From the sequence record ON529850.1: a DNA stretch of 64,000 nucleotides, one strand, 5' to 3'. How positions within the stretch are numbered: position 1 is the stretch's first letter; the number at the start of each line of letters is the position of its first letter. A model generated the notes under the pieces. That model made no database searches. It was not told the origin of the DNA and saw only the letters and a program-made list of their open reading frames with translations. The translations under genes were made by a program, and so were the position numbers. Shown here one piece after another: positions 1 through 64,000 of this stretch.

Positions 1-317
1 GGCCCGTCCTTACGCAGATAGTCCCGATAGGCTTCCAAATTGGTCAGGAAGTCCTCATGGATCGCCGTTTCATCCTGGGCCGACGTCAGCAGAAAGCGAC
101 GAATGCCCTGGTTGATCTCGATCACATGGGGTTCAGGCGGCGGGCGGAAGCTGTAGGGATCGCGGGTGACCTTGTTCAGCCGCAACTGCAAGGTCGAACG
201 GGCGACGCCGTAAGCGCGGGAGAAGGCGCGCTGGCCGCCCATCTCGGTGACGATCCGGTCCAGCTCTTCCGGCGTGACCGAATCCAGATCAAAATGGCCT
301 TTGGGCTCAACCGGCAT
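1..317 (-). CDS. Hypothetical phage protein, N-terminal part only (gene runs off the window edge); HTH-like N-terminus
   Basis: Not in the ORF track. ATG at 317 overlaps the methylase stop; the open frame reads MPVEPKGHFDLDSVTPEELDRIVTEMGGQRAFSRAYGVARSTLQLRL...RRFLLTSAQDETAIHEDFLTNLEAYRDYL to the edge. Confidence 0.7.
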   Translation of the reverse strand, partial: MPVEPKGHFDLDSVTPEELDRIVTEMGGQRAFSRAYGVARSTLQLRLNKVTRDPYSFRPPPEPHVIEINQGIRRFLLTSAQDETAIHEDFLTNLEAYRDYLRKDG

Positions 318-1122
318 AGTAGAGCTCCGCCTTGGCGTGAGGCGCCGTGATCGCCTTACGCCAGTCCCAGACATACCAGGCGTAGGAGAAGCGCGGGCTC
401 TTGGACTCTTCGCCTTCCTTCTTCTCCACCCACACCGGACGGAAACGCAGGGTGATCTTGGCGATGAAGGCCGGATGGTCGATCAGATGGGCGCGGCCCT
501 TGGCGGCGTCCCATTCATGGCGCATCAGCATGGCGACGTAGCCCTGCTCCGCCTCCATCAGTTCCAGGGCCTTTTCAACCGCCAGAACCGCTTCCTTGCC
601 GTAAGGCGGGTTGGTGATGATGCAGTCCGGCCGGAACCCGAACGCCTCCTCGACATCCGACATGGAGATCGGACGTTCCGGGGCCGTTCCACCGGCTCCG
701 TCGTCATAGACGCCCTCGGCGTTGGTCGCCTTGTCGATCGCCCGCTCCCAAGCGGCGACCGCAATTTCGTGACTATCCCCATCCGGGTAGATGTTGAAGA
801 AGTCCAGCATCGCCGTCGGGTCGTGACCCTCGTAACGATGGATGTCGCTGGTCGCCGCCAGACGGCACAGAGGGCCGATCAGGTTGGCGATGGCGGCGTT
901 GCCGGCGAAGGGCTCCCAAAACGCCATCTGCTCCAGGTCGTCTTCGACGACCGAGATATAGGCTTGGGTGGCGCGGGGAGGCGTGGGGTAGAAGTCCAGC
1001 GGATTGCGGGGGTAGTTCGTCCCGCCGAGCATGGCGGGGTCGCTTCGCGTGGTCATGTGAAACCGGGGTAACGAGGAACAGGGCGACGCATCGGGCGCGT
1101 CGATCGACACCGTTCCTGTCAC
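307..1122 (-). CDS. Amino (probably N6-adenine) DNA methyltransferase, solitary
   Basis: DFYPTP, SAM-binding-like WEPFAG followed by catalytic NPPY. True start may be 1056 (MTTRSD). Confidence 0.8.
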   Translation of the reverse strand: MTGTVSIDAPDASPCSSLPRFHMTTRSDPAMLGGTNYPRNPLDFYPTPPRATQAYISVVEDDLEQMAFWEPFAGNAAIANLIGPLCRLAATSDIHRYEGHDPTAMLDFFNIYPDGDSHEIAVAAWERAIDKATNAEGVYDDGAGGTAPERPISMSDVEEAFGFRPDCIITNPPYGKEAVLAVEKALELMEAEQGYVAMLMRHEWDAAKGRAHLIDHPAFIAKITLRFRPVWVEKKEGEESKSPRFSYAWYVWDWRKAITAPHAKAELYYAG

Positions 1123-1200
1123 GAAATCCGAAGACCGTCAAGAATTACAACATTCCTAGTCAGGTATGGCGGCATTCCCTATGTGCACAGCCATAAAGTT

Positions 1201-1782
1201 GAAAGGCCCCGATCTCGCGATCGGGGCCTTTTTCATCGTGGCGGGGGCCTCAGTTTTCATCGCGCCGCGAACGGTCACGATCCCGCATCTCTTCGCACCG
1301 GGCGGACCCGGACTACTTTACCGCCGGTCCCCATATGGCGAACCCCGGAGGCAGGGCCTCAAGCGCATCCTACCAGCGCCTCAGCGGTGTGTGAGGAAGG
1401 GCTTCTCACCTCACGATGAACAGTTCGGGCAGATCAGCGGTGCACCGCCGAACTGCCCTGGCAACGCCCGAAGACGCTGGGCGTGGGGAGAAGCGTCACG
1501 CCGGTCCCCGCGCCCCAGCATTACGCCGGCTTGTCAACGAAACGGCCGGTGGGGACTTGCCCGACCGGCCGCTCTTGATCAGGGGAGTGGCGTACCTGTC
1601 CCGATGATCGGTGTCGACGGCGCATGATCGAAGATCAGAGGAGCCGGTCGACTGCTAAACTAAACGCCCCGGCGTTCCAGCTGGGGCCTGCGTGTGGCCT
1701 TACGGTCCATACCGCCTTGGTCCGTTCCAGGAGCCATCCCGCATGTCGCGGTTGTCAGGGTAAAACGCACCTGACTGCGAAG
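1201..1782 (-). ncRNA. Candidate large structured non-coding RNA (~580 nt)
   Basis: Bounded by a perfect promoter and a terminator; no minus-strand ORF of 60 aa or more; many helices and long-range 5'/3' pairings (see findings). Confidence 0.75.
1202..1231 (-). terminator. Intrinsic terminator (possibly bidirectional)
   Basis: 13-bp stem aaaggccccgatc/gatcggggccttt; GNRA loop (GCGA) on the minus strand; T-runs on both sides. Confidence 0.85.
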
Positions 1783-1788
1783 GTGTGT

Positions 1789-1816
1789 ATTATAATGATA
1801 CAACGGTCGCTGTCAA
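1789..1816 (-). promoter_or_regulatory. sigma70-type promoter, perfect consensus
   Basis: Minus strand TTGACA (1816-1811), 16 nt, TATAAT (1794-1789). Confidence 0.85.
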
Positions 1817-1828
1817 GTTTTGAATCGT

Positions 1829-2002
1829 TCAATCCTCGACCGGGGCACAACGACGCCAGAGCCATGTCTTGACGCCGTCCTCGCTTTCGTAGAGGCCGTG
1901 CACCGGGCAATCCTGCCGAACGTAGTCCAGGACGGCGCCATCCGGCGCGTGCAGGGTGATCAAGAGGTGGTTTCCCGCCACCTGGCAATTACAGTCTTCC
2001 AT
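1829..2002 (-). CDS. Small 57-aa protein with CxC...CPxH putative Zn-binding motif
   Basis: Below the ORF-track cutoff. MEDCNCQVAGNHLLITLHAPDGAVLDYVRQDCPVHGLYESEDGVKTWLWRRCAPVED; TGATG stop/start overlap with the o-spanin gene. Confidence 0.7.
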   Translation of the reverse strand: MEDCNCQVAGNHLLITLHAPDGAVLDYVRQDCPVHGLYESEDGVKTWLWRRCAPVED

Positions 2003-2364
2003 CAGTCCCGTCCAAAACGGAAAAAGCGTCGCAGGGTCGATTCGGTCTCACGTCGATACCACTCCGCATAGTCAGCCTTACGCTTGCGCGTTTCGCCCAC
2101 CGTGTCGTAGCAATCCGCCCACGATCCATGCAGTTTTTCGGTGTAGTCTGCCTTGTCAGCGTCAGGACGCGGCAAGCCCGGACCCGGTCGGGCCGGCACG
2201 GCCGGCTGATCGCGGCATTCCGTGATCGACGTCGGGTAGAGGCTGTCAGGGGACAACAACGACGTCGGACGGCTTGCGCACGCGGTCAGCGCCAGGCTCA
2301 TCAGCAGCAGCGCCACCATCAGGCGCCGGCTGGGCTTTTTGGGAGCGTCGGTCGAGGACGGCAT
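2002..2364 (-). CDS. Outer-membrane spanin (Rz1-like lipoprotein)
   Basis: Lipobox LALTAC after a basic/hydrophobic signal; Pro-rich mature region; overlaps the 3' end of the Rz-like gene in another frame; GGAG 6 nt before ATG 2364. Confidence 0.75.
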   Translation of the reverse strand: MPSSTDAPKKPSRRLMVALLLMSLALTACASRPTSLLSPDSLYPTSITECRDQPAVPARPGPGLPRPDADKADYTEKLHGSWADCYDTVGETRKRKADYAEWYRRETESTLRRFFRFGRD

Positions 2365-2779
2365 CTTCATCTCCATGATCGGGGTTTTCCGCCGCAATGG
2401 CGTCGAGGGCGGCGTCGAGTTTCTCACCTTCGGGGGCGGCGTCGATCCGCTCGCGAATACGTTCCTGCTGGGTGCGCCGCGTCTCGCGTTGTGCGGCGCG
2501 ACGTTCCTGCGAAGCCTGCGCCTGCTTGTCGGCCGTTTGCTGCTGAGCGGCGGCGTCCAGCTTACGCTCCAGCGCCTTGGCACGGTCTTCAGTATGGGCG
2601 AACGCCATCACCGCCATAACCAGGCCGGCGATAAACCAGAGCCGGATGTCCCCGGCGAGCTTGAATGCGCGGTCCGGCCCCAGGGTGAAATAGATCAGCG
2701 CGAAAAGCCCGCAGAGGCCTGCGATCGTCCACAAGGTGCCGGGGTTGAACAGAAGCGCCAGAAGGATGGAGCCCATCAA
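2246..2779 (-). CDS. Inner-membrane spanin (Rz-like)
   Basis: N-terminal hydrophobic helices followed by an Ala/Gln/Arg-rich coiled coil; position in the lysis cassette. Confidence 0.7.
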   Translation of the reverse strand: MMGSILLALLFNPGTLWTIAGLCGLFALIYFTLGPDRAFKLAGDIRLWFIAGLVMAVMAFAHTEDRAKALERKLDAAAQQQTADKQAQASQERRAAQRETRRTQQERIRERIDAAPEGEKLDAALDAIAAENPDHGDEDAVLDRRSQKAQPAPDGGAAADEPGADRVRKPSDVVVVP

Positions 2780-3246
2780 CGCCTCCCGCCGAAGTTAACC
2801 GGATGAATCCCAGGGATGTAGCGCGTTCCGTTATAGGTCAGGCATTGACGACGCATGCGCGGATCGAACGAAATATGAACCCACCAGGACCCGTTAGGCT
2901 TGCGCTCGTGGATCAGCTGGTCGAAGTTCAGTGAAGAGCGCTCGATCTCCCGGCAGATCGCCAAGGGATCGCCGAAGCTGGGGCAGACGAAGTCAATCGC
3001 CCAGCCCAGCGCGTGCGCCGAGTTGGACACGCCACCGACGGCGCGATTGACGGCCGGGTTGCGATAGGCGCTGGTGACGGTGATAGGGTTGTCTCCCAGG
3101 ACCCAACGCACCTGCTCCATATGCTGGGCGGTGCGGCGCAGGTTCTCCTGGTGCGCGGGGGTAGGCATGTTGTTGTTCTTCAGGCGGACGGCGGTGTCCG
3201 ACCGGATGAACTCAGCAAGGGTGAAATGGTCGGACAGTCGCATCAA
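2776..3246 (-). CDS. Peptidase M15A-family peptidoglycan peptidase (second endolysin)
   Basis: SAYRNPAVNRAVGG..NSAH, AIDF and WVHIS zinc-peptidase motifs. Confidence 0.88.
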   Translation of the reverse strand: MMRLSDHFTLAEFIRSDTAVRLKNNNMPTPAHQENLRRTAQHMEQVRWVLGDNPITVTSAYRNPAVNRAVGGVSNSAHALGWAIDFVCPSFGDPLAICREIERSSLNFDQLIHERKPNGSWWVHISFDPRMRRQCLTYNGTRYIPGIHPVNFGGRR

Positions 3247-3740
3247 TCCGTCACCTCCGTGGTTTCAGATTTGGTGTAATCAAGGGAAGGCATGGGCCGC
3301 CCTCCCCGATAGTCATTGCGGCCGCCGTATCCTCCGTAGCCTCCGCTGAAATCGTCATCGCCGCCCTTTCCCCCGCCGCCGCCGTAATCGACGTTGCGCG
3401 TGGTGGTGGGATCAACGTCCGGGTCGTCAGCGGTGGTGACCAGGTGCAGGCCCGCGCCGCCCGGTCCTCTCAGCGACAGGCCCTTGATGGTGCCCAGCAT
3501 GGAGATGATCACGAGGGCGAACAGGCCCAGGAAGATGTAGCCGTAGTTGATCAGGCCGCCGATGATCTGCCGCTGATTGTCCGTGTAGAAGACTGCGAAC
3601 ACCACCAGGATGATGATCATCCCGATGAACAGCGGGTAAAGCGAAACCCCCGCCATAATGATCGACACGCGCTGAAGATGATCCGGCCGATCGCACAAGA
3701 CGTCCATCGTCTGGCGCAGCCACAGGAAGAAACGCGACAT
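3243..3740 (-). CDS. Putative holin
   Basis: Two TM segments and a Gly/Asp-rich hydrophilic tail, between the two lytic enzymes; start MSRFFLW at 3740. Confidence 0.6.
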   Translation of the reverse strand: MSRFFLWLRQTMDVLCDRPDHLQRVSIIMAGVSLYPLFIGMIIILVVFAVFYTDNQRQIIGGLINYGYIFLGLFALVIISMLGTIKGLSLRGPGGAGLHLVTTADDPDVDPTTTRNVDYGGGGGKGGDDDFSGGYGGYGGRNDYRGGRPMPSLDYTKSETTEVTD

Positions 3741-3790
3741 GTTTTTGCGCACGCGCAGAGGCGACGGCGTGCCGGGCCAACCGCCGAACA

Positions 3791-4399
3791 TCAGCCGTAG
3801 CTCCAGGCCAAGGCGAGCGAGGACTTGGCGTCCTTGCCGCCATAGACCATCAGTTCAGCCAGTCGGCGACGATACAGCCCCAGGGTCCATCGGCCGTTGG
3901 AGTTCGACCAGCGCGCAAAAGCCAGCTGGATGTTGACGGGCGGCGCCTTGGCCTTCGACTGAGCCGCCAACCCCGACATGGAGATGGTGCCGACCTTACG
4001 CTCGCCGGCGGCGTGCAGGCGCGCAACCGCGCTCGTGCGGAACCCACTGACGCCGATGTTGAAGCACATCGACACCATGGCGTCGAATTCACATTGATAG
4101 GTGCGGGCGTCCGCAACGCGGTTGACCTCGGCGACATAGCGCGCCAGGTCCTGAGTCAGCAGCGCATCCGCCTCCGCCACCGTGATGCGCTGCTTGCCGA
4201 ACATCCGGTGCATCGCCTGACGCGCCAGTTCGTCGGAGCGGGCGCGGCCAAAGATGTCGTAGTCGATGATCTGGCCCGTCGGCGTCGTCAAGGCGTGACC
4301 CCAACCGACGGTGGCGACGTGGGCGGAGCAGTAATAGACCTCCGGCTCGAATTGCTCCGTGGACTGAATGAGCTTCAGCCCTTCAGGGGAAATCTGCAT
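3791..4399 (-). CDS. Endolysin, GH24 (phage lysozyme) family
   Basis: E...Y...A.VATVGWGH catalytic region; FDAMVSMCFNIG; LYRRRLAE. Confidence 0.9.
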   Translation of the reverse strand: MQISPEGLKLIQSTEQFEPEVYYCSAHVATVGWGHALTTPTGQIIDYDIFGRARSDELARQAMHRMFGKQRITVAEADALLTQDLARYVAEVNRVADARTYQCEFDAMVSMCFNIGVSGFRTSAVARLHAAGERKVGTISMSGLAAQSKAKAPPVNIQLAFARWSNSNGRWTLGLYRRRLAELMVYGGKDAKSSLALAWSYG

Positions 4400-4437
4400 G
4401 GAAGTCGGGCGCCGCTGGTAGTCAAAAATACCGACAT

Positions 4438-4466
4438 ATTATGCCAGAACAGTTGACAACGGTCAA
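4438..4466 (-). promoter_or_regulatory. sigma70-type promoter of the lysis cassette
   Basis: TTGACC, 17 nt, CATAAT on the minus strand; overlaps the palindrome TTGAC-N4-GTCAA (4453-4466). Confidence 0.7.
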
Positions 4467-4474
4467 GGAATCGT

Positions 4475-5302
4475 CTATCGGCGCGCCGCCAGCGCGCGGT
4501 GCATTTCCAGCGCCTGGTTGAAACGCGGGAGCGCCAAACCCGTCCCGTAGGACCACAGATGATCCTGGTAGCGACGCCAACCGAACGATCCGATCTCGAT
4601 GCCGGCCAGCGTCAGATCGAACCCCTCTTCGGTCTTCTCGCTCTCCAGACCGTCCTCAGGCGCGCCCAGATGCACAGCCAAGGCGTAGGCGTCCGCCAGC
4701 ATCGTCTTCCACCCGATGTCGGTGATCGCTGTGTTGTCGTAAAGCTCGACCTTCATGAAGGTCGGGAAATGCAGCGCGTCGTAGTCATCCCCCATGCGGA
4801 AGCAGGGCGTGCAGGCGACGAATCGTCCTTTCCCCAGCTGCCCGGAAAGGTCCAGATGAAGGAAGGACTGTTCCGATGAGCCGACCAGGGCGCCCAGCCC
4901 TTCGACCCGCGCCGTGAACTCGGGCTTAGGGCAGGTGATGGCGACGCTTTCCTCCGACACCGCCCACGGCGCCTCGACATAGCTATAGCCGGCGTCCTTA
5001 TAGAAGGCGATCGCCTGACCCAACCAGGCGTAGTCGATAGGCGGCAGGGTCGGCAGATCACGATGCGTGTCCCGCAGCGGATGCTGCATCTGGGCTTCCG
5101 CCACCAACCACTCCGCCTTCGCCGCCAGTTCGGCGTTGTAGAACCAGGGCTTAGAGTGGTGTTTCACCAGATCACCCAGTTTCACCGTCGGGTGAAAATA
5201 GGCGGAAAAGATCGTCGCCTTCTCCCCTTCGGTGAAGTCCAGATCGTAAAGATAGAGCTCACGCCAGTCAGCGACGTCGACCATTGCGAAACGCCCTTTC
5301 AT
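4475..5302 (-). CDS. Class II aminoacyl-tRNA synthetase-like catalytic domain protein (no anticodon-binding domain)
   Basis: Motif-1-like FYKDAGYSYVEAP, motif-2-like TPCFR...HFPTFMKVEL, EIGSFG, motif-3-like GTGLALPRF. Confidence 0.75.
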   Translation of the reverse strand: MKGRFAMVDVADWRELYLYDLDFTEGEKATIFSAYFHPTVKLGDLVKHHSKPWFYNAELAAKAEWLVAEAQMQHPLRDTHRDLPTLPPIDYAWLGQAIAFYKDAGYSYVEAPWAVSEESVAITCPKPEFTARVEGLGALVGSSEQSFLHLDLSGQLGKGRFVACTPCFRMGDDYDALHFPTFMKVELYDNTAITDIGWKTMLADAYALAVHLGAPEDGLESEKTEEGFDLTLAGIEIGSFGWRRYQDHLWSYGTGLALPRFNQALEMHRALAARR

Positions 5303-5534
5303 TGATGTCCGCCATGATCTCCAGGTCTCGCATGATCAGGGTCGGATGATGGTGCGCCAGATAGGCGCGCATCGCGCCGTAGAGGTCCGCCAACTCCACC
5401 AGGGCCATCACACGGCAGTCCTGGGCGCAGGCGTCTATGAACTCGGCGCACTCTTCAGCGACCTTGGACGGTTGACCTAATTCGCCTTTGACGATGGGGG
5501 TCAGGTGATAGCCGGGGAGGAGTTCCGTATCCAT
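5268..5534 (-). CDS. MazG-like / all-alpha NTP pyrophosphohydrolase-like protein
   Basis: KVAEECAEF...ELADLYG acidic helical motif; GGAG RBS before MDTELL. Confidence 0.65.
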   Translation of the reverse strand: MDTELLPGYHLTPIVKGELGQPSKVAEECAEFIDACAQDCRVMALVELADLYGAMRAYLAHHHPTLIMRDLEIMADINERAFRNGRRR

Positions 5535-5592
5535 ACTCCTCCCTAGCCATTTCAATATCATCCGTCAATAATCCCAACGCACTTTGTTGGGA

Positions 5593-6675
5593 TTACTGGG
5601 TGACCTTCCACCCGAACTCAGCGGCGTTGACTTCCGCGACCGTCCAGTTGCCGCCGCCGGGGCGCGGCACGATGGACTGCTCCGCCCGATACCCCGTCGT
5701 CATGTCGATCATGACCGCTCGGGGCGTGCCGTCTGCTTCCGTGCCCGACAGACGCGCAACAGGTGCCACCTTGCGCGGCGACATGCCGGTAGTCTTCATC
5801 GTCGTCACCGAGACAACCGCATGCACCGTCGCGGACGTGGCGGACGAATCGGCGAAGACATAGGTGTCCTTATTGCCCACCGTGTTGATCGCCGTGTAGG
5901 AGGTGTTGCCGTTCGGAACAACTTCCGACACCGCCTGCCAGGGCGTCGCTGCGCCCGTTGCGGTCGACTGCGTCGTGGTGCCCGGCCCGGTCGGCCGCAG
6001 GGTCTCCATCACAATGTCGCCCAGGAAGCCGTTCATCGTCGATCCGGATGAATCCAGGATCAGGAAGTCGTCCAGACGCCAGAACGAGCTGGTGTGATAC
6101 CCGACAGTATAGACCGTCTTGGCCCCTGCCGTATAGAGATCGCCCGTGAAGCTGATCGCGGTTTCTCCATTGACACGGATTTCCGCCGTTGCGCCGACAT
6201 CGTCAATGTTCGCGACGCGCATCTCAATTCGCTTCCACTCGGTCAATGGCAACGGCGTGGTGGCGGTCGCCAAAAGGACACCGGTTCGGTAAAGGGTGAC
6301 GCAGTTGTTCGTATCGATCGAAACCGTGAGCCACGTCTCTGTCGCCGCCGCCCATGGCCCGCCGCCGGTTGTCGGCGCCTGAGGCCCGATATTCATGACG
6401 CTCATCACAGGCCGAACAACCGTCGGCGTCTCAGCCAGGAAGACGCTCACGCTACAGATCACAGCGTCCTGCCCCACCCCCGCCAAGGGCGTCGGAAGCA
6501 TCTTGCACAACATCCCCTGGTTCGAGTTCGTGCGGTTGATGCACGGGCCTCCCAATCTTCCGCCCGTCGCGGAAATCGCCATGTAGCTGGAGTTGGTCGT
6601 ATAGGCATCCCAGCGGTAGGTCAGGTCCGCGATAGCGGCGACCGAATCCATAGGGTCGCTAAAAATATGAGCCAT
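5593..6675 (-). CDS. Virion/tail-associated protein, lectin (LamG/ConA)-like beta domain
   Basis: Last gene of the tail-fibre block; start MAHIFSD overlaps the upstream stop; beta-rich, WKRIEMRV. Confidence 0.55.
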   Translation of the reverse strand: MAHIFSDPMDSVAAIADLTYRWDAYTTNSSYMAISATGGRLGGPCINRTNSNQGMLCKMLPTPLAGVGQDAVICSVSVFLAETPTVVRPVMSVMNIGPQAPTTGGGPWAAATETWLTVSIDTNNCVTLYRTGVLLATATTPLPLTEWKRIEMRVANIDDVGATAEIRVNGETAISFTGDLYTAGAKTVYTVGYHTSSFWRLDDFLILDSSGSTMNGFLGDIVMETLRPTGPGTTTQSTATGAATPWQAVSEVVPNGNTSYTAINTVGNKDTYVFADSSATSATVHAVVSVTTMKTTGMSPRKVAPVARLSGTEADGTPRAVMIDMTTGYRAEQSIVPRPGGGNWTVAEVNAAEFGWKVTQ

Positions 6676-7760
6676 TAAGTCGGACTCCGAATGATGGTGA
6701 TGTCTTGATGGGTCGACCGAACGGAATCCGCCAATCGAAACTGCACGCAACTGATGCTGGCGTGAGTAACTCTAGGCCCCGCTGCATCACGTTGAGAGAT
6801 GACGTTGAGATATTCTTGGGTAACCCGAATAGGTTGAGGATCATCCGGGTAAGCGTGGATCACCAGAGCGCCTGGATACCCCGCTACCGTCCTTTCACCC
6901 CCATATCCGACAAAATTTCCAGGGTAGTCGGCATCGGCAATATTGGCGGGCACCGTTGTGATGTCGGCGATTGTGAACTTCGGCGCTTGGTGAAATGCGT
7001 CTGAAGGGATGATGAAGGACGACCCGCCTCCGCCATGTCCGGTATAAAGGCTGTCCAGGTAATAGGCCCCGCCTCCGCCATAGTATCCGCCGCCACCGCC
7101 GCCGCCGGCGCGATTCTCCGCCGTATCAATCTGATTGGCGTAGCCTCGGCCCCCTTGAAGGAATCCACCGCGCCCCGCCGGATTCTCAATAAGCGCCGCT
7201 TCAGGCAGAGGCACGCCTCCCTCCGTCGTTCCTCCCCCCGTTGCCTGTGCGGAACTCCCGCCGAAAGGCGCGTTCACCCCGCCCGCGATGCCGCCTCGGC
7301 CCGCGCCGCTGAGATATACGCCGCCGCCTCCGCCACCCCCCGCGACCAGAGACAAGACGCCGGATTTCCAGAACATGGTGGAGCCGCCGCCGCCGCTCGC
7401 GCGCGATCCGCGACCACGCCCACCATTCCCGCCGTCAGGCCAACCGCCATACCCGCCTCGTGAGGACCCCGCCGTGTCCACGCCCAGTTCACCGCCGCTG
7501 CCTACTTGTATTGCAACAACGTCTCCGGGCGTGACTTCGAACATGTGGTTCGCATAACCGCCCGCGCCGCCCGCTCCCCAAAGATCGTTGCGAACAGGGC
7601 CAGCTCCCCCCGATCCCCAGGCCTTGATTTCAATCAGGCGACAGCCTTCCGGAATGCGGCGAAATTCCCGCGTGCGCGTGAAGGTGAACAAGGTCATCCC
7701 CAACGCCAGCATAGGCGCCAGGGCAGACCGGGCCGCCGCGTAAAACCCAGGAATAATCAT
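6675..7760 (-). CDS. Glycine-rich domain virion protein (one GGWPDGG module)
   Basis: KAWGSGG...GGWPDGG...GGGGST...GGGGGGGYYGGGG module also found in the 2660-aa and 3020-aa proteins. Confidence 0.75.
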   Translation of the reverse strand: MIIPGFYAAARSALAPMLALGMTLFTFTRTREFRRIPEGCRLIEIKAWGSGGAGPVRNDLWGAGGAGGYANHMFEVTPGDVVAIQVGSGGELGVDTAGSSRGGYGGWPDGGNGGRGRGSRASGGGGSTMFWKSGVLSLVAGGGGGGGVYLSGAGRGGIAGGVNAPFGGSSAQATGGGTTEGGVPLPEAALIENPAGRGGFLQGGRGYANQIDTAENRAGGGGGGGYYGGGGAYYLDSLYTGHGGGGSSFIIPSDAFHQAPKFTIADITTVPANIADADYPGNFVGYGGERTVAGYPGALVIHAYPDDPQPIRVTQEYLNVISQRDAAGPRVTHASISCVQFRLADSVRSTHQDITIIRSPT

Positions 7761-10700
7761 CAGATCGGCTCCAGATCACCAAAGAGAGACCAGACGTTCG
7801 ACGCGATTTGCACCAGAGACGCGACGGAGTTCTTCCGACGCAGTCTCGGCTGCATATCGTCAGGATATTCCAGCGAGACCCCGCTCCCGGCCAAAACCGA
7901 GACCCGACCATCCCCGCCGCGTTGCAGCGAGAAGGACGCGCCGATCGGGAAAGGCACGAGGCTGTTCGGCGGGATCGTAATCGTCTTGTCGATCGAAGAC
8001 GTGATCTTCCGATATGCCCGCCGATCTTGAGCCGTGAGCACATAGTCCTGGTCGCCATCGCCTTGAAGCGTGACCTTCAGAAGGTCCACCAGGGCGAGGG
8101 TGTCCACGTCGTCAGACGTCGCCAGACGCCGCCATCCTTGCACGTAAGGCGGGGCCAACACGACGATCAGTCCATCTCCACCATTTGGGGCGGGACCGGT
8201 CACATTCTCGGTCGGATACCCCACGCCGATGTTGGCTTGGTAGTCCGCATCCGTCGTGCGCGGCGGCACAAGACGATCGCCCGCCTCAGTGACGCCGGTG
8301 ACGCCGGCGGCCAGGTTCAAATACCCCGAGCCGCCGCCGCCGGGCTGCCCATCGCCGCCGCCGCCGCCGCCGCCGTAATACCCGCCGCCGCCGCCGCCTC
8401 CATCGTCCGACGAGCTCGTAAAGCGATCCACAGCGGCGGTCCCTTGAGCACCTTGGAGATAGCCGCCACGCTTCGGCGCACTGCCGGTATCGTTACCGTC
8501 ATAACCCCCAGCAAACTGAGTTCCTCCGGTCCCGCCGTTCGTCGTCGAGCTCGATTGACCCGAAGAGCCGCCGCCGGCGCCGGCATCGGTAGACGTATAT
8601 CCCGAACCGCCGCCGCCGCCGCCTGCGACCGCCATGAGGACGCCATTACGCCACACGCGCGCCGAGCCGCCGCCGCCGCCACAAGCCGTATCACCCAAAC
8701 CGCCGAAACCACCATCGGGCCAACCGCCGGCGCCGCCGTAGTTCGAGCGGAATCCACCTTGACCGCCGGACGGAACATCCAGTTCGATCAGGTCGCCTTC
8801 GTTTACGGCAAAGGTCGCTTGCGTGAACCCGCCCGCCGCCGGATTACCGCCCGTGGAATAACGCCCCGTGCCGCCGCCGCCACCCCACAGCTTGAACGTC
8901 AGGGAGCTGATCTGTGGCCCGACGACGAACGATTGCCGAGCCCCCGTCGCCGCATAGGGCGTCGGGGCCGTCGCTCCGGCAGGCACCATGGTCGAGACCC
9001 AGGCGTTACCAGCGCTGTCGCGTTGTTGATAAACCTTACCCAACGGCGCCGTCGCCGTAGGTTCACCCGTCCCCGAAAACTCCCCTTCGGCAGACTCAGG
9101 AGACCACGCCCCATCGCGATAGGTCAGCACCTGCCCGTTCGCAGGCGTCGGCGCCGTGACGTCGGTCAGGTCGTCCAGCGCAATATTGCCCGTATAGGGA
9201 CGCCAGCCCTCCTCAAAGGCCGCCGGGCCGTTGTCCAGCAGGATCGTCACATAGCCCGCTTCGGTCGCGCCCGTGAAGGACGCCTTGGGTGCAATCGACG
9301 TTCCCGCCGCCGCCGCCGCACTCGTCGCGACGTAGGTCCGGTTCCCGCCTCCGGTCGGAGCCACGCCGGACGACAAGGTCGTCCACGGCGCATCGGCCGT
9401 CAAAGTCGAGGAATTCGGCCGGGTAACGTAGAGGCCCAAACCCAAACCGTCATGCAGCGCGCGCGCCGTCAGAGGCGCGCGCGCCATACCGGAAGCCGAC
9501 GAAGTATAGGTAGTGTCATCCTCCCAGACGACCCCCCGGTAACCTTCAGCCCAGGTCGACATGCCGGCGATCTCGTAGATCACCAAGGCCCCGGCGATAA
9601 TTTGCCCACTTCCCGACACGAACGGAGTCTGAGACAAGGTCTCGGACGCCGCTGCCTGCTTATAGGCCACGGACGGACGCACACGCGTCGAACTCGACAC
9701 CGGCGAGCCAGGCAGCAGCGTCCAGCCCGCCCCGGCCGTCGCGAGAGATTGGTCGCACAGCAGCGCCACCAGCCAGTTCCCTTCCGTGGGAGCCGTCGAC
9801 AATGCCGCCGTAATCGGTTGAGCCGACGTGAGGGCGTTGTAGGCGTCAACCAAAACATGCTGCACAACCGTCGGCGCGGCGGCGACGGTAGGAACGTCCT
9901 TCAGGCTCTGCGAAATTTGGCCCGTGACTTCGTCGATATAGAGCGATCCCGACGGGCGCGGCGTGGTCGGGGCGCCTTGCCCCGAGCCGATCATGGCGTT
10001 GTCGAGGAACAGTCCGTCCGCCGAACCCGCCGGCAACGGTCGCCACTTGCCGGCCTGATAACGCAGGACATCGTTTTCACCCGGACCGCCGACCGGCATC
10101 TCGACATCGCCGATGTCCGCCATATAGACGGTGCCGCCGGACGACGCCGGAAGCTCCTTCGCCTTCCACACGCCGCCATCGTAGGTCAGGACATAGTCCT
10201 GAACCGGCGTGCCCAAGGTGACGTCAGTCAGATCGTCGAGCGCTTCCGGCGGATTGATTGCGTAGTCGCTCTCAATCACCTCCAGCTGAAGCCAGCTAGA
10301 GGTGAGAATCGAGTTGACCCCAGAGATGTTGCTATTGGCGTAGATTTCGAAATAGTCGCCAGGAACAACGCTGACGATGCGCGTCGTGACGTAAATTTCG
10401 TTGTTGGTGAACCCCAATGTATTTTGACGGGCCGTCGATCGTCCGGTTTTGATCGCAACACCGTTTCGGTGGATGGCCCCATAAACGGAACCCGTATTAC
10501 CGGTCAATGTGAAGGCGATATGCGCCGAAATCCTCACCTTGGTGATGCCAGCCGGGATCGTCAGGCGCGTCGCCGCACCGGTCGTGTAAAAACCATCCGT
10601 ATCCGCCGTCGCGGCCTGCCACGGCACGGTGGTCGGCCATGTCACGCTGGTCAGGTCGGTGGTCCGTTCGACCAACGCACCGCGCCAAGGCGCCGTCCAA

Positions 10701-13700
10701 TTGCTGGTATTCCCTGACCCCGTCGTCGGCGCAACAGAGCGCCATTGCCCTGAAACACGCGTTAGAACCTCGCCTTCCTGAGGAGTGGTGAGGAAACTGA
10801 CGTCCGTCAGATCGCCGAGGGAATCATGCCCGAATTCCAGCCCCGTTTCATCCGCCTTGACCCGAATCGGCTTGCGCGCCTGGCCGATATAGGACGGCGG
10901 CGCATCCGCCAAGTCGGTGAAGAAGAGGTCCAAGGGAGCGTGAAACTGGCGCGTCTGGTTGGGAGCCCAGCCCGTTTGACCCGTCACCGTCCAAGCGGTC
11001 GTCCAGGTCGAGCCATCGTCCGACCACTGCACCTTGAAGGCGCGCGGAGACCGGGTCGGATAGTCCTGCGACCCCTTGAGGTCCAGATAGCGCACTTCCA
11101 CCGGAGCCGGAAAGGCGTAGGCGATCCACTGACCGACCGGATTCCCGGCCGCCGAGAACCAGGCGCCGCCCGTCACGCCGTCAAACGCCCCTTCCGGACC
11201 CTGGCCCGAAGTGGAGGACGACGCAGACGGCGTGCCGCCCGTCGCCAGCTGCGGCCCCGTCTTGGTCTGTCGGAACCAGATGTCCTGGATACCGACCTGG
11301 TTGGCGTCGCCATCCGTTTGATCAATCAGCAAGCGCCAGTGAGCGTGTGACCCGTTGGAAGGAACACCCGCCCCCTGGGGGCTTTCATTGATCCACTGCC
11401 CAGCGCGGTAGACCAGAATCTGCCCAGCGACCGGCGTCGTCAGAGTGACGTCGGTCAAAGCGTCGAGGTTCCCCGCTGACGGGGTTTCATTCATCCAGAC
11501 GCCGCCCCGATAGGTCAGCACCTGGCCCGCGACGGGCACCGAAGTCCAAGGTCCGACATCGGGCAAGTCGCTCAAGGCAGGATGAGCCGAAGCGACCTTG
11601 ATCAGCCCAGAGAAGGCGTCAAACGCACCGTAGTTGAACGTCCCCGTTCGCGTGGAGCGCACCACCAGACGCACAGAACGCGTCAGAGGCGGCAAGACAT
11701 GGCTCACGTTACCCAGCTGCCACGTCGTCGTCGTCGTGTAGGCGGGCGACGCGCTGCTGGTGATCAGCGTGCCGACAGCGTCCAACGCTTCCAGCGCGAC
11801 GAGCGCGGTCGATCCGTCCGTGTTGACCCGCCCGTAGCGGAACGCAACCTCGACCGAACCCCGCCCGATGTCGATATAGTCCCACAACGCCGCGTCGAGC
11901 GCGATGGTCTGAGCCATCTCACAAGGTGACGTATTCTGAGTCGCGCGGAAAATCCGCGTCCCTGCAAACGGCGCGCCCAACGAGCCTGCGGACGTCTCCG
12001 ACGTGAAGGCCCCCGCCGTATTGGTCCACCCGGTCATACCGTCTTCGGCGCCCGGATTGACGATCAGTAGAGCGACCTGCTGTCGATCGGGGTCCAGCCC
12101 CGCCCCGGCGACGTCTTCCGGAGTCCACGACCCATCTCGGAAGACCAGCGCCTGTCCGTTGACCGGTGCCGCAGCCGCAACATCACTCAGGGCGTCCAGC
12201 GCAAGTTTACCCGGACGCCATTCAGCGGGATCGCCGACCGGCGAGTGATAGATGAGGACATCACCGGCCGCCACGCCGGTTTCATCCACATCGCTGAGCT
12301 CGCCCATGCGGGTCGCGCCGGCTGCCGGGGTCGCGTCAGCAACCCATTCACCGCCGACGAAGCGCAGGTAATCACCCGCCGTCGCCGGCGTGTCGGACAC
12401 GTCGCCCAGGTCCGCCAGATTGACCGGAATCGTCGGCTTGTCTTGCAGGTCGGTATAGCTGACCGGAGCGGGAACCTTGGCGATCCACTTGCCGCCCTCG
12501 AACGTCAGCAGATTGCCGGTGGCGGGCGCCGTCGTCGTCAGATCAACGTCGGTCAGATCATCCAGTGCGTTCGGGATCGTCGGGGGCGTGACAAACTCCA
12601 GCCCCGTCGCATCCGTGCGGACGCGAACCTGCTTGCCGCCATGCGTCGCATAGGTGTTCGGCGTGTCGTCCAGGTCCGTAAAGAGCTGAAGTCGACCCGG
12701 CTGCGTGTAAACCCGCGTCTCACCCTCGACCCATCCGGTCGAACCCGCCACTTCCCAGCCGTCAAACCAGGCGAGGCCGTCGTCGGAATATTGCACCTTG
12801 AAGGCTTCGGGGGTGTAGTTGGGAGCCCATCCCGTCACCGTGGACGCCGTCAGCGCCACTTCCTGCAAGGCGATCGGGGCCGCGTAGTGATAGCCGATCC
12901 AGGCGTCCGGCAGGTAGGCGGTCCAGACATCCCCGGACGTGCCGTCAAAGGCCCCGTTGATGTTGCCGCCCGTGCCGATCGCCGCACCGCCCGTCGCGGT
13001 TTGAGCGCCGCCAGGCGCGTCGCGCAGGCTCACTTCAGCGACGATGACCGTCGTCGTGCCCGGATAGGCTCCCGTATCCTGGACAAGGATACGCCAGTAG
13101 GCGTGTTGTCCCAGATCGTGAACACCATCCAGGGGACGCCAGACGCCGCCGCGTCGGCCGAGGATCATGCCATCAGCCTGTCCGGCCGTATCGACATCGG
13201 TCAGGTCATTCAGCGCCATCTCGGGCGTGACGGTCGACGCCGGGTCCTTCGGCTGCCAGATTCCGTCCTTGAACGTCAGGACCTGGTCTTCAGCTGGCGG
13301 CGCCGTGAACTGAACATCAGTCAGCTCTTCCAGCGACGTCGCCGGGATCGGCAGCTCGACATATTCCAGGCGAACGCCGTCCTCATCGACGCGAACGAAC
13401 TTGCCGGGATGCGCCGACATGGCGCCTGGCGAATCCGACAGCATCGCGAACGCCAGCTTGGCGCGCGCCGGTTCCGTATCGACCGTTTCCCCCGCGTTCC
13501 AGCCGAAGGCGCGCGTCTCGCTCCAGGCGGTGATCCAGGTCAACCCCCCGTCGTCGGAGAACTGCATCGCCCAGGTGATCGGCAGCTGTCGAACAGCGCC
13601 GAACGTCAGGGAGACGGCGTTAACCTCTTGCGGCTCGGCGAAGGTGTAGCGCAGCCAGGACTGATCCGCCCCATCCGCGCCCGTCCGCCAGAAGGTCGCA

Positions 13701-15742
13701 GGGTCGCCATCGAACGCCTTATCAGCGTCGAAAGCCGCACCCGCATTGGCGTTGGCGGACGGCGTGCCACCCACCGCCAGCTGCGGCAATCCTGCTCCGG
13801 CCCGCAGAACAAATTCCGCGATCTCCAGAGCCGGGGTATCCGCCGTGCGGAAGAACAGACGCCAATCGCGATGTTCGCCAAAGCGCAGACCGTCACCAGA
13901 CGGAACCTGGACGGGGGCGTGAATCCACTTGCCGTCCCAATAGGTCAGGACTTCCCCGTTCGCCAGCGTGCCTTCAGACAGATCGACGTCGGTCAGATCG
14001 TCCAGAGCCTGGGGGATGGGCGTCGCGTTCGCCGGCTTGGCGACCCAGAATCCGCCCTGGAAGGTCAGGACGTCGTTTTCTTCCGGGACCTTGAGCGTGA
14101 AGTTGACGTCCGTCAGCTCGGACAGCGCCGTCGCACCGACGCCGCCTCCGCCGGACGGCGTCTCAGGACGCCACCAACCGTCACGGAACGTGAGGACCTG
14201 CCCTGCCGATGGGTCCGGTGCGTCAACGTCAGTGATCTGGTCCAGGCTGTAGGGGCCGCCGCCACCGCCGCCGCCCGTCGGCGCGGGTACGAAGATCAGG
14301 CCGGTGCCCTGGGCATTGACCGCGACGAACTTGTTCTGAGAATTTTGGTAATTGGCCGGCGTGTCGGACAGGCCGATGAACGCCATGTCCACGGCGTTGA
14401 CAGCAAAATCCAGGCCGTTTTCAGCGTCGTTGACACGCACGAACTTGCCGCCCTGGCCCGTGAAGCTAGGCACGCCAGCCAGTTCGGTCAAAGCGGGCTT
14501 GACGTATTCCAATCCCGAATTAGTGGCGTTGACGCGCAGATAAAGCCCGCGTTGAGCCGCCGCCATCGGTCCAGGGCCGTCCGCCAGCTCTTCGACTTTA
14601 AGCGATCCGAAGATGACGCCGCTTTGCGTCGCGTTGACCTTCAGAATTTTGTTGGCGGCGCCGGTGAAGCTGTTGGGGGTGTCCGACAGCTCCGTCAGCT
14701 TCAACTCGGAGAAAATCAGTCGATCTTCATCCTGCCCCACCCGCACCAGCTTGCCCTTGTGCCCGGTGAAGTTCGAAGGCGTATCGTGCAGTTCGGTGAA
14801 GTTGACCGGTCCGCCCGTGCCCGTGACGTATTCCAAGGCGGTGCCGGCCGCGTTTACCCGGACGTAGAGCAGCGCTTCGTTGATCGTCGGGGCGCCCGGT
14901 CCATCCGTCAGGTCGCCCACGACCGGATTGCTGAAAATCACCCCATCGGCCGTCGCGTTGACGCGGAGCATCTTGTTCGCGTGCGTGTTGTAGGAGCTCG
15001 GGAAGTCCGAGTTCTCCCGCAGATACGGCCGGGCGAACGTCAGTCCGGTTCCAGCCGCATTGACGACGACGTGTCGATTGGCCGCCGAGGCATAGGAGGT
15101 CGGCGTGTCGTCCAGGTCGATGAACGAGTTGATGTTGGCGGCGGAGGTGATGAACTCCAGCCGGTTGCCGGCGGCGTTGACCGCAACGAGTTTCCCCGCA
15201 TTCCCGCCCAGCGACGAGGGCGTATCGCTGAGCTGCGTGAAGGCGGCCGTCCAGGTCCAGGGCTTCCACTGAGCCGCCGTGGCGTCGTATCGCAGCAGCT
15301 GCCCGTCAACCGGCAGCCCGTCCACATCCGACAGATCGCGCAACAGCCCCATGCCGGAAATCGGGTCCGGCACGACGAAGCGCACGTTCGTTCCGTCCGC
15401 CACCACCAGGCCGATGCGATTCGCGGGAAGTTCGGCCGTCAGTCCCGACGCGCCCATGACCTTGAACACGATCGGGGCTGCGCCCCGGTTTTCAACCGCG
15501 AACCAACGCGGCGTCGCCGGGATCGTGACCTGACGCGCGACCGCATGACCGGTAAACTGATGCAGGAAGTATTTGGTGAACTGATCCGTGTTCAGCGTCA
15601 CATCGCCCGACGCCAGAGACAGGACCAGCGTGTCGTTCGCCGACGCCTCCAGGATCGCGATCGCCGTATTGATCGTGGCTTCCTTCTGCTCCTGGTTTGA
15701 ACCAACCTGGGGCAGGTGAAGGATGGAGGTGTAATCAGTCAT
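7760..15742 (-). CDS. Giant modular tail fibre (2660 aa)
   Basis: N-terminal anchor domain paralogous to 15772-16140; many L..L.DV and F..L.DTP..Y repeats; three discoidin/F5-8-like domains (H..WR...SDDG..W); one glycine-rich module. Confidence 0.85.
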   Translation of the reverse strand: MTDYTSILHLPQVGSNQEQKEATINTAIAILEASANDTLVLSLASGDVTLNTDQFTKYFLHQFTGHAVARQVTIPATPRWFAVENRGAAPIVFKVMGASGLTAELPANRIGLVVADGTNVRFVVPDPISGMGLLRDLSDVDGLPVDGQLLRYDATAAQWKPWTWTAAFTQLSDTPSSLGGNAGKLVAVNAAGNRLEFITSAANINSFIDLDDTPTSYASAANRHVVVNAAGTGLTFARPYLRENSDFPSSYNTHANKMLRVNATADGVIFSNPVVGDLTDGPGAPTINEALLYVRVNAAGTALEYVTGTGGPVNFTELHDTPSNFTGHKGKLVRVGQDEDRLIFSELKLTELSDTPNSFTGAANKILKVNATQSGVIFGSLKVEELADGPGPMAAAQRGLYLRVNATNSGLEYVKPALTELAGVPSFTGQGGKFVRVNDAENGLDFAVNAVDMAFIGLSDTPANYQNSQNKFVAVNAQGTGLIFVPAPTGGGGGGGPYSLDQITDVDAPDPSAGQVLTFRDGWWRPETPSGGGGVGATALSELTDVNFTLKVPEENDVLTFQGGFWVAKPANATPIPQALDDLTDVDLSEGTLANGEVLTYWDGKWIHAPVQVPSGDGLRFGEHRDWRLFFRTADTPALEIAEFVLRAGAGLPQLAVGGTPSANANAGAAFDADKAFDGDPATFWRTGADGADQSWLRYTFAEPQEVNAVSLTFGAVRQLPITWAMQFSDDGGLTWITAWSETRAFGWNAGETVDTEPARAKLAFAMLSDSPGAMSAHPGKFVRVDEDGVRLEYVELPIPATSLEELTDVQFTAPPAEDQVLTFKDGIWQPKDPASTVTPEMALNDLTDVDTAGQADGMILGRRGGVWRPLDGVHDLGQHAYWRILVQDTGAYPGTTTVIVAEVSLRDAPGGAQTATGGAAIGTGGNINGAFDGTSGDVWTAYLPDAWIGYHYAAPIALQEVALTASTVTGWAPNYTPEAFKVQYSDDGLAWFDGWEVAGSTGWVEGETRVYTQPGRLQLFTDLDDTPNTYATHGGKQVRVRTDATGLEFVTPPTIPNALDDLTDVDLTTTAPATGNLLTFEGGKWIAKVPAPVSYTDLQDKPTIPVNLADLGDVSDTPATAGDYLRFVGGEWVADATPAAGATRMGELSDVDETGVAAGDVLIYHSPVGDPAEWRPGKLALDALSDVAAAAPVNGQALVFRDGSWTPEDVAGAGLDPDRQQVALLIVNPGAEDGMTGWTNTAGAFTSETSAGSLGAPFAGTRIFRATQNTSPCEMAQTIALDAALWDYIDIGRGSVEVAFRYGRVNTDGSTALVALEALDAVGTLITSSASPAYTTTTTWQLGNVSHVLPPLTRSVRLVVRSTRTGTFNYGAFDAFSGLIKVASAHPALSDLPDVGPWTSVPVAGQVLTYRGGVWMNETPSAGNLDALTDVTLTTPVAGQILVYRAGQWINESPQGAGVPSNGSHAHWRLLIDQTDGDANQVGIQDIWFRQTKTGPQLATGGTPSASSSTSGQGPEGAFDGVTGGAWFSAAGNPVGQWIAYAFPAPVEVRYLDLKGSQDYPTRSPRAFKVQWSDDGSTWTTAWTVTGQTGWAPNQTRQFHAPLDLFFTDLADAPPSYIGQARKPIRVKADETGLEFGHDSLGDLTDVSFLTTPQEGEVLTRVSGQWRSVAPTTGSGNTSNWTAPWRGALVERTTDLTSVTWPTTVPWQAATADTDGFYTTGAATRLTIPAGITKVRISAHIAFTLTGNTGSVYGAIHRNGVAIKTGRSTARQNTLGFTNNEIYVTTRIVSVVPGDYFEIYANSNISGVNSILTSSWLQLEVIESDYAINPPEALDDLTDVTLGTPVQDYVLTYDGGVWKAKELPASSGGTVYMADIGDVEMPVGGPGENDVLRYQAGKWRPLPAGSADGLFLDNAMIGSGQGAPTTPRPSGSLYIDEVTGQISQSLKDVPTVAAAPTVVQHVLVDAYNALTSAQPITAALSTAPTEGNWLVALLCDQSLATAGAGWTLLPGSPVSSSTRVRPSVAYKQAAASETLSQTPFVSGSGQIIAGALVIYEIAGMSTWAEGYRGVVWEDDTTYTSSASGMARAPLTARALHDGLGLGLYVTRPNSSTLTADAPWTTLSSGVAPTGGGNRTYVATSAAAAAGTSIAPKASFTGATEAGYVTILLDNGPAAFEEGWRPYTGNIALDDLTDVTAPTPANGQVLTYRDGAWSPESAEGEFSGTGEPTATAPLGKVYQQRDSAGNAWVSTMVPAGATAPTPYAATGARQSFVVGPQISSLTFKLWGGGGGTGRYSTGGNPAAGGFTQATFAVNEGDLIELDVPSGGQGGFRSNYGGAGGWPDGGFGGLGDTACGGGGGSARVWRNGVLMAVAGGGGGGSGYTSTDAGAGGGSSGQSSSTTNGGTGGTQFAGGYDGNDTGSAPKRGGYLQGAQGTAAVDRFTSSSDDGGGGGGGYYGGGGGGGDGQPGGGGSGYLNLAAGVTGVTEAGDRLVPPRTTDADYQANIGVGYPTENVTGPAPNGGDGLIVVLAPPYVQGWRRLATSDDVDTLALVDLLKVTLQGDGDQDYVLTAQDRRAYRKITSSIDKTITIPPNSLVPFPIGASFSLQRGGDGRVSVLAGSGVSLEYPDDMQPRLRRKNSVASLVQIASNVWSLFGDLEPI

Positions 15743-15771
15743 GCAGGGGCGCCAAGGTCAGGGCGTGAAGA

Positions 15772-16140
15772 TCAAGCGGTCAGGAGAAAGACGTCGGCGC
15801 CGTCGCTGATAATCAGCCGACGATCACCGGCCGCCAGGACGACGCTGGCTCCCGTCGGGGAGCTGCGCAGCGTCAGGTTCGCGGAGCCTTCATTGGAGGC
15901 GGCGAAGAAACGAGCGGTCGCCGGCAGGGTGATCACGGCAGCGGCGGGCTGCCCGCTGAACCGAAGGTGAAACGCGCGGGTGAACTGCGCCTTCGTCAGC
16001 GTTCGGTCGCCCGTCAACGTAATCGCAAGCGCCGTATTTGACGCCTGCTCCAAAATCGAGACCGCCGTATTGATCGTCGATTCTTTTTGGTTCTGATTGG
16101 GGCTTACCTGGGGAATGTCCAGGATCGGGGTGTTCGCCAT
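15772..16140 (-). CDS. Tail fibre anchor-like protein (DUF2793-like)
   Basis: PQV..NQ.QKE.TINTA..ILE is shared with the N-terminus of the 2660-aa fibre. Confidence 0.7.
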   Translation of the reverse strand: MANTPILDIPQVSPNQNQKESTINTAVSILEQASNTALAITLTGDRTLTKAQFTRAFHLRFSGQPAAAVITLPATARFFAASNEGSANLTLRSSPTGASVVLAAGDRRLIISDGADVFLLTA

Positions 16141-16206
16141 CGTTTAACCATGGCGCAGCCAGCCGTCCGCAGGGGACGGCCTTTCGCGCGTCGTTCAAAG
16201 GGGGAT

Positions 16207-19200
16207 TTAGAAGTCCTGCCAGGACTCGATCGAGCGCACGGCCGGGAAGCCGCGACCAACCGCCGTGGAATGTTGATAAATCAGAACATGGAGGGTGTCA
16301 AGATTTACATCGAAAGGCGCCGTGAATTCCGTCGTTTCCAGGATGATTTCCGGCTGAGCGGTTTCCGTCCGGAACAGGATGTCGCTATCGAGCGGCGCAT
16401 CGTCGCTGCGTGACAGATCGCCCAGGAACGGCGTCTTGAGGATGTAGACCTCATACCATTCGCGACCTTCATTCAGCGGGACAGAGCCCGTGCCGTCCTG
16501 CATGTTCCCACCCATGCGCGTGCGACGCTTCCAGGACAGGGTGACGACGGTCCCCGCGACACTACGCCGAATGTCCTTGGGGGCATAGGGCATCAGGTCT
16601 CGCGGCTCATAGTAGACCTGGGTCGCCGGCGAGAAATCTGGGCTGATCCCATCCGCCACCGCTCGGAACCATCGCGATCGGCCCCGCTGATCCAGCGATT
16701 CCGCGTCCCCCTCAAAGGTCGACGACGACAGGAAGACGAACATCTCCGCCGTCTGGTGAGTTGAGCAGGCGTATTCCGTCCCGCGCCGGCCGCGCAGGAG
16801 GTTCCAGATCGTCCACGACCCATCATTGTTCTGCACGCAGTCACGGAACTGGATCAGTTCCGCACCGACGGCGCACAGGTTCTGTCCGGCCCACAGCTCA
16901 TCATCCGTGATCGATTCCAGCTCGAACCAGTCGATCACCGGCCACACCGTAATCCGGGTCTCCCAGTCCAATCCGAACGCCCCATGGCGCGGGGGCGGCA
17001 CGACGCCGGATACAGACGCCCATTCGACGTCCTGATCCGTGATGTAGAGCATCTCGTAAGAGGCGTTGTCGGTGGAGCGATACATCGACGCCCCATCGAA
17101 CGGAACCAGTCCACCATGAGCGACTGCGGTGTAGTAGAGAGAATAGGCTCCCCCCGTATCGTCCTGGTCGCGCAGCAGCGGTGTGTTGAGCACGACCGCC
17201 TTGGCAGCGCGCGGCGGGATGTAGGGCGGCGGCGGCGGACCTCCGGACCCGCCGTCGGCCTTGGCGTCGCTTTCATAGGCGATGGAATCCTGAGTGATGC
17301 TCTCCAGCCTCAACGCCCAGTTGGCGCCGAACTCCATCTGCTGCACCCGTTCACGATAGCGGCGGCCGTCATCGAACCGGACATCGACAATGTCGGCGGG
17401 GTCCAGATCGATATAGGCCCACGGCACGGTGGTTTCGTGCTCCGTGCGTTCCGCCCATTGCGACCACAGGATTTTGTTGACCTGGTCCTTCGCCTCCTTG
17501 GCGGTCATGACCACGCCGATTTCCATCGCCACCTGCTGGAGCGAGAACATGGTCGGGGACGGCGCCGTAATGCGCTTGGTCAAGGCGGTCGAGGTTTCAA
17601 AATCCTTGTCCCAGTTCATGTAGGACAACGACACCCGGCGCGGCAGGTCCGCATCCTGGATGCGGCTTTCCTTCCAGTAGTCGGTCCCCGTGCCATCGCC
17701 GTTGGAGCCCAGGAGACGACTCGTGATCCGGCGCACCGGTTGTCCGATTTGAATTTCATTCGAACCCGACGACCTCATGACTCCCACCAGTTTTCCGTCA
17801 CGCTCAACCAGGTCGAACATGTAGAGCATCCGCAACTGCGCCAGGACGCCGCGAACGTCGGAGAAGTTCGCCCAGCCGTAGCCGCGAATCGGCTGCGCCT
17901 TCAGGGCGGTCACGTCAAAGTCCTGCGGCCCCAGCCCCGAGCGCGACAGCAGGATCGTCACCAATCCCGCCAAGGTGGTAGTTTCATCCTTGACCAGAAC
18001 ACCGCGTCGGATGATGCGGAAACCTCCACCGGTCCCCACGCCGTAAAGGATAATCTGCTCGTTCGCTGGGTCAGAATATTGCGACGTCGTGGTGGAAAAT
18101 CCGCTCACGACCTTACCGTCCTGATCATAGATCACCTCACCCGTATAGGGGGCGTTGGCGACGGCGCTGTCGATGACCGATTGCGGAACCGAATCCGTGT
18201 CCAGCATGCCCATGAACGGGTCGAACGAATCTCGCAGGTATTCGCCCGTCGCCGCGTTCATTCGATACAGGCGGCTGCTGCTGATCCACCAGAACTCTCC
18301 TCGGCTCAATACCGAAGAATGCACATAGCCGACCGCAGCCGAGAACCCACCTCGCTGCCAAACCCATCGCGATTCGGAGGGCCGATATTTGCCCATGTAG
18401 TATCGAATGTTGTCGCGCCAGACCAACAGCAACCCCTGATCCGTCGGATCGTAGTGGCACTGCAACACCGAAAAACCGACGACCCCGCCCGTGTTCAAAA
18501 TGCGGGTCACTTCGGAGGTCGTCCATCCAGATTCTGCCGCCTCCATCTTCCGCAGCACCAGGGCATTCACAACGCCTCCAGACGCATTGGCCCCGTCGAA
18601 CACGTAGAAGGTCGCGTTCTCCGCGCCGGTCACACCGACGAAAGCGGTCGAGCCGTAGAACCCCGCACTCTGGCTGCCTAGTTCAACAAGACCCCCCAAG
18701 CCGAAAGGCTGGGTTCGAAACACATAATAGTCCCCAAAAACAGATTGGTAGAAACACCACTCCACACCGTTACGATCAACACTGAAAGCACCTTGATAGG
18801 CTCCCGCCGGAAACTCAGTAAGCGAGCTGGACGACCGACCGAATGACCCCACCATGTTCCAAGAAATCGGCTCGTAAAGATGGAAGGGTCTGGAGTTTCC
18901 TCCCTGACCTTGCACAACAATATTGCCCGTCGTGGGCGAAATCCCGTAAACCGCACTAACCGCTTTGGAAGTATGGAGACTACGATCTTCTTCCTTTCCA
19001 CTGGACGGCCGCAAGATCGTCAGACCGTTATAAGTCAAACCCACGGCGACCATATCCATGTCGCCGTTGTAGGCGACTTCATCGGTCTGGTAGCTGGTAG
19101 CCTGTTGGAAATCCAACCGCGTCATGCGCCCGACAGAGGCGCCTTCGCCATCACCGACTGCATAGAGCTCGACACTGATCTGTGGGATCGAGTTGCCGAA

Positions 19201-19692
19201 ATCTTCAAGCGGCATGTCCTCGAACATGAGATACGCCAGGCCCCGGTAGGCCGGCGTATTCCCTTCACCGACGATCTTCTCAATCGTCGGATCAGGTTGC
19301 TGGTCTTCGCCGCCGTTGTAAACCTTGATCTTGAACTTCTTCTTGATCGCCAGGGTTCCCGTCCCCGTGGCGTCGTAGATCAACTTGTGGTTGGCCCAGA
19401 TTTTACGGACATTAGCGATCGGTCCACGGCACATCGCCATGGCGAACGTGCCGGTGTAGAGGTAGTATTTGTAGCGCTTGAGGCCGACTCGCTTCTTCTT
19501 TTTGTGCTCTCTGATCTTATCGGTCCAGATCATGTTGGCGGCGACGCGCACCACCCCATAGGCGTTCGGGATCGCCGCCCCATAGGTGGAGGCGGCGACC
19601 TTCAGGTCCTTCAGACGCGGTCCTTCGGCGGGGAAGAGGAACCCGATGCCGATCTGCGCCACCGTCATGATGGCGAACGAAAACGGGTCCAT
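16207..19692 (-). CDS. Tail tip / host-specificity protein (GTA-like, lambda J-like), paralogue 1
   Basis: EGPRL.DLK..ASTYGAAIP, PAYRGLAY.MF.D.PLEDFGN.IPQI, RGRRGTE motifs; 1161 aa. Confidence 0.85.
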   Translation of the reverse strand: MDPFSFAIMTVAQIGIGFLFPAEGPRLKDLKVAASTYGAAIPNAYGVVRVAANMIWTDKIREHKKKKRVGLKRYKYYLYTGTFAMAMCRGPIANVRKIWANHKLIYDATGTGTLAIKKKFKIKVYNGGEDQQPDPTIEKIVGEGNTPAYRGLAYLMFEDMPLEDFGNSIPQISVELYAVGDGEGASVGRMTRLDFQQATSYQTDEVAYNGDMDMVAVGLTYNGLTILRPSSGKEEDRSLHTSKAVSAVYGISPTTGNIVVQGQGGNSRPFHLYEPISWNMVGSFGRSSSSLTEFPAGAYQGAFSVDRNGVEWCFYQSVFGDYYVFRTQPFGLGGLVELGSQSAGFYGSTAFVGVTGAENATFYVFDGANASGGVVNALVLRKMEAAESGWTTSEVTRILNTGGVVGFSVLQCHYDPTDQGLLLVWRDNIRYYMGKYRPSESRWVWQRGGFSAAVGYVHSSVLSRGEFWWISSSRLYRMNAATGEYLRDSFDPFMGMLDTDSVPQSVIDSAVANAPYTGEVIYDQDGKVVSGFSTTTSQYSDPANEQIILYGVGTGGGFRIIRRGVLVKDETTTLAGLVTILLSRSGLGPQDFDVTALKAQPIRGYGWANFSDVRGVLAQLRMLYMFDLVERDGKLVGVMRSSGSNEIQIGQPVRRITSRLLGSNGDGTGTDYWKESRIQDADLPRRVSLSYMNWDKDFETSTALTKRITAPSPTMFSLQQVAMEIGVVMTAKEAKDQVNKILWSQWAERTEHETTVPWAYIDLDPADIVDVRFDDGRRYRERVQQMEFGANWALRLESITQDSIAYESDAKADGGSGGPPPPPYIPPRAAKAVVLNTPLLRDQDDTGGAYSLYYTAVAHGGLVPFDGASMYRSTDNASYEMLYITDQDVEWASVSGVVPPPRHGAFGLDWETRITVWPVIDWFELESITDDELWAGQNLCAVGAELIQFRDCVQNNDGSWTIWNLLRGRRGTEYACSTHQTAEMFVFLSSSTFEGDAESLDQRGRSRWFRAVADGISPDFSPATQVYYEPRDLMPYAPKDIRRSVAGTVVTLSWKRRTRMGGNMQDGTGSVPLNEGREWYEVYILKTPFLGDLSRSDDAPLDSDILFRTETAQPEIILETTEFTAPFDVNLDTLHVLIYQHSTAVGRGFPAVRSIESWQDF

Positions 19693-22600
19693 TTAGAACA
19701 CCTCGTCCGGCTCGATCGAACGCGGTGCCGGGAAGCCCCGACCGACCGAATCCGACAGTTGATAGATGACCAGATGCAGAGGGTCGGCCGCCAGATCGAC
19801 GCCGTCCGCCGCCTGGTCCGCAGCAGTGTAAAGAAACTCAGGAGCCGTCAGCTCGAAGCGTCGCAGGAAGACGTCCGGACCACGCCCGCGCGACAGATCG
19901 CCCGAGAAGGGCGCGTCAAGAACATAGGCCTCATAACGCTCAGCGCGCTCACCCAACGGCACCACGCCAGTGCCGTCCTGCATGTTGCCGCCGAAACGAA
20001 CACACCTCTGCCAGGTCACTTTTGCATCCGACCCGACCTTCTCGCGTCGAATGTCGGACGGTGCGTAGGGCATCAGATCGCGCGGCTCATAGACGACCGT
20101 CAAGACAGGCTGAGACGCCAAGGAGCCGCCCACGGCGACCGCCTTGAAGAAACGCGCCTGCCCGCGCGCGCTGGTCTGATCCACCGCAAACCCGACCGTG
20201 GCGGAAGATAGGAAGATGAAGCGTTCGCCGGGTCTGTGAGCCGCGCTGGCGTATTGCGTGCCCCTGCGTGCGCGAAGCAGGTTCCAGATCGTCCAGGTTC
20301 CGTCAGCATTCTGCACGCAGTCGCGGAACTGAATGATCTCCTCCCCGATCAACGCCATGTTAGCGCCCGCCCACAGCTCATCATCCGTGATGGGCTCGAT
20401 TTCGAACCAATCCACGGCCGGCCGGATCGTCACCTGCGACGTCCAATCCAGGGAGAAGGCCCCGAACGGCGGAGGCGGCAGGGCGTCGCCCACGATCGTC
20501 CCCCATTCCAGATCGTCTTCCAAGGAAGGGATGACGTCATAGTCGAGGTTGTTGGTCGAGCGGAACAGCGCTCCACCCGTCCAGGCCTGGTCGTCCATGC
20601 CGTTGCCCAAGCCGACATAGTAGATGCTGACCGATCCACCCTGATCGTCCATGTCACGCATCAGGGGCGTGTTAAAAACAAACGGCACCGCCAGGCCGGG
20701 AGGCAGGATGCCGGACGAACCACCTGAGCCCGCGCCGCCGTCCGCCGGAATCTCGTCCCATCCCTCATAGGCTCCAGAATCCTGCGAATAGGATTCCGTC
20801 GCCATGACGAAGTCTGCGCCGATTTCAGTCCGATGCAGACGGTCTTCATAGAGACGACCATCCTTCATTGCCACATTGATGGTGTCACCCGGATCGAGCG
20901 CCAGATAGGCCCAGGGCAGGCGCGTGTTGTGGCGCGTCCGCTCCGTCCACTGCGAATAGAGCATCTTGTGAACCTGCGCCTTGGCCTCCTGCGCGGTCAT
21001 CACGATGTTGATCTCCATGCTCACCTGCTGGCGCGAGAACATGGTCGGTACGGGATTGGTGATCCGCGCCGAACGGGCGGTGGAGGTCTCAAAGTCCCGA
21101 TCCACGTTCATGTAGGAGAAGGTGACGCGAGCCGGCAAGTCCATTTCCTGCAAACGGGTTTCGCTCCAGTAGTCGGTCGCCCCTTCCGAAGACGACCCCA
21201 AGGCGTCCTGCGGAATGACCTCGACCGGAACCCCCATGCCGTTGGTGTCGTCGCCGCGCATGACCGCCACCAACAAGCCATCGCGCTCAACCAGATCGAA
21301 CAGGAAGACCCTACGGAGTTCGTCAAACACTCCCTTGATGTCGGTCGCGGAGGCCCAGCCGTAGCCTCGGACAGGCAGTTGATAGAGCGCCGCCAGATCG
21401 GTGCGCATCAACGGCATGCCGCCTTCTTCCAGAAGGCGCGCCACGATGGTGCCGACGCTCACCCCGGTGGAGATATTGGTCGCCTTGACCACCCCGTCGA
21501 TGCCGTCCAAACCGATCAGAAGCCCGCGCGACGCATCAATCGCCTGCAAGCTCGCCGCGCCGCCGACGTAGGGCTCCTTCAGCGCGATGCCGGCGCCGAC
21601 CGTGCTCTGAATGTAGGTCAGCGTCCGGCCTTCCGAGGGTCCATTGGTCATGTAGTCGTATTGCGCGTAGGCCTCCGGGCTATCGGCATAGGCCCAGCCG
21701 CCGTTGTAATAGTCGGCCAGCACCTGAGGATACCGGTTAAGGTAATCCGCCCAGTCGACCTGACCCACCGTCGTTCCGGGGTCTTCGCCGTCCAGTGAGG
21801 CTCCGGTCGCGGCGTCCAGCAGATAGACCCGTCCGGCGTGAAGCCACCCCACCTGAGATTCCAGGGTGCGGCTCTCCGGTGCGATCTCATTGGGGTAGCC
21901 GTCGATCTCCTTGGTCCAGCCGATGTCAGCCGTGTCCTCATTCCACTTGACCAGGCGCGCCTGTCCCGCCTGGCGGACGAAAGCCAGAACGCCTGCCATG
22001 CCAGCATCCCACAACACCGGACCCACCTGATCAGCGGCGATCTGTCCGACATCTTCCACACCGGCCTGCGTGACGCGGGAAATGGTCAGCCCTGATCCAC
22101 CCGGACGCACGACATAGAAGATCGGAGGCGCATCCAGATCAGTCGGGTCCCGCCCAACAGCGCGCGCGCCGGCGCCCAGCGCGCCGCTCCACAGGAGGTC
22201 CAAGGTCACACCATCATAGAGGTGCGCCTGCCCACTGCCCGTGATCGCGAGAAATTGGGTGGAAGACCCGCTGGACGCCGCGCTGGCGCCTCGGACGAAC
22301 GCCGGAGTGGCCTCCACCGTGGCGACGGCTTGCAGCGAATAAGGGTCCAGCCGCGCCAGATTATTCGCCCCGCCGGCAGGGCCATAGAGGGCATAGATGG
22401 CGCCGTTAGGGCTGCCGCACAGCAGCCGCTTCAACGGCGCTTCATCCGTGAAGCCCAAGGTCTTGTTGTCATAGAGCACACGCGCCGTGCCGTCACGCAG
22501 GCTGACCGACTTGATGGCGGTTTCATAGCGGAGATAGAAGACCGCGCGCGCGAAGTCGAACACCGCCTCACCGGCGGCGCGATCGCGCGACAGTTCCGTG

Positions 22601-23247
22601 TTCCCGTCCTGCTCACGCAGGGGCGTGACCGCCACTTCGGTGGTCTGCTCACCCACCAGAACCTCGGCGGTGATCTGCGGGATGCGATTGCCGAAATCTT
22701 CCAGCGGCATGTCGTCGAACAGGATATAGGCCAGGCCCCGGAACGCGGGCGCATTGCCTTCGCCCAGCTGCTTCTCAATCGCCGAGTCCGGCAGCTGCTC
22801 CTCGTCACCCATGTAGAAGCGCATCCGATACTTGGACTGCCCCTGACGGTTGATATGACCCGTCACGAACTGCTTCATGGACTGCGGCTGCGTCGCCTGG
22901 CTGGGGCTGATCCCGCCGGTGGCGTCATAGATCAGCTTGTTGTCAGCCCAGATGCGGCGAATTTCGCGCACGGTTCCCTGGCACAAGCCCATCGCGAAAG
23001 TGCAGAAGTAGGTGTATTGGTTGTAGGAGCCACCCTTGCCCGACTTCTTTTTCTTCTTCTCACGCATCTGGTCGGACCAGATCATGTTGCCGGGAACGCG
23101 CGTCAGGCCGAACACCCAGGGGATGGCGGCGCCGTAGGTCGAGGCGCTGATCTTGAGGTCTTTCAGGCGCGGTCCCTCGGAGGGGAACAGGTAACTGATC
23201 CCCACCTGGGCCACCGCCATCATCGCCATGCTGAACGGATCAGCCAT
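19693..23247 (-). CDS. Tail tip / host-specificity protein, paralogue 2
   Basis: Same conserved N- and C-terminal blocks as paralogue 1 with a different central region; start MADPFS at 23247. Confidence 0.85.
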   Translation of the reverse strand: MADPFSMAMMAVAQVGISYLFPSEGPRLKDLKISASTYGAAIPWVFGLTRVPGNMIWSDQMREKKKKKSGKGGSYNQYTYFCTFAMGLCQGTVREIRRIWADNKLIYDATGGISPSQATQPQSMKQFVTGHINRQGQSKYRMRFYMGDEEQLPDSAIEKQLGEGNAPAFRGLAYILFDDMPLEDFGNRIPQITAEVLVGEQTTEVAVTPLREQDGNTELSRDRAAGEAVFDFARAVFYLRYETAIKSVSLRDGTARVLYDNKTLGFTDEAPLKRLLCGSPNGAIYALYGPAGGANNLARLDPYSLQAVATVEATPAFVRGASAASSGSSTQFLAITGSGQAHLYDGVTLDLLWSGALGAGARAVGRDPTDLDAPPIFYVVRPGGSGLTISRVTQAGVEDVGQIAADQVGPVLWDAGMAGVLAFVRQAGQARLVKWNEDTADIGWTKEIDGYPNEIAPESRTLESQVGWLHAGRVYLLDAATGASLDGEDPGTTVGQVDWADYLNRYPQVLADYYNGGWAYADSPEAYAQYDYMTNGPSEGRTLTYIQSTVGAGIALKEPYVGGAASLQAIDASRGLLIGLDGIDGVVKATNISTGVSVGTIVARLLEEGGMPLMRTDLAALYQLPVRGYGWASATDIKGVFDELRRVFLFDLVERDGLLVAVMRGDDTNGMGVPVEVIPQDALGSSSEGATDYWSETRLQEMDLPARVTFSYMNVDRDFETSTARSARITNPVPTMFSRQQVSMEINIVMTAQEAKAQVHKMLYSQWTERTRHNTRLPWAYLALDPGDTINVAMKDGRLYEDRLHRTEIGADFVMATESYSQDSGAYEGWDEIPADGGAGSGGSSGILPPGLAVPFVFNTPLMRDMDDQGGSVSIYYVGLGNGMDDQAWTGGALFRSTNNLDYDVIPSLEDDLEWGTIVGDALPPPPFGAFSLDWTSQVTIRPAVDWFEIEPITDDELWAGANMALIGEEIIQFRDCVQNADGTWTIWNLLRARRGTQYASAAHRPGERFIFLSSATVGFAVDQTSARGQARFFKAVAVGGSLASQPVLTVVYEPRDLMPYAPSDIRREKVGSDAKVTWQRCVRFGGNMQDGTGVVPLGERAERYEAYVLDAPFSGDLSRGRGPDVFLRRFELTAPEFLYTAADQAADGVDLAADPLHLVIYQLSDSVGRGFPAPRSIEPDEVF

Positions 23248-23249
23248 CC

Positions 23250-23666
23250 TTAGTCCTCCACGCCGGGAAAATCGAGCACGCAGCGCAGGCGGGTCGACCA
23301 GTAGCCGTCCCACTCCTCCTCCACGACCGCCCGCTTGGCGAGCGAGGCGTGGAGTAGATAGGGACGGTCGTATTTTTCAGTGATGAAGCCGATGTGACAC
23401 GGCTGGTGTTGATCGCGCAGGATCACGACCGATCCCGGTGCGACCGTCTGTGGGTCGCGTAGGATCAGGAACCGCTTGACGTGATCCACGAACCGTCCGT
23501 CAGGATTTCGGGAGTATCCGTCGATGTCCTCGTAGGGGATCGCAAAAGCATCCCCCACCACGCAGACGAGGCCGATGCAATCGACCCCCATCCCGGTGCG
23601 CCCGCGATGTCGCCAAGGAATACCCAGATGCCGCCGCGCCTCGGCGATGATTTCTTGTCGCTTCAT
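23250..23666 (-). CDS. Tail-associated NlpC/P60 peptidase
   Basis: PW.H.GR...GVDC.GL and CHIG catalytic Cys/His motifs; start MKRQEII. Confidence 0.9.
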   Translation of the reverse strand: MKRQEIIAEARRHLGIPWRHRGRTGMGVDCIGLVCVVGDAFAIPYEDIDGYSRNPDGRFVDHVKRFLILRDPQTVAPGSVVILRDQHQPCHIGFITEKYDRPYLLHASLAKRAVVEEEWDGYWSTRLRCVLDFPGVED

Positions 23667-23670
23667 CGCT

Positions 23671-25344
23671 TTACATCGCCGGCGCGTTGGGGGTCTGGTA
23701 ATACTTGTCCTGACCCGGCACGTCCGGCTCACCCCGGAAGTTCAGAATGTTGGCGAACTTCTCCTTGCAGGTCGATCGCGTCTTATCGCATCCAGGGTGA
23801 ATGACGAAGCGGTCGCCCGCCTGCGGGATGTGGTAGGGGCGCTGGAACAGGGTGACGGCGTTGCCAGACGACACCTTGATTTCCTGGGCACGGCCGGCGT
23901 TCTTCCCGGTCTCCCAGATCAGAAGCCCGCCGTCATAATAGCCGGCAGCCTCGCCCGTCGAGGACACGACGATGGTCCGGCCTTTATCCGAGGTCCCCAT
24001 GACGGTGACCGCCTTCTTGTAGGACTTGATGGCCTTCCAGGTGATGCCGCCATCCGTCACAGTGTCGCCGATCATGTTCGACCAGGACGGTTCAGTCGCG
24101 CCGGAGACACCGGCGGCGATACACTGGAACGCCACGTCGCCGTATTGATCGGCCGAGCCCAGAGTTCCGTCAGGGAAGTTGATCGCCGCCGTCACCGTAT
24201 CGAACGCGGCGCCTTCCGAGTAGCGATAGCGCTTGTGGGCGAACAGGTCGAAGCGCAGGAAACGCGTTCCCGGCGGGATGAGTACGTCGCGAACGATCTC
24301 CTGGAACCAGCGATCTTCCGCCGTCTTCTTCAAGCCCGTGTCGTATATGGCGGAGGCGCCGATCTGGGCGCGGTTGGCGTCCAGGGCGTAGACCCGATAA
24401 CGAGCGCCGGCCTCCTTGCTGTTCACGCAAGCGAACCAGATCGTCGAATACAGTCGGCACAGACCCGTATCCAGCTGCACGGCGTCTCCGCCCTGAGCCA
24501 TGATGTCGACATCCTGATACATGCCGATGTCCGCCACCGTGTGGCCGCCACCGTCGTTGTTGGTCTCGTCCGCCTGGGTCCATCCGTCGTCGGTCCCGAA
24601 CGCAGCGTAGGAATCCTTCCCGCCCAACCCGAAGAAGGGCGTCTGGCGCACCGTCCAGCGTCCGCGCGGGTCGCCATAAGAGGTCCAGCCTTCAATGTCG
24701 CGAACCGTCGTCGGCAGGGTGCCGGCGTCCTGGTCGAATGACGGGTTGACCAGGGAAAGGTTCATGTATCCGGTCGCGACGTTGATGATGCCGCGCACCA
24801 CGTCGCCGCGTCGGTAATAGGCGCCCGGACGCCAATCCGAAGGACTGATCGCGACCCGGCAACGCCGATCGCCCAGGTCAGCGCGGCACTCCGGCGCATA
24901 GCCTTCGCCGATACGATAGGTGTAGACTTGGGTCAGACCGCGCAATTCGGCGACGAAGGTGGAATCCTCGTTCATCGTCACCTCGCCCAGCCAGCCGGTG
25001 CGAAGAGTGGTGGTCCCGCCTTCCGGGTCCATCCAGTTGACGATGAAGACGCGCACTTCGGCGAAGTCGAACAGCCCGCTGGCGACGTCGCCGCGAGAGA
25101 TATGCTTGGAATTCAGGATGCCGCGCACTTCCATCTGATCCACCTCCAACTCAACGCCGGTGGTGATAGACGTCCGCGCGAAAGACGAGTAGGGAATGTA
25201 TTCCGCCGAACCGATACGCAGCGGTTGGTCATGGTCGGTGAACCGATACGACATCCCGTCCCGTCGGGTAATCTCCAGGCAGGAGCACAGGGTCGTGACC
25301 CCCTGGCGGATATGGGTCTTCAGTTGAGGTGAAAGGTCTTTCAT
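23671..25344 (-). CDS. Baseplate hub-like protein (DUF2163/BR0599 family) with inserted CBM-like domain
   Basis: DG...RFTDHD, C.ADLGD.RC, GCDK...TC...F.N..NFRGEP motifs. Confidence 0.88.
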   Translation of the reverse strand: MKDLSPQLKTHIRQGVTTLCSCLEITRRDGMSYRFTDHDQPLRIGSAEYIPYSSFARTSITTGVELEVDQMEVRGILNSKHISRGDVASGLFDFAEVRVFIVNWMDPEGGTTTLRTGWLGEVTMNEDSTFVAELRGLTQVYTYRIGEGYAPECRADLGDRRCRVAISPSDWRPGAYYRRGDVVRGIINVATGYMNLSLVNPSFDQDAGTLPTTVRDIEGWTSYGDPRGRWTVRQTPFFGLGGKDSYAAFGTDDGWTQADETNNDGGGHTVADIGMYQDVDIMAQGGDAVQLDTGLCRLYSTIWFACVNSKEAGARYRVYALDANRAQIGASAIYDTGLKKTAEDRWFQEIVRDVLIPPGTRFLRFDLFAHKRYRYSEGAAFDTVTAAINFPDGTLGSADQYGDVAFQCIAAGVSGATEPSWSNMIGDTVTDGGITWKAIKSYKKAVTVMGTSDKGRTIVVSSTGEAAGYYDGGLLIWETGKNAGRAQEIKVSSGNAVTLFQRPYHIPQAGDRFVIHPGCDKTRSTCKEKFANILNFRGEPDVPGQDKYYQTPNAPAM

Positions 25345-25347
25345 CGG

Positions 25348-25998
25348 TCAGCCCTGGAACAGATCGTTCCAGTCGCGCACTTCGACCAAGGGGATCGAAG
25401 ACCAAGACTGGGTGTTCCAAAATTCATGCGTGGCGTCCAGGTGATCGGTGTCGAAGCGCACCGGGACGTGATATTCGGCGGCGCCGATCAGGATCGGCGC
25501 CGTGTTGAGCGGTGGCACCGCGAAGATAAGCTTGCCGGTTTCGTGGTCGACCTCGTAGTCGACGCCCTGCACCTGAACGGCGGCGCCCATCTTGACGCCG
25601 GCCACCGTGCCCCAGGCGATCTTGTAGATGCGGCGCTGATAGGTATAGGACTGTCCCGAAGAGACGTTCTGATCGGTGTAGGTCTTGACGATCGGAAACT
25701 CCGTCGTCGTCCCGTCTCCAATCGCGATGATCTGCTGTTTCAGGCGGAAATCGTTGAAGTCCTTGAAGCGGAACCCGAAAGCGCGCCCACGCCGGGCGTA
25801 GAAGAACGCCGTCAGCTCATCCATCTGCGGCTGAGACTTGATACCGTGACTGACGTCATACTCAGCCCGCGTCATCGACCAGTCGATGTTGCGTTGCTCG
25901 TAGCCAGAGTCGGCCGTGAAGATCGTCGTCTTGAACTTGGGGCCGCCCGAGCTTCCATAGGAGATCGCCTCGGGGAACAGCACTTCGTGGAAAGCCAT
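25348..25998 (-). CDS. Distal tail protein (DUF2460/TIGR02217 family), short paralogue
   Basis: FHEV.FP..ISYGSSGGP.F.T, FF..RRGRA.GFRFKD..D, VPVRFDTD.L. Confidence 0.9.
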   Translation of the reverse strand: MAFHEVLFPEAISYGSSGGPKFKTTIFTADSGYEQRNIDWSMTRAEYDVSHGIKSQPQMDELTAFFYARRGRAFGFRFKDFNDFRLKQQIIAIGDGTTTEFPIVKTYTDQNVSSGQSYTYQRRIYKIAWGTVAGVKMGAAVQVQGVDYEVDHETGKLIFAVPPLNTAPILIGAAEYHVPVRFDTDHLDATHEFWNTQSWSSIPLVEVRDWNDLFQG

Positions 25999-25999
25999 G

Positions 26000-27796
26000 T
26001 CAATCCAGCTCCAAATCGGTCCAGTCGCGCACCTCGACCAGCGGGATGGATTCCCAGGATCGGTAGGTCCAGAACTCGTGTTTCATGTTGAGATGATCGG
26101 TGTCGAACCTGACCCCGATGTGATATTCGACGCTAGAGAGCGTCAGTGTTTCCGGGGGCGTGAAAGACACATTGTTCAGGTCGGTCGAAATGACCGCTGG
26201 TGGGTCCAAGATAGCGTAACCACCCACGCCACCGATGTATTTGCGCGCCGGATCAAAGACCTGATAGTCGTGCGACGATGCGACCGGACGTGACTCCACC
26301 GTCCCCGTCTCCGTGTCGATCCGCCACAAACGCTTGCCGAAGTCGCGCGTATCGCGAACCCAAAACAACTCGCCATCCAAAACGACCTGGCAGTTCGTCC
26401 GCGCGTAATTCGACTGGAACCCCGGCGGCATCCGCCGTTGCCAGGCCCATCGTCCTTCATCGGGAAGGAACAAACCGGCCCAATGGTCATAGCCGTCATA
26501 GACGTAGTCTGGAACCGCTTCCTCGCCGCGCCAGAACACCAGAACGCCGCCCGTTTTCTTGTCGCAGTAGACGGCGGTAGGACGCGCTGTCGGTGAACCC
26601 CAGGTCTCCGCGATCCAAGCAGCGCCGTTCATCCAGATGCGCAGCCCGCAGCCATGGATGGCGCCGCCCGAAGGCCGCTCGTAGACAAAAGCGAAACCTG
26701 CTTCCTTGTAGGGCGTCGCCGCAACATACTGCTGCGACGTGATGCCGCCGAAACGACCCAGGTGCGCCACCCGAACCATGGTGTCAGCGGAGTGGATGTC
26801 GATGTTGCCCCAGAGGTCCGCCCACAGCAGATATTGTTCGTTGGCGGAAACACACCCCGGCGACCAAGGCGACCCAACGCCTTTGTCGTCGCTGGGCCAG
26901 ATCGACGAATCGCCCCAGCTGGAGACGTATTGCATCGTCATCCCGTCCACCTTGTGCATGGTGGTGGTGTTGGAGCCCTCATTGATGAGGTAGAGCATCC
27001 CGCTGGGACTGACGGCGCCGATCGCCAGAATCCCCCGGTTGCCCGGCAAGGACATCATCGCCGGCGACGCCTTGGCGTCGACTTCAGCCGTCGGCAGGTT
27101 GAACCGAATCAGTCCCGGCGTGCCCAACACGTTCGCCATGCCGCCTTGAACAAAGGCTCGGCCGGTCTTCGACGCATAGAAGAAGACCCCGCGTGTGTTC
27201 GACCCTTGGGTGTAGAAGTTGTAGTCCGGCGTAAACTCCCCCGGACGCCAGTTGATCTTCGTGAGCGGCGTTGCGCCTGCATACCGACCGCCCCACATCG
27301 GCGTGTTCAGCGTCAGCTGGCCGGTGTTGTAATCCAGGCGGTAATACCGCCCGGCCGACACCGACTTGGTGATGGTCGTCCCGTCGATCTGGACGCCTTT
27401 TTCCGAACCCCACTCGATCTTGTCGAGCAGGCGCCGAGTCACGTAGACCTCGCCGTTCGGACCGTTCGACGTATAATCCTTGCTCAGCTGGAACCGGCTG
27501 GTGGCGTAATCGCCAATCCCCAGCGTCTGGTTCTCCAGCTTGTAGTCGTTAAAGTCCTTGAAGCGGAACCCATAGGCACGACCGCGCCGGTTCATGAAGA
27601 AGGTGGTCAGCGCCTCGGCCTGGCCTTGAGTCTTCACGCCATGGCTGACGTCATACTCCGCACGGGTCTTCGGCCAATGGGCCACACGCGCCTCAAACCC
27701 GGAATCCGCCGACCATACAGACGTCTTGAACTTCGGGCCGCCGGACGAACCATAAGAAATGTCAGGCGGGAAGAGAACGTCGTGAAAATCGGACAT
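26000..27796 (-). CDS. Distal tail protein (DUF2460 family), long paralogue with a large insertion
   Basis: Same N- and C-terminal motifs as 25348-25998, separated by roughly 380 extra residues. Confidence 0.88.
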   Translation of the reverse strand: MSDFHDVLFPPDISYGSSGGPKFKTSVWSADSGFEARVAHWPKTRAEYDVSHGVKTQGQAEALTTFFMNRRGRAYGFRFKDFNDYKLENQTLGIGDYATSRFQLSKDYTSNGPNGEVYVTRRLLDKIEWGSEKGVQIDGTTITKSVSAGRYYRLDYNTGQLTLNTPMWGGRYAGATPLTKINWRPGEFTPDYNFYTQGSNTRGVFFYASKTGRAFVQGGMANVLGTPGLIRFNLPTAEVDAKASPAMMSLPGNRGILAIGAVSPSGMLYLINEGSNTTTMHKVDGMTMQYVSSWGDSSIWPSDDKGVGSPWSPGCVSANEQYLLWADLWGNIDIHSADTMVRVAHLGRFGGITSQQYVAATPYKEAGFAFVYERPSGGAIHGCGLRIWMNGAAWIAETWGSPTARPTAVYCDKKTGGVLVFWRGEEAVPDYVYDGYDHWAGLFLPDEGRWAWQRRMPPGFQSNYARTNCQVVLDGELFWVRDTRDFGKRLWRIDTETGTVESRPVASSHDYQVFDPARKYIGGVGGYAILDPPAVISTDLNNVSFTPPETLTLSSVEYHIGVRFDTDHLNMKHEFWTYRSWESIPLVEVRDWTDLELD

Positions 27797-27823
27797 GATT
27801 CAGGGCATGCGGGGAGAACAGCT

Positions 27824-27888
27824 TTCATGACATGAAGGCGGCCTTCCGTCAAGTTTTACGGCAGTGGGCGTCGCCAATGGCGACGCCC
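27824..27888 (-). promoter_or_regulatory. Hairpin after the tape measure gene followed by a sigma70-like promoter for the tail-tip genes
   Basis: 10-bp stem 27866-27888 (no U-tract); TTGACG (27852-27847), 17 nt, CATGAA. Confidence 0.45.
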
Positions 27889-27894
27889 TTCCGT

Positions 27895-30800
27895 TTAGTT
27901 GAGGTTGCGGGTCGAAGCCCGCTTCATGTCGCGGTTCTGCTGTCGCTGGATGGAACCCTGCGACTTGCGGAACGCGTCCGGGTTCGGCGCGATGACGGTG
28001 ATGTTCGACGTCACCTGGGTCATGCCGCCGCCCGTCTCCATGCCCGACATGTCGACCGGAACCTTGCGGCCACCCGACAGCGGGATGATGGCTTCGTTCG
28101 GGTGAACAACCGCCGGCATGCCGCCCGAGGTGTTCGGCGTGCCTTCCGCGTAATGCGGCAGACTGGCCCAGTTGACCGCGCCGGCGCCGCTGCTGGAGAC
28201 GTAGCCGCCGTCCGCGAAGGCGTTTTTAACCGCGCCAAACGCGCTCGACGCCATCTGGCGATATGCCGCGACCTTACCCCAGGTGCCGCCCGTCAGCATG
28301 TTCATCCCCATGTTGATGATGCTGGCGATCGGGTTTTCATGCGCCGCGATTTCGGTCGCGTCGACCGTGACCGCGCGATGCTCGCCGATCACGCCCTTAA
28401 CCGGATCGGGCAGCTTTTCAGGGGCGGCCGGCTTCTTCAGCAAGTTCGCGATGGCGGCGATCTGCGACAGACCCGTCAGGCCGGCCCCCATCCGATCTTC
28501 CATCGAGTTGCCCTTACCGAACAACTGCCCCATCCACGACATCGGGCCGTCATACTTGCCGTTCTTGCCCTTACCGAACATGCCGCTCATGACATTCGAC
28601 GGCTTCATCATCGTTCCGAGGTTCGAGAAGAACCCGCCGCCGGCGAAGGCCGGAAGTCCGTCAACGTAACCACCAGCAGCATAGGCTTTGCCGCTGTTGA
28701 TGGCTTCCAGCAAGCCGCGATTTTGCGCCGTCGCCGCCGCATTGATCACGAACTCGCCGTTCGACAGACGAGCGTTGATGTCGTCCGAACGTGGGCCGCC
28801 GCGTCCCGAAACGTAACCGCCGTCGGCGTAGAGGCCCGTCAGGTCCGAAGCGAACGGGACGCCTTCAAACGTAAACCCGGACGTAGCGTCGCCGCCGCCC
28901 ATCATGGACGGCATTCCGCCGCCCGATCCCCCACCCGAGGACGCCAGCTTGGCGATCGCTTCGTCGAAGGCCGTGAGGCTATGGCCCCACTTCTCCAGGT
29001 GGGCCGCGAACGTCGAAGTGACCTGCCCGAAGGCGGTCGGAACCGCCGCCAAGGCTTGAGCCGCTTGAATGAGAGCGCTGGCCGCCGCATCGTTACCCGT
29101 TGAGGCACCGGCATCACCTTGAGCCAAGGCGATAGGCCCGGCCGTCACCGCCGTCGTGGCTTGCGCCGTCGTGGCGTTGCGAACGTCGGTTTCGTTACCA
29201 CCCCAGTTCTGCCCGAACACGCGACCGACGCGCTGGAACAGGGTGGAGGTGTCGCGACGGACGCCGAGTGTAGCCGAAGGCGACGGAATGGCGCCTTGCA
29301 GCGCGCGTTCCGGCGTCATCTGGCCCGTCCGCGAGGCCGCGCGCGCGATCATCGCTTCATCAGCCGCATCCGTAGTGGCGCCTGAAATGTTGATCGGCGG
29401 GAGACCCAAGCCATTGAACACGCGATCAAGCGTCGTCTGAACGTCAAACGGGGCCGGAGCCGTCGCCACCTGAGTCGTCGGCTTGAGCATATCCAGATTC
29501 GGGATCGCAACACCGCTGGCGGTGTAACCATTGCCCGATTCCAGCGCCATCGCCTGCTCACGCGAGTCCATCGCGGCTTCATCGAACACCTTGCGCACGA
29601 TGCCGCCCTCGGCCAGGCCGCTGGCGATCTTCTCCAGCGCCGTCGCCGCCATGCGCAGAGCGCTGACCTGATCTTCCACCAGCTTGCGCTGTTGTTCGAC
29701 AGCGGCTTCCTGCGCCTCGCGCGTATCTTCGCGAGACGTGATCGCCGACACCAGGCTCTGCGATGCAGATTCCAGCGCTGTCTTCAGGTCGTTGTGGTTC
29801 GCCGTCAGCGCCTCGACCGTCGCCGAAGCGTCAGGCGACAGCTGAGCGCCGCCACGCTTGATACCGAACAGGCCCATCACGTCGCCGATCGCCTGATCGA
29901 CGGAAGCCTTCATCATCTCACGTTGAATCTGCTTCCCGATCGAGCTCCAGTCGACGTCTTCCCCCATCAGCTCGCCGGTGATGCCTTCCGACAGCCCGTC
30001 CAGGAACTGGCCCTTGATGTCCTGCATCCGCTTGTCGAACGGTTCCAGAGCGTTGACCCAACGCTGGAAGCCAGGCTGGTTCTCCAACTCTTCGCGCAAC
30101 TTGGCGACACCCGACGCCAGGCCCTTCATCGATTCCGACGCCTGGGCTTCCATTTCCGCCAGGCTGGCGCTGGTCATGCCGGTCAGCGCCGACAGCGCCT
30201 CACGATAGGTCGAGCGGAAAGCCTGCTGGCTGGCGCTCATCGTCGCGCTTGCCATCAGTTCCGACGTATCCACCGCCATGGAGCGCAGCGCCTCGGCGCG
30301 ATCCGCCATGTCCTGCACGTCAGCCGTCTGGTTCATCAGAGCCAGCTGAGCCGGGTCGAGATTTGCCAGTTTCTGCTCGTAAGAACCACCTTCCGCACTC
30401 TGGTTGACCAGGTCGGCGAAATAGGCGTCACGGCGCGTCGCGCCTCCGGCGTTGACGCGAAGACGAGCTTCGTTGATGGTTTCCATCAACCGAAGCTCCT
30501 GCTCTAGGACCTTGCCGCGTGCGCGTTCAGCTTCCCACTGCTGCTTGGCGACATTCAGGCTGTCCGCCTGAATTTCGAGGCCCGTTGCGCGCAGATCGTT
30601 GATGTGCTTGGCCCACTGAGCCTCGTCCTGCATCATCGGGATGTCATAGCCATCCTCGCGCAGGTCGTTGATCTTCTCCTGCCACTCCGCTTCAATGCCG
30701 CGACCGCGCAGGGTCAGGGACAGAAGATCATTCTGCTCCTTCATCTTGCGATTGCCGACCGAAATCGGGTTCAGGCTGTCGGAAATTTCCTTACCGACGC

Positions 30801-33800
30801 GCTTCCAGCCCTTTTCGATCTGCTTCAGATTTTCAGGCGAGAAGATCGAGGACTCTTGCCCGTATTCGGCAATCCGCTTCTCGTCGTTGATCGCCAGATC
30901 GTTCAGCTGCTCAGCCATCGCCGAAGCGCGGCCGACCGCCTGGGATGCGGGATCAGGCAGCGACAGGAAAGCCTGCAAGGACTTGTAGTCGTTGTTGCGC
31001 TTATTCCACGCCTTCATCCAGGCGGGTTCATCATCGCCAGGACCTTGCGCAGCCGCTGCACCAGCGCCCGTCAGATCGCCCGGAGTCGTAGACCCGCTGC
31101 GGATCGCAGCCGCTTCTTCCGACCGGCGGCGCGCGTTGACGCCGTTGTTGTGCACGCCGAGGGCTTCGACCGCCTGGGCGATCGTCGCCGTGTCGCCGGT
31201 CTTGGCGGCGCGCGCCACACTGTTGGGCAGGCTGCCGTAGTTGTAGGTCACCGACGTCAAGGCGGCCTGAGTCGCAGCAGGCAGAGCCGCCCACTGTTCC
31301 TTACCAACAGCCCGTTCCGCGCTGGGGACGAACTCAGTCATCACGCGGCGCCGCAGATCAGCTTCAGCCTGGTCGCGCGTCACGCCACGCGTATTCGCCG
31401 TCACGCGAGACACGCGGCCGGTGTTCGGGTCCGTGATCGTATCCGAGCCGTAACCCGCACGATAGGCGTTGACGTCCCAGTAGCGATCCGCACGGAAACC
31501 TTCGTGCTGGCGAATCATGCCCAGGGCCATGTCGCCGGCGTTGCCGTTTCGGCGGCGAGAAACCGCATAGCGCAGCTGTTCGTTGCGCGCCATTTCTCGG
31601 GTCTCTTCCGCCATCTGCTTGGCGTAGGACTCGTTGCCGCCTTTGTTCAGCTCACTGAACACGGCCATATACATTTCTTCCGGCGACGTGCCGGTGAAGG
31701 TCTTGCCGCTCAAGGTCCGGCGATAACGCATGGCCGGCAGAGAATCTCCGCCGTCTCCGGAGCCCGCAGAGGCTGCGCCCTGCGTAGTTCCGCCGGTAGC
31801 CGCCGTGACCCCTGCGCTACCCGCTGCGCCGGCGCCCGTCCCAGGCTTCGGATTATCGCGCAGGAACTTCCCGCTGACGATGTCACCGATGCGCTGCATG
31901 ACGGTGCCGACCGTCGGCGTTTCCATCGAGCGCGCCATCATCTTGGCGGCTTCCAACTGCATCGCAGCGGCCGATTCCTGCTTCTCCGCAGCAGCACGCT
32001 CAGCCAGGATGCGCGCACCTTCACGCGCGTTACGCTCCGATTCAGCGTTCGCCAGGTCTTGAGCCAGGCGTTCGTTCGCCGAGACCAGGGTCGCGACGTT
32101 CGTCTCACGCGTGCGGGCATCCACGACGTTGCGGTCGAAGATGTTGTTGTCGGACCAGTCCTTCTTGATCTGATCGACGGCATCCTTGGCGCCGCCCCAA
32201 TCACGGTTCACCAGGGCGACGACCGCCTTACCCAGGTTGATGAAGATGCCGACGGTGTCGCCGATGATCTCACCCATCCAGATCAGGCTGTCGACCATCG
32301 CCTTCATCGGGCGGCCCATGTCATGGATGATGTCACCGAACGACTTGGTCGTGTTGAAGGTGGTGTTCCACCAATCCACGAACTTGCGACCGATGACGTC
32401 CAGGGCGCCGTTGGTGATGTCGATGAACTTGACGCCAACGCCGGCGATTTCCGTCGACTTATCGGACAGGATCGACAGAGCCGCGCCGGTGGCGACGGCA
32501 GCGATGCCCAGGACACCGAACACAGCGCCCAACGCACGGCCCGCGACCGCCAGGCCCGACATCGCGGTCGCACTGCTCGCAGCTGCCCGCGTCGACGCGG
32601 CTGCTGCTCCAGCTCCGGACGCAGCAGCGTCGGCCGCCATGGCGGCGCGAGGCACGCGACGACCGAACGCGACAGCGCCCGATCCCTGCGCTCCGGCAGG
32701 GCGTGCGAAATCATTGACGCCGGTGATGCCGGCGCTGGCGAAGGCGGTGCGACGAGAAACTGATCCCGCGACATTCGTCGGCGCGCGCCCCGCTTCGTTG
32801 CGGGACTGGATGATGGACGCCATGTCGGCGCCCGTCAGGGCGAGGTTGGAAGCGGCGGCGGCGGCGCGGGCCTTCTTAGACCCTGCGGCGGCCTGGGCCG
32901 TCTGTGCAACCGCACCGCGCATGTCCGAAGATGCGACGGCGTCTTGCGCCATCTTCAGGCCGAACAGCGCCTTGGTCAGTCCCTGGATCGACGAAGCGGT
33001 GTTGAACGCCGCCTGGCCCCAGGACAGGAAGGTGCGAGCGATGAACAGGGTCGCGACCGTCTTGGCGACGAACAGAACCTTGTCGAAGTTGGTCGCCAGC
33101 CACACCATGGCGTCGCCGGCCGCGCGCATGGCGTCGGCGAGGTTGCGGCCCAGTTTATCCGCCAGCTCCTGGAACTTCGGGTTCAACTTGAAGACGCCGT
33201 CTTCGGTCTTGCCGATCATGTCGGCCAGACGGTTGAACTGGATGCCGATTTCCTGGACGAACCCGCTTTTGCCGATTGCGACGCGGAACACCGTCAGGGC
33301 CGTGCCCAGGCGGTTGATGGCGACGTCAGGACGGTCGCGGATCATGCCCATCAGCGGAGCGAACATGTTGTTCAGCTCCTGCGCCCAGAGCTTCGTGAAC
33401 TCTGGCGACATGATCTCGCCCAAGCTCATCTTCTTGAAGAACTGCTGCATCGTGACGGCTTGTCCCGTCATCTTCTCAAGAGCGCGGCGACCTGCTTCAG
33501 CGTTACCAGGGATTTGCTCCCCGATTTGCCTATTGAATTCTTCGGAGCTGACTTTTCCTTTTTGAATCATCTGCGTAAGCCCGTACATGGCATACCCAGT
33601 TTGTTCAGCGGAAGCGCCAACAACTTGCAGAGTTTGAGTAACGGACTTAAAGATCGCCGAGGAATCAGCCGCACTCATGCCGACCGCGCCGGCCGAGATG
33701 GTGAAGCGGCCGAACGGCTCCGCGACCTGGTCAAGCGCCAGGCCCATGTCGAAGACGGTGGCGATGAATTCAGCGGACGCGCGCTTGGAGCCCTCGAACG

Positions 33801-34971
33801 ACTTGGTCGAGAACAGCATGGCCTTGTCCAGCTTCATCATCTCGACCGAGGCGTCGTAAACGCTCTTGATCATTCCGCCGATGGTGAAAGACGAGAACAG
33901 AAGGCTGAAGGCAGTGCCGGCCTGATACGCCAGGTCGAAGCGGTGGTTCAGCCCTCGCAGACGTTCACCCAGCGTATAGGTGCGCTTGCCGGCGCTTTCC
34001 GCCTGGGTGCCGAACTGACGGAACGACTTGCCCGCCGCATCCGCGCCCGTGGCGGTGTCGCGCATCATCCGACCCATGCCGGCGCCGGAACCCCCCATGG
34101 AGGCGCGCAGGCGCATCGGCAGGCGATCCAGAGCGTGCGACGCACGTCCTGCGGCGGCCGCCACCATATCCAGGTCGCGAGCGATCTGAACGGCGCTGGG
34201 GATGCGCTTGGCGTTCGCCAGCACCTTGAACAACTTATCGAGACGGTCGATCGACGCCTTCCCCGGAGCCTTCAGGCCGACCAGAGAATCGCCGAAAGCC
34301 CGCAAAGCCTGGGCGACTTGCGGGTTGAACTTGAGGTTTTGAACGCGAGCAGCGATCGTGATGAAATCGACCCACGACTTCAGCTTCGCCTGCGGGATCG
34401 CCCGCGCACGCGCCGCGTTGTCCATCGCTTGGGCGAACATGTTCATGCCCACCATTGCCTGGGCTCCGCCGCCGCGCAGGTGCGAGGCGCGGGTGGCGAC
34501 TTCGATGAACTTGACCCACGAGCCCATCTTCGACGCGGAGATGTCGCGGGCGCGCGCCGCACGATCCATTGCCGAAGCGAACTGGGTCAATGCCATCGCG
34601 GCGCCAGCGTCCATCCGCAGACGCGACGTCAGCGCGCCCATCTCGACGAACTTGCGCCAGCTGTTCAGCTTGGTCGCTTCGATCTCTTTGGTGCGCGCCA
34701 CCATGTTCATGACGCGCGCGAACTCGGCGACCGTCTTAAGTCCGTCGCCGTTAACCTTAATCTTGTTGATGAGCGCCGACGTCTGCGCAAAGCGCTCCAT
34801 CGTCGACATGGAGCCCTTGATCGCCCGATCCGCTCCAGCCATCCCCGACGTGAGGCCGGCAGACATCCGACCCGCCGCCGCCCCCGCCGAGTCCAGAGCG
34901 CGAGCCAGCGCCGCCAGGTCAGCTTGGGCCTGGCCGGAATCGATTTTGAGTTTAAGCGGTTGGGTGTCCAT
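27895..34971 (-). CDS. Tape measure protein (2358 aa) with an internal lysozyme-like domain
   Basis: Ala-rich helical protein directly after the chaperone genes; tape-measure block LTQM..KGKVSSEEF.RQIGEQIPG; internal HEGF...YWD......GYG domain at about 31100-31520. Confidence 0.92.
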   Translation of the reverse strand: MDTQPLKLKIDSGQAQADLAALARALDSAGAAAGRMSAGLTSGMAGADRAIKGSMSTMERFAQTSALINKIKVNGDGLKTVAEFARVMNMVARTKEIEATKLNSWRKFVEMGALTSRLRMDAGAAMALTQFASAMDRAARARDISASKMGSWVKFIEVATRASHLRGGGAQAMVGMNMFAQAMDNAARARAIPQAKLKSWVDFITIAARVQNLKFNPQVAQALRAFGDSLVGLKAPGKASIDRLDKLFKVLANAKRIPSAVQIARDLDMVAAAAGRASHALDRLPMRLRASMGGSGAGMGRMMRDTATGADAAGKSFRQFGTQAESAGKRTYTLGERLRGLNHRFDLAYQAGTAFSLLFSSFTIGGMIKSVYDASVEMMKLDKAMLFSTKSFEGSKRASAEFIATVFDMGLALDQVAEPFGRFTISAGAVGMSAADSSAIFKSVTQTLQVVGASAEQTGYAMYGLTQMIQKGKVSSEEFNRQIGEQIPGNAEAGRRALEKMTGQAVTMQQFFKKMSLGEIMSPEFTKLWAQELNNMFAPLMGMIRDRPDVAINRLGTALTVFRVAIGKSGFVQEIGIQFNRLADMIGKTEDGVFKLNPKFQELADKLGRNLADAMRAAGDAMVWLATNFDKVLFVAKTVATLFIARTFLSWGQAAFNTASSIQGLTKALFGLKMAQDAVASSDMRGAVAQTAQAAAGSKKARAAAAASNLALTGADMASIIQSRNEAGRAPTNVAGSVSRRTAFASAGITGVNDFARPAGAQGSGAVAFGRRVPRAAMAADAAASGAGAAAASTRAAASSATAMSGLAVAGRALGAVFGVLGIAAVATGAALSILSDKSTEIAGVGVKFIDITNGALDVIGRKFVDWWNTTFNTTKSFGDIIHDMGRPMKAMVDSLIWMGEIIGDTVGIFINLGKAVVALVNRDWGGAKDAVDQIKKDWSDNNIFDRNVVDARTRETNVATLVSANERLAQDLANAESERNAREGARILAERAAAEKQESAAAMQLEAAKMMARSMETPTVGTVMQRIGDIVSGKFLRDNPKPGTGAGAAGSAGVTAATGGTTQGAASAGSGDGGDSLPAMRYRRTLSGKTFTGTSPEEMYMAVFSELNKGGNESYAKQMAEETREMARNEQLRYAVSRRRNGNAGDMALGMIRQHEGFRADRYWDVNAYRAGYGSDTITDPNTGRVSRVTANTRGVTRDQAEADLRRRVMTEFVPSAERAVGKEQWAALPAATQAALTSVTYNYGSLPNSVARAAKTGDTATIAQAVEALGVHNNGVNARRRSEEAAAIRSGSTTPGDLTGAGAAAAQGPGDDEPAWMKAWNKRNNDYKSLQAFLSLPDPASQAVGRASAMAEQLNDLAINDEKRIAEYGQESSIFSPENLKQIEKGWKRVGKEISDSLNPISVGNRKMKEQNDLLSLTLRGRGIEAEWQEKINDLREDGYDIPMMQDEAQWAKHINDLRATGLEIQADSLNVAKQQWEAERARGKVLEQELRLMETINEARLRVNAGGATRRDAYFADLVNQSAEGGSYEQKLANLDPAQLALMNQTADVQDMADRAEALRSMAVDTSELMASATMSASQQAFRSTYREALSALTGMTSASLAEMEAQASESMKGLASGVAKLREELENQPGFQRWVNALEPFDKRMQDIKGQFLDGLSEGITGELMGEDVDWSSIGKQIQREMMKASVDQAIGDVMGLFGIKRGGAQLSPDASATVEALTANHNDLKTALESASQSLVSAITSREDTREAQEAAVEQQRKLVEDQVSALRMAATALEKIASGLAEGGIVRKVFDEAAMDSREQAMALESGNGYTASGVAIPNLDMLKPTTQVATAPAPFDVQTTLDRVFNGLGLPPINISGATTDAADEAMIARAASRTGQMTPERALQGAIPSPSATLGVRRDTSTLFQRVGRVFGQNWGGNETDVRNATTAQATTAVTAGPIALAQGDAGASTGNDAAASALIQAAQALAAVPTAFGQVTSTFAAHLEKWGHSLTAFDEAIAKLASSGGGSGGGMPSMMGGGDATSGFTFEGVPFASDLTGLYADGGYVSGRGGPRSDDINARLSNGEFVINAAATAQNRGLLEAINSGKAYAAGGYVDGLPAFAGGGFFSNLGTMMKPSNVMSGMFGKGKNGKYDGPMSWMGQLFGKGNSMEDRMGAGLTGLSQIAAIANLLKKPAAPEKLPDPVKGVIGEHRAVTVDATEIAAHENPIASIINMGMNMLTGGTWGKVAAYRQMASSAFGAVKNAFADGGYVSSSGAGAVNWASLPHYAEGTPNTSGGMPAVVHPNEAIIPLSGGRKVPVDMSGMETGGGMTQVTSNITVIAPNPDAFRKSQGSIQRQQNRDMKRASTRNLN

Positions 34972-34990
34972 CGACCTCGACGCCGGTTAA

Positions 34991-35383
34991 CTATTTGGGA
35001 CGGGGTGGCGTAGCATTCGAACCACGCTTTCTTTCTTCCTCTTCTTGGAGCTTCTTGACGAAAGCCATGTAAGCCTCATCCAATCGCTCGGTGTAGTAGA
35101 GAAAATCTTGGGTCATCGAGAAGTCGAAGCCCCGCAAACGGCAGTAGGCGTCGATCTCGGAAAGAGGGATGCGGAGCGGCCCAGCCATCCCGATGGGGCG
35201 CGTATTCGACAGGCGCCAAAATCCGTCCAGAACCCACCGAAGGTCTTGGAAAACCTCAACGGGAGGAGGCCCGTCCGGGGCCAGGGGCTCTAGCCCCAGC
35301 TCCGCACGAGCCTTGTTCTTCCACTCCAGCTGCGGATCAGGCGGATTGCTCAGCGCCTGTTCGAGTACGCTTAGGAGTTTCCC
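34991..35383 (-). CDS. Tail assembly chaperone, -1 frameshift extension (gpGT-like)
   Basis: The -1 frame is open from the slippery site to the stop at 34991 (GKLLSVLEQ...FWRLSNTRPIGMAGPLRIPLSEI.AYC). Confidence 0.8.
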   Translation of the reverse strand, partial: GKLLSVLEQALSNPPDPQLEWKNKARAELGLEPLAPDGPPPVEVFQDLRWVLDGFWRLSNTRPIGMAGPLRIPLSEIDAYCRLRGFDFSMTQDFLYYTERLDEAYMAFVKKLQEEEERKRGSNATPPRPK

Positions 35384-35790
35384 GCGCCGTCCTCACGGGC
35401 TTCGTCCCGGTAGTTCTGGCTTTCCAGCGAGAACTGAACGATGAACGACGCCAGCTTCGGCAGCGCCTTCAGGATGGCGTAGGCCTCATCGGCCGAGTAG
35501 GGAACGATCGCGTTGTCGGCGTTCTTGACGTTGCGCCAGTCAGCGATGACGCCGCCGGCCAGGACGCGCAGACCGATCTCTTCGTTCTTATCGTCCGCCA
35601 TCTTGCCGCCGACGCGGATCATTTGCTGATACGGCTTCATCAGCGAATCGCGCAGGTCAACGACGGCCTTGGCGCCGAACGCGCGGAGCTTGAAGGCGGT
35701 GCCTTCGCCCAGCTCGATCCAGCGGCCTTCTTCTTCGGACTCGCGGTTCGACGAGAACAGTTCAAACAGGTTCAGAGCGGAAGTGCTCAT
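35371..35790 (-). CDS. Tail assembly chaperone (gpG-like)
   Basis: Position; EEEGRW.ELG, I.DW.NV motifs; start MSTSALN at 35790. Confidence 0.82.
   Translation of the reverse strand: MSTSALNLFELFSSNRESEEEGRWIELGEGTAFKLRAFGAKAVVDLRDSLMKPYQQMIRVGGKMADDKNEEIGLRVLAGGVIADWRNVKNADNAIVPYSADEAYAILKALPKLASFIVQFSLESQNYRDEAREDGAGNS
35377..35383 (-). promoter_or_regulatory. Programmed -1 ribosomal frameshift heptamer G GGA AAC
   Basis: X XXY YYZ heptamer just before the chaperone stop codon, at the canonical position between tail tube and tape measure genes. Confidence 0.85.
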
Positions 35791-35994
35791 CGGGGGGTAT
35801 CCTATTATCAGGGAGGAGGATGAGCGCCCCTTGGATACAGCGGGCAGCCGGGGCGCGGAACTGGCCGTGGAACTTGTCGAGCGACCCTTCGGGGGAAGGG
35901 TGGACCAGCGAGGCCCCGATTCCTCACTGGTCCGGCTCACGCGTGAGACTTTCGAAGCCCTAAGGGCATCTTGGTCTATCGGGGAGAAGGGGGA

Positions 35995-36029
35995 GTTCAG
36001 TCACGTTATTTCGGAAAACGTGACTGAAC
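35995..36029 (-). terminator. Strong 13-bp hairpin after the tail tube gene (stabiliser or terminator)
   Basis: gttcagtcacgtt/aacgtgactgaac; no clear U-tract. Confidence 0.45.
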
Positions 36030-36031
36030 GG

Positions 36032-37879
36032 TTAAGCGGTGGTGGCGAAGACCGAAGAGTAGCGGTCGATCTGGATGGAGCAGCCGGTGATCGGGTCGCG
36101 CTTGGCGCCGTATTCCATGTTCTCCATCACGTCCTGGTTGCCACCCGGAGGGTTCACCGTGTCGGTGGTGAAGTTCACCGCCGGGATGGTGTATTCGTAG
36201 TGGTTGCCCAGGACGTCCTCGATCGAGAACTCGACCGAGACGGTCTCGTGCTCAATGAACTTGTCCCACAGCGAACCGTCGGCGAAGTAGGCGACCAGGT
36301 TGCCGGTGATTTCCATGCGGCCCGCGCCGATGCCGGCGGGGAACTTGTGCGAGACGGCGTTCTGGTCACGCAGGTTGTTGTTGCCGTTCAGGGTGATCGA
36401 CTGGATGGCGGTGGTCAGCTGCTCACCGTTGATGACGATGGCGCCCACGTTCACGGTCGCGTTGGCGACCGGCGTAGCGGTCGTCTCCAGGACGGTGTAG
36501 GGGGCGCGACCCAGCTTCGAGACGCCCTGGCGCTTGGTGGCGCGGCCGTTGAAGCTGAACGAACCGGTCAGGATCGAGTTCGACGCGATGTTGTATGAGA
36601 AGGCGCCGACCCGCAGGCCGTCGGTCATCCAGTATTGGTCAACGTCTTCGAAGCCCGTTTCCAGGGTGTAGGATTGCGGCGTGATGTCGTCGGCGTCCGA
36701 CGGGTTGCGCAGCATCGAGCCCTTGAACGTCACACCGGCTGCGCCGGCGTTGGCGAACGTCGCCGGAGCCGGGCTGACCGTCAGCTTGTCGTCGGTCATG
36801 GCTTCGATCTTGAACACGCCGTGCAGCGTGGCGTCGCCGCCCGCGAAGTCGACGACCGTCAGAGCGGTGCCGGCATCTTCCGTCTCCAGGATGGAGCCGC
36901 CGGTGCGCAGCAGGTTCTTGATCGTGACCGTGTCGGTGACTGCGTCCAGCGTCGCCGAAACGGCGAGCTCGCCGCGCACGCGCTTCTTGTTCAGCTCATT
37001 CACGAAGTTGGCCGAGGTGGCGGCCGCATCGGCTCCCAGCTCAACACCTTCCGCCGACGGCGGAACCGAACCGCCGAACTGGAAGACCAGGGTCTTGTCG
37101 CCGTCCGAAACGGTGACCTTGGAGCCGGCCGTCGGATTGGCGGTGAACTCGACCGTGCCGGTCTCGATGCCCAGGCCGTCGACGAACAGCTTCTGACCGA
37201 CCGCCAGCTGACCAGCAGCGATCGCGGCGGCGAAGGCGTTGGTGCCGTTCGAATCAAAGGCCGATTCACCGGCGGTGCCGGCGCGGATCGTCGTGTTGCG
37301 CAGGATGATGACGTCGTTGGCGTCGGCCATGCCCGTGTAGTTCGAGCCGGCTTCGGCGACAGCCGTGGTGGCGGTCATCAGAATTTCGGTGCGGTTGGCG
37401 CCGGCGTTCCAGGTGATCGTGTCGATCTGCCAATAGGCGTTGTTCTCAGCCTTCAGGAAGCCCGAAGTCTTGACGCGACGGCCCGCGAAGAAATAGTTGG
37501 TGACGTCAATTCCCTTGACGTACAGGGTGCCGGCGGTCGCGGACCACTCCAGGGCCTTGCCCTTGACGGAGTCGAAGGTCATCGGACGCGTCCAGGCGCC
37601 GTAGACGAACGACTCCATGAAGTCGTCGTGCGAGCCAGCGGAATATTCGATGTTGACGTCACCGTTCGAGCGAGCGCCCGTTTCGATGTAGTCGGCCACC
37701 ATACGGTCGGCGCGGATTTCTTCCGACGTCGCCGTTTCCTTGTTGGCGTTGATCGTCGAGCCGGTGTAGCGCAGCTCACGCGTGCGTCCGCTCGAAGGGG
37801 TGGTGCCCCAGGCGTTCTCGTCTTCCTTGATGTAACGGAGACGCGCCCGGTTGGAGTCGGCGAAAATCTGAAGGGCCAT
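36032..37879 (-). CDS. Major tail tube protein with inserted accessory domain
   Basis: S.EIR.DR, ETG..S.GDVN.EYS, GR.EITG....YF, G.Q.....Y.A motifs; position. Confidence 0.88.
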   Translation of the reverse strand: MALQIFADSNRARLRYIKEDENAWGTTPSSGRTRELRYTGSTINANKETATSEEIRADRMVADYIETGARSNGDVNIEYSAGSHDDFMESFVYGAWTRPMTFDSVKGKALEWSATAGTLYVKGIDVTNYFFAGRRVKTSGFLKAENNAYWQIDTITWNAGANRTEILMTATTAVAEAGSNYTGMADANDVIILRNTTIRAGTAGESAFDSNGTNAFAAAIAAGQLAVGQKLFVDGLGIETGTVEFTANPTAGSKVTVSDGDKTLVFQFGGSVPPSAEGVELGADAAATSANFVNELNKKRVRGELAVSATLDAVTDTVTIKNLLRTGGSILETEDAGTALTVVDFAGGDATLHGVFKIEAMTDDKLTVSPAPATFANAGAAGVTFKGSMLRNPSDADDITPQSYTLETGFEDVDQYWMTDGLRVGAFSYNIASNSILTGSFSFNGRATKRQGVSKLGRAPYTVLETTATPVANATVNVGAIVINGEQLTTAIQSITLNGNNNLRDQNAVSHKFPAGIGAGRMEITGNLVAYFADGSLWDKFIEHETVSVEFSIEDVLGNHYEYTIPAVNFTTDTVNPPGGNQDVMENMEYGAKRDPITGCSIQIDRYSSVFATTA

Positions 37880-37953
37880 TAGTCGGCTGGTTCCACGAGG
37901 TTTTTGAACAGGGACTGGCAGCGACCGCCCCGGTCCGCGCGCCGATGTCGTGG

Positions 37954-37982
37954 ACCCTACTCGATTAAGCCGTAAATGTCAA
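37954..37982 (-). promoter_or_regulatory. sigma70-like promoter of the tail tube gene
   Basis: TTGACA, 17 nt, TAGGGT. Confidence 0.6.
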
Positions 37983-38023
37983 GAATCCCCAACCTTATAG
38001 GTGAGTTTTCTGTCAGTCAACCC

Positions 38024-38485
38024 TCAATCGCGGAAATCATCCGCGTTCGGGTCCCGGTAGTAATAGTGGAACGTGCCGTCGACGATGATCCGCCAATATC
38101 CATTTTGCGCGCCGTCGAAGGGCGTCTTAACATTGGACACCAGCATCTTCAGATAGCCATCCGGCTCGACCATCCACTCACGACGATTGAAACGGGCGCG
38201 CAGGTAATCAGCGGCGCGCAGTCCAGGACCGTCTCCGGTCTTTTCAGGCACCAGGATGTCAAACTGATAAATGCCGACCGTCAGCTCGAACCCGCGTCGT
38301 CCGCCCAGCTCTGCTTGACGAGACCCGCCCGTCTTATACCAGAAGGAGGCGTACATCTCCTTGTTGGGCGGCTTCTTGAACTCGGAGTTCGGCATCTCAA
38401 TCCGCCCTGCCAGGCCGGCAGCGTTTGCGGCCGCCAGCGCTTTGGACGTCAGGACGCGGCGAAGACTGTCAAACGGGTTCATCAT
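38024..38485 (-). CDS. Tail terminator / tail completion protein
   Basis: Position before the tail tube gene; G.YQFDILVP..TG.G motif. Confidence 0.72.
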   Translation of the reverse strand: MMNPFDSLRRVLTSKALAAANAAGLAGRIEMPNSEFKKPPNKEMYASFWYKTGGSRQAELGGRRGFELTVGIYQFDILVPEKTGDGPGLRAADYLRARFNRREWMVEPDGYLKMLVSNVKTPFDGAQNGYWRIIVDGTFHYYYRDPNADDFRD

Positions 38486-38554
38486 CCGCTCCTTGTAGAA
38501 GCGACGCCATAACCCAAAGCGGCGTCAGCGGGAATAGGTGAAAAGCGAAGAAAA

Positions 38555-39052
38555 TCAAAGAATGCCGGCCTGGACCTCGGCCACAGCAAGGCGCACGATC
38601 CCCTTGGAAGAGTTGACACGCGAGGATTGCGGCGTGGGCAGCTTGCCGTATTCAAGCGCAACGGCCGAATCAGACGTGTTGGTCAGGAAGATGTCCTGGG
38701 GCTTCTTGGCCCGCAGAGCACCCGCCAGGGATCGACGCGGGCGTTCCTCGTTGATTTTGCGGCGCGGTTCGGCGCCCAGAGGCATCGTGCTCGTAGGACC
38801 GGGATCAATCCCCTGGCCGCGTGGTTCTTCATGCCGGGTGTCGGGAGATCGCGTCGACCAGCGCCAGTTCAGGATGGTATCACCCTCCCACACCGGCGTA
38901 TTGGCGAGGATTTTCTCGTTCAGCGCGATGAGGATTTCGTTAGACTTGTTGCCGAAGGCGTCCTCAGCCTGGGCGAAGAAGTTCTCAAACGCCTGCTTGA
39001 AGGGATTGTTGATCTGGATCGCCAGCTTGGAGCCGGAACGCGAAAACGCCAT
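38555..39052 (-). CDS. Neck protein (HK97 gp10-like)
   Basis: TPVW.G....NW, IFLTN...A..LEYG motifs. Confidence 0.75.
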   Translation of the reverse strand: MAFSRSGSKLAIQINNPFKQAFENFFAQAEDAFGNKSNEILIALNEKILANTPVWEGDTILNWRWSTRSPDTRHEEPRGQGIDPGPTSTMPLGAEPRRKINEERPRRSLAGALRAKKPQDIFLTNTSDSAVALEYGKLPTPQSSRVNSSKGIVRLAVAEVQAGIL

Positions 39053-39055
39053 GGT

Positions 39056-39424
39056 TCACGACAGCCGGCACTGAAGCATGCCCAGCTGCTCGCTGGGCTC
39101 GCCCAGGACGCGCACGATTTCCCATTCGCGCCCCTTGTTGTCGATGACGGTATCGTCCTCCGAGGGCTCTCGGCCCAGGTCTTCCATCGGGAAAAGCACC
39201 TTGACGTCTTTGGCGGCGATCTTGGGATCGCGGTCCATTTCCTTGACGGTGAAACGGGTGAAGGCCACCAGAGGCAGATCAATCAACTGCGACGGAGTCG
39301 ACGAAGTGCCCGTCTCGGGATCGTAGACCGAATCGCTCGTCTTGACCTTGTATGTCGCCTTGACTGGAATGTCGCCCAGCGCCAGGAAGGCCTGGCGGAT
39401 CGCGCGACGAAGGATCGCCCGCAT
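39056..39424 (-). CDS. Head closure / head-tail joining protein
   Basis: YDP.TG motif; position in the head-tail block. Confidence 0.7.
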   Translation of the reverse strand: MRAILRRAIRQAFLALGDIPVKATYKVKTSDSVYDPETGTSSTPSQLIDLPLVAFTRFTVKEMDRDPKIAAKDVKVLFPMEDLGREPSEDDTVIDNKGREWEIVRVLGEPSEQLGMLQCRLS

Positions 39425-39430
39425 GTGTCG

Positions 39431-39973
39431 CTACGTCCGGATGATGCGCTTGAACCCAGGCCGACGTCCCGATTGCACGTCCCCCAGATCGCCCAGCATC
39501 GCCATGATGTATTCCGGCATGACCCCGCCGGAGGAAGACATCTGGGCGTCGTCTTTGAACTTGACCTCGATCACATCGACCTTGATTTCGCTGATCTCGC
39601 CCGAACCGCCAGCCCCACCGCCGGGCTGGGTCCAGTCGGCGCGCATCAGATAGACGGCGAACTCAGCCGTCGCTTCTTGCAGGATGCGCGGGATGACGTT
39701 GTCGGGGATGGGCGCGCCGTCCAGATAGACGCCGGCGCGGGGCCAGGCGAGGCCGGAATCGTGATGGGTGCGCGTCCCATGCCACTTGAAACGAACGTCG
39801 AGGACCTTGGAAGCCCGAGCCAGCAGTCGCTGCTTGTCCTCCTCCTCCTGATCCAGCCATTCCGCAGAGGCGTGCGTGTTCGCTTCGATGTAGTCGTCAG
39901 CGAACGCGATCGTCGTATAGGAATTGGCGTCGGGACGGCCTAGACCGTCCTCGACCACAAAGGTGAAGGCCAT
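39431..39973 (-). CDS. Head-tail adaptor (DnaT-like family)
   Basis: VEDG.G..DANSY, L.WPR, A.AE.A, EIKVDVIEV.F motifs. Confidence 0.8.
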   Translation of the reverse strand: MAFTFVVEDGLGRPDANSYTTIAFADDYIEANTHASAEWLDQEEEDKQRLLARASKVLDVRFKWHGTRTHHDSGLAWPRAGVYLDGAPIPDNVIPRILQEATAEFAVYLMRADWTQPGGGAGGSGEISEIKVDVIEVKFKDDAQMSSSGGVMPEYIMAMLGDLGDVQSGRRPGFKRIIRT

Positions 39974-40023
39974 TTCGGCTCAGGCTCCAGGTCTTTTAGT
40001 CACATTTTTCCAGGAAACATGAC

Positions 40024-40842
40024 TCACCGCTTATGCACGAAAGACGGCAGAGTGTCAACAATTCCGTCGGTGTCCGCCGCTGCCTGTCGAGCGCGCTTGT
40101 GCTTCGCCAGGGCGATGACCCACTTCTTCGCCAGCGGCGAACGCACGACGTCTTCTTCGGAGAATTCGATGACGTCCATGATGTCTTCGTCTTCAGCGAT
40201 GGAGACGAAGGTCTCCAGACCCGAATTGGGGATGTCGACCTGGGTATGGTCGCCGGCGATGATCATCTGCGTTCCGTTGCCGGTCCGCGTCACCAGCAGC
40301 TCCAGATCGGAGAAGGTGGCGTTCTGTGCTTCATCCAGAATCACGGCGCACTTCTCGAAGGTGCGGCCGCGCATGTATTCGAAGGGGACGATCTCGAACT
40401 TGTTTTCGGAACGCCAGAGGTCCAGCTGGGCTGCCGACACTTCGGCCCGCAGCCCTTCCAGGACGGGAATCATCCACGGCTTCATCTTGGCGTCGATGTT
40501 GCCGGGCAGGAAGCCGATCGCGTGCTCCTTCTTCGAAGCGGTCACGCGGCTGACGACGATCTTCTCGATGTCGCCCTTGATCAGACGCTGCGCAGCGATG
40601 CGGGCAGCGATATAGGTCTTACCCGTACCCGCCGGCCCGATCGCGAAGGTCGAATCGCCCTCACGCAGGATGTCGATATAATCCGCCTGGGTGGCGTTCT
40701 TCGGTTCCAGAGGCTTAGCCGATTGCCGCTGATTCTTGGCTGCCTTTTCCTGCCGGCGCTGAGCGCGGGCGGCGGCCTTGGTGATCAAGGGCGGACGCTC
40801 AAAAACGGTGCTTTCGTGCGGTTGGGTCGCGAGATCGGTCAA
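40024..40842 (-). CDS. phoH: PhoH-family ATPase
   Basis: GPAGTGKT Walker A, GFLPG....KM.PW, P.EYMRGRTF, LDEAQN, GD..Q.D, DVVRS. Confidence 0.95.
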   Translation of the reverse strand: MTDLATQPHESTVFERPPLITKAAARAQRRQEKAAKNQRQSAKPLEPKNATQADYIDILREGDSTFAIGPAGTGKTYIAARIAAQRLIKGDIEKIVVSRVTASKKEHAIGFLPGNIDAKMKPWMIPVLEGLRAEVSAAQLDLWRSENKFEIVPFEYMRGRTFEKCAVILDEAQNATFSDLELLVTRTGNGTQMIIAGDHTQVDIPNSGLETFVSIAEDEDIMDVIEFSEEDVVRSPLAKKWVIALAKHKRARQAAADTDGIVDTLPSFVHKR

Positions 40843-40865
40843 ACGCCTATCCGAAGTTGCGGCTG

Positions 40866-41117
40866 TTACTCAGCCTGGGCGCCTCCGTCGATGAAGACGT
40901 TGGCCTGATACTGGACCAGATCGACGCGGAACTGTTCGACCAGGTCCTGGAGAACCGCGATGTTCTGGGGAGACAAATCCGCCAGAACGACGTCGGTGAT
41001 CGCGGCGGCGCCGCGAATGAGGGTCTGGTGCCGGGCCGCCTGTTGCGGGGTCTGCGACGTGGCGTCCGCAGAAATCACAAAGGCGGGCGGAACCGAATGG
41101 GCGAGCGCAGTGTTCAT
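40866..41117 (-). CDS. Hypothetical protein
   Basis: Fits the minus-strand operon; GGAGGG upstream. Confidence 0.6.
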   Translation of the reverse strand: MNTALAHSVPPAFVISADATSQTPQQAARHQTLIRGAAAITDVVLADLSPQNIAVLQDLVEQFRVDLVQYQANVFIDGGAQAE

Positions 41118-41225
41118 GGGAAGACCCCTCCAAAGGTCAGGCGTGACACGATGGAGGAAGGCTAACCCGACATTGCTGTTCGGGCAAGACGTTCTGCGGG
41201 CTTTTTCACCCGCAGCGTGTGCCGT

Positions 41226-41648
41226 TTAACGTGCTCCTGAGATCATGGTGACGATGGCGCCCACGACAGCGGCCAGAAGCGCTGATCCGCCGGCCGTCAA
41301 GGGGCCGATGATGATTTCCATGCGGGTGAGGCGTTTTTCCAACGCCAGCTTGTTCGCGGTGAAGTCGCGCTCGACGCGATCCAGCTCATCGGCGGCGTCT
41401 TTCTCGACTCGCGCTAGACGTGTATTGGCGTCTTTCAGATCGCCTTCCAGCTTCGCCAACTTGTTGGGCTGATCCTGGGCTTCGATACGCGCCAGGCGAT
41501 CGCGCACGTCGGTGAGGTCGTCGCGGAACGAATCAAACCGCGTGTCGACCTTGTCGACCAGACGGTCCATCTTGTCGTTGAGGGAGGTGAAGAGGCGCTC
41601 GACCGTATCGCGGAAACGATCTTCAGGCGTCAGGCCGGGGCTAAGCAT
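41226..41648 (-). CDS. Coiled-coil protein with C-terminal TM helix (XhlA-like)
   Basis: Heptad-rich body and a hydrophobic C-terminus; overlaps the PAS gene stop. Confidence 0.6.
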   Translation of the reverse strand: MLSPGLTPEDRFRDTVERLFTSLNDKMDRLVDKVDTRFDSFRDDLTDVRDRLARIEAQDQPNKLAKLEGDLKDANTRLARVEKDAADELDRVERDFTANKLALEKRLTRMEIIIGPLTAGGSALLAAVVGAIVTMISGAR

Positions 41649-42141
41649 CGAGACGCACCTCGGTGATGTGGGCCAGGCCGCACACCGCGACCGCTTCCCC
41701 GTTGACCATCAAGGGCCACTTCCATCCGTAGAAAACCAGCTCCACGCCCAGCTTGTCCGGATGGGGGACAGCGCCCTGGATCGACAGGGTGCGGCGTTCA
41801 ATCACGCAGGCGAGGTCTTCAGCCTCGAACGCTCCGGCGTCCCCGGTTTCCCACAGGTCGGCGTCGGGCCGCATGACATAGTCAATGGCGCGGATGCCCG
41901 TGGCACGGGCGTAGGGGCGATTGACGTGAACCATGGCGAACGTGCCGTCGGGTCGGATCGCCTTAATCCAGGCCGGGATAGGCAGATGTTCGAAAAAGCC
42001 CGTCAGCAGCAGGCAAGGGTCCTCGGACCGGCAATCAGCGGACGCTTCTCGCAGCGTTTCCAGGAGGTTCTGAATGTCCTGGCGCGGTTTGAGCGGGATG
42101 CCCAATCCGGCGTCGGAAGGGCGGTGGTCGATGTTCGACAC
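41641..42141 (-). CDS. Stand-alone PAS-domain protein
   Basis: FFEHLP.PAWIK...G......VN..Y....G.....Y..R.D.DLW....A..F...D..........K.PL...G....VCG pattern of PAS_4 folds. Confidence 0.75.
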   Translation of the reverse strand: MSNIDHRPSDAGLGIPLKPRQDIQNLLETLREASADCRSEDPCLLLTGFFEHLPIPAWIKAIRPDGTFAMVHVNRPYARATGIRAIDYVMRPDADLWETGDAGAFEAEDLACVIERRTLSIQGAVPHPDKLGVELVFYGWKWPLMVNGEAVAVCGLAHITEVRLDA

Positions 42142-42261
42142 GGCCTTCGTCCCCGACGTTTAGCTCGTTGATAATGGCCGGGAGGCTAAGCAATTTTTGG
42201 CTTAATGTCAAGGATTTCGTCAACGATTGACAGCCAAAATATTTCTTGACGTGGTCAAAAA

Positions 42262-42290
42262 CACATCCCGACCGGGCGGGGTCCGGTCGA
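42262..42290 (-). terminator. Probable terminator of the left tRNA operon
   Basis: cgaccgg/ccggtcg stem followed on the minus strand by tgtgttttt. Confidence 0.5.
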
Positions 42291-42409
42291 GACATGCCGA
42301 CGATAGATAAGGAGGACTCCAAGGTCACGGTATAGAACCCCGCCGCGACAATGACGTCTTCCTCCACCTAGCAGGTTACTCTTCCGACTGTCAACACATT
42401 GCGTCAAAA

Positions 42410-42492
42410 TGGCGACGCGCCCCGGACTCGAACCGGGCCTCTCAACCTTCGGAGGGTTGCGCCTGACGATGATCCTGCTCGGCCTGCGCGTC
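42410..42492 (-). tRNA. tRNA-Arg(CCG) with enlarged 17-nt D-loop
   Basis: Acceptor GACGCGC/GCGCGUC, anticodon loop CUCCGAA, T-loop UUCGAGU, encoded CCA. Confidence 0.8.
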
Positions 42493-42509
42493 GTGTTTGA
42501 CAGAAAAGA

Positions 42510-42592
42510 TGGCGCCCTGGGTCTGATTCGAACAGACCTTCTCAACTCCTGCTACGGCTACTGGTTTCGTAGACCAGCCCGGTTACCAGGGC
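42510..42592 (-). tRNA. tRNA-Arg(ACG), D-armless with a 23-nt variable region
   Basis: Acceptor GCCCUGG/CCAGGGC, CUGGU-CUACGAA-ACCAG, GUCUG-UUCGAAU-CAGAC, CCA; only 8 nt where the D-arm should be. Confidence 0.7.
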
Positions 42593-42622
42593 GTGTTGAC
42601 GATCACACTTCGTCAGTATAAA

Positions 42623-42706
42623 TGGCTCTTGCGGTAGGACTCGAACCTACAAGCCTTTCGGCGCTCGCTTAACAGGCGAGTGCGGCTACCATTTCGCCAC
42701 GCAAGA
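42623..42706 (-). tRNA. tRNA-Asn(GUU) with a type II variable arm
   Basis: Loop CUGUUAA; arm GCC-GAAA-GGC; G73; CCA. Confidence 0.85.
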
Positions 42707-42718
42707 TCAAAGAAAAGT

Positions 42719-42792
42719 TGGTTCAGGGGGAAGGAATCGAACCCTCATTTGCCGGACCAAAACCGGACGTAATACCGTTATACCACCCCTGA
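42719..42792 (-). tRNA. tRNA-Gln(UUG)
   Basis: Loop UUUUGGU; UCAGGGG/CCCCUGA; CCA. Confidence 0.88.
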
Positions 42793-42799
42793 ACAATAG

Positions 42800-42874
42800 T
42801 GGTAGCGGGTGAAGGAATCGAACCTTCGCGTATCGGTGTGTGATACCGATGCCTTACCACTTGGCGAACCCGCT
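42800..42874 (-). tRNA. tRNA-Val(CAC)
   Basis: Loop AUCACAC; body similar to Val(GAC) at 43035; CCA. Confidence 0.85.
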
Positions 42875-42957
42875 ATACTGAAAGGCGTATCTCCACCTCT
42901 CAGGTCGTCTATGCACTGGATCGCATAATCCTTCGTTATGCGCTCTACAGCATAAAA

Positions 42958-43032
42958 TGGTCCTCGAACTTGGAATCGAACCAAGATCATCCGATTATCG
43001 GTCGGGTGCACTAGCCGTTGTGCTATTCGAGG
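42958..43032 (-). tRNA. tRNA-Ile(GAU), C33
   Basis: Loop CCGAUAA; CCUCGAA/UUCGAGG; CCA. Confidence 0.85.
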
Positions 43033-43034
43033 GC

Positions 43035-43109
43035 TGGTAGCGGATGCAGGAATCGCACCTGCGCATGTCGGCGTGTCATACCGATGCCTTTCTACTTGGC
43101 TAATCCGCC
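43035..43109 (-). tRNA. tRNA-Val(GAC), T-loop UGCGAUU
   Basis: Loop AUGACAC; CCA. Confidence 0.82.
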
Positions 43110-43123
43110 ACACAGGAAAGGTG

Positions 43124-43198
43124 TGGCCCACTCGGGAGCGCTCGCATCTCCGTCTCGGGGATTTCACTCCCGCGCTACTCTATCTCAGCTACGAGTGG
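43124..43198 (-). tRNA. tRNA-Phe(GAA), atypical T-arm
   Basis: Loop GUGAAAU; CCACUCG/CGAGUGG; T-loop UGCGAGC; CCA. Confidence 0.72.
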
Positions 43199-43199
43199 A

Positions 43200-43282
43200 T
43201 GGTGGGTGGTTGAGGCATCGAACCTCTCCCGTTAGGCGCGGTGTTACAGACCGCTGTCGGAGCCAACCGACTTTAACCACCC
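43200..43282 (-). tRNA. tRNA-Tyr(GUA)
   Basis: Loop CUGUAAC; variable arm present; 5-bp D-stem; CCA. Confidence 0.85.
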
Positions 43283-43336
43283 GAAATTTTATCAGTCTCC
43301 GCCAGTCATGGCGATCTCCTGGGATGTGTAAAAGAA

Positions 43337-43366
43337 AAGGCCCGCCTGGATTTCCAGGCGGGCCTT
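43337..43366 (-). terminator. Intrinsic terminator directly upstream of the left tRNA operon (attenuator)
   Basis: ggcccgcctgg/ccaggcgggcc stem followed by ttttctttt on the minus strand. Confidence 0.85.
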
Positions 43367-43393
43367 CGAAGCTTGTTGCTGACTGTCTGAGGA

Positions 43394-43489
43394 CTATCCG
43401 CCCACCAAACCTTCGCACATGCACGAACGGCCCGCCCGGTAAAACCGGACGACGCGAATGTTCTGCACGTTTTGGCGATAGGTCATCAT
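43394..43489 (-). CDS. Putative leader peptide (31 aa, leaderless)
   Basis: MMTYRQNVQNIRVVRFYRAGRSCMCEGLVGG; ATG at the predicted TSS; contains GGCGGGCC, complementary to the terminator 5' arm. Confidence 0.6.
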   Translation of the reverse strand: MMTYRQNVQNIRVVRFYRAGRSCMCEGLVGG

Positions 43490-43496
43490 GGATTTG

Positions 43497-43525
43497 CTTT
43501 TACGCGATCTCTTTTATCGTGTCAA
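43497..43525 (-). promoter_or_regulatory. sigma70-like promoter of the left tRNA operon
   Basis: TTGACA, 17 nt, TAAAAG. Confidence 0.65.
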
Positions 43526-43716
43526 CTATTTCTTGGCGTGAATCCAAGATTTTTCAAAATCGGGCTCCCAAACGCCCCAATTCCCAACAGTCGGATAGTC
43601 CCGGTAACGCCATCCGCCGCAGTGCCGGCACATCGCTTCCAGCTGGAGACGTTCTTCGGGAAAGGGCTCGCAGTTGCCCCAAACAGCGCACGCGGGATCG
43701 CCTTCTTCACCGTCCG

Positions 43717-44259
43717 TCATCCGAGACGGACGCTCCGACGATGCGACGCGAACTTCTTCAAAAGCATGGAACGCTTCAACGAGGAGACCCGATCGATGTT
43801 GCGGATTCCGTCAAGATGATCCAGCTCATGCTGGATGCAGATCGCCTTGTATCCGGACCCGTAAAGGGTCTGGCGCTCACCCTGGACGTCGCTGTATTCG
43901 ACCGTCACCTCGCGGTGGCGGCTGACGTCGAAGAAGACGCCTGGCATGGACAGGCAGCCCTCCGGAAGCGACACCATGTCGTCCGACCGATCGATGATGA
44001 CGGGATTGATCAGCACCAGCTTGGCAAGGCCCGGCAACATGCTTTGGGTCGGCAGCGGACCATTGGGAAGATCAAGCATGGTGAACATCCGCACCGGAAC
44101 GCCCACCTGAACCGCCGCCAGGCCCGCGCCGTCCGCCGTCAGCATGGTGTGCAGCATGTCGTGCGCCAGCGTGAGGAGGTCTTCATCGATCTCGGTGATT
44201 TCGGTCGAGACCTGACGCATCAACGGATCAGTGCACGGCAGGATTTGACGAAGCGCCAT
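43717..44259 (-). CDS. def: Peptide deformylase
   Basis: All three motifs: GAGLAAVQVG, EGCLS, QHELDHLDG. Confidence 0.96.
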   Translation of the reverse strand: MALRQILPCTDPLMRQVSTEITEIDEDLLTLAHDMLHTMLTADGAGLAAVQVGVPVRMFTMLDLPNGPLPTQSMLPGLAKLVLINPVIIDRSDDMVSLPEGCLSMPGVFFDVSRHREVTVEYSDVQGERQTLYGSGYKAICIQHELDHLDGIRNIDRVSSLKRSMLLKKFASHRRSVRLG

Positions 44260-44498
44260 CAGGTCAAGGTCCCCATGCCGCCGGCAGTGGTGGTGCGACC
44301 ATCCCGCCAGCGCCCCACCAGACTGACCAAATGGTCCGAGCGCATCTCCAGCTCCTCCAGGACGTCAAGCGCTTGCATCAAAGCCACGCGCGCGTCTTCC
44401 AGGCCGATGTTCTGGAGCTGGACGAGACGGCCCCCGACCATGACCTGATAGCCATGATACGGGGGCGTGCCGGCCGATGCGTTATCGGCGTCGGGCAT
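44259..44498 (-). CDS. Hypothetical protein
   Basis: Stop/start coupled to both neighbours. Confidence 0.6.
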   Translation of the reverse strand: MPDADNASAGTPPYHGYQVMVGGRLVQLQNIGLEDARVALMQALDVLEELEMRSDHLVSLVGRWRDGRTTTAGGMGTLT

Positions 44499-44788
44499 CA
44501 GACTTCACCGAGCGCCGACATATACAGGTCCAGGATGGCGTCTTCTTCCTGACGCTTGGCCTTGTCCTGCTTACGCAGGCGGATGACCTTACGCAGGATT
44601 TTGACGTCGTAGCCCTCGCCCTTGGCCTCGGCGAAGACCTCCTTCATGTCCGCCATGACGGCCTGCTTATCCTCTTCGAGTCGCTCCAGGCGCTCGATGA
44701 TGGAACGCAGACGACCCTGGGCCGAAGAGGTCAGAGCGTCGGCGTTCGTGAAGGTGGTGTCGCCGTCGGTCGTGGTGGGGTGAATCAT
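44498..44788 (-). CDS. gapR: GapR (DUF2312/UPF0335) nucleoid-associated protein
   Basis: LRSIIER.ERLEE.K....D.KEVFAEAK..GYD.KILR.VI.LRK.D...R.EE.A.LDLY..ALG. Confidence 0.93.
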   Translation of the reverse strand: MIHPTTTDGDTTFTNADALTSSAQGRLRSIIERLERLEEDKQAVMADMKEVFAEAKGEGYDVKILRKVIRLRKQDKAKRQEEDAILDLYMSALGEV

Positions 44789-44809
44789 TCTGTTCTCACA
44801 GGCGTTGCG

Positions 44810-45034
44810 TCACTGAGTGACAAGGAAATGAAGAATCGCCAGAAGATCGCGATCGACACGCGGGTCTTGCGCCTTCTGTTCGATGATGCGCAGGGCAGCC
44901 TTTCGCCGTGCGACCTGTCGGCCCACAACTATATTGCCATGCTGTTCTATGGCGTTTTCCAACTCTTCCGGGTCGACATAGGTGGAAATCGGATCGCCAT
45001 ATTTGCGGGCGCCGGGAAAGCGAAACTCAGTCAT
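44810..45034 (-). CDS. Hypothetical protein
   Basis: Start MTEFRF at 45034 with GGAGGAGG RBS. Confidence 0.6.
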   Translation of the reverse strand: MTEFRFPGARKYGDPISTYVDPEELENAIEQHGNIVVGRQVARRKAALRIIEQKAQDPRVDRDLLAILHFLVTQ

Positions 45035-45176
45035 CCGTCCCACCCTCCTCCGCCACAAATCGTCCGTCGACGAAGGCTCCGACACGGGTGACGCCGTTCA
45101 GGCGCTGAACCAGCTGCCCGTCCTCAATCCAGTAGTAGGGGATGCCCCACTCCTCATGGAAAAGAACGTCGGTCAC
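45027..45176 (-). CDS. Small hypothetical protein (49 aa)
   Basis: Not in the track. GTGA overlap with the upstream stop; TDVLFHEEWGIPYYWIEDGQLVQRLNGVTRVGAFVDGRFVAEEGGTDD. Confidence 0.6.
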   Translation of the reverse strand: MTDVLFHEEWGIPYYWIEDGQLVQRLNGVTRVGAFVDGRFVAEEGGTDD

Positions 45177-45475
45177 GCTTCACCGGGGCGTGCGGCGTAG
45201 GGCGCGAAGGTGAAGTGATTGGGCGCCGCGACCGGCGGCAGATCATCGCCCGTGATCGGGCGGATGAAAAAGCGCATCAGCGCATTGTCGACGTTCTGCC
45301 AGGACGCCGCCTTCCATTCATCGCGAGCCGCTTCCCAGGTGGGAAAGACGCCCCGAACCACGACGGCCTGCGGATTACGAAACGCCGCCTGGAACGTCTC
45401 CTTGTCTCGGGCGGGGTCCGTGACGGCCAAGTCCGCCATCTCTCCACCGTAGACAGAATAACCGCAGACGCACAT
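45173..45475 (-). CDS. DUF4170-like protein
   Basis: VYGGE...D......VV.GVFP.W.AA...W.A.....VDNA.MRFFI pattern typical of alphaproteobacteria. Confidence 0.72.
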   Translation of the reverse strand: MCVCGYSVYGGEMADLAVTDPARDKETFQAAFRNPQAVVVRGVFPTWEAARDEWKAASWQNVDNALMRFFIRPITGDDLPPVAAPNHFTFAPYAARPGEA

Positions 45476-46239
45476 CAGCCGATCTCCACGATCAAATTGG
45501 GGTCGAAGTTCGGGTTCAACTCGTGCCCGATATAGCCGCGCGGATTGGTCAGCACGCGCGTCTTGCCGATCTGGTAGTCGCTGGAATCGTGCATGTGCCC
45601 GTGAACCCACAGGTCCGGTTCATACTCCAGGATCAGCGGCTCCAGGCGGGACGCATAGCAGGGGTTGAGTTCGCTGCCCCGATAACGGGGATGGCTGGAC
45701 CGCTCCGAGGGCGCATGGTGGGTCACCACCACGGTCGGACCGTCATGCGACAGGCGCAGTTGCTCACGCAAGAAGAAGACGCTGCGCGTATGCAGCGACA
45801 AAACCGCTTCAGGGGTGAGCAGGCGCATCGGTTCGGTTTCGATCTGCCGGTAGTCCGTCATGCCGCGCCTGGCCGCCATCATCGACAGATACTGGGTGCC
45901 GTAGAGATTGAAATCCGTCCAAAGGGTCGCGCCCAGGAACCGCACGCCGTCGATCACGAGCGCCTCGTCATCCAGAACGTGAACCGAAGACCCCAGCTCG
46001 ACCGCCTTGGCCTTCATTTTCTCGATGTGGCGTTTGATCCGACGCTTGCCGTAGAACTCGTGATTGCCGGGAACGTAGACGACCGGAACGCCAGGAAAAT
46101 GGCGATCCGCCCAGATCACGCCCACAACACCCGTGGCGGCGTCGCCAGCCAGGACCAGCACATCGCAAGGCGCCGGCGTGTAGTCGCGGCCCATGCCGCC
46201 GAACTCCAGGTGCAGGTCGCTCAGAATGTTGATGCGCAC
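45475..46239 (-). CDS. Calcineurin-like metallophosphoesterase
   Basis: SDLH, LAGD, GNHE, VTHH, WVHGH.H, NPRGY motifs. Confidence 0.93.
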   Translation of the reverse strand: MRINILSDLHLEFGGMGRDYTPAPCDVLVLAGDAATGVVGVIWADRHFPGVPVVYVPGNHEFYGKRRIKRHIEKMKAKAVELGSSVHVLDDEALVIDGVRFLGATLWTDFNLYGTQYLSMMAARRGMTDYRQIETEPMRLLTPEAVLSLHTRSVFFLREQLRLSHDGPTVVVTHHAPSERSSHPRYRGSELNPCYASRLEPLILEYEPDLWVHGHMHDSSDYQIGKTRVLTNPRGYIGHELNPNFDPNLIVEIG

Positions 46240-46256
46240 GCGTATCCCCGTAAAAC

Positions 46257-46375
46257 TGGAGCGGGTGGGAAGACTTGAACTTCCGCCTCCGGGTTAGCGA
46301 CCCGGCACTCCTGATCTCGGCCGAGACCCGCAACCCGGTTCGGCCGAACCTGCTGCGCCCTAGAGCTTCACCCGC
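46257..46375 (-). tRNA. 119-nt tRNA-like RNA: Gly-type acceptor, GCU (Ser) anticodon, 52-nt D-loop insertion
   Basis: GCGGGUG/CACCCGC, U73, CCA; CCGGG-UCGCUAA-CCCGG; GGAAG-UUCAAGU-CUUCC; short variable loop. Confidence 0.72.
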
Positions 46376-46379
46376 ATAA

Positions 46380-46610
46380 GGCGGCAGGAGTTTTAAAGGT
46401 GATGCGTCACCGGGCAAGCCCCCTGCCAGAAACCCCGTCTCCGCTTTTGTGAGGTCCAGAGACGAACGACCCTTCAAAGGCTCACATGGCACGACGTCGT
46501 CTCACGCGCTCCAGGCGTAGTCGCCCGAAACCGCAAGCCCGAGAGGTGGTGCGCGATGGTATCGCCTTCCCGAGGCGACGCCTTGCGACGCCGCGATCTT
46601 GTGTGGGGAT
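46380..46610 (-). ncRNA. Candidate structured RNA (~230 nt) upstream of the 119-nt tRNA
   Basis: Follows terminator 46647-46674 and TTGACG (46638-46633); helices UCGCC/GGCGA, UGUGAG/CUCACA, GGCAGGGG/CUCCUGCC, GGUGA/UCACC. Confidence 0.45.
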
Positions 46611-46646
46611 TACTGGCACTGTTCGACACGGGCGTCAACAAAGAAA

Positions 46647-46674
46647 AACGCCCCGGCGTTTCGGCCGGGGCGTT
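46647..46674 (-). terminator. Intrinsic terminator
   Basis: aacgccccggc/gccggggcgtt followed by tttcttt on the minus strand. Confidence 0.85.
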
Positions 46675-46676
46675 CT

Positions 46677-46994
46677 TCAGAGGTTCATCATCCACTGCTT
46701 GCGGTAGCGCGTGAAATCCTTCCAGGATTTGCCGGCGCGGCGGGACGCCATGATGTCGTCCCAGGAGGACGGCAGATGCTTCCGGTTCCCCCGCACGGAG
46801 ACGACACGATCATGGACGTCACCGGCGTTTCGACGGCGTTCCTGCATGGTGCGCGGATGCCGGAAATACTGCCGCCAGACGTGGCGGAACTCGCGGCAAC
46901 GCAGAGGATCGCCCTGGACCCCGCCGTAGTAATAGGTCCAGCAGCCGATCCACAGAAATCCGTGGTGGGTGATGCGTTGGAATTGGGGCTTCAA
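46677..46994 (-). CDS. Hypothetical phage protein
   Basis: R.P.T.QERR...R..R..LPSSWDD.......KSWK...RKQW; followed by a terminator. Confidence 0.75.
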   Translation of the reverse strand: MKPQFQRITHHGFLWIGCWTYYYGGVQGDPLRCREFRHVWRQYFRHPRTMQERRRNAGDVHDRVVSVRGNRKHLPSSWDDIMASRRAGKSWKDFTRYRKQWMMNL

Positions 46995-47097
46995 AACAGC
47001 CTCCTGTCAGGTTGATTACCTAACGGGTGCTGTGCTCCAGGTAGAATTTGATCATCATGGCCCTATGATACGGCAAGCTGGACCGTTGGTCCAGAAA

Positions 47098-47186
47098 TGG
47101 CGGATGGGGCAGGGATCGAACCCGCGTAACCCTCTCGGGTGTCGACCGCTTAGCAAGCGGCTGCCTTACCTCTCGGCCACCCATCC
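47098..47186 (-). tRNA. tRNA-Ser(GCU)
   Basis: Loop UUGCUAA; long variable arm; G73; CCA. Confidence 0.93.
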
Positions 47187-47193
47187 GTGGGTG

Positions 47194-47278
47194 TGGCGGT
47201 GAACCAGGGAATCGAACCCTCAACCTTGCGGTCGGCTACGGTTTTCAAGGCCGCTTGTCCCCATGGACGCTGCTCACC
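47194..47278 (-). tRNA. tRNA-Ser(UGA), allo-tRNA-like D-arm and 4-bp T-stem
   Basis: Loop CUUGAAA; D-arm GUCC-AUGG-GGAC; AGGG-UUCGAUU-CCCU; CCA. Confidence 0.82.
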
Positions 47279-47285
47279 ATAAAGG

Positions 47286-47375
47286 TGGCGGACGGCGCGC
47301 GATTCGAACGCGCGGACCCTTGCGGGCCGCCTGCTTTCCGGGCAGGTGCCTTAAGCCAGACTCAGCCAGCCGTCC
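47286..47375 (-). tRNA. tRNA-Ser(GGA), C33
   Basis: Loop CCGGAAA; long variable arm; G73; CCA. Confidence 0.9.
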
Positions 47376-47380
47376 GTTGT

Positions 47381-47598
47381 TGGTGGAGGCGAGGGGATTC
47401 GAACCCCCGTAGACGCCGAACCCCCGCATTACCAGGGGCCGATCTTCGGTTTAGAACGCGTGTGCCGCTCTGACCATCTTCCGCAGGCCAGGTGGTCTAT
47501 CGTAACGACCCCGTCGATCGGTTGCCTCTGCGCCCCGGTTTTACCCGGACCGTTATCCTGTTCCACGGTGCTCATGCCGAAACCCGAGCGACGCCCCC
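47381..47598 (-). ncRNA. ssrA: Compact one-piece tmRNA-like RNA (218 nt)
   Basis: 5' GGGGGCG pairs with 3' CGCCUCC including G3.U70; A73; CCA; T-arm GGGG-UUCGAAU-CCCC; GGGUUUCGGC D-analogue; no anticodon arm. Confidence 0.78.
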
Positions 47599-47607
47599 GT
47601 GAAGAAA

Positions 47608-47695
47608 TGGAGGATGGTGTGGGATTCGAACCCACGGAACCTTGCGGTCCTCCGGCTTTCGAAACCGGTGCGATCGGCCACTCCGCCAACCATCC
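47608..47695 (-). tRNA. tRNA-Ser(CGA)
   Basis: Loop UUCGAAA; long variable arm; U73; CCA. Confidence 0.9.
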
Positions 47696-47702
47696 ATATC
47701 AG

Positions 47703-47888
47703 TCAGGCGGCCGCCGGACTGTAGTTGTCGATGTCGTCGACCCGGATCGCCGTTCCCGCCGCGATTTGGCGGTCGGCGCTCAACAGGTCGGCGACCAGGT
47801 CCTCCGCCGAGACGTCGCCGCCGGAAGTGGCGAACTTGACGTTCACCACTCCATTGTCGTACATCTCGGCGATCGCTGAGCGATCCAT
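47703..47888 (-). CDS. Small hypothetical protein (61 aa) inside the tRNA array
   Basis: AAAGG RBS; acidic, protein-like composition; fills the gap between two tRNAs. Confidence 0.65.
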   Translation of the reverse strand: MDRSAIAEMYDNGVVNVKFATSGGDVSAEDLVADLLSADRQIAAGTAIRVDDIDNYSPAAA

Positions 47889-47921
47889 GGCATGCCTTTC
47901 TGCCGGCGTCGCCGGCGGTTA

Positions 47922-47997
47922 TGGTGGAGATGAGGGGAGTCGAACCCCTGACATCCTGCTTGCAAGGCAGGTGCTCTACCAACTGAGCTACATCCCC
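47922..47997 (-). tRNA. tRNA-Ala(UGC)
   Basis: Canonical; G3.U70; loop CUUGCAA; CCA. Confidence 0.96.
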
Positions 47998-48027
47998 AAG
48001 ATGGGTGTCAGTTTTCCTGACAATTGT

Positions 48028-48103
48028 TGGGCCTGGCACTCGGATTCGAACCGAGCCATGCGGCTCCACAAACCGCCGCCTCCACCGCAGAGGCTTTACC
48101 AGG
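48028..48103 (-). tRNA. tRNA-His(GUG)
   Basis: Loop UUGUGGA; C73; no encoded G-1; CCA. Confidence 0.87.
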
Positions 48104-48105
48104 AT

Positions 48106-48193
48106 TGGTCGCAGCGACAGGAATCGAACCTGCCCGGCCTTTCGGCCACCAGCCTCTCATGCTGGCGCGTCTACCAGACTCCGCCACGCTGCG
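48106..48193 (-). tRNA. tRNA-Leu(GAG)
   Basis: Loop AUGAGAG; variable arm; A73; CCA. Confidence 0.92.
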
Positions 48194-48202
48194 ATCAAAA
48201 GT

Positions 48203-48288
48203 TGGTGCCGGTGGTGGGATTCGCACCCACCCGCCACTAAGGACACCAGTTTCTGAAACTGGCGCGTCTACTGCTTCGCCACACCGGC
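48203..48288 (-). tRNA. tRNA-Leu(CAG), T-loop UGCGAAU
   Basis: Loop UUCAGAA; variable arm; A73; CCA. Confidence 0.87.
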
Positions 48289-48298
48289 AATGATGTGT

Positions 48299-48384
48299 TG
48301 GTGCCCGCCCCCGGACTCGAACCGGGACGCCACGAGGGCCACGCCTTTTGAGGACGCTGCGTCTACCTTTCCGTCCAGACGGGC
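48299..48384 (-). tRNA. tRNA-Leu(CAA)
   Basis: Loop CUCAAAA; variable arm; A73; CCA. Confidence 0.88.
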
Positions 48385-48393
48385 TTGAGAAGA

Positions 48394-48479
48394 TGGTGCG
48401 GGCGAGAGGATTCGAACCTCCCCGGCACAAGGCCACGGGCATCTGAAGCCCGCGCGGCTACCAGCTTCGCCACGCCCGC
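48394..48479 (-). tRNA. tRNA-Leu(CAG), second divergent copy
   Basis: Loop UUCAGAU; canonical T-loop; CCA. Confidence 0.92.
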
Positions 48480-48483
48480 ACTT

Positions 48484-48565
48484 TGGAGAACCACGGTGGA
48501 GTCGAACCACTTGCGCCTGGATTAAAAGCCCAATCCCGGCCACCCGGATTTAACGCTCGTGGTCC
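48484..48565 (-). tRNA. tRNA-Lys(UUU), (8/4)-type fold
   Basis: GGACCACG/CGUGGUUC; GUGG-UUCGACU-CCAC; 9-nt linker before a tetraloop D-arm; loop CUUUUAA; CCA. Confidence 0.75.
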
Positions 48566-48580
48566 TCGATTCTCGAATAT

Positions 48581-48667
48581 TGGAGGATGTGGTGGGACTC
48601 GAACCCACGATGGACTTTCGTCAGAGGATTAAGAGCCCTCCCCTCTCGCCGCTGAGGTGACACATCC
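48581..48667 (-). tRNA. tRNA-Lys(CUU) with a variable arm
   Basis: Loop CUCUUAA; arm GAC-GAAA-GUC; U73; CCA. Confidence 0.85.
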
Positions 48668-48703
48668 GTTTAAACTGTATAGCGTCTCCATGAAGACTGT
48701 TGA

Positions 48704-48774
48704 TGGTGCCAGCGGAGCGGGATCGCACCCTCCTCCAACCACTACGAAAGGCTGGTCCTCCTAGAGGCGCCGGC
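48704..48774 (-). tRNA. tRNA-Thr(CGU), atypical (mini D-arm, extended anticodon stem)
   Basis: GCCGGCG/CGCUGGC; CCUC-UAG-GAGG; CCAGCC/GGUUGG around UUCGUAG; A73; CCA. Confidence 0.62.
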
Positions 48775-48782
48775 GTTGTTCT

Positions 48783-48853
48783 TGGTGCCAAGAGTGGGAG
48801 TCAAACCCACCCTGAACCCCTACCACGGGCTCGTCCGGTCACCCGGCCTTGGC
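48783..48853 (-). tRNA. tRNA-Thr(GGU), atypical (mini D-arm, 6-bp anticodon stem)
   Basis: GCCAAGG/UCUUGGC; CCGG-GUGA-CCGG; GAGCCC-GUGGUAG-GGGUUC; 3-nt variable loop; CCA. Confidence 0.68.
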
Positions 48854-48860
48854 GTTATCC

Positions 48861-48935
48861 TGGTCAGAGCGGGAGGTCTCGAACCTCCGACCCCTGCCTT
48901 CCCGAGACAGTGCGCTACCCCTGCGCCACACTCTG
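48861..48935 (-). tRNA. tRNA-Pro(GGG), C33 and A37
   Basis: C1-G72, A73; loop UCGGGAA; CCA. Confidence 0.87.
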
Positions 48936-48938
48936 ATC

Positions 48939-49013
48939 TGGTCTGGGCCGAGGGGATCGAACCCCCGTCATCCGGCTCCCAAAGCCGGCGCCTAACCGCT
49001 CGGCCAGACCCAG
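48939..49013 (-). tRNA. tRNA-Pro(UGG)
   Basis: Loop UUUGGGA; CCA. Confidence 0.93.
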
Positions 49014-49028
49014 ATTGTTATTAAGAAA

Positions 49029-49106
49029 TGGTCTGCGCATCAGGATTTGAACCTGAGACCCCCACGCTCCGAAGGTGGTACTCTGACCAGGCTGAGCTAT
49101 ACGCAG
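49029..49106 (-). tRNA. tRNA-Pro(CGG)
   Basis: Loop UUCGGAG; CCA. Confidence 0.92.
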
Positions 49107-49119
49107 ATGTGAAAAACGA

Positions 49120-49150
49120 AAAGGCCCCAGAGGCGTTGCGCCTGGGGCCT
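49120..49150 (-). terminator. Intrinsic terminator directly upstream of the central tRNA operon (attenuator)
   Basis: aggccccag/ctggggcct stem followed by tttcgttttt on the minus strand. Confidence 0.85.
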
Positions 49151-49222
49151 AAAACAGCTGCTGATTTGGGAGTTCAGCAGGTGATCGGCCCCTCGGGCGC
49201 CTCACCTGCTGTAAGGAAGACC

Positions 49223-49360
49223 TTAGATGGTCTCCGTTGCAGAGGTGACGCCACCGGTGGTGGGGGATTTCGGCGACAGCGTGGCCGGCGCATAGGCGAG
49301 CGTCGACAGCGCCGAAGCGGCGGTCGAATGAAGGCTCAGCTTGTGCGACAACTTGGTCAC
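49223..49360 (-). CDS. Putative leader peptide (45 aa, Ser/Thr/Ala-rich)
   Basis: AAGGA RBS, GTG start; MTKLSHKLSLHSTAASALSTLAYAPATLSPKSPTTGGVTSATETI. Confidence 0.55.
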   Translation of the reverse strand: MTKLSHKLSLHSTAASALSTLAYAPATLSPKSPTTGGVTSATETI

Positions 49361-49408
49361 GAGAGAAATCCTTAGAAGGAAGGGCGTCGAAACGCGATTG
49401 AAGCTTCA

Positions 49409-49437
49409 TCTTTACAGCAAGCTTTTTGGCTTGTCAA
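49409..49437 (-). promoter_or_regulatory. sigma70-like promoter of the central tRNA operon
   Basis: TTGACA, 17 nt, TAAAGA. Confidence 0.65.
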
Positions 49438-49518
49438 GCAAAGATCGAAATTTATTTCGAGGGCTGCCCCTCGCGACGATTACTGCCAGATTTCCTGACA
49501 CACGTCAACCTGGAAAGT

Positions 49519-49559
49519 GACGCGCGCGGCCTCGGGGGAGCGGGAAGGCCGCGCGCGTC
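49519..49559 (-). terminator. 14-bp hairpin, probable terminator
   Basis: gacgcgcgcggcct/aggccgcgcgcgtc followed by acttt. Confidence 0.65.
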
Positions 49560-49562
49560 GGG

Positions 49563-49850
49563 TCACACCGGCCTCGGGGACGGGGCGGCCGGATCGGGAG
49601 CGCCGCAGCGGTCGGGAACGCCGCGACGATTCTTCGGGAGCCGCTCGCGCAGTGGCGGGACCGGAACCGGTCCATAGATCACCTCGACGACGCGGCGCCG
49701 GATTTTTCGGGTAGTCGGGAGAGGGACGCCGCGCCGAATCAATTCAGCGCCGGCCGCCGAACTCGAAAGCGATCCTGACAGATAGATGTCCAGAAGCGCC
49801 GAAGTCGGCATGGCGCGCATACGCTGCGCGCGGTGGGGATTATGGACCAT
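49563..49850 (-). CDS. Hypothetical protein
   Basis: GGAGAG RBS; ends at the hairpin. Confidence 0.5.
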   Translation of the reverse strand: MVHNPHRAQRMRAMPTSALLDIYLSGSLSSSAAGAELIRRGVPLPTTRKIRRRVVEVIYGPVPVPPLRERLPKNRRGVPDRCGAPDPAAPSPRPV

Positions 49851-49949
49851 AGGGTCTCTCCATGCTGGGTCTAGCCCAGGCGGAGGACACGCCTAATGGT
49901 TCAGACGCTGTATCGCGTCCATCCGCCTGGGTTAATCAGCGGAGAGGAA

Positions 49950-50144
49950 TCAGGGAATGTCGGTCTTGGTCGGCGCGAACACCGAAACGACCGCGTCGAG
50001 CGCCTTCTTGAGGCGGCTGGGACGCTGGGTCAACGCCGAGGCGCAGACCTTCTTGATCTCGTCGTGGGTCAAGGAGCCTGGGTCGCGCAATCCGCGTGCG
50101 GCGATCGACGCAACAGAGGCGGAGGTGACTTCCTGGCGAGACAT
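49950..50144 (-). CDS. Small hypothetical phage protein
   Basis: TS..VASIAA..L.DP......K.V.ASALTQ. Confidence 0.7.
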   Translation of the reverse strand: MSRQEVTSASVASIAARGLRDPGSLTHDEIKKVCASALTQRPSRLKKALDAVVSVFAPTKTDIP

Positions 50145-50160
50145 GACGTGAAGAAATCCT

Positions 50161-50235
50161 TGGCGAGCCTAACGGGAGTTGAACCCGTCTTTCCAGCGTG
50201 ACAGGCTGGTGTCCTAACCGATAGACGATAGGCCC
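50161..50235 (-). tRNA. tRNA-Asp(GUC)
   Basis: Loop CUGUCAC; G73; CCA. Confidence 0.93.
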
Positions 50236-50263
50236 TTTCCAGGGATGTCGGTCTAGGAGGTGT

Positions 50264-50341
50264 TGGCACAGCCGACGGGGGTCGAACCCGCATTATCCTG
50301 CTTGAAAGGCAGGTTTCCTAGTCCATTTAGAAGACGGCTGC
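50264..50341 (-). tRNA. tRNA-Glu(UUC)
   Basis: Loop CUUUCAA; G73; CCA. Confidence 0.92.
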
Positions 50342-50375
50342 ACAGAACACGAGCCGACCTCTACGAGTACCGCTT

Positions 50376-50441
50376 TTAGGCGGTGCGCGTATCTCGGCCC
50401 GTGAAGGCCTCTCGCTCTCGAATGGACGTCAGGTAGGTCAT
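50376..50441 (-). CDS. Putative leader peptide (21 aa, leaderless)
   Basis: MTYLTSIREREAFTGRDTRTA; ATG 8 nt after the -10 box. Confidence 0.45.
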   Translation of the reverse strand: MTYLTSIREREAFTGRDTRTA

Positions 50442-50448
50442 AACGGGA

Positions 50449-50477
50449 CTATTAACAGAATCGCTTTTCGGTGTCAA
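50449..50477 (-). promoter_or_regulatory. sigma70-like promoter of the Glu/Asp tRNA unit
   Basis: TTGACA, 17 nt, TAATAG. Confidence 0.65.
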
Positions 50478-50647
50478 GAACGACGTCGATCTTTTCGATG
50501 TTTTTCTTCGGGGACGTCCTCGCCGGGCGCTTCCTCAGCGTCCCAGGCCATCATCAAGGCGGCGGCGAAGGCTGGTCCCATGTCCGCTTCCAGCTGGCGC
50601 AAGGCCCGTTCGTTGGACCGTAGGAAAGCCTCGCTGTATTCGAGCAT
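50474..50647 (-). CDS. Small hypothetical protein
   Basis: GAGG RBS before MLEYSEAF; the track extends this ORF to 50752. Confidence 0.5.
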   Translation of the reverse strand: MLEYSEAFLRSNERALRQLEADMGPAFAAALMMAWDAEEAPGEDVPEEKHRKDRRRS

Positions 50648-50779
50648 GTCGACCTCAAATGAACAGGGGCCGACTTCAGCGCGCGCCGTCTGCCGGTTGC
50701 GCCTGGGCGGAAGCAGCGCACCAGTCCTGCTCGACTGGCCCAGCCCCTCCATCTCTATTTGTCAGGTTTGACGTCAAAC

Positions 50780-51092
50780 GTCAATGCGGAAATGCGGCGG
50801 TTACAGCTTCAACCAGCCCTTCAGGGCCTGTGGGTCTTTCGGGCGTCCTGCCCCGCCGCGCCTACTACGACGCCTTTTTCGGCCCCGGCGAACCGGAGAG
50901 GGTAAAAATCGACGGGTGACCGCTACCGGCCTCGCCTGCTGGCCCGTCCCAGCGCCCAACCTCACCGCGCAGCGCCCCTGTGGGCATATGGCCTTCCCGT
51001 CCGAAGACAGACGCCATGCGGTGGTGGCAGGGCCGCTTGCCCTTACACCCGCACGGCCTGGGCGGGGAGAGAGGCAGAGGCGAACCCCGGAA
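50780..51092 (-). ncRNA. Candidate structured RNA (~310 nt) downstream of tRNA-Gly(UCC)
   Basis: Long-range CCCCGCC/GGCGGGG helix, cUUCGg hairpin, GCCC-UGAA-GGGC; shares a 13-mer with the 1201-1782 RNA. Confidence 0.5.
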
Positions 51093-51095
51093 TGA

Positions 51096-51170
51096 TGGAG
51101 CGACCGGCGGGGATCGAACCCGCGCATGTCAGGGTGGAAACCTGATGCCTTTCCGCTTGGCTACGGTCGC
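51096..51170 (-). tRNA. tRNA-Gly(UCC)
   Basis: Loop UUUCCAC; U73; CCA. Confidence 0.93.
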
Positions 51171-51180
51171 GAAAGTAAAG

Positions 51181-51257
51181 TGGAGCGTCCAGTGAGAATC
51201 GAACTCACCCCCCGCGCGTTGGCAACGCGCTGTACCCACCAATAATACGTTGGACGC
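51181..51257 (-). tRNA. tRNA-Gly(GCC)
   Basis: Loop UUGCCAA; U73; CCA. Confidence 0.9.
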
Positions 51258-51267
51258 AAAGTAAATA

Positions 51268-51343
51268 TGGCGCCGGACAAGGGACTCGAACCCTTCACAC
51301 ACAGTTTTGGAGACCGCTGCTCTACCCCATGAGCTAGACCGAC
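51268..51343 (-). tRNA. tRNA-Trp(CCA)
   Basis: Loop CUCCAAA; G73; CCA. Confidence 0.92.
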
Positions 51344-51351
51344 AGGTATCT

Positions 51352-51906
51352 TTACTTAAATCTTTTAACCAGAAACTCCATCACACGTTGCGGTGTAGTT
51401 TCGTCAGCTTTTACGCGAAAGTCAATACGCCCTTCCAACAATTCCAACAACTGTAGATCGATTTCCCTGGCTTCGGCCTCATTGTGATGCCGGCCATAGG
51501 TCTGATAGGCACCGTCTGGGCGCTCCAACCAGATGTTGACGTTGTCGTAGAGATCAAACCGCTCAAACACCTCCCGATGGAAGGCATCCGTTCGATAAGG
51601 CCCGGAGCTGTAGATGCAACTCAGCAGCAGCGGACTATCGGTGACGATCCAATCGACCTGGCCCAGCATGCGACGCTGACGCCGTTCTTGTTCCTCCAGC
51701 ACCTTGCGCTGGTTCGACAAGGAATCGAAATCCCGGTCGAACGAACACTCAGTCGCGTATTCTTCGATCTGGGCCGCCCTGGCCCCATTGATCTTCAGAT
51801 GAAAGAAGGTTCCGGCCTTGACGGTGGATTTACCCGAACACGGGCCGCCCCAAAAGTTCAACACGCGCGTAGGTGCAGGCGAGCCCATGCGAAGGACTTT
51901 CATCAA
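51352..51906 (-). CDS. P-loop NTPase / nucleotide kinase-like (NadR-type AAA)
   Basis: NFWGGPCSGKST Walker A; EYA.E; IVTDSPLLL. Confidence 0.85.
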   Translation of the reverse strand: MMKVLRMGSPAPTRVLNFWGGPCSGKSTVKAGTFFHLKINGARAAQIEEYATECSFDRDFDSLSNQRKVLEEQERRQRRMLGQVDWIVTDSPLLLSCIYSSGPYRTDAFHREVFERFDLYDNVNIWLERPDGAYQTYGRHHNEAEAREIDLQLLELLEGRIDFRVKADETTPQRVMEFLVKRFK

Positions 51907-51946
51907 AGACAGATTTTACAGATAGGCGCGCGACCGCGCCGTGCGG

Positions 51947-52219
51947 TCAGCTACGCCAGAGCGCGTCGTCGTCATCCGAGACAGTGTCTTCGGATGCGCG
52001 ACGCCGACGACCTCGCCCTCGGGCGGGTTCCGGCTCCAGCGCTTCGATCTCCGTCGGCTCTTCATCGGTCGGATCGACCGTTTCCACCGTCGGGGTGACT
52101 TCCACGCGAGTCCACGGCGTGCGCGACCAGCCTTGCTCCAGGACAAGCTTCTGCGCCTTCGACGGAGTAACGTCGAAGGGCTCGCAAAGGTCAGGAGAAT
52201 AGACGCGTTCGGTAGCCAT
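51947..52219 (-). CDS. Hypothetical protein (probably leaderless)
   Basis: ATG 9 nt after the -10 box of the promoter at 52228-52256. Confidence 0.65.
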   Translation of the reverse strand: MATERVYSPDLCEPFDVTPSKAQKLVLEQGWSRTPWTRVEVTPTVETVDPTDEEPTEIEALEPEPARGRGRRRRASEDTVSDDDDALWRS

Positions 52220-52227
52220 GATCGAGC

Positions 52228-52256
52228 ACTTTATACGAAGTTGGCGCGGACGTCAA
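52228..52256 (-). promoter_or_regulatory. sigma70-like promoter
   Basis: TTGACG, 17 nt, TAAAGT. Confidence 0.65.
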
Positions 52257-52268
52257 GAATTACGTCAG

Positions 52269-53051
52269 TCAAATCGACCATTGGAACAAAACCGACTTCT
52301 TCTCTCCCGGCGTGACGGCATATTCCGACTCCAACGGAGTCAGGAAATCGTTCAGAAAGACACCGTCGATGAAGGCTCCGGTTGCGCGATGGGATTGAAC
52401 AAAGCGCGGCGGGCCTCCCGCTCCATAGGCGTCAAATCCCTGCCCCAGACGCCAGCCGTTCAAACGACGCACGACGCGTTCCCCCTGCGTCCAGAGATAG
52501 GCGCGATATTCACCGCGCAGCAGGGTCGTGTTGAGGGCCACCCTCATCATCGCATTTTCCGCCGGCGCGTGTTCGATGTGCGAGAAAACCAATCGATCTA
52601 CCGCATCGTAAAGGCCAAGGCGCACCGCCCCTGAACCCGTCCCCAGCCAGGCGGCGGCGGCCGACAGCTGCATGAAATCCGACGCGACATAGAACCGCTC
52701 GAACAGGATGGTTTCCGCCGGCAATGACGTGTCTTCGGGAGAACCGTCCAACACAATCCCCGGCACCGCATAGCCGCCCTTCGGCAGGTCCACCGCCGTG
52801 ACCCCCTCTACGCGCGCAAGAGGCGCCAAGGCACTATCCCAGACCAGGACACCGTCCTTGCGGGTCAGGGGTGCTCCGCTGGGACCTTGGGCCGGCGCCA
52901 CGCCGCTGACAGCCGCCGGCAGATGGATCGCTTCTGGACGGCCGTCGACACGCAGGTGCAGCTTGCGATCTGCGGTGTTATGTCCGACCTGCCCCGGAAG
53001 GAGATGTGGCCTGGCTCCGGGCGTTGCGGAATGCTTGTTCTGGATAGCCAT
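52269..53051 (-). CDS. Virion fibre-associated protein
   Basis: Coupled to 53051-53659; PGQVGHNTADRKL N-terminus; C-terminal block resembles the C-terminus of the 3020-aa protein. Confidence 0.65.
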   Translation of the reverse strand: MAIQNKHSATPGARPHLLPGQVGHNTADRKLHLRVDGRPEAIHLPAAVSGVAPAQGPSGAPLTRKDGVLVWDSALAPLARVEGVTAVDLPKGGYAVPGIVLDGSPEDTSLPAETILFERFYVASDFMQLSAAAAWLGTGSGAVRLGLYDAVDRLVFSHIEHAPAENAMMRVALNTTLLRGEYRAYLWTQGERVVRRLNGWRLGQGFDAYGAGGPPRFVQSHRATGAFIDGVFLNDFLTPLESEYAVTPGEKKSVLFQWSI

Positions 53052-53659
53052 CAGAGGAATCGCATGGCGACAAGGTGGAACTGGGGAGCCGTGGCGGCGG
53101 GCGTCATCGCTTCGACTTGCTCCAGTAGAAAGTTGGATGACGTGGGCGCGGCGTGAACCGTGTAATACCCCGGTGAGAGTTGGAGGTCGAAGGCCGGCTC
53201 CAACATCATTGCGCCGTTGATGGCGAAATCGTGCGAGAGCACTTCTTCGTTCGCCGCATTCCTGATCTTGACGAAGAGCGTTCCGGTCCCGCCGTTCGAT
53301 CGCACACGAAGTCCAATCAACTGCGCCGGCTCCCCTAGCGCGATTTGCGTGATCCGCTCAGAGGGGAGACCCAGGAAGGCGACCGAAATCGGCGCGCAGC
53401 CCGGCAAAACCCAAAGCTTGCGATCCATGGGCAGCCCGCCGCCGCCGCCCTGAAGCAGGGCGTGCTCAACGCCCTCAGGCGACATCAAGCGGACCTCGTC
53501 ACCCCCCAACGTCCGCTGCGGCAGCAACGGGACGTCCATGGTGAAGGCATCCGTGCCGACACCCAGGACGCGCGCCGCCGGGTCCAAGGTCAGTTCTCCG
53601 GCCGCGCGAGGGACGGCCGGATCAGGATCATATGGAGTAAGGTAGATCGTATCCGACAT
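53051..53659 (-). CDS. Virion fibre-associated protein
   Basis: Start MSDTIY overlaps the 3020-aa stop; paralogous layout to 52269-53051. Confidence 0.65.
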   Translation of the reverse strand: MSDTIYLTPYDPDPAVPRAAGELTLDPAARVLGVGTDAFTMDVPLLPQRTLGGDEVRLMSPEGVEHALLQGGGGGLPMDRKLWVLPGCAPISVAFLGLPSERITQIALGEPAQLIGLRVRSNGGTGTLFVKIRNAANEEVLSHDFAINGAMMLEPAFDLQLSPGYYTVHAAPTSSNFLLEQVEAMTPAATAPQFHLVAMRFL

Positions 53660-56600
53660 CAAATCGTCGCCCACACATAGGCCTCGCTCACCGTCTCACG
53701 ATCGGTGGGCGTAGGCGCGTCCATCAAGTTGCCCGTATCGGGCGCTGAGAGGTCTCCAACCTGCGTCAAATCCTCCGCACGGCCCGAGGGCGCGCGTCGC
53801 GTTGCGAACGTGGGTTGATCCCCCGTAACCGCCAGCATGGCGGCATACCAACCCGGCGCCAGCGTCAGGGCTTGGGTGATCGACTTGGGTCCGACCGGCC
53901 CGCTGCCGGCAACCTGGGCGCTCAGCTCCACCTCTCCAGGCGTCTGAGACGTTTGATCCCAGCGGCAAACACCGAACCGCACCGTCCCCGACGCCGCAAC
54001 AGTGGTGGTCACCCCGAAACGGGTAAAGGCGGTCTCTCGCGCCAGGTAGAAGGGCCGGTAAACCACACGTCCCGCCGACGGCCGGCTGGTCGAGGCGTCC
54101 ATGCTGAAGTCCGTCAGATAGCGGTCTCCAGCCGGCAGCGGGAGCATGACGGGGCGATCATAGACGGGGGCCGCCTTACGCCAGGTCCCGTCAGCATAGA
54201 GGACTTCACCCGTCGCACCTCCTTCCGGAGCCACGCCGCCCAGGGCGAAACGACCCAGGCGATTGGCCTGCACCGCGCCTTGGGCATCTGCCGCGAACAG
54301 AAGCCCGTCGAACTCGTTCAGAGCAATCTCCAGGGGCTCCAAAGCCACAGGCACATTACCCTGCATCAAGGCGCGCTTGTAGCGGATGACCACGCCCTGC
54401 GCGCCATGCACATCCACCCGGTCTCCGTCTTCGACATAGCCTTCGGCCGGTTGAACATAGACCGCCGGAAGCGTCGGCGAGATGGAATATCCTCCAGACC
54501 CTTCCGATTCTGGCGGAGAGACCAGAATGACGGAATCGCTCAGATCGCCATCGACAACCGCCGCCGTCAGCTCCGCCGCAAAACCGCGCGGCGGGGTCAG
54601 ATAGATGCGGTCGAAATAGTTGACGCGAACGTCCGCATTACGCGTGAAGGCCGCCTGCGGCGTTCCCACCAGGATCAGTCCGATGTCACGCGACACGTTG
54701 GCGGGGACTTCGACGAAGGCGCCTTCCTGGATCGACACGAACATCGTGACGATCGGTCCGCCTTGGCTGCCATTGCTGACAATGGCGTGACCTTCACCCG
54801 TTCCGTCCGCACTAGGGAAACCGACCGTGATGTCGTTCTCGAACGGCACGGTGGTGTATTCGAACGGAAGTTCGCCGGCCCCCAGGATCGTTTCGATTCG
54901 GATCGGTCCGCCCAGGTCCCCTTCGCCGGTTTCGTCAGGGCCTCGCAAGTCGCCTTTGGGTGCTTCCGTTCGCACCATCCAGATCGCCTGCGTTCCGGGC
55001 GGCGGAGTCCAGCCCGCGTTACCCGCGCCAAAACCTTCGGGAGCCGTCACAGGAATGACGCTGTCGATCTCACCAACCCACATGTCGGCAACGGACATGT
55101 CCCCGTCAAAGCCCTCGACGCCAATCACCAGAGGATCGAACATCTCAAAGCCGTTGCCGAGGATGTAGTTCATCGGCTGAACGCCGATGGTCGGCAGTCG
55201 ATCAACCTTGAAGTTCACCGCCGCCGAAAGCGTCGTCTGCGGCGGGGTCGGATAGTAGAGATCATCGCCGAGACCCGTGACCACCAAGGCATCCGTCTGC
55301 GGCTGTCCGCCCAGGTCGCCCGAGACGAAGATCGTCGGCAGATAGGCGCCAATGCCGCCCGTGGCGGACCCCTTCGGGTCCATCATCAGGATGGATTCTC
55401 CCAGGTCGCCCGAACCTTGAGCGCCCATGGAAATCGTCCCCACCGGCGCCACCACGGTGACAACCGGAAGCGAGCCCGTCGCCTGAGCCGCTTTCGATCC
55501 CTCAGCCGAACCGGACCCAGACGTCACGAGGATCGTGCCGATCTGGGTGACGTTGACCGTCGCCGGGATGCTCAAGCCGCCTTCAAAGACGGACAGAACC
55601 GCCAGGCCAGGGCCGCCTGCAAGGGCGGGGCTCGCCACGAAGTTCGGCGTGCCGCCAATGCCGACGCCAGGCTGATAGACGAACTTGCCCGTTCCCGCCG
55701 GCGTGCCCGTGTCGGACGTCTCGGTGACGCCTTCATAGAGCATGTCGCCCAGGAAGCCAGAACCGCCACCCGCAGAGCCGGAGCTCGTGCTGTTGTTCAG
55801 GGCGCCGCCGCCGCCGCCGTAATAACCGCCGCCTGCACCCGCACCGGCCGCGCTTGCCCCCGTGGCGCCCTGCACCGTCTCACTACCGTCGAGCGGAAAA
55901 CCATCACCGCCACGCAGGGCCGCGCCGTTACCGTTTCCACCGGTCGTAGAGCCGCCAACGCCTCCAGCGCTCTGGGTGCCGCCCGTTCCGGCGCCTTGCG
56001 TCGTGCCGATGCCATTGCCGCCCGACAAACCGCCGCCGAAACCGCCGCGACGGGCGGAAGTCGCAGACCCCGCGCCGCCGCCGCCGGCAATCGCCACAAG
56101 AACACCGTTACGCCATACACGGGTCGAACCGCCGCCGCCGCCACCGCCGTAGGTGCCGGGACCGCCGCCGCCGCCGTCAGGCCAACCACCCAGGCCACCG
56201 ATGAAGTTGCCCGGCGCGGCGCCGGCGTTCCCCACTTCGACCCGGATGATGTCCCCCGGCTGGAACATGATGATGCCGGACAGGTGTCCGCCGGCGCCGC
56301 CCAGAGAATCCTGCGGCGTAGTGGAATTCACCAGCTGTGACCCCGCGCCGCCACCGCCCCACAGATTGAGGTTCGCGCCACCTTCGAAAGTCGTAATGAA
56401 GTCGCGCGATCCCGCCCGATCGCCCAACAAGGAGGTGTCTCCTTCGGCCAGCGGGGGCAAGGTGGCGCCTGGTGTGAAATCCATCACCACGCGACCATCG
56501 CCGCCCGGCAGGATGCTGGTCTTAGCCGCTTGGACGCCGCCCAGGCCTGCATTATTGGCATAGTCCGGGTCGGTCAACGCCGCCGGCGTCTGTCCAACAC

Positions 56601-59600
56601 CCGCCTCCAGGCGATAGTTGCGCGCCAATGGGCCGCCATAGCTGGAACCGCCGCCCGCACCGCCTGCGGAGGTCGCCGCAAGGTTATTACCGGCAGCACC
56701 GCCGTAGTAGCCGCCGCCGCCGCCTGGGCCGGCATTGGTCGAAGCCGCGATGTCCGCGCCGCCTCCGTCAGGAAAGCCATCGCCGCCCCGAAGATAAGCC
56801 CCGGCGGAGATCGACGTTTGGGCGCGACCGCGCAACATGCCGCCGCGATAGTCACGTCCTCCGGTGCCCACCGTGCTGGCAGGGCCGACGCCGGATTGCC
56901 CGATTCTCCCGCCGCCCGCGCCGCCATCGCCGGTAACCGCAGTGGAATACCAGCTGTTCGAGCCGCCGCCACCGGCCGCAACAAGTTGCAGCACGCCGTT
57001 GATCCAGACACGCGAAGAACCGCCACCGGAACCGCCGATGTTCGTTCCTGCCGCTTCATACTTACCGGCCCGCCCGCCGTCAGGCCAACCGCCTGGACCT
57101 GACACGGTATCGGTCGGGGCCGGAACGCCGCCGGCGGACGCAACGTCGACACGCACGCTGTCACCGGTCTTCACCAGGAACTCAGCGTAGGCGAAACCGC
57201 CGCCGCCGGCCTTTGCAGGCGTGGAGCTCGGCGCGCGCGCAGCGCCCGCTCCACCGCCGCCCCACAACTTGACTTTCAAGAGGCCGCCGGTGGTGACGGT
57301 GTAGAGGCGTTCTGAGCGGATCGCCGTCAGGGCGGTCTTGCCCGTCGGGAGGTCCACAGGGATGAGATAGTTAAGGACCGCAAGGCCATCGCCGCCCGGC
57401 GCGGGGTTCTGCGCCAGGGTGGAAGAACCCTGAGACCCCAATGCCGTCCCGACCACAAAGCCTGGCTCACTCGTGCCGCCCAGCCCCACGACGCTGACGC
57501 CGCCCGCAGGGATCAGGTTAGAGCCGCCACCGGCCGAGCCAGACTGACCAGCGCTGTTGGCCGTCCCCGAGCCGCCGCCGTAGTAGCCGCCACCGCCGCC
57601 TGGGCCGGTCGTCTGGCCGAGTCCGTTCGAACCCGTGGTATATCGAGCGTTACCGACCTTGAAGCCGTTACCGCCCTTGAATGCTGCACCCGAATAGGAA
57701 GCATCGGTCGGATCGGCCGAGTTAACGCCGCCCGCGACCTGCGTGCCGCCCGATCCATATTTCAGGTTGGCGTTGTTCGTCGGGCCGCCGTCTGCGCCAC
57801 CGCCGGCGCCGCCGGCCGCAGAAGCTGAACCCGCGCCGCCGCCGCCGCCACCACCAGCGACCATGACCAGGACGCCGTTCTTGTAGAACCGCGTCGAGCC
57901 GCCACCGCCGCCCCATCCGGTCGTTCCCGAGATGCGCGCGCCGGAGCCGCCGTCAGGCCAGCCTCCAGGACCGCCGCCCGTCGCAGAGAAGGCTTGACCC
58001 CCTTGACCAACTTCAACGCGCAGGACATCACCCGGCTCGACGTCAATCGTCGCTGCCGTGTAACCGCCGTCGCCGCCGTAACGGAACGTGCCCGCCGTGG
58101 GACCAGCGCCACCGCCACCCCACAGGTTGACCTTGACCTGACCCTTCTGGGTGATCGTGATCGTTCTGGCGGTTGCCGTGTGGTTGAAGACGTTCAGGCC
58201 GGTTGCAAGCGTGGTCGGTTGCAGCGGAATCGCGGGCGGCGTCTCATCAAATCGGATGAAGACCTGCCCATCGCCACCCTCGGACGCCCAAGGCTGAGTC
58301 AGGACAGACACCGCGTTGCCGGGGCGTGCGACGCCATTGACGTATTCAGGCAGCTCGGTGCCGAGCGGATTGTAGGAGCTCGCCGCCGCATTCGTACCGT
58401 TGAGCGGCACCAGGGAGGAGCCGCCGCCAGCGCCGCCGGCAACCGTCACCGCACCCGCGACCGTATCGCAACCGCCCGCACCGCCGTAATACCCGCCGCC
58501 GCCGCCAGGGCCAATGCCTTCCCCGACAGACGCCGTAGAGCCTCCGACAGGATAGCCGTTACCGCCCTTCAGATAAGCGCCGGCGTAAGAGGCGTCGGTC
58601 GTATAGAGCTTGTTGACGCCGCCCGCCGACTGGGTGCCGCCCAAACCGTTGGCGTAGTTGAGGTTGGAGGCAGGGCCACCGTCTCCGCCAGTTTCTCCAC
58701 CGCCGCCGCCGCCCAGAGCCGTGCCAATACCGGAGCCGGCTGCGCCGCCGCCACCGGCGACCGCCATCAAGCTGCTGTTGAAATAGATACGAGTGGAGCC
58801 GCCGCCGCCGCCCCACCCGATCGCGGCGGAACCCATGCCGCCGTTGCCGCCGTCAGGCCAACCGCCGACGCCACCCGTCGTCTCGGTCGGCCCTCGTCCG
58901 CCTTGCGCAACCTGGAAGCTGAAGGTGTCCCCCGGAACCACGTCGCGGGTGAACGAGATCATGCCGCCCGCGCCGCCATTGGCAAGCGTGCCCGTGCCCG
59001 CCACGCCTCCGGGACCGGCACCCCAGGCGCGGATCGTGACTTTGCCAGCCTTGGTGGCGGTCCAGGTCTGATTGGCCGCACCGACGTGAAGCAGGGTGCG
59101 CTCAGGCGGAACCGTCTGCTGGGCGCCCAAGGTCAGGACGGCGAGACCATCTCCACCGTTCGTGACCGAATTGATATTGGACGTGCCGTAGCCGCTGGCC
59201 GCGACGCCGGCGACATAGTCAGGATCGGTAGCGTTCGGGACCCCGTTGGAGCCCGAGTTGTTCGCAGCCCCAGAATCCGTGCCGCCCGTCTTGCCGTTGT
59301 TCCAGCGAACCGAATATCCGTCGTAGAGCGGATTGACATAACCAGAGCCGCCGCCGGAACCGGCGGAGGAGCCGCCCGAGCCGCCGCCATAATATCCGCC
59401 GCCGCCGCCTCCGCCATTGCGCGTGTTTTGGGTGGTTCGAGTTTCACCTTCGCCATAGCCATTGCCGCCGCGAAGATAGCCGCCCGTCGCCGAGGCATCG
59501 CCGTAGCGCCCGACAGAGTATCCACCCGCCGCCTGGGTTCCACCCGCACCATAGTTGGAGCTGCCGCCGTGCTCGCCGTAGTAATAGCCGCCCGAGCCGC

Positions 59601-62600
59601 TGAAGAAGGCGCCACCAACGCCGCCGCCGGCGCCGGCGACTGCCGCCAGGACATCGTTGACGAAGATTCTAGTCGAGCCGCCGCCGCCGCCGCCACAGTA
59701 GGAAGCCGAGACGTATCCGCCGTTGCCACCGTCAGGCCAGCCGCCTAGACCGCCTTCGGTCGTCACGAGCGGCTTGCGCCCGCCCTGGCCGACTTCGATG
59801 CGAACGGTGTCGCCGGCCTTGACAGGAATGGCGGCATGCGTGAACCCGCCAGCGCCGGCGTAGCGAGTTCCCGAGTTGGCGTATCCGCCCGCGCCGGCGC
59901 CGCCCCAGAGTTTGACCTGAAGGAGGCTGTCGGCAGCGATCTTGTATTCGACCGGCGCGCCCTTGAAGGCGAGCGACGTCTTACCCGAGGGCAGTTCAGG
60001 CGTAGGAGCCGGGGGTCCCAGGTCCAGAACGGCGCGTCCAGGGCCTCCGGGAAGGGCCTGCGCCGTGGGACCAGATTGCACCGATCCAGCCGCAACGCCC
60101 GTGGCGTAATCAGGGTCGGACGCGCGCGGCGGATTCTGCGCCACACCCATTTCGGTGACGCCGTTATTGACCGCAGGATGGATGAAGGACGAGCCGCCAC
60201 CGGCACCCGAGGAGTTGCCCGAAGCCAGGCCAGATGAGCCGCCGCCGCCATAATAGCCGCCGCCGCCGCCCGCGCCCACGTTGCCGGTAGCGTTGGAAAC
60301 ATCAACCGCAATCGTAGAGCTGCCGCCCGATCCGCCCCGGAGATAACCACCAGCAGAGACCGCGTCAGCGCCGCGCGCCATGCAGACGCCGCCGGCGAGC
60401 TGGGTGCCACCCGTGCCGCGCCAGGCGCCCGCCGCATCACCGTCGCCGCCCGTAAACCCACCGCCAGCGCCACCGTAGCCGCGCGTCGTCGTCGTATTCT
60501 CATGGACGTTTCCGCCGCCGCCAGCACCGGCGACAGCGATCAGAACGCCGTTCTTGTAAATTCGAGTCGAGCCGCCGCCCGCGCCTGCCGTTCGCGAATT
60601 GGCGAAGAAACCACCCCGCCCGCCGTCAGGCCAGCCGCCGTTCGATGCGCCTGAACCAATGGCGCCAGGGTTCGATCCGCCGGAACCCACTTCCACGGTC
60701 AAGATGTCGCCGACGTTGAACCGGGCGACCCCCGACACGAAACCGCCCGGACCGCCGTAACTCAGAGGACGCGTGTCGATGACCGAGGCGCCGGACCCGC
60801 CGCCGCCCCACAGCTTGAACGAAAGGTCCGAAGTTTCCGTGACCTCGTAGGATTTCGCGAAGCCTTCGAAAGGCAGGGTGAACTTGCCGCGACCGATCGG
60901 GGTCGGCGGGTCGATCGCCAAAAAGACCACACGGCCGTCGCCACCCGGCGCACCGATGCCGCGATTGCTGGACGAAACAGCGCGACCTTCGGCCTTGCCG
61001 CCGCGATCACTATCAGACGCAGCGCCGGGGGCTCCGGTCGTAATGACGCCCGTCTGCGTCAGTCCGTTGACTACGGAAGGGTGAATGTAGGACGACCCGC
61101 CGCCCGCTCCGCCGCCGGGGACGAAGGTTCCGGTGCTGGCACTGCCCGAGCCGCCGTAATAGCCGCCGCCGCCGCCCGCGCCGGCATTGTTGGCATTGGA
61201 TGTGATGGTCTCACCGACGGAGGCGTCATAGCCATCACCGCCGCGCTGGCCTACGCCATTGTAAGACGCCTTGTAGGGGCTGACGCCGGGACCCGCCTGC
61301 GACCCGCCGATACCTCGATAAGAATCCGACGAATAGTCGGCCGTGGAAGAATTCGCGGCGTATCCGTTTTGTCCCGTCAGGCCGCCACCCGGACCGCCGT
61401 AGCCGCCGCTGGCGTAACCCATACCTGCGCCGCCGCCGCCGCCTGCAACCAGCATGACGACGCCGTTGATCTTAACGATAGTCGCGCCGCCGCCGCCGCC
61501 GAGCTGCCCGACGGAGAAGTATTTCGCGCCGTTGCCGCCGTTGGGCCAGCCGCCCTTGCCGCCACTCTCAGAACCCGTGCGACCATCACCGCCTTGACCG
61601 CCTTGGCCCACGGAAATCTCGACCAGGTCGCCGGGGACGACGGCAATTTTGCCAGAAACGAACCCGCCGCCGCCAGACGCTCCGCCGACTCCGGCGGTGC
61701 CGTCGGAGCGGTGTGCCGGCGCACCGGCTCCGCCCCAGGCTTTGATGTCCAGGGTGGTGTTGCGGTCCGCGACAAACGACTTGACCGCTCCGGTGGTGTC
61801 CAGAATGGTCTTGCCGGCAGGAATCGGCGGAATGACGACGGCGGCGATATTGAGGACCGCCAGGCCGTTGCCGGCCGGCAGCGCCATGACGCCGGTCGAA
61901 CCATTGTCGGCACCTACAGCCACGCCAGCGACGTAATCCGCATCGTCGGTCTTAGGGGGCGTCTTGCCGGTCCCGCCGACGTTGAGCGGGGATGCAACCG
62001 AAGGGTGCAGATAGGACGATCCGCCGCCCGCGCCGGACGAGTTCGTGGTACTCCACTGAAAGGCGCCGGCACCGCCTCCAAAATATCCGCCGCCGCCGCC
62101 GCCGCCATTGTAGGAATCGGCATTGGCGACGAAGCCATTGCCGCCTTTCAGCGACGATCCGGGCTTGTTGGGCGTGCTACCGGTGATCGCGGAGGCGCCG
62201 CCTGCCGTCTGCGTGCCACCCCATCCGCGCACGTTCGTCGCACCGAAGCCGTCCTCACCCACGAGGCCGCCACCAGCGCCGCCAAAGCCAAGGGCCGTCG
62301 ACGCACCGGTTTCGTTGTGGTTGGCGCCGCCGCCGCCCGCAGCCACGGCGATCAGGACATTGTTGACGTAGAGGCGCGTCGAACCGCCGCCGCCGCCCGC
62401 CGCGCGGATGGTGAAGGCGTAGCCGCCGTTGCCGCCGTCGGGCCAACCGCCGAGGGAGGCGGCCGCGCCGGTCAGCGGGTCCGTGCGCCCGCCGCCGCCG
62501 ACCTCGATCTTGACGGTGTCGCCGGCAGACACGACGACTTCGCCGGAGACGAAACCGCCCGCGCCGCCATAGCCGACGCGAGGCGCCACATTGGAGGCAT

Positions 62601-62721
62601 TGCTGCCACCGCCCGCGCCGCCCCACAGCTTGAACGTCAGTGCGCCGCCGGTGGCGATCGTATAGGTCTGTGCCGAACCTGCGTAAGTATAGGAGGACTT
62701 GCCGGAAGGAAGATCAGCCAT
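53659..62721 (-). CDS. Giant glycine-rich repeat virion protein (3020 aa, 8 tandem ~295-aa modules)
   Basis: Eight copies of K.WGGGG...GGWP(D/N)GG...GGGG.TR...GGGGGGYYGG...D.DY..G...GGDG, then a non-repetitive C-terminal region of about 600 aa. Confidence 0.88.
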   Translation of the reverse strand: MADLPSGKSSYTYAGSAQTYTIATGGALTFKLWGGAGGGSNASNVAPRVGYGGAGGFVSGEVVVSAGDTVKIEVGGGGRTDPLTGAAASLGGWPDGGNGGYAFTIRAAGGGGGSTRLYVNNVLIAVAAGGGGANHNETGASTALGFGGAGGGLVGEDGFGATNVRGWGGTQTAGGASAITGSTPNKPGSSLKGGNGFVANADSYNGGGGGGGYFGGGAGAFQWSTTNSSGAGGGSSYLHPSVASPLNVGGTGKTPPKTDDADYVAGVAVGADNGSTGVMALPAGNGLAVLNIAAVVIPPIPAGKTILDTTGAVKSFVADRNTTLDIKAWGGAGAPAHRSDGTAGVGGASGGGGFVSGKIAVVPGDLVEISVGQGGQGGDGRTGSESGGKGGWPNGGNGAKYFSVGQLGGGGGATIVKINGVVMLVAGGGGGAGMGYASGGYGGPGGGLTGQNGYAANSSTADYSSDSYRGIGGSQAGPGVSPYKASYNGVGQRGGDGYDASVGETITSNANNAGAGGGGGYYGGSGSASTGTFVPGGGAGGGSSYIHPSVVNGLTQTGVITTGAPGAASDSDRGGKAEGRAVSSSNRGIGAPGGDGRVVFLAIDPPTPIGRGKFTLPFEGFAKSYEVTETSDLSFKLWGGGGSGASVIDTRPLSYGGPGGFVSGVARFNVGDILTVEVGSGGSNPGAIGSGASNGGWPDGGRGGFFANSRTAGAGGGSTRIYKNGVLIAVAGAGGGGNVHENTTTTRGYGGAGGGFTGGDGDAAGAWRGTGGTQLAGGVCMARGADAVSAGGYLRGGSGGSSTIAVDVSNATGNVGAGGGGGYYGGGGSSGLASGNSSGAGGGSSFIHPAVNNGVTEMGVAQNPPRASDPDYATGVAAGSVQSGPTAQALPGGPGRAVLDLGPPAPTPELPSGKTSLAFKGAPVEYKIAADSLLQVKLWGGAGAGGYANSGTRYAGAGGFTHAAIPVKAGDTVRIEVGQGGRKPLVTTEGGLGGWPDGGNGGYVSASYCGGGGGGSTRIFVNDVLAAVAGAGGGVGGAFFSGSGGYYYGEHGGSSNYGAGGTQAAGGYSVGRYGDASATGGYLRGGNGYGEGETRTTQNTRNGGGGGGGYYGGGSGGSSAGSGGGSGYVNPLYDGYSVRWNNGKTGGTDSGAANNSGSNGVPNATDPDYVAGVAASGYGTSNINSVTNGGDGLAVLTLGAQQTVPPERTLLHVGAANQTWTATKAGKVTIRAWGAGPGGVAGTGTLANGGAGGMISFTRDVVPGDTFSFQVAQGGRGPTETTGGVGGWPDGGNGGMGSAAIGWGGGGGSTRIYFNSSLMAVAGGGGAAGSGIGTALGGGGGGETGGDGGPASNLNYANGLGGTQSAGGVNKLYTTDASYAGAYLKGGNGYPVGGSTASVGEGIGPGGGGGYYGGAGGCDTVAGAVTVAGGAGGGSSLVPLNGTNAAASSYNPLGTELPEYVNGVARPGNAVSVLTQPWASEGGDGQVFIRFDETPPAIPLQPTTLATGLNVFNHTATARTITITQKGQVKVNLWGGGGAGPTAGTFRYGGDGGYTAATIDVEPGDVLRVEVGQGGQAFSATGGGPGGWPDGGSGARISGTTGWGGGGGSTRFYKNGVLVMVAGGGGGGGAGSASAAGGAGGGADGGPTNNANLKYGSGGTQVAGGVNSADPTDASYSGAAFKGGNGFKVGNARYTTGSNGLGQTTGPGGGGGYYGGGSGTANSAGQSGSAGGGSNLIPAGGVSVVGLGGTSEPGFVVGTALGSQGSSTLAQNPAPGGDGLAVLNYLIPVDLPTGKTALTAIRSERLYTVTTGGLLKVKLWGGGGAGAARAPSSTPAKAGGGGFAYAEFLVKTGDSVRVDVASAGGVPAPTDTVSGPGGWPDGGRAGKYEAAGTNIGGSGGGSSRVWINGVLQLVAAGGGGSNSWYSTAVTGDGGAGGGRIGQSGVGPASTVGTGGRDYRGGMLRGRAQTSISAGAYLRGGDGFPDGGGADIAASTNAGPGGGGGYYGGAAGNNLAATSAGGAGGGSSYGGPLARNYRLEAGVGQTPAALTDPDYANNAGLGGVQAAKTSILPGGDGRVVMDFTPGATLPPLAEGDTSLLGDRAGSRDFITTFEGGANLNLWGGGGAGSQLVNSTTPQDSLGGAGGHLSGIIMFQPGDIIRVEVGNAGAAPGNFIGGLGGWPDGGGGGPGTYGGGGGGGSTRVWRNGVLVAIAGGGGAGSATSARRGGFGGGLSGGNGIGTTQGAGTGGTQSAGGVGGSTTGGNGNGAALRGGDGFPLDGSETVQGATGASAAGAGAGGGYYGGGGGALNNSTSSGSAGGGSGFLGDMLYEGVTETSDTGTPAGTGKFVYQPGVGIGGTPNFVASPALAGGPGLAVLSVFEGGLSIPATVNVTQIGTILVTSGSGSAEGSKAAQATGSLPVVTVVAPVGTISMGAQGSGDLGESILMMDPKGSATGGIGAYLPTIFVSGDLGGQPQTDALVVTGLGDDLYYPTPPQTTLSAAVNFKVDRLPTIGVQPMNYILGNGFEMFDPLVIGVEGFDGDMSVADMWVGEIDSVIPVTAPEGFGAGNAGWTPPPGTQAIWMVRTEAPKGDLRGPDETGEGDLGGPIRIETILGAGELPFEYTTVPFENDITVGFPSADGTGEGHAIVSNGSQGGPIVTMFVSIQEGAFVEVPANVSRDIGLILVGTPQAAFTRNADVRVNYFDRIYLTPPRGFAAELTAAVVDGDLSDSVILVSPPESEGSGGYSISPTLPAVYVQPAEGYVEDGDRVDVHGAQGVVIRYKRALMQGNVPVALEPLEIALNEFDGLLFAADAQGAVQANRLGRFALGGVAPEGGATGEVLYADGTWRKAAPVYDRPVMLPLPAGDRYLTDFSMDASTSRPSAGRVVYRPFYLARETAFTRFGVTTTVAASGTVRFGVCRWDQTSQTPGEVELSAQVAGSGPVGPKSITQALTLAPGWYAAMLAVTGDQPTFATRRAPSGRAEDLTQVGDLSAPDTGNLMDAPTPTDRETVSEAYVWATI

Positions 62722-62744
62722 CAGCAGAACTCAGACGCAGAAAA

Positions 62745-62769
62745 GCGCCCGGCGGCGAACACCGGGCGC
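62745..62769 (-). terminator. Terminator-like hairpin about 20 nt upstream of the 3020-aa gene
   Basis: gcgcccgg/ccgggcgc followed by tttt on the minus strand. Confidence 0.6.
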
Positions 62770-62885
62770 GTAGAGGTATGGAAAGTGCGGGAAAGTCGCG
62801 CCGACACATCAAACCAAAATGAACCGAAGCCCGCCTTGTAGCACAAAACGGGCTCGATTACCAGGAATAATGTCAGTGACTGCCG

Positions 62886-63299
62886 TTAGTTCTGGAAGCG
62901 CAGGGGCGCCGAGAAGGTCACCGCGAACGACGCGTTCGTCGAGGAGATTTCCTGGTTGAAGTCGACGTAGGCAACCAACGGGTTCGCATTCGGCTGACCG
63001 GCGGCGAAGAAGATCACCGCGCCGCGCGCCGTGACCGTGGCGTTGGACCAGGCCACGTTCGAGAACGACAGATCGACGCGGTTGGCGACGTTGTCCTTCG
63101 AGATCGTGACGGTGGTGCCTTGGCCGCCAGCCGTGTATCCGGTGCCCGTCACCTCATTGGTGACGTCCGAAAAACGCGTGTGCGACTTCTGCGCGGTGTA
63201 GCCGGAGCCGACCAGGGCGACGCGAAAACCGGTGACGTCGAACTGGAGGTCCCCATTGCAGAGGTCCTCGATCATGGAGTTGTAAACGAGAGAGGCCAT
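62886..63299 (-). CDS. Virion structural protein
   Basis: LV...YT....H....DV..EV.GTGYTAGG...F....W....TARGAV.....LVAYVDF, common in phage morphogenesis modules. Confidence 0.72.
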   Translation of the reverse strand: MASLVYNSMIEDLCNGDLQFDVTGFRVALVGSGYTAQKSHTRFSDVTNEVTGTGYTAGGQGTTVTISKDNVANRVDLSFSNVAWSNATVTARGAVIFFAAGQPNANPLVAYVDFNQEISSTNASFAVTFSAPLRFQN

Positions 63300-63349
63300 G
63301 GGTTCTGTCTCCTAGAGGCCGTTGAAGTGTGGTTCCGACCGGCCCCCGG

Positions 63350-64000
63350 TCAGAAAGTGCCGCCGTCGATCTTGACGTTGGTGAGGATGACGCTGTCCAG
63401 CTTGCCGCCAGTGACGTCGATGTTGTCGGCGTTTTGCACCGCCATGGTTCCGAGATCGCCGCCCGACCCCGAGCCGACCCCGGTCGTGCCGATGTAGCGG
63501 TAGGCTTCGAAGTAGACGCCGTGACTGGCGACTGAGACCGCGCCGGTCCCGATCGTGGCGGTCTTGCCCGCAGGGATCGTGCCCGTAAAAATCAGGACGC
63601 CGGCGGCGTAGTCGAACACCCACTCCTCGCCCGTCGTGTCGGGAAAGATTCGGGCCGCCGGCCCGACGCTGGGGTCGCCGATGAAAACCCGAACCGCGTA
63701 GCCCGAGCCGAAAGTCGGTGCGATGAAGTTGGTCGCGCGACTGTTGACGTCATCGGGCGTGGTCGTCGCCAGCCAGGCCACGTTTGCAGGTGAGGTCGGA
63801 TCGACCGTCGCCTTAATACGCTGCGCGCCCTCATAAGCTTGAATGATGGCGTTCGCGACCGGGGTCGCGGGAATATCATCACCCTGTTGCCAGACCGATG
63901 ACGGAAGCACAGGCGAGGGCGAAGCGATCGTTTCGTTCGAGCCGAACTTGATCGCGGCGCCGGCCGTCTTTGAGACGCCGAAGATGATCTTCTTCCAGAG
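63350..64000 (-). CDS. Virion structural protein (5'-truncated by the window edge)
   Basis: Frame open to 64000 (LWKKIIFGVSKT...); NFI.PTFGSGY.V, EW.FDY.AGVL.F, YRY.G. Confidence 0.72.
   Translation of the reverse strand, partial: LWKKIIFGVSKTAGAAIKFGSNETIASPSPVLPSSVWQQGDDIPATPVANAIIQAYEGAQRIKATVDPTSPANVAWLATTTPDDVNSRATNFIAPTFGSGYAVRVFIGDPSVGPAARIFPDTTGEEWVFDYAAGVLIFTGTIPAGKTATIGTGAVSVASHGVYFEAYRYIGTTGVGSGSGGDLGTMAVQNADNIDVTGGKLDSVILTNVKIDGGTF

Follow-up and report, generated by a model that had tools for sequence, protein, structure and literature searches.

Time and again, truncated paralogues of aaRSs have been found to catalyse unexpected reactions, including the lysylation of EF-P, the charging of carrier proteins and the synthesis of asparagine. 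The amino acid:carrier-protein ligase Bll0957, GenX/EpmA, AsnA and archaeal AS-AR are class II proteins of this kind that consist of a catalytic core only, form an acyl-adenylate and use an acceptor other than tRNA. To our knowledge, no truncated class II paralogue has a MazG-like enzyme as its partner. Small all-α NTP pyrophosphatases are found beside nucleotide-modifying enzymes in the MazZ and PurZ pair and in gp56 and gp42 of T4, and PurZ draws on an amino acid and ATP for its modification. Atd1 (anti-TIR defence 1), a MazG-like gene from PcCB7V, was picked by Ho et al. within four genes of an NTase; expressed alone, it shielded cells from TIR-STING and retron-TIR, and the protein hydrolysed ppGpp in vitro, but not rNTPs (bioRxiv 10.1101/2022.06.09.495361). 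That paper treats Atd1 as a stand-alone protein, and a synthetase-like partner is not mentioned. No description of an aaRS-like and MazG-like pair in phages was found in the literature, and the pair is mentioned neither in a jumbo-phage survey nor in the phiCbK genome paper.

The DNA analyzed here, referred to as the window, is a stretch of 64,000 nt from the giant Brevundimonas phage vB_BpoS-Gurke (ON529850.1). It contains two overlapping ORFs on the minus strand, GURKE_03390 and GURKE_03380, both labelled only as hypothetical in GenBank. GURKE_03390 (positions 5268–5534) encodes a protein of 88 aa and has the Shine–Dalgarno sequence GGAGG immediately upstream of its ATG at 5534. The maximal ORF of GURKE_03380 (4475–5302, stop codon included) encodes 275 aa, whereas the GenBank start is the second ATG, at 5284, which yields a protein of 269 aa. 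The homologues start at the position corresponding to M7, and the ATG at 5284 is probably the true start. The two genes consequently overlap by 17 nt (5268–5284), instead of the 35 nt counted from the first ATG, an arrangement that is consistent with translational coupling. The abutting or overlapping layout is repeated in most related loci. Both ORFs match established protein families (phrog_4806 for GURKE_03380, E 5e-39; phrog_6408 for GURKE_03390, E 1e-32) and are, therefore, genuine genes rather than chance ORFs of a GC-rich genome. The Gurke pair is flanked by tail and lysis genes, a position that is uninformative on function.

The AlphaFold model of GURKE_03380 has a pLDDT of 92.7. A structural search with VIA-align placed SerRS in the top seven positions (Z 17.7–19.0, rmsd about 3 Å over 188–195 residues), and the top 50 matches were class II-fold proteins, comprising synthetases together with HisZ, AsnA, GenX and the pol-γ accessory subunit. 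Foldseek returned a probability of 1.00 to both PylRS and SerRS, and SerRS ranked first when a profile of the core was compared to the PDB (E 1e-6). Used as a single-sequence query, the core had no match in Pfam or the PDB, so that its class II kinship is visible by profiles and structure only. GURKE_03380 is thus predicted with high confidence to contain a class II aaRS catalytic domain, with the antiparallel β-sheet of that fold, whose nearest relative is the class IIa enzyme SerRS, located at residues about 86–275 (positions 4478–5047, minus strand). Databases label the core as "histidyl tRNA synthetase". HisZ and HisRS also score highly in the structural search (Z 16–17.3, with HisZ at 17.3), but the core has kept its catalytic arginines, and in sequence it resembles SerRS, not HisRS. 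The truncated class II paralogues are also less similar to the core than SerRS is, with Z values of 15.6 for Bll0957, 13.3 for archaeal AsnA and 13.1 for GenX.

The three class II motifs, which an earlier note on this DNA had recognized from the letters alone, are found at P112 (motif 1), in the FR pair at R169 (motif 2) and in GTGxAxPR with R260 (motif 3). Further residues of interest are the SxE motif (S142, E144), C167 in motif 2, F182/K184/E186, E236/S239 and T254 in motif 3. Across 79 core sequences, R169, F182, K184, E186, E236, S239, T254 and R260 are invariant, as is E144, which aligns with the Glu of the TxE motif of SerRS; P112 is conserved in at least 90%. When the core is aligned to a genuine SerRS of 431 aa, these residues fall on its FR, F.K.E, E.GS and T..A..R motifs, and the two proteins have (T/S)xE, TPCFR, F.KVE, E.GS and GT..A..R in common. 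All core residues that match SerRS motifs 2 and 3, the metal site and the serine contacts are invariant. The roles of E144, E186 and T254 in contacting serine are those that we take from structures of T. thermophilus SerRS, in which Glu279 and Thr380, the presumed counterparts of E186 and T254, bind the serine hydroxyl. The offset of 126 residues in the C-terminal part of the structural alignment fits the equivalence of T254 and R260 to Thr380 and Arg386. Because the positions that contact serine and ATP in SerRS are invariant, the activation of an amino acid by adenylation is plausible, and this amino acid is probably serine.

In contrast, the elements with which SerRS holds its tRNA are missing. 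The structural matches begin at model residue about 78, corresponding to SerRS residues about 150–230, and the first ~180 residues of the 431-aa SerRS have no counterpart in GURKE_03380. Neither the N-terminal coiled-coil tRNA arm of SerRS nor an anticodon-binding domain was found in the structural matches or in the SerRS alignment. The alignment further shows that the motif-2 loop is six residues shorter than in the genuine SerRS and that the stretch linking the E.GS strand to motif 3 has been lost. The core has about 185 aa, compared to about 300 aa in SerRS. The description of the protein as a class II homologue reduced to its catalytic core, without an anticodon-binding domain, is thus borne out. 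A further difference with SerRS is that the core almost always has a MazG/HisE-like protein as its partner.

The N-terminal region of GURKE_03380 (residues about 7–85; positions 5048–5284, minus strand) is predicted to fold into three helices with a pLDDT of about 90. It has no Pfam match and no BLASTP similarity, and the earlier note described it as a novel N-terminal region of about 85 aa. It is, however, not wholly novel. Seven relatives of GURKE_03380 match the RNA polymerase α-CTD family (PF03118; best E 1.7e-9), and a comparison by hhalign of the Gurke-type N-terminus with the Caulobacter phage homologues that match PF03118 gave a probability of 94% (E 1.4e-7) over 67 columns. The second hairpin of the αCTD-like domain, of the NIGRK type, is replaced in the Gurke-type sequence. 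The region appears to be a diverged αCTD-like helical domain.

GURKE_03390 is related to HisE and MazG by weak similarities that agree with each other. PRA-PH/HisE is its best match in both Pfam and the PDB, at sub-threshold level in each case: the match to PF01503 (PRA-PH) has an E of 0.0088 and scores 16.9 bits, below the cut-off of 21.3, and the profile match of the family to HisE (2a7w) has an E of only 0.48. Among 33 family members, PF01503 is matched by 24 and PF03819 by four, all below the cut-off. Residues Y9, H10, K24, E27, E28, E31, E47 and D50 are invariant in the 33 relatives. The EExxE...ELAD motif reported previously for the 88-aa protein, which corresponds to the metal-binding EExxE...ExxD motifs of the MazG/HisE superfamily, is therefore a family-wide feature, and the positions that match MazG-like motif residues are invariant in 29 fusion proteins too. 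In the fusion model described below, the MazG-like domain is made up of helices. Taken together, these consistent, sub-threshold similarities point to GURKE_03390 being a member of the HisE/MazG superfamily of all-α NTP pyrophosphohydrolases. The pair differs from HisE, the phosphoribosyl-ATP pyrophosphatase, and from HisZ, the HisRS-like regulatory subunit of ATP-PRT, in that it has no HisG partner. A cupin-like domain that is fused to some partners has no sequence match in the PDB.

The linkage between the two genes extends far beyond Gurke. The core family has 1,421 relatives among cluster representatives at 50% identity, most of them viral, and most clusters consist of a bare core of about 185 aa that lacks an RNA-binding domain. 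The two proteins occur in 276 and 265 phage records with the same taxon profile. Of 80 loci in IMG/VR, 79 encode the partner no more than about 1.3 kb away and in the same orientation, usually abutting the core gene, with both gene orders represented and with two fusions. Both genes are present in 26 of 28 cellular loci, and in 13 of these they are fused. The fusions thus amount to 15 among the viral and cellular loci, to which gp131 of Microcystis phage Ma-LMM01 is added. Fusion proteins such as Ma-LMM01 gp131 have about 270 aa. The model of a natural fusion has a pTM of 0.86 with an ordered linker. Every other neighbouring family was found in at most 12 of the 80 viral loci. The earlier proposal of a two-gene module that is linked in other phages is borne out by these counts, and the pair is spread over hundreds of large phages and some microbes with tiny genomes (CPR and DPANN).

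A search for relatives of the small protein led to PcCB7V, in which QQG33500.1 is 47% identical to GURKE_03390 (E 2e-17). Both proteins belong to phrog_6408 and have the EExxE...ExxD motifs in common. QQG33500.1 is encoded two genes away from the pol-β/RlaP NTase QQG33502.1, whereas the other MazG protein of PcCB7V, QQG33552.1, has no detectable NTase within four genes. Since QQG33500.1 fits the selection rule of the paper and QQG33552.1 does not, QQG33500.1 is most probably Atd1, an assignment made by gene position and not by accession, which would place Atd1 in phrog_6408. The expectation that the MazG-like protein clears nucleotide alarmones fits with the reported ppGpp hydrolysis by this probable orthologue. 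The synthetase-like partner in PcCB7V lies five genes from the NTase, outside the four-gene sampling window of the paper.

Given the near-constant adjacency of the two genes and their occasional presence as one fused protein, we consider that they most likely encode one two-part enzyme that handles nucleotides. This is our main reading, in which the pair represents the two halves of a conserved enzyme system acting on a nucleotide-type substrate, and we assign it a probability of about 45%. The SerRS-derived half would bind ATP along with a small amino acid, of which serine is the most probable, form the acyl-adenylate and hand the activated group over to an acceptor. The loss of every tRNA-holding element of SerRS leads us to propose that this acceptor is not a tRNA. 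The HisE/MazG-type half would act as a pyrophosphohydrolase that strips pyrophosphate from a nucleotide, which in the probable orthologue Atd1 is reported to be ppGpp. The fusions, together with the pTM of the fusion model, lead us to infer a physical complex, in which the halves would most likely act on the same nucleotide-type substrate, one by cleaving a pyrophosphate bond and the other by attaching a serine-like group or activating it as an adenylate. For the phage, the benefit may be that a nucleotide signal by which the host would restrict the infection, for example (p)ppGpp, is changed or eliminated. A more specific form of this scheme is conceivable, although we hold it to be rather doubtful: the pair would be an undescribed two-component enzyme in which the core ligates serine to, or adenylylates, a nucleotide polyphosphate that is processed by the MazG-like partner, and an amino acid–nucleotide conjugate would be made or destroyed in the signalling between phage and host (and between symbiont and host). 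We know of no reaction by which serine is linked to ppGpp or to a nucleotide of that kind.

An argument against ppGpp as a substrate, based on fusion-carrying DPANN genomes lacking (p)ppGpp enzymes, was considered and discarded. Proteins with RelA/SpoT domains are found in three of the five fusion-carrying genomes and in 99 of the 201 sampled genomes of the fusion-carrying DPANN phylum. The fusion itself occurs in three of these 201 genomes and, as a consequence, no usable correlation between fusion and RelA/SpoT can be drawn.

In the annotated phage regions and the viral loci, neither a carrier-protein annotation nor a recurrent small neighbour was found, and no EF-P context was seen beside the pair. 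In having no annotated carrier-protein gene next to it, the pair differs from Bll0957-type systems.

A role at the 3′ ends of tRNAs is the first alternative to be weighed. The core would dock the CCA end, either to charge phage or host tRNA with serine or to hold the end, and a blocking 3′-pyrophosphate, for instance of the toxSAS/CapRel type, would be taken off by the MazG-like partner. The 3′-pyrophosphate that toxSAS/CapRel adds to tRNA is chemically akin to the 3′-diphosphate of ppGpp, and class II synthetases act on the 3′-OH of A76. Several neighbourhoods are suggestive in this regard: in Vequintavirinae, a CCA-adding enzyme, the peptidyl-tRNA hydrolase Pth and an RlaP-type RNA-repair NTase are encoded near the pair; genes for RNA ligase and metallophosphoesterase are shared by 9–10 of the 80 viral loci; and one MazG-like protein is fused to a domain resembling the RF-1/GGQ peptidyl-tRNA hydrolase (E 9e-5, below the cut-off). 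In addition, the Caulobacter and Brevundimonas proteins carry the αCTD-like domain, of a nucleic-acid-binding type, and 24 tRNA genes are present in the Gurke window. The tRNA arrays of Gurke are, however, about 38 kb from the pair, and neither tRNA genes nor tRNA enzymes show a consistent linkage to it in viral or cellular loci; in the latter, the neighbours are kinase, CYTH and radical-SAM genes. The loss of the SerRS tRNA arm, the shortening of the motif-2 loop, which reads the acceptor stem, and the predominance of bare cores among the 1,421 clusters argue against tRNA as a substrate, and a non-selective serylation of tRNAs would be harmful. The same observations speak against the earlier suggestion that the protein charges the tRNAs of the phage, and we regard an action on tRNA ends as unlikely.

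The second alternative, to which we likewise give little credence, is a pathway for modified nucleotides, of which the pair would carry out the first two steps. The MazG-like enzyme would produce a monophosphate from an NTP or dNTP, to which the ligase would join an amino acid, giving rise to a modified base, a cofactor or a nucleoside metabolite. T4 and the Z-genome phages with PurZ/MazZ offer a precedent for a MazG-like NTPase beside an enzyme that modifies NMPs, but the likeness is an analogy only, the partner enzymes in those systems have another fold, and modified DNA is not known from phages that carry the pair. Its genomic surroundings are compatible with nucleotide metabolism: the pair lies between frd and td, near RNR, in the T4-like Morganella phage MP1, and near nrdC/nrdH in Acinetobacter phages, and RNR and dNMP kinase genes recur near it in viral contigs. 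In CPR and DPANN, the pair belongs to a conserved cluster that also encodes a regulator, a small radical SAM protein and an AAA_28 P-loop kinase, to which CYTH is often fused. These three families are, however, found in none of the 80 viral loci. Since no further enzyme, such as a kinase, a transferase or a special polymerase, is consistently linked to the pair in phages, a whole modification pathway is improbable there. The reported inactivity of Atd1 on rNTPs points in the same direction, as does the absence of the pair from Campylobacter phage CP220, the DNA of which we take to be modified with 7-deazaguanine. Two other leads from the cellular cluster were followed and abandoned: the radical SAM neighbour displays only a generic likeness to MoaA, viperin, NrdG and QueE and offers no link to 7-deazaguanine, and NARP3 (PnuC + NadR) is unrelated to the AAA_28 neighbours.

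It is very unlikely that the MazG-like protein is the sole enzyme, an alarmone hydrolase with an anti-defence role, and the core a non-catalytic regulator or scaffold that senses serine or ATP. In favour of this reading, Atd1 alone is reported to be protective and to hydrolyse ppGpp, and HisZ, a structural neighbour of the core, is a known aaRS paralogue that serves HisG as a regulatory subunit. Against it, the invariance of all residues contacting ATP and substrate in 79 diverse cores is unusual for a pseudo-enzyme, and the strict co-inheritance and the fusions indicate that both halves are needed.

It is misleading that databases name these phage genes "histidyl tRNA synthetase" or "seryl-tRNA synthetase", and such labels inflate claims of phage-encoded synthetases. 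The natural fusions of about 270 aa, of which Ma-LMM01 gp131 is an example, provide a compact subject for biochemistry and structure determination. The core ranks with the smallest of class II and is tied to a pyrophosphatase whose probable orthologue counts as an anti-defence gene. If the pair constitutes one enzyme, the current picture of Atd1, in which it hydrolyses ppGpp by itself, would be incomplete, and the tools that annotate anti-defence genes would be scoring half a system. Should the serine–nucleotide reading hold true, the aaRS paralogues would gain a new functional class, and the mechanism of Atd1 would have to be revised.

Both open reading frames from which the earlier note had built its two-gene module are present on the minus strand of Brevundimonas phage vB_BpoS-Gurke (Dolichocephalovirinae, 321.5 kb genome), where GenBank labels each "hypothetical protein". 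The small gene, GURKE_03390 (window 5268-5534), encodes 88 aa and carries GGAGG directly 5' of its ATG. The large one, GURKE_03380 (4475-5302), is maximally 275 aa long, and starts at the second ATG (5284) in GenBank and in its homologues, which gives 269 aa and hence a gene overlap of 17 nt. Both are genuine genes: the large and small proteins match phrog_4806 (E 5e-39) and phrog_6408 (E 1e-32), respectively. Tail/lectin-like genes flank the pair on one side. On the other, directly downstream, lies a lysis cassette with lysozyme, holin, peptidase and spanin. Its lysozyme (3791-4399), holin-like, Gly-rich membrane protein (3243-3791) and peptidase (2776-3246) genes fill window 2776-4399 on the minus strand, and the pair precedes the lysis cassette in the same gene order in CcrColossus. 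A promoter-like minus-strand site (TTGACC-17 nt-CATAAT, with TG; 4438-4466) between the synthetase-like stop codon and the lysozyme gene suggests that the cassette may have its own promoter.

A single-sequence search with the large protein gave no match in Pfam or the PDB. A 79-sequence family profile placed SerRS first among PDB entries (E 1e-6), followed by PylRS and AspRS, and 45 of the 79 members match PF00152 weakly. AlphaFold models it with high confidence (pLDDT 92.7, pTM 0.80), and exhaustive structural comparison returned SerRS as the top seven matches (Z 17.7-19.0, rmsd ~3 Å over 188-195 residues), ahead of HisZ/HisRS (Z 16-17.3), PylRS (17.1) and the amino acid:carrier-protein ligase Bll0957 (15.6). 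Foldseek and the ESM Atlas likewise indicate a class II fold. The proposed class II aaRS homology is thus upheld by profile, model and structural comparison, with SerRS the nearest relative. An exhaustive search (E <= 1e-3) yielded 1,421 related cluster representatives, most of them stand-alone proteins of 180-200 aa that align to residues ~88-270 only.

Seventeen positions are invariant in the 79 sequences (S142, E144, Q145, P166, C167, R169, F182, K184, E186, E236, G238, S239, G241, T254, A257, P259 and R260; 275-aa numbering). Aligned with a genuine 431-aa SerRS that adjoins one archaeal locus, they coincide with its TSE, CFR, F.KVE, E.GS and T..A..R motifs. We take these to be the residues with which Thermus thermophilus SerRS grips the amino group and hydroxyl of serine, ATP and metal; the C-terminal offset in the structural comparison is constant at 126, which fits T254/R260 as Thr380/Arg386. 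By contrast with SerRS, the Gurke-type core is missing the N-terminal coiled-coil tRNA arm and the segment ahead of motif 3, and its motif-2 loop is six residues short. With the SerRS residues retained and the tRNA-holding elements lost, the protein looks like a working seryl-adenylate-type enzyme that is unable to grip tRNA in the SerRS fashion.

The N-terminal ~80 residues, described as novel, have no Pfam match, and BLASTP found no similarity between the Gurke N-terminus and the Caulobacter phage homologues. Profiles show, however, that the region is not wholly novel. The Caulobacter phage proteins possess a domain like the RNA polymerase alphaCTD (PF03118 in seven members, best E 1.7e-9), with which the Gurke-type N-terminus aligns over 67 columns (94% probability, E 1.4e-7). 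The region forms three helices in the predicted structure, and the second hairpin of the alphaCTD-like domain is replaced. The profile-profile match suggests that the Gurke N-terminus is a diverged alphaCTD-like helical domain.

The small protein resembles PRA-PH/HisE weakly (E 0.0088, under the Pfam cut-off), and its sole relevant PDB match is HisE (E 0.48). Among 33 relatives, 24 match PF01503 and four PF03819, in every case under cut-off. Its metal-binding pattern (K24, E27, E28, E31 ... E47, D50) is invariant, as is an N-terminal G-Y-H segment that is not known to occur in MazG or HisE. On this sequence basis, we assign the small protein, as a divergent member, to the all-alpha NTP pyrophosphohydrolase superfamily.

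According to the earlier note, the module would fall if the two genes were not linked in other phages; linkage is borne out decisively. Among 80 IMG/VR loci retrieved by core sequence alone, some of them near-duplicates, 79 have a same-strand partner within ~1.3 kb, mostly abutting or overlapping and in either order; two loci are fusions. Tblastn found the large protein in 276 phage records and the small one in 265, with identical taxon profiles and hosts that include Escherichia, Acinetobacter, Caulobacter, Pectobacterium, Cronobacter and Brevundimonas. Species-representative genomes added 28 loci, mostly from DPANN archaea and from the CPR bacteria Saccharibacteria, WWE3 and Spechtbacterales. 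Both parts are present at 26 of them, and at 13 they form one protein of ~270 aa in which the core precedes MazG. A further fusion is gp131 of Microcystis phage Ma-LMM01. The metal-binding positions are equally invariant in fusions, one of which is predicted with an ordered linker (pLDDT 91.5, pTM 0.86). We are confident that the pair is one two-part system. In the literature, we found no description of the obligate pairing or fusion, nor of the core's SerRS-like nature; the parts are assigned to known superfamilies, and the small part has probably already been named.

The DPANN and CPR loci share a conserved gene cluster around the pair or fusion. It encodes a regulator that is a divergent relative of TrmB, a P-loop kinase-like protein of the AAA_28 type that often continues into a CYTH triphosphatase (triphosphate tunnel) domain, and a radical SAM protein of ~225 aa that fits no particular type. 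At the 80 viral loci, none of the three families was found. The AAA_28-CYTH gene lies directly upstream of the core-MazG fusion (L103:4925-5977 and L106:1624-2697, in locus coordinates), and downstream of the separate pair in L093 (5366-6454); at seven DPANN/CPR loci, L103 included, the end of the fusion gene and the radical SAM gene overlap. The arrangement looks like an uncharacterised small operon. In a Nanoarchaeota MAG (L097:3798-5093), a canonical 431-aa SerRS gene adjoins the regulator and fusion. In the DPANN phylum of locus L100, the fusion is sporadic (3 of 201 genomes), which makes it an accessory rather than a housekeeping trait there. Enzymes of (p)ppGpp had been expected to be rare in archaea; RelA/SpoT-domain proteins of ~620-700 aa nevertheless occur in 99 of 201 sampled genomes (set G001-G204) of this phylum, and shorter matches (~250-370 aa) in several of its genomes resemble small alarmone synthetases.

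Huge-phage contigs and one cellular MAG locus, L093, carry a ~180-aa cupin-like domain (phrog_4784, weakly cysteine-dioxygenase-like), joined to the MazG-like part or placed between both genes (L010:5418-5978, L011:5175-5744 and six further loci). Its H38, H54-D55-H56, C91 and H129 are invariant in the domain alignment, and the system may thus have this domain as its third part. At another related locus (L067:5306-5989), the MazG-like protein has a C-terminal RF-1/GGQ (peptidyl-tRNA hydrolase-type) domain (PF00472, E 9e-5, under cut-off).

Atd1 is MazG-like, is encoded by Pectobacterium phage PcCB7V, and came from a sample of ORFs at most four genes from a phage NTase; it is reported to hydrolyse ppGpp (Km ~50 µM) but not rNTPs or c-di-GMP, and to reduce TIR-STING and retron-TIR toxicity (Ho et al., bioRxiv 10.1101/2022.06.09.495361). 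The PcCB7V homologue of the Gurke small protein, QQG33500.1 (47% identity, E 2e-17), is two genes away from QQG33502.1, a pol-beta/RlaP NTase, and the phage's second MazG, QQG33552.1, has no detectable NTase inside four genes. Judging from gene position, Atd1 thus probably belongs to the Gurke small-protein family. The PcCB7V synthetase-like gene, five genes from the NTase, falls beyond that sampling window. This NTase (QQG33502.1, L005:3368-4486) is of a phage "nucleotidyltransferase" type that reportedly synthesises cyclic dinucleotides. Its Pfam match is RlaP, a pol-beta family of RNA repair (E 6e-18); its block also holds a CCA-adding enzyme and Pth.

Near the pair, Vequintavirinae have genes for a CCA-adding enzyme, Pth and an RlaP NTase, and the Gurke window has 24 tRNA genes in several minus-strand arrays (42623-51343, ARAGORN). 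We are confident that the ligase part is SerRS-derived and that its tRNA binding is not of the SerRS manner. Chemistry at tRNA 3' ends by the pair is an unlikely reading. In the T4-like Morganella phage MP1, frd and td flank the pair, with RNR nearby, and nrdC and nrdH lie near it in Acinetobacter phages. No other neighbour family occurs at more than 12 of the 80 viral loci. A pathway to modified nucleotides, with gp56/gp42 or MazZ/PurZ as its model, likewise seems improbable. Both parts, we are confident, look catalytically competent from their conserved residues, and a regulatory pseudo-synthetase is very doubtful. Our best mechanistic guess, with a probability of about 0.45 and most of the doubt over acceptor and role, is that both parts would act together on one nucleotide polyphosphate, one splitting off pyrophosphate and the other performing serine or adenylate chemistry. 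In phages, the effect would be to dampen a nucleotide signal of the host, for example (p)ppGpp.

Follow-up and report, generated by a model that had tools for sequence, protein, structure and literature searches.

RESULTS

A tRNA-like gene without a D arm in the Gurke tRNA cluster

The window, that is, the whole 64,000-nt stretch of record ON529850.1 that was analyzed, is from Brevundimonas phage vB_BpoS-Gurke, a 321.5-kb jumbo phage of the Dolichocephalovirinae. Its positions 42380 to 42720 match positions 228380 to 228720 of ON529850.1 with 100% identity. Within a large tRNA cluster, a tRNA-like RNA of 83 nt is encoded on the minus strand, from 42592 to 42510; all of the gene parts described below lie on this strand, and "nt" refers to positions counted along the RNA. 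The 5′ strand of the acceptor stem, GCCCUGG (nt 1 to 7, 42586 to 42592), pairs perfectly with the 3′ strand, CCAGGGC (42514 to 42520), which is followed by a discriminator G, the equivalent of G73, and a genome-encoded CCA (42510 to 42513). The anticodon arm (42561 to 42577) has the 5-bp stem CUGGU/ACCAG and the 7-nt loop CUACGAA, in which the anticodon ACG (42568 to 42570) is read directly, and the T arm (42521 to 42537), GUCUG-UUCGAAU-CAGAC, has a 5-bp stem and a canonical loop. The features of a canonical tRNA found here are thus a 7-bp acceptor stem with discriminator and CCA, a 5-bp anticodon stem with a 7-nt loop, U33, and a purine at 37, and a 5-bp T stem with a loop of the UUCRANY type. 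What is missing is a D-arm hairpin in the stretch from nt 9 to nt 26. The segment joining the acceptor stem to the anticodon stem, referred to here as the connector, has only 8 nt (UAACCGGG, 42585 to 42578, by direct reading of the strand), and 23 nt starting with UAGCCGUAGCAGGA (42560 to 42538) lie between the anticodon arm and the T arm.

An earlier reading made from the sequence alone had placed the three arms, the CCA, the 8-nt segment, and the 23-nt region exactly so, and direct reading of the minus strand agrees with it throughout. It had also likened the start of the 23-nt region to the D arm of the neighboring tRNA-Arg(CCG) gene (42492 to 42410, minus strand), which reads GGCCGAGCAGGA, and this likeness holds. 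The two genes have in common a D-loop motif (GCCG-N-AGCAGGA), the isotype, and the cluster, but the arm order of the neighbor is normal, its D arm, made up of a 3-bp stem (GCC/GGC) and a 17-nt loop, being on the 5′ side of the anticodon arm.

ARAGORN called 24 tRNAs in the window, none of them for Arg, and both the ACG gene and the neighboring CCG gene were missed. In Rfam searches, the ACG gene had no match to RF00005 even at an E value of ≤10, and its best match was a subthreshold one to tRNA-Sec, RF01852 (28.1 bits compared to a threshold of 47), so that both the gathering score and the tRNA-finder call of a canonical tRNA are lacking. The CCG neighbor scored 25 bits with RF00005, compared to a threshold of 29, and 27 bits with the model of the re-wired family described below. 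In the GenBank record, a 480-bp gap containing the two genes is without annotation. Promoter and terminator scans of the sequences flanking the ACG gene were uninformative.

Other tRNA-like sequences were noted on the minus strand of the window. An unannotated 71-nt gene at 48783 to 48853 has the anticodon loop GUGGUAG (anticodon GGU, Thr) on a 6-bp stem and a D hairpin, CCGG-GUGA-CCGG, that abuts the acceptor stem with no nt 8 and 9; its variable loop has 3 nt, and its T loop, UUUGACU, is without a GG partner. This layout is reminiscent of tRNA-Pyl. The gene at 47197 to 47279, also unannotated, is class II tRNA-like; its anticodon, UGA, is that of Ser, its D arm, GUCC-AUGG-GGAC, is short, it matches the Rfam tRNA-Sec model at 29.7 bits, and it would complete the serine set of the phage. 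The RF00005 match at 46260 to 46331 is weak (31.1 bits); its loop position 33 is C, and AUCAGGA lies in its long D loop. A tmRNA-like match at 47381 to 47598 scored 31.7 bits, below the threshold of 47.

The gene belongs to a widespread phage family

The Gurke gene belongs to a widespread, conserved phage tRNA-Arg family without a normal D arm. Searches with blastn found the gene in 33 cultured phage records, from Caulobacter and Brevundimonas phages of the Dolichocephalovirinae, the carriers including phiCbK, Karma, Magneto, Swift, Rogue, the Ccr phages, the BL phages, Colossus, PW, Kikimora, and Bajun; no annotation lay under the blastn match in any of the 33 records. Two copies are present in Bajun, one ACG and one CCG, and the ACG copy (L008:210-292) is annotated as tRNA-Arg in the record. 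In the phiCbK copy, the anticodon-stem and T-stem sequences differ from those of Gurke yet stay complementary. The phiCbK genome paper described this phage as having no Arg tRNA (PMC3556154); its genome holds the ACG gene (L009:202-284) and the CCG gene with the large D loop, both unannotated.

Some variation in the cultured phages is recorded here. The tRNA-Arg(CCG) gene that follows the ACG gene is conserved in phiCbK-like phages and is labeled tRNA-Arg in BL10 and PW and "tRNA-Pseudo/OTHER" in Colossus. The tRNA after the phiCbK Arg pair is labeled Gly, and its positional counterparts in Karma, Magneto, Rogue, and Ccr10 are labeled Arg. The copy in the Caulobacter phage RBC57 (L013:402-485) has an 8-nt anticodon loop (UUACGAGA) and the T loop UUCAAAU, and it is either decaying or a frameshift-prone variant.

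Further relatives were collected by pattern scans of IMG/VR and JGI metagenomes and then with a covariance model for which the 23 sequences collected first were used. Initial looser scans gave mostly chance matches among the matches listed, and tighter patterns were adopted. In total, 85 distinct sequences were obtained from contigs with a GC content of ~0.39 to 0.65, and the covariance model scored members at 50 to 100 bits and ordinary tRNAs at <30 bits. Because most members were retrieved with sequence patterns holding the motifs discussed below, the invariance of these motifs is inflated, partly by construction; sequences found by the model only (e.g., Kabachok, L101:177-258, and L256:5261-5342) display the same features as the pattern-found members. 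A search for the same architecture in related phages, as proposed in the sequence-only reading, yielded 33 phage records and dozens of environmental contigs, with compensatory changes among them, a recurrence far beyond what chance would give. Two environmental subtypes gave no blastn match in the cultured phages. A strict pattern run on one representative genome per bacterial and archaeal species returned no intact cellular copy, which leaves cellular absence unproven, and gave one truncated copy on a Coxiellaceae MAG contig and two chance matches. The truncated copies (L248:2058-2124, L247:2040-2106(-), and L266:3351-3417), on two viral/metagenome contigs and the Coxiellaceae MAG contig, are without the 5′ acceptor strand and the connector and sit directly 3′ of a 71-nt tRNA-Arg(UCU); such a copy may have arisen by decay or be left over from an integration.

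The connector is paired by three downstream segments

In four alignments of the family, standard pairs were found in 95 to 98% of the alignment cells compared to 63 to 66% in shuffles, and pairing fell to 33 to 50% in slid registers. The covariation score was 0.81 to 0.90 compared to 0.20 to 0.24 in shuffled alignments; many of the covarying cells of the family may come from few evolutionary events. Compensatory changes are seen in every helix. In the acceptor stem, all seven pairs have double compensatory changes and 98.7 to 99.5% of cells are paired; in the anticodon stem all five pairs covary, and in the T stem four of five. The T loop is canonical across the family, the GTTC and A58-like positions being conserved, and the anticodon loop has U33 in 84 of the 85 sequences and A37 in all 85. 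U8 (42585), also present in 85 of 85, is the sole unpaired nucleotide between the acceptor stem and the first connector helix.

The 8 nt in the place of the D arm are nearly all paired, and nt 9 to 15 form one continuous strand that is paired by three downstream segments, nt 33, nt 36 to 38, and nt 47 to 49. The pairing nearest the anticodon arm is that of G15 (42578) with nt 33, a U (42560), a 26:44-like pair closing the anticodon helix. It is formed in 67 of 82 sequences, and G.U, C-G, A-U, U.G, and U-A all occur. Nucleotide 33 is followed by the bulge A34 G35 (nt 33 to 35, 42558 to 42560, as placed by the four alignments), which has 2 nt in most members and 3 nt in a subgroup of 79-nt sequences. 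Next comes helix b, in which CGG (nt 12 to 14, 42579 to 42581) pairs with CCG (nt 36 to 38, 42555 to 42557). Its first pair, 12:38, is nearly constant (C-G 83, U-A 1), whereas 13:37 (G-C 69, C-G 8, A-U 4, U-A 2, G.U 1) and 14:36 (G-C 34, A-U 19, C-G 6, U-A 4, U.G 1) vary, and 14:36 is mismatched in 18 of 83 sequences (A.C 14, A.A 4). RNAalifold predicted this helix independently, and the single-sequence MFE fold contains it as well; it stands where a D stem would otherwise be stacked on the anticodon stem.

Helix a, the pairing of AAC (nt 9 to 11, 42582 to 42584) with GUU (nt 47 to 49, 42544 to 42546), was spotted by eye and then followed by a prospective scan in which C48 was fixed and nt 10, 11, and 47 were left free. 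Over all 85 sequences, 10:48 is A-U in 43, G-C in 25, and C-G, U-A, and G.U in 1 each, and 11:47 is C-G in 61, U-A in 13, U.G in 4, and A-U in 1. The partners returned by the scan were all complementary, with G at nt 10 throughout and 11:47 being U-A 12 times, C-G 10 times, U.G twice, and A-U once; one neighbor of the scan members has C10-G48 together with A11-U47. Since nt 9 to 11, 12 to 14, and 15 are all paired downstream, the 8-nt loop between nt 38 and nt 47 (UAGCAGGA) is a bulge held between two 3-bp helices. Helix a is followed by a 6-nt joiner, GAGAAG (nt 50 to 55, 42538 to 42543), that leads to the T stem.

In the 79-nt subgroup (L293:426-504(-), L306:4692-4770, L308:4893-4971(-), L287:5471-5549, and L288:1366-1444(-)), the GGAG motif is separated from the T stem by just 3 nt, CAU. 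Helix a of this subgroup is a single C-G pair; helix b, the loop, and an A:U pair of the 41:55 type (see below) are kept.

Inspection of the Gurke sequence by eye suggested other folds, such as one in which ACCG-GGC-UGGU forms a mini D hairpin and CUACG/CGUAG a stem, with an 11-nt loop; these were rejected because the loop CUACGAA, U33, and the covariation of the ACG stem fit the anticodon arm of the sequence-only reading. That reading had also foreseen that ARAGORN may miss such genes; besides leaving the Gurke gene uncalled, the program called 4 of 54 members, mostly with the wrong anticodon. When the loop segment was put back before the connector, 53 of the 54 were called with the right anticodon, a result that mostly reflects spacing, because a control with the segment shuffled was still called in 40 of 54.

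The displaced loop has the sequence of a D loop

The loop comprises nt 39 to 46 (42547 to 42554), with the consensus U-A-R-Y-N-G-G-A (UAGCWGGA) and with U39, A40, and G44 each found in 84 of 85 sequences. By position in the motif, A40 is A14-like, G41 is R15-like, G44 G45 are like G18 G19, and A46 is A20-like. The D-loop motif had been proposed to have moved to the 3′ side of the anticodon arm, and this part of the earlier proposal stands, the motif being conserved there; that the D hairpin moved with it as a unit does not.

Outside the helices, the top mutual-information pair is 41:55, in which G41 is matched with a 48-like nucleotide, nt 55, that directly precedes the T stem. The pair is A-U in 47 sequences, G-C in 23, G-G in 14, and A.C in 1, and both the A-U and the G-C states were found within single contigs. 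Such covariation is what a Levitt-type pair would show. In one member (L314), the second G of the GG (G45) is changed to A along with a T-loop C-to-U change, which is what is expected for a G19:C56 pair, seen here in a single case. From the motif conservation, the covariation of 41:55, and the joint change of G45 and the T loop, we infer that the displaced loop acts in the role of a D loop. The canonical D-loop path would not be fully kept if helices a and b are coaxial, because a single nucleotide, A46, lies between G45 and helix a, too little for the chain to return from a canonical elbow position.

Arginine anticodons and candidate identity positions in most members

Arg anticodons are present in 80 of the 85 sequences (ACG 38, UCU 24, UCG 12, CCG 3, CCU 2, and GCG 1), and the remaining 5 have UAU. 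One of the retrieval patterns left the anticodon free, and every intact member that it returned was Arg. Bacterial Arg identity depends on A20, C35, G/U36, and A/G73 (PMC9976931). Judged by position in the sequence, 80 of 85 members have both C35 and G/U36, and A follows GG in the Arg members. The GG-A motif singled out in the sequence-only reading is accordingly retained by the members with Arg anticodons, and the five UAU members have GGU. The discriminator is G in 33, A in 28, and U in 23 sequences across the family. In the UAU members, GGU and discriminator A match bacterial Ile determinants. A side branch with UAU, and in one case GAU, comprises L298:6155-6238(-), L274:11975-12058(-), L331:33-115, L340:3141-3223(-), L322:1260-1338(-), and L283:3904-3985, and is characterized by a shorter connector, UA(U/C)CG, by GGU in place of GGA, and by discriminator A. 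With these isoleucine-like features in the side branch, the architecture is not strictly confined to arginine.

Where canonical and unusual Arg tRNAs occur in one contig, their anticodons differ. For example, contig L065 has a canonical ACG and an unusual UCG, L101 has canonical GCG and CCU and unusual ACG and CCG, and L188 has a canonical CCG and unusual ACG and UCU. In the Gurke cluster, the ACG gene and the neighboring CCG gene are the only Arg tRNAs. Among the Arg codons of the window open reading frames, CGU, CGC, and CGA make up 72% and CGG makes up 20%, and the two genes would read ~92% of the Arg codons in the rough set used for this count, the long window open reading frames with high GC3. 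In Colossus and PW, a canonical tRNA-Arg(ACG) adjoins the unusual copy, which means that the latter is not always required for decoding. Overall, these patterns agree better with a role in decoding than with one as a decoy.

DISCUSSION

A probable working tRNA-Arg with a re-wired core

The secondary structure, conservation, covariation, restriction to Arg anticodons, and family distribution, all obtained directly, point to a working class of tRNA-Arg in which the core, or D region, is re-wired, and we consider this reading probable. On this basis we infer how such an RNA may fold in three dimensions, be processed and arginylated, and be used on the ribosome. A long helix of 5+1+3+3 layers would stand in place of the anticodon stem, the 26:44 pair, the D stem, and the tertiary layers. 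The D-loop sequence (A14, R15, Y16, N17, G18, G19, A20) would emerge from this helix as an 8-nt loop between the 3-bp helices, its GG would dock onto the canonical T loop, and its R15-like base would form a Levitt-type pair with the base directly before the T stem. The A20-like base, together with C35 and G/U36, would let the host ArgRS charge the RNA, whereas the parts met by RNase P, the CCA enzyme, EF-Tu, and TadA would all be canonical. The ACG anticodon is presumably deaminated to ICG. The phage would transcribe the gene within its tRNA cluster and, together with tRNA-Arg(CCG), use it to read most of its Arg codons.

Several other readings of the same data were weighed. If the displaced 23-nt region folded alone as a D-arm-like hairpin (UAGC/GUUG, loop WGGA) that offers GG-A to the T loop, the molecule would be a D-armless cloverleaf with a single-stranded connector, close to the "arm-shuffled cloverleaf" of the sequence-only reading. 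A 4-bp hairpin of this kind, 39-42:47-50, was indeed drawn by RNAalifold on the first 23 sequences and is found in the single-sequence MFE fold, and in most members G41 or A41 opposite U48 and C42 or U42 opposite G47 are pairable. However, in the first 54 members 41:48 is A.C in 7 and 42:47 is A.G or C.A in 6, whereas the complementarity of nt 47 and 48 to connector nt 11 and 10 is kept in every member with a joiner. With C48 fixed, nt 10 was G throughout and 11:47 alternated between C-G and U-A. The hairpin, the sole one possible, is gone from the RNAalifold consensus of the diverse alignment and is impossible in the 79-nt subgroup, where the joiner is only 3 nt, and the pairing of the connector with nt 36 to 38 has independent support. 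We therefore regard this fold as improbable, and the arm-shuffled cloverleaf is not upheld. Least credible of all is a decaying pseudogene or a functionless scar of rearrangement; a pseudogene, not processed or charged and not conserved, is what the sequence-only reading had named as the outcome that would count against it. The rejection by tRNA finders and by the Rfam tRNA model, the "tRNA-Pseudo" label of the neighboring gene in the Colossus record, and the truncated copy in three contigs could be taken in its favor, but the gene is conserved in 85 distinct sequences from very different phages, with 95 to 98% of helix cells paired and compensatory changes in every helix, the functional loop positions are invariant, and the anticodons are restricted to one amino acid.

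Two further readings accept a functional RNA and differ from the preferred one in what it does or how far its design goes. It might be a tRNA-like RNA outside translation, either a decoy or sponge for a tRNA-targeting defense nuclease, a tRNA-modifying enzyme, or ArgRS, or a regulatory mimic of tRNA-Arg. Phage tRNAs are known to counter tRNA-cleaving defenses (PMC10264068, PMC11555353), an unusual core might alter recognition by a nuclease, and the canonical tRNA-Arg(ACG) held alongside the unusual copy by Colossus and PW would be in keeping with such a role. Yet the family spans all six Arg anticodons, its members complement rather than duplicate the canonical Arg tRNAs of the same contig, and the acceptor stem, discriminator, CCA, U33, A37, and T loop, all needless in a decoy for an anticodon nuclease, are retained; the reading is unlikely on this evidence. 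Slightly better placed, and still doubtful, is the bolder proposal that these tRNAs are fully functional and attain the L shape by a different strand topology, a second natural solution for the core, and that they were selected as the re-wired D region evades host or phage enzymes that recognize or cleave canonical tRNA-Arg, with charging by ArgRS retained through the transplanted A20-type loop.

Comparison with known tRNA types

The arm order of the cloverleaf is among the most conserved features in biology. To our knowledge, its known exceptions are the loss of an arm, in mitochondria, or changed arm lengths, in tRNA-Sec and allo-tRNA. In class II tRNAs, which are the Leu, Ser, and Tyr isotypes in bacteria, the extra region forms its own stem-loop beside a normal D arm; in the phage RNA, the candidate hairpin clashes with the covariation, there is no D arm, and the anticodons are those of Arg. 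For a connector absorbed into the anticodon stem, the closest precedent is found in human mitochondria, where the D-armless tRNA-Ser(GCU) has an anticodon stem extended in this way and no tertiary core (PMC9427863). The mammalian mitochondrial tRNA-Ser(GCU/AGY) is without a D hairpin, and the phage equivalent of its pairing is that of nt 12 to 15 with nt 33 and 36 to 38. The absence of a D hairpin and the connector within an extended anticodon stem are thus found in both. The mitochondrial tRNA differs in that it lacks a GG motif, has a remodeled T loop, and requires a coevolved synthetase. In contrast, the D-loop/T-loop core appears not to have been lost in the phage family, which has a canonical T loop, a conserved GGA loop, U8- and A14-like bases, and a covarying Levitt-type pair (41:55), and which, in addition, has the extra helix 9-11:47-49, is borne by bacteriophages, and is largely arginine specific.

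Other types are more distant. In tRNA-Sec, a 6-bp D stem replaces the tertiary layers and the extra region is long (PMC7609411), and the 3+3 bp of the phage connector helices occupy the place of this D stem. However, the acceptor/T domain of tRNA-Sec is 13 bp long, its anticodon is UCA, and its D hairpin is normally placed, whereas the phage RNA has a 7/5 domain, Arg anticodons (ACG in Gurke), no hairpin, and a tRNA-Sec score well short of the Rfam threshold, as given above. The order of tRNA segments also departs from the canonical one in the circularly permuted tRNA genes of the red alga Cyanidioschyzon merolae, from which processing gives a canonical mature tRNA (PMC3978253). There the permutation is in the gene only, whereas the order of the phage RNA would persist in its mature form, and its 5′ and 3′ acceptor strands are at the normal ends of the gene. 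Allo-tRNAs with 8/4 or 9/3 acceptor/T branches were found by metagenome mining in bacteria and their phages (PMC5389517); their departure is in the acceptor/T branch and their D arm is a normal hairpin, the reverse of the phage family, in which the D region is re-wired. A 2020 review of noncanonical tRNAs makes no mention of phages or of any such arrangement. The sequence-only reading knew of no described tRNA of this kind, and word matching in open-access text, which covers few subscription journals, found none either. Most likely, then, the core is wired differently from that of every described tRNA, as far as the literature search reached.

Implications

Phage tRNA inventories are incomplete, a good example being phiCbK, with two Arg tRNAs compared to none reported (PMC3556154), and standard tRNA finders need a model for the re-wired class. 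In this family the D-loop sequence is retained, as are its partners in the T loop and in the Levitt-type pair, and what changes is the strands that hold it. If the preferred reading of a working, re-wired tRNA-Arg is true, the family would be a natural test bed for how ArgRS reads A20 and a possible scaffold for orthogonal tRNA design, and it would mean that a bacterial translation system can work with a tRNA whose core is re-wired.

Follow-up and report, generated by a model that had tools for sequence, protein, structure and literature searches.

To determine how a phage might control the transcription of its own tRNA genes, the region upstream of a tRNA cluster was analyzed in Brevundimonas phage vB_BpoS-Gurke (ON529850.1), a 321-kb member of the Dolichocephalovirinae. 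The window, that is, the whole stretch of DNA analyzed, is 64,000 nucleotides long, and a window coordinate plus 186000 gives the coordinate in the record. The region of interest lies on the minus strand between the last CDS of a peptide-deformylase operon (stop at 43526) and tRNA-Tyr (starting at 43282), an interval in which the record annotates nothing. A preliminary description, made from the sequence alone, had proposed an attenuator-like leader here, by which the tRNA genes would be transcribed only when translation of a short ORF changes. The question was whether this leader is real, whether it is conserved and what its translation could sense.

Anatomy of the leader and the downstream tRNA genes

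All the elements of the preliminary description were confirmed on the minus strand. A sigma-70-type promoter consists of TTGACA (43525-43520), a 17-nt spacer and TAAAAG (43502-43497), and the stop codon of the upstream CDS abuts the -35 hexamer. An ATG is located at 43489, 7 nt after the -10 hexamer, and opens an ORF of 31 codons (43489-43397) with its stop at 43396-43394, which is predicted to be translated as a leaderless mRNA. The ORF is followed by an intrinsic terminator (43367-43330) comprising a 14-bp stem (43367-43336; 10 G-C pairs), a 4-nt loop and a UUUUCUUUU tail extending to 43330, which was the second strongest terminator-like site in a 13-kb scan. Downstream of it are AGGAG (43320-43316) and the 5-codon mini-ORF MTGGD (43309-43292), which are present only in read-through RNA. 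The only promoter-like site between the terminator and tRNA-Tyr, TCGCCA-N17-TAAAAT (43314-43286), was rejected as the tRNA promoter, because its start would fall inside tRNA-Tyr and it is not kept in the Marchewka, Colossus or BL10 groups.

The preliminary description had noted an 8-nt copy of the terminator 3' arm inside the ORF, but this copy is longer. It is 11 nt (CCGGGCGGGCC, 43439-43429) and differs from the 3' arm at one base, which still gives a G-U pair. The pattern CCRGGCGGGCC occurs only three times in the 64-kb window, all in this leader, against 0.38 expected.

The preliminary description had also counted nine tRNA genes, whereas ARAGORN at default settings called six (Tyr, Val, Ile, Val, Gln and Asn). 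Relaxed thresholds added a Phe-like gene (43124-43198), with a mismatched anticodon stem and an odd T-loop, and two 83-nt Arg-like genes (42510-42592 and 42410-42492) with extra sequence in the D region, all of which have an acceptor stem and an encoded CCA and lie at positions syntenic with tRNA-Phe and tRNA-Arg annotated in relatives. The operon (42410-43282) reads, in order, Tyr(GTA), Phe-like(GAA), Val(GAC), Ile(GAT), an 83-nt gap, Val(CAC), Gln(TTG), Asn(GTT) and the two Arg-like genes. The gap (42875-42957), where the Caulobacter phages other than BL47 carry a second tRNA-Ile, is not tRNA-like, and the gene was probably lost or has decayed. All 24 tRNA genes called by ARAGORN between 42623 and 51343 carry a genomically encoded CCA end.

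Conservation and predicted RNA structures of the leader

A search with the leader DNA found 39 phage records, all Caulobacter or Brevundimonas phages, and 15 of them were examined. In all 15, the -35 TTGAC begins exactly 36 nt before the ATG although the spacer sequence differs, the ORF has 31 or 32 codons and ends with TAG, TAA or TGA at the same place, alignment gaps inside the ORF are 3 nt long, and the terminator follows (in BL47 with a variant stem and a weaker tail), with a tRNA cluster that begins with Tyr. The homologous site is annotated as a rho-independent terminator in CcrColossus, CcrSwift and phiCbK. The genes upstream differ between phages, so the promoter-leader-terminator-tRNA unit travels as a module. 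An exact degenerate pattern of the conserved core found only the known isolates in IMG/VR and nothing in metagenome contigs, and a looser pattern (segment 2 plus terminator) found three contigs that are ordinary gene ends without tRNAs; accordingly, the covariation described below rests on isolate genomes only.

The leader RNA was predicted to fold at -76 kcal/mol, far better than shuffled sequences (z = -5.7; 0 of 200 shuffles as good). The minimum-energy fold comprises a long protector hairpin (43480-43411), a hairpin holding the stop codon in or next to its loop (43410-43385) and the terminator. The protector has three parts: two outer helices (43480-43475 with 43416-43411, and 43469-43465 with 43422-43418) and a core (43452-43444 with 43440-43432). 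In the outer part, the Tyr-Arg codons pair with codons 25-26 and the Val codon region pairs with codons 23-24. When the terminator 3' arm was left out, the fold switched to the proposed antiterminator, in which segment 2, the 11-nt copy (43439-43429) plus UUCG (43427-43424), pairs with 43368-43354, a region that includes segment 3, the terminator 5' arm (43364-43354). The same switch was predicted in 14 of the 15 phages, with 9-11 of 11 bases paired.

Next, the helices were examined on an alignment of 14 distinct leaders. The 11 antiterminator pairs hold in 98.1% of cells, with compensatory changes in Bajun (A-U) and Colossus (U-A), and the extension through UUCG is kept in 9-14 of 14 sequences, depending on the pair. 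The protector core is 95% paired with three doubly changed pairs, and the terminator is 99% paired with two. All measures collapsed when the partners were slid by one to three columns, and RNAalifold found the protector core and the terminator on its own. The extended protector is paired in 92.8% of cells, against 33-52% when slid, which explains the conservation of the C-terminal half of the ORF without invoking a peptide function. Most helix positions are invariant, however, so covariation rests on a few events among related sequences. A hairpin around the stop codon is predicted in most relatives although its sequence differs.

Codon content of the leader and of two further tRNA leaders

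A feature not noted in the preliminary description is the composition of codons 4-18 (43480-43436), which encode YRQNVQNIRVVRFYR. This block is drawn only from Tyr, Arg, Gln, Asn, Val, Ile and Phe, the amino-acid set of the downstream tRNAs; the genes for Arg and Phe are low-scoring here but annotated in relatives. The set makes up 33% of a proxy proteome, and the run of 15 is the longest in all six frames of the window, the next longest being 10, with 0.007 such runs expected. At the codon level, all eight anticodon species of the operon are sampled at least once, including both Val species (GTG for CAC and GTC for GAC), although the two CGC codons in Gurke are cognate only if the gene at 42510-42592 is read by eye as Arg(ACG), which ARAGORN at relaxed settings calls CCG. 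By this codon-level measure the first leader alone is only moderately unusual, since 43 of 41,865 CDS windows do as well. Across ten distinct peptides, 28 of 30 residue states in the block belong to the set, against 12 of 44 in the flanks (Fisher p = 1e-8). The substitutions are chemically radical (F/N, V/R, Q/R, F/I/N/Y), which is what selection on which tRNA reads the codon would give, and not what selection on peptide chemistry would give.

The design is repeated in the same window on the minus strand. The Pro/Thr/Lys/Leu/His/Ala/Ser operon (49106-47098) is preceded by a TTGACA promoter (49437), an SD-led 45-codon ORF with a GTG start (49360-49223), hairpins and a terminator (49149-49112). 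This leader is unannotated in Gurke, and phiCbK annotates the homologue as gp083. Of its 44 residues, 38 come from the set of that operon, including a run of 21 that is again the longest in the window. In Gurke, Marchewka, Bajun, phiCbK and Colossus, 35-41 of 38-44 residues are in the set, and no operon tRNA species is left unsampled by the codons of the leader. The two leaders are specific for their own operons (Fisher p = 7e-9), and none of 39,639 random CDS windows matched the second leader at the codon level. Global folds of the second leader, however, gave no clear switch, and its switching geometry could not be resolved.

A third leader (50477-50342) precedes tRNA-Glu and tRNA-Asp and comprises a promoter and a leaderless 21-codon ORF (50441-50376), in which Glu at codons 9 and 11 and one Asp are invariant in four divergent phages. 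A long terminator-like hairpin carries the Asp codon in its 5' arm, which lies inside the ORF, and the stop codon in its apical loop. In all three leaders the stop codon lies in or beside the loop of a small hairpin (43410-43385, 49240-49215 and 50385-50370). In contrast, the Trp-Gly-Gly cluster has no leader and follows a CDS directly.

Possible mechanism, related systems and other RNAs of the region

Taken together, these results suggest that the element is a ribosome-mediated transcription attenuator that controls a phage tRNA operon and uses the products of the operon as its signal, a reading to which we assign a probability of about two in three. The parts, their conservation, the alternative pairings and the codon-tRNA match are shown, whereas translation of the ORF, the start site, the kinetics and the direction of the switch are inferred, as there are no transcript-end, ribosome or tRNA data for any of these phages. 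In this model, host RNA polymerase starts at or next to the ATG and the leader is translated as a leaderless mRNA, which is plausible because C. crescentus has 375 leaderless mRNAs translated as well as leadered ones (PMC4117421). If all the cognate charged tRNAs are plentiful, the ribosome runs through, the protector re-forms behind it, the terminator folds and transcription stops before tRNA-Tyr. If any block codon is read slowly, the ribosome covers the 5' strand of the protector, the 11-nt copy is left free to capture the terminator 5' arm as soon as it is made, and polymerase reads through, resulting in demand-driven, self-limiting tRNA synthesis. The helix energies are -15.7 (protector core), -27.6 (antiterminator duplex) and -30.2 kcal/mol (terminator hairpin alone). 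An equilibrium stall scan with a masked footprint did not discriminate, because the antiterminator is favored whenever segment 2 is uncovered, with or without a ribosome; termination must therefore rest on kinetic trapping by the protector, which was not modelled. In a simple footprint model, only stalls at about codons 10-14 cover the protector core, and the role of the other block codons needs a toehold argument. The outer protector helices may let early stalls act as well by exposing the UUCG next to segment 2 as a nucleation site, whose pairing to CGAA before the terminator is kept in most phages, but this step is inferred.

More broadly, it appears somewhat more likely than not that Dolichocephalovirinae phages run each of their leader-preceded tRNA operons in this way, with a leader peptide that lists codons for every tRNA species of the operon, so that a shortage of any one opens transcription of the whole set. 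High demand, host shut-off or tRNA-cleaving defences are possible causes of such a shortage; the triggers put forward in the preliminary description, such as nuclease attack or ribosome damage, are not shown. Phage tRNA genes are usually treated as a fixed supplement to the host pool, and a leader of this kind would mean that the phage measures decoding capacity codon by codon. It would link phage tRNA clusters to the loss of host tRNA during infection and to tRNA-targeting immune systems, which phage tRNAs are thought to counter (PMC12409363).

Among the alternatives, the one that survives best, although it is unlikely, is that the same parts couple read-through to translation in general, either because active ribosomes are needed to prevent termination or because amino-acid starvation or charging is sensed, without negative feedback on tRNA supply. 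Consistent with this, equilibrium folds give the antiterminator whenever segment 2 is exposed, including after the ribosome has passed; any ribosome on the Glu/Asp leader would block its terminator, and hairpins next to the stop codon of the second leader could be opened by a terminating ribosome. However, a general coupling device would not need a block restricted to the amino acids of the operon, nor substitutions that stay in that set, and the conserved protector around the block is the hallmark of stall-dependent switching. It is more doubtful still that the ORF is a free-standing small gene encoding a functional 31-residue basic peptide, with a terminator that simply ends this gene and the upstream deformylase operon and tRNAs made by leak-through or with a separate phage antitermination factor. 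The ORF is conserved in length and frame, some annotators called it, or the second leader, a hypothetical protein, and no terminator separates it from the upstream CDS, so the hairpin also ends that operon. Nevertheless, the radical substitutions confined to the tRNA set, the RNA pairing of the C-terminal half and the position kept before the tRNAs while upstream genes differ argue against it, the 11-nt arm copy and its compensatory changes have no role in this reading, and no family matched in Pfam or NCBIfam, with only chance-level hits in PHROGs (E = 0.045-0.09). A non-coding small RNA of about 160 nt with an incidental ORF is the least likely, since the compact promoter-to-terminator unit, its strongly structured fold and faint, non-significant Rfam hits to alphaproteobacterial sRNAs (E about 0.5) are outweighed by the fixed promoter-ATG distance, the frame open in all 15 phages with 3-nt gaps, the variable stop-codon type at a fixed position, the coding-level conservation of the residue set and the same composition rule in the second leader, which has an SD and a GTG start.

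Leader-peptide attenuators of the enterobacterial trp, his, leu and phe operons likewise combine a promoter-proximal short ORF rich in diagnostic codons, three mutually exclusive helices and an intrinsic terminator before the structural genes, with a stalled ribosome freeing the antiterminator strand, a step that is inferred for the phage leader. Here, however, the regulated genes are tRNAs rather than biosynthetic enzymes, the leader lists one or two codons for each of seven amino acids instead of a run of one, the mRNA is predicted to be leaderless, the ORF runs on through segment 2 and stops about 30 nt before the terminator, and the element is viral. The ilvGMEDA and thr leaders also spread several regulatory amino acids along a long protector stem, but appear to mix only two or three made by the regulated pathway, whereas here seven amino acids, and distinct synonymous codons matching distinct anticodons, mirror a tRNA gene list. 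The pheST attenuator, with its pheM leader, similarly regulates a translation-apparatus gene through the reading of cognate codons, but controls an aminoacyl-tRNA synthetase and senses one tRNA. T-box riboswitches (RF00230) sense tRNA status to set a terminator/antiterminator choice, but bind uncharged tRNA directly and have no leader peptide; no T-box hit was found in an Rfam scan at E up to 1 over 41000-53000, and no other Rfam family matched the leader. Literature searches found no description of leader control of tRNA genes. The phiCbK genome paper reports terminator prediction but no RNA element other than tRNAs (PMC3556154), the Gurke genome paper does not discuss the element (PMC10070969), and the supplements of the phiCbK RNA-seq paper (GSE241057, PMC10688885) hold no entry under the gp080-gp084 tags. 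If the reading is correct, this would be the first attenuator known to regulate tRNA genes and the first whose sensed molecules are its own gene products.

The mini-ORF downstream of the terminator is missing in several relatives. An SD-led mini-ORF of 4-5 codons (MTGGD, MNNGG or MTGN) with synonymous variation occurs in Gurke and Kikimora, in the five Marchewka-like Brevundimonas phages, and in CcrColossus, CcrPW, CcrBL10, CcrRogue and BL47. It is absent in Bajun and in phiCbK, CcrSwift and BL57, although GGAGATC is kept in the latter three. Its layout of an SD, a start codon, a few codons and a stop resembles that of the phage lambda bar minigenes, but there is no evidence of peptidyl-tRNA drop-off or toxicity here.

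Two other RNAs were noticed on the minus strand. An isolated tRNA-like sequence (46331-46260; Rfam tRNA 31.1 bits, just above the gathering score of 29) lies next to the metallophosphatase gene and away from the clusters. Inside the second tRNA operon, an RNA of about 230 nt (47607-47376) has a tRNA-like acceptor with a G3-U pair, a canonical T-arm and an ACCA end. It scored 31.7 bits against Rfam tmRNA (E = 1e-9), below the gathering score of 47, and ARAGORN found no tmRNA at default settings. The genome paper reports none, but this sequence may be a short phage tmRNA-like RNA.

What the first reader, a model, noticed from the sequence alone, without database searches (positions are those of the whole stretch)
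46257..46375. 119-nt tRNA with glycine acceptor identity, a serine anticodon and two GGCC-loop hairpins in the D-loop
Seen: G1-C72, C2-G71, G3-C70 and U73, as in the two tRNA-Gly genes of this window; anticodon GCU (one change from Gly GCC); C33; no long variable arm. The 52-nt D-loop insert holds two palindromic hairpins (GGUUC-GGCC-GAACC, GUCUC-GGCC-GAGAU) with self-complementary loops. A canonical Ser(GCU) exists separately at 47098. Known: SerRS needs the long variable arm; GlyRS reads the acceptor pairs, U73 and C35/C36. Inference: a Gly-for-Ser mistranslating tRNA, a non-ribosomal glycyl donor, or a decoy; the loops could kiss or dimerise.
Basis: partly seen in the sequence, partly recalled or inferred. 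Interest (0 to 1): 0.8.

Follow-up and report, generated by a model that had tools for sequence, protein, structure and literature searches.

The report
Phage tRNA-like RNA with D-loop crossbar
A previously unannotated, conserved tRNA-shaped RNA gene of nine giant Caulobacter and Brevundimonas phages carries two extra hairpins in its D-loop whose tips stay complementary to each other. It looks like a tRNA mimic rather than a decoding, mistranslating tRNA.

Summary
On the minus strand at 46375..46257 of Brevundimonas phage Gurke lies a 119-nt cloverleaf with these features:
- a 7-bp acceptor stem, U73 and an encoded CCA
- a canonical T arm
- a 5-bp anticodon stem with loop U-C-G-C-U-A-A
- a 4-nt variable region
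- a 52-nt D-loop holding two hairpins, H1 (29 nt) and H2 (16 nt).

No annotation and no tRNA finder reports it.

It is a real gene. The same RNA sits at the same place in nine phages of three lineages (Gurke/Kikimora; Domovoi group; CcrColossus/CcrPW). Compensatory changes occur in the acceptor stem, T stem, H1 and H2.

The comparison speaks against the Gly-for-Ser mistranslation idea:
- the anticodon is GCU in the Brevundimonas phages but GUU in the Caulobacter phages
- pair 1:72 is G-C or A-U
- position 33 is C, G, C or A, never U
- U8, A14 and A21 are replaced by A8, U14 and G21.

The hairpin tips stay Watson-Crick complementary to each other over 6-8 nt in every lineage. In the Domovoi group the two tips are complementary but not identical. 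This supports tip-to-tip RNA pairing, probably between molecules.

Best reading: a new kind of non-decoding tRNA mimic. Its biological role is not known.

The parts
46257..46375 (-). The 119-nt tRNA-like RNA, from G1 at 46375 to the encoded CCA at 46259-46257
   Evidence: Read directly. It is conserved at full length in 9 phages. Covariance model R1 scores it 122.6 bits, against at most 41 bits for ordinary tRNAs of the window.
46369..46375 (-). Acceptor stem, 5' strand GCGGGUG. It pairs with 46261-46267 (CACCCGC). U73 is at 46260.
   Evidence: Seven Watson-Crick pairs. G1-C72 becomes A1-U72 in CcrColossus and CcrPW, and G5-C68 becomes A5-U68 in CcrPW; both are compensatory changes.
46358..46368 (-). 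A8, A9, the D-stem 5' strand GCUC (46363-46366) and UAGGG (46358-46362), which holds the likely G18 G19
   Evidence: The block UGARGCUCUAGGG is invariant in all four distinct sequences. A8, U14 and G21 stand where tRNAs have U8, A14 and A21.
46329..46357 (-). Hairpin H1 (29 nt): 6 bp, an internal loop, 5 bp, and the loop GGCC
   Evidence: It has the same length in the Domovoi group but is only about 45% identical there. Four of its pairs changed on both sides and stayed paired.
46313..46328 (-). Hairpin H2 (16 nt): 6 bp and the loop GGCC
   Evidence: Two compensatory and two one-sided changes against the Domovoi group. Its apex is complementary to the H1 apex in every lineage.
46307..46310 (-). 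D-stem 3' strand GAGU
   Evidence: G10-U25 in Gurke is G10-C25 in the Domovoi group.
46289..46305 (-). Anticodon arm CCGGG / U-C-G-C-U-A-A / CCCGG. The anticodon GCU is at 46298-46296 and C33 at 46299.
   Evidence: The stem is invariant. Only positions 33 (C, G, C, A) and 35 (C or U) vary among the phages.
46268..46284 (-). T arm GGAAG-UUCAAGU-CUUCC
   Evidence: Canonical T-loop. Stem pairs 51-63 and 52-62 covary among the lineages.
46376..46427 (-). Conserved structured leader. An outer stem (GGCAGGGG/CUCCUGCC) encloses an inner hairpin, followed by CCUUAU directly before G1.
   Evidence: The same architecture appears in the Domovoi group and in CcrColossus/CcrPW with changed stem sequences. 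CUUAU is invariant, with U at -1.
46609..46638 (-). Promoter-like block: TTGACG (46638-46633), 18 nt, AGTAAT (46614-46609)
   Evidence: TTGAC[AG] and CAGTAATC are conserved in the Gurke, Domovoi-group and CcrColossus/CcrPW sequences read. This was read by eye. The consensus scan did not flag it.
46643..46678 (-). Intrinsic terminator of the upstream gene, which sets the 5' limit of the transcription unit
   Evidence: A 15-bp stem followed by a T run.
45475..46239 (-). Downstream gene for a metallophosphoesterase. Its start codon lies 18 nt after the CCA. It is the synteny anchor for the RNA.
   Evidence: phrog_1649, E 1e-54. The same neighbour is found in all 9 phages.

Best explanation
This is a real, selectively maintained phage gene for a non-decoding tRNA mimic.

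How it is made (inferred):
- It is probably transcribed from its own promoter-like block about 230 nt upstream, together with a structured leader.
- RNase P probably cuts after the conserved CUUAU (U at -1).
- The RNA ends in its encoded CCA.

What it looks like:
- Its acceptor, T and anticodon arms keep tRNA geometry, so it should fold into an L-shape and be handled by tRNA-binding enzymes.
- The D-loop after G18-G19 (position 20, which faces the solvent in tRNA) is replaced by two hairpins.
- In the Brevundimonas-phage forms the hairpins follow each other with no linker. They probably stack into one rod attached to the elbow.

How it may act (inferred):
- The two rod tips are complementary to each other.
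- The hairpins differ in length (11-12 against 6 bp) and point apart, so the tips most likely pair between molecules, giving dimers or chains, rather than within one molecule.
- It is not a Ser- or Asn-decoding tRNA and not a dedicated Gly-for-Ser mistranslator.
- Its target (a tRNA-binding protein, a defence nuclease or an aminoacyl-transfer enzyme) is unknown.

Shown here: conservation, covariation, tip complementarity, and loss of the decoding hallmarks. Inferred: transcription, processing, stacking, intermolecular pairing, and any action in trans.
For: Distribution:
- The RNA is present at the same place, upstream of the metallophosphoesterase gene, in 9 phages of 3 lineages. It is 119-126 nt long and unannotated in all.

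Conservation:
- Gurke against Domovoi: the core is 67/74 identical and the insert only 20/45, yet all 38 pairs are canonical in each of the 4 distinct sequences.
- RNAalifold on the gapless Gurke/Domovoi pair recovers the cloverleaf with H1 and H2, with 7 compensatory pairs.
- A1-U72 and A5-U68 are compensatory changes in the Caulobacter phages.
- Conservation stops sharply after the CCA.

Decoding hallmarks lost:
- Anticodon GCU against GUU.
- Position 33 is C, G, C or A.
- A8, U14 and G21 are invariant.
- There is no long variable arm and no G73, as bacterial Ser identity requires. There is no G73 for Asn either (identity table of PMC9976931).
- Each phage read here has a canonical tRNA with the same anticodon.

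Hairpin tips:
- Watson-Crick complementarity between the H1 and H2 tips is 8, 8, 6 and 8 nt. Shuffles of H2 reach this in 0.5%, 0.24%, 6.5% and 0.3% of trials. Duplex energies run from -8 to -15 kcal/mol.
- In the Domovoi group the bases flanking the shared CGCG are complementary (CA/UG, AA/UU), not identical.

Other points:
- The cloverleaf with two hairpins is the MFE or lies within 1 kcal/mol of it.
- It is not a dispersed repeat: TCGGCCGA occurs 6 times in the window against 3.9 expected.
Against: - There are no expression, end-mapping or charging data.
- Only three lineages (four distinct sequences) are known, so the covariation statistics are thin.
- The palindromic tips of two lineages also fit other models: a shared protein site, or a DNA palindrome.
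- Four-nt loops can pair fully only if their closing pairs open.
- The invariant anticodon stem and the conserved G34, U36, A37 and A38 show that something reads the anticodon arm. An aminoacyl-tRNA synthetase or the ribosome is not excluded.
- In Gurke the RNA lies 18 nt from a start codon, so a purely cis role in the mRNA is possible.
- In CcrColossus and CcrPW the UAGGG can pair with CCUUA/CCUA. That would sequester G18-G19.
Confidence: 0.55

Rival explanations
1. It is a cis-acting part of the mRNA. The tRNA shape serves only as an RNase P / 3'-end processing site, or as a stabiliser, that defines the 5' end of the operon mRNA (metallophosphoesterase, GapR, peptide deformylase). It has no function as a free RNA.
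For: It lies between a promoter-like block and the operon, 18 nt before the start codon in Gurke. The synteny is constant in 9 phages. The leader is structured and conserved.
Against: A processing signal needs neither an invariant anticodon arm, nor an encoded CCA, nor two covarying hairpins with complementary tips. The distance to the start codon is not conserved: 18 nt in Gurke, and about 125-130 nt in the other lineages if their start codon is placed by homology. The trailer is not conserved either.
Confidence: 0.15
2. It is a decoy or trap for a host tRNA-targeting defence (an anticodon nuclease, an acceptor-end modifying toxin or similar). The mimic is bound in place of host tRNA.
For: tRNA-targeting defences, and phage tRNAs that counter them, are documented (papers listed, for example PMC10264068 and PMC11464382). 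The RNA keeps the tRNA surfaces but not the decoding hallmarks. The anticodon loop differs between phages of different host genera.
Against: No defence system or partner was identified. The known counter-defence tRNAs are canonical, functional tRNAs. Nothing explains the crossbar.
Confidence: 0.15
3. It is a chargeable tRNA that either decodes or donates. In one form it carries glycine (or another amino acid) and reads AGY. In the other it gives its aminoacyl group to a non-ribosomal acceptor.
For: U73, C2-G71 and G3-C70 are invariant. The Brevundimonas-phage forms also have G1-C72 and C35, which makes 5 of the 6 bacterial glycine determinants. The CCA is encoded and the T arm is canonical.
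Against: C36 is absent everywhere. G1-C72 and C35 are lost in CcrColossus and CcrPW. The anticodon changes meaning between orthologues (Ser AGY against Asn AAY) with no matching change of identity elements. U33 is absent. An engineered large insert before G18 in the D-loop of E. coli tRNA-Tyr was not stably expressed (PMC5397188).
Confidence: 0.1
4. The 45-nt insert is an intervening sequence. It is either spliced out or excised without ligation, leaving a normal 74-nt tRNA or a two-piece tRNA.
For: Removing H1 and H2 leaves a normal 7-8-nt D-loop (UAGGGAG). Archaeal tRNAs can carry D-loop introns (PMC3695527). From memory: alphaproteobacterial tmRNA is matured into two pieces.
Against: There is no bulge-helix-bulge. 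Both hairpins lie wholly inside the insert, so no exon-intron helix exists. At 45-52 nt it is far too short for a group I intron. The product would still lack U33, U8 and A14 and would still have a mismatched identity. The insert is under structural selection that includes tip complementarity, which an excised spacer does not need.
Confidence: 0.07
5. It is a degenerating tRNA pseudogene, or a chance cloverleaf, with a palindromic DNA insertion.
For: tRNA finders miss it. The Rfam score is marginal.
Against: It is conserved at full length in three lineages, with compensatory changes in five helices and a 90% identical core, while the flanking trailer is unalignable. The chance rate is about 0.02 per window.
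Confidence: 0.03

Closest known systems
Canonical bacterial and phage elongator tRNA (Rfam RF00005), in particular tRNA-Gly and tRNA-Ser(GCU)
   Same: 7-bp acceptor stem, discriminator plus CCA, 4-5-bp D stem with a GG in the loop, 5-bp anticodon stem with a 7-nt loop, a 4-nt variable region, and a canonical T arm. It lies at the end of a tRNA gene array. Its acceptor end resembles that of tRNA-Gly.
   Different: The D-loop is 52-59 nt with two hairpins. U33, U8, A14 and A21 are all replaced. The anticodon differs between orthologues. No identity set is complete. ARAGORN does not find it, and Rfam finds it only through a false sub-reading.
YrlA / bacterial Y RNAs, tRNA mimics bound by Ro60 (Rfam RF02553; PMC4201824)
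   Same: A non-coding RNA that mimics tRNA arms. The same phages encode a Ro60/TROVE protein, and CcrColossus has weak (sub-threshold) YrlA-like matches next to it.
   Different: The topology differs. In YrlA the 5' and 3' ends form the Ro60-binding stem and the acceptor-like stem is closed. Here the ends form an open acceptor stem with CCA, and a full anticodon arm is present. The gene lies 42 kb (CcrColossus) or about 75 kb (Gurke) from the Ro60 gene. The Rfam YrlA model does not match it.
   Same: Two loops of one RNA, or one palindromic loop, carry short G+C-rich complementary sequences. These pair between molecules, and they change in a coordinated way between strains.
   Different: There is no sequence or structural homology. 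Those RNAs are not tRNA-like. Here pairing between molecules is inferred only from sequence.
Stable 'species 1 and 2' RNAs of the phage T4 tRNA cluster, and the tRNA-like RNAs joined to hairpins of a murine gammaherpesvirus (from memory)
   Same: Virus-encoded RNAs of unknown or non-decoding function that are tRNA-shaped at the ends, encoded with or like tRNAs, and processed by tRNA enzymes.
   Different: In those RNAs the extra hairpins lie outside the cloverleaf, not in the D-loop. No homology was tested, because no sequences were at hand.
Archaeal tRNAs with non-canonical introns in the D-loop (PMC3695527, PMC3241643)
   Same: An extra segment interrupts the D-loop of an otherwise normal cloverleaf.
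   Different: Those introns sit in a bulge-helix-bulge cut by the archaeal splicing endonuclease. No such motif is present here, and the host is a bacterium.

Membership tests
Elongator tRNA (decoding) | Cloverleaf with 7/4/5/5-bp stems, a 7-nt anticodon loop and a 7-nt T-loop | tested here: met
   All stems are fully paired in the 4 distinct sequences.
Elongator tRNA (decoding) | D-loop of about 7-11 nt | tested here: not met
   52 nt in the Brevundimonas phages, 58-59 nt in CcrPW and CcrColossus.
Elongator tRNA (decoding) | Invariant U33, U8, A14 and A21 | tested here: not met
   Position 33 is C, G, C or A. A8, U14 and G21 are found in all forms.
Elongator tRNA (decoding) | The anticodon is conserved among orthologues and is consistent with the identity elements | tested here: not met
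   GCU against GUU. U73 and the short variable region fit neither bacterial Ser (G73, long arm) nor Asn (G73).
Elongator tRNA (decoding) | Aminoacylated and used on the ribosome | not testable with these tools
   This needs charging assays and tRNA-seq.
Bacterial tRNA-Gly identity | U73, C2-G71 and G3-C70 | tested here: met
   Invariant in all nine. The identity set is taken from PMC9976931.
Bacterial tRNA-Gly identity | G1-C72 | tested here: inconclusive
   Present in the 7 Brevundimonas phages. It is A1-U72 in CcrColossus and CcrPW.
Bacterial tRNA-Gly identity | C35 and C36 | tested here: not met
   C36 is U in all forms. C35 is present only in the Brevundimonas phages.
YrlA / Y RNA-like | Encoded next to a Ro60 (TROVE) gene | tested here: not met
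   The Ro60 homologue lies at 107047-108456 in CcrColossus, against 64.9-65.2 kb for the RNA. In Gurke it lies at record 156238-157575, against about 232.3 kb for the RNA.
YrlA / Y RNA-like | Match to the Rfam YrlA model, with the ends forming the Ro60-binding stem | tested here: not met
   No YrlA hit on the element even at E up to 10. The ends form an acceptor stem with CCA.
Intron-containing tRNA | A bulge-helix-bulge at the exon-intron junctions, or a group I intron core | tested here: not met
   By inspection of the structures, both hairpins lie inside the insert and no exon-intron helix exists. The insert is 45-52 nt. Rfam reports no intron family.
   Three different tip sequences, always complementary over 6-8 nt.
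   This needs native gels, SEC-MALS, or SHAPE with compensatory loop mutants.

The most novel reading that the evidence does not exclude
The RNA is a self-associating tRNA mimic. The two stacked hairpins form a rod with a sticky, mutually complementary loop at each end, so that molecules join tip to tip into dimers or chains that display several tRNA-like bodies. Such an assembly could trap or concentrate a tRNA-binding factor during infection, for example a host defence nuclease, a synthetase, or the phage's own Ro60. This would be a viral RNA architecture and mode of action not described before.
Probability: 0.25. Interest if true: 0.85.

Novelty: new variant of a known kind. Interest (0 to 1): 0.6.

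Why it matters
Phage tRNA arrays are usually read only as codon supplements or as spare parts against tRNA-cleaving defences. Here is a conserved member of such an array that keeps the tRNA shape but has lost the marks of decoding. It has gained a structured, covarying module at a place where tRNAs normally tolerate only a few extra bases.

Why this is useful:
- It is invisible to standard tRNA finders and is unannotated in all nine genomes. Similar RNAs may therefore be missed elsewhere.
- If the tip-to-tip pairing is real, it offers a natural example of a tRNA scaffold that assembles through loop-loop contacts.
- CcrColossus infects a standard laboratory strain of Caulobacter, which makes it a tractable system for asking what tRNA mimics do in infection.

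Tried and rejected
1. The Rfam 72-nt tRNA reading (46331..46260, 31.1 bits) is rejected. Its 5' acceptor strand is made of the H1/H2 boundary, it has a C-C mismatch at 7-66, and the relatives give only 16.9 and 25.4 bits with different false 5' halves.

2. Searches for more members found nothing new.
- Exact and gapped DNA patterns in viral contigs returned only CcrColossus and CcrPW.
- In metagenome contigs, 21 hits were returned; only two gave even a weak model match, and both proved to be chance on reading; the other 19 gave none.
- In one genome per species, 8 hits were returned, none called as a tRNA and none scoring like the element.
- Model R1 and a descriptor scan were run over 57 viral loci that encode the neighbouring phosphoesterase; R1 alone was run over the phiCbK tRNA region. 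Neither found a new member.
- Phage Cr30 has the phosphoesterase in a compact coding block with no RNA.

3. Origin from a window tRNA was not shown. With the insert removed, the core has no close paralogue; the best matches are 65-77% identical over aligned length and include class II tRNAs.

4. A dispersed palindromic repeat or mobile mini-element is rejected. TCGGCCGA is not enriched.

5. The Ro60-adjacent Y RNA is rejected.

6. Pairing of the hairpin tips with the leader is rejected. By inspection, no matching palindrome occurs in the leaders.

7. MAFFT alignments of the insert and of the leader across lineages (A2, A3) are not in structural register. I therefore tabulated pairs from per-sequence structures and used RNAalifold only on the gapless Gurke/Domovoi pair.

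8. The literature searches found no description of this RNA.

Full report
ORIGIN OF THE WINDOW. The window is 100% identical to Brevundimonas phage vB_BpoS-Gurke (ON529850.1), a 321.5-kb phage of the Dolichocephalovirinae. Window position 45000 is record position 231000. The finding lies at the downstream end of a minus-strand tRNA array. ARAGORN tRNAs in the window. The finding sits directly upstream of a metallophosphoesterase gene. GenBank annotates nothing there.

THE OBSERVATION. Read on the minus strand, 46375..46257 is a 119-nt cloverleaf, laid out as follows.
- Acceptor stem GCGGGUG/CACCCGC, then U73 and CCA.
- A8 and A9, then D stem GCUC/GAGU.
- A 52-nt D-loop made of UAGGG, hairpin H1 (29 nt: 6 bp, an internal loop, 5 bp, loop GGCC), hairpin H2 (16 nt: 6 bp, loop GGCC) and AG.
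- G26, then anticodon stem CCGGG/CCCGG with loop U-C-G-C-U-A-A.
- Variable region AGGC.
- T arm GGAAG-UUCAAGU-CUUCC.

A descriptor for such a cloverleaf with a long D-loop hits once in the window, against 2 hits in 100 dinucleotide shuffles.

ARAGORN misses the gene. Rfam's tRNA model reports only a 72-nt sub-reading at 31.1 bits, which uses the H1/H2 boundary as a false acceptor strand. The relatives give 16.9 and 25.4 bits with other false 5' halves, so that reading is an artefact.

IT IS CONSERVED AND IT COVARIES. The same RNA lies at the same place in Kikimora (identical sequence) and in Domovoi, Papperlapapp, Kabachok, Marchewka and Bambus (one shared sequence, also 119 nt). It is also present in Caulobacter phages CcrColossus (126 nt) and CcrPW (125 nt). 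BLAST finds it in these nine phages only, with no annotated feature under any match.

Between Gurke and Domovoi the cloverleaf core is 67/74 identical and the 45-nt insert only 20/45. Even so, all 38 proposed pairs are standard pairs in each of the four distinct sequences. RNAalifold on the gapless Gurke/Domovoi pair recovers the cloverleaf and both hairpins on its own. It reports seven pairs changed on both sides: four in H1, two in H2 and one in the T stem.

The Caulobacter phages add A1-U72 for G1-C72, A5-U68 for G5-C68 (CcrPW), and further T-stem covariation. Conservation ends abruptly after the CCA, and the trailers of the three lineages cannot be aligned. The cloverleaf with two hairpins is the minimum-energy fold in Domovoi and lies within 1 kcal/mol of it in the others. 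This is a gene under selection for structure, not a pseudogene.

WHAT THE COMPARISON SAYS ABOUT DECODING.
- The anticodon is GCU (Ser, AGY) in the seven Brevundimonas phages but GUU (Asn, AAY) in CcrColossus and CcrPW.
- Position 33 is C, G, C or A, and never the U that makes the anticodon turn.
- A8, U14 and G21 replace the near-universal U8, A14 and A21 in all forms.
- The RNA lacks the long variable arm and the G73 of bacterial Ser identity, and the G73 of Asn identity.
- Of the bacterial Gly set (U73, G1-C72, C2-G71, G3-C70, C35, C36), C36 is never present, and G1-C72 and C35 are lost in the Caulobacter phages (identity table of PMC9976931).
- Each phage read here also has a canonical tRNA with the same anticodon.

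A tRNA whose anticodon changes meaning between orthologues, while the rest of the body stays fixed, is unlikely to be selected for decoding. A dedicated Gly-for-Ser mistranslator is therefore not supported.

On the other hand, the anticodon stem and G34, U36, A37 and A38 are invariant, so something does read this arm.

THE TWO HAIRPINS. In tRNA, position 20 lies just after G18-G19 and faces the solvent. The insert starts exactly there. An engineered insert slightly earlier in the D-loop of E. coli tRNA-Tyr, before G18, was not stably expressed (PMC5397188). A conserved natural insert in the D-loop is therefore notable.

The tips of H1 and H2 are Watson-Crick complementary to each other in every lineage, although the sequences differ:
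- Gurke: UCGGCCGA with UCGGCCGA
- Domovoi group: CACGCGAA with UUCGCGUG
- CcrColossus: AGCGCU with AGCGCU
- CcrPW: GAAGCGCU with AGCGCUUC.

The runs are 8, 8, 6 and 8 nt. Shuffles of H2 reach them in 0.5%, 0.24%, 6.5% and 0.3% of trials. The duplex energies are -14.5, -11.3, -8.3 and -15.4 kcal/mol.

In two lineages the tips are the same palindrome. That would also fit a shared protein site. In the Domovoi group, however, the bases flanking the common CGCG are complementary (CA/UG, AA/UU) and not identical. This favours RNA-RNA pairing.

In the Brevundimonas-phage forms, H1 (11-12 layers) and H2 (6 bp) follow each other without a linker, so they should stack end to end with their loops pointing apart. 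Pairing within one molecule looks sterically unlikely, and pairing between molecules (dimers or chains) is the simplest reading. This step is inference. The motif is not a dispersed repeat.

TRANSCRIPTION UNIT. The parts run in this order along the minus strand.
- An intrinsic terminator of the upstream gene (46678..46643).
- A block TTGACG-N18-AGTAAT (46638..46609). Its two halves are conserved in all three lineages.
- A poorly conserved stretch of about 170 nt.
- A conserved leader domain (46427..46383). Its outer stem encloses an inner hairpin, and both change sequence between lineages while keeping their pairing.
- The invariant CUUAU, with U at -1, immediately before G1.

From general knowledge of bacterial RNase P, a U at -1 and a 12-bp acceptor/T stack make a good substrate. 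Cleavage there is inferred, not shown.

Downstream lie the metallophosphoesterase (phrog_1649), small unknown genes, a GapR homologue and a peptide deformylase.

KNOWN FAMILIES.
- Y RNA-like tRNA mimics. CcrColossus is cited as carrying a Ro60 homologue and Y RNA-like RNAs (PMC12135203, which cites PMC4201824). I located its TROVE gene at 107047-108456, with three weak YrlA matches just upstream. All nine phages have the protein. That locus is 42 kb (CcrColossus) to about 75 kb (Gurke) away from the RNA. The element gives no YrlA match, and its topology is different.
- Intron-containing tRNAs. There is no bulge-helix-bulge, and the insert is far too short for a group I intron.
- Other Rfam families. 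None matches, apart from the false tRNA sub-reading already described.
- Wider searches found no further member. These were DNA patterns in viral, metagenome and genome collections, model R1 over 57 loci with the neighbouring gene, and the phiCbK tRNA region.

The family thus seems confined to the Colossus-like giant phages of Caulobacterales, or else it diverges too fast for exact patterns.

VERDICT. The RNA is a new, conserved, structured tRNA mimic with a two-hairpin module in the D-loop. The mistranslation idea is not supported. The decoy and aminoacyl-donor ideas remain open.

The function is unknown. I commit to a free, RNase P-processed, CCA-ended, non-decoding mimic whose hairpin tips pair between molecules. 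My confidence is about 0.55 for the whole chain, and much higher (about 0.85) for the statement that it is a selected structured RNA gene.

The main weaknesses are that there are only three lineages and no expression data.

Noticed in passing
window 46376-46427 (minus strand): The leader directly upstream of the tRNA-like RNA is itself a conserved structured domain. An outer stem encloses an inner hairpin, with compensatory changes in three lineages. The motifs GACGGGG upstream, CUGAAAAC (UUUAAAAC in Gurke) inside, and CUUAU before G1 are conserved. No Rfam match.
   Followed up: partly
window 47194-47279 (minus strand): A class II tRNA-like gene with anticodon UGA (Ser) is missed by ARAGORN in Gurke. 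Rfam gives only a tRNA-Sec hit of 29.7 bits. The homologous gene in Domovoi is called and annotated as tRNA-Ser(UGA).
   Followed up: partly
window 47381-47598 (minus strand): A tmRNA-like match (Rfam RF00023, 31.7 bits, below the 47-bit threshold) lies between two tRNA-Ser genes. ARAGORN calls no tmRNA.
   Followed up: no
window 43121-43198 and 42510-42593 (minus strand): Two more unannotated tRNA-like genes with CCA ends. One has an odd anticodon and T region (R1 30 bits). The other looks like a tRNA-Arg(ACG) with an extra arm (Rfam tRNA-Sec 28.1 bits). CcrColossus has an extra 97-nt Arg(ACG) call (ARAGORN) and an annotated pseudo-tRNA in the corresponding array. The array therefore holds several non-canonical tRNAs.
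   Followed up: partly
window 44498-44788 and 43717-44259 (minus strand): The operon downstream of the RNA encodes a homologue of the Caulobacter nucleoid-associated protein GapR (NF052541, 150 bits) and a peptide deformylase.
   Followed up: no
L100 37048-39448 (CcrColossus record 107047-109447): A TROVE/Ro60 gene has three weak YrlA-like matches upstream (42.3, 30.5 and 29.9 bits). One overlaps a feature annotated as a 68-nt tRNA-Gln. Homologues of the protein are in all nine phages that carry the tRNA-like RNA.
   Followed up: partly
L099 2492-4579 (Caulobacter phage Cr30): A homologue of the neighbouring metallophosphoesterase (48% identity) lies two genes from an annotated RNA ligase. This hints that this phosphoesterase family may act on RNA ends.
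   Followed up: no
L003-L007 about 1768-1879 (Domovoi group): The annotated metallophosphoesterase start lies 37 codons upstream of where homology to the Gurke and CcrColossus proteins begins. The annotated start may be too early, and the true gap between the RNA and the gene may be about 130 nt.
   Followed up: no
window 47608-47695 and 48581-48667 (minus strand): The phage tRNA-Ser(CGA) and tRNA-Lys(CUU) both carry U73 instead of the usual bacterial G73 and A73.
   Followed up: no
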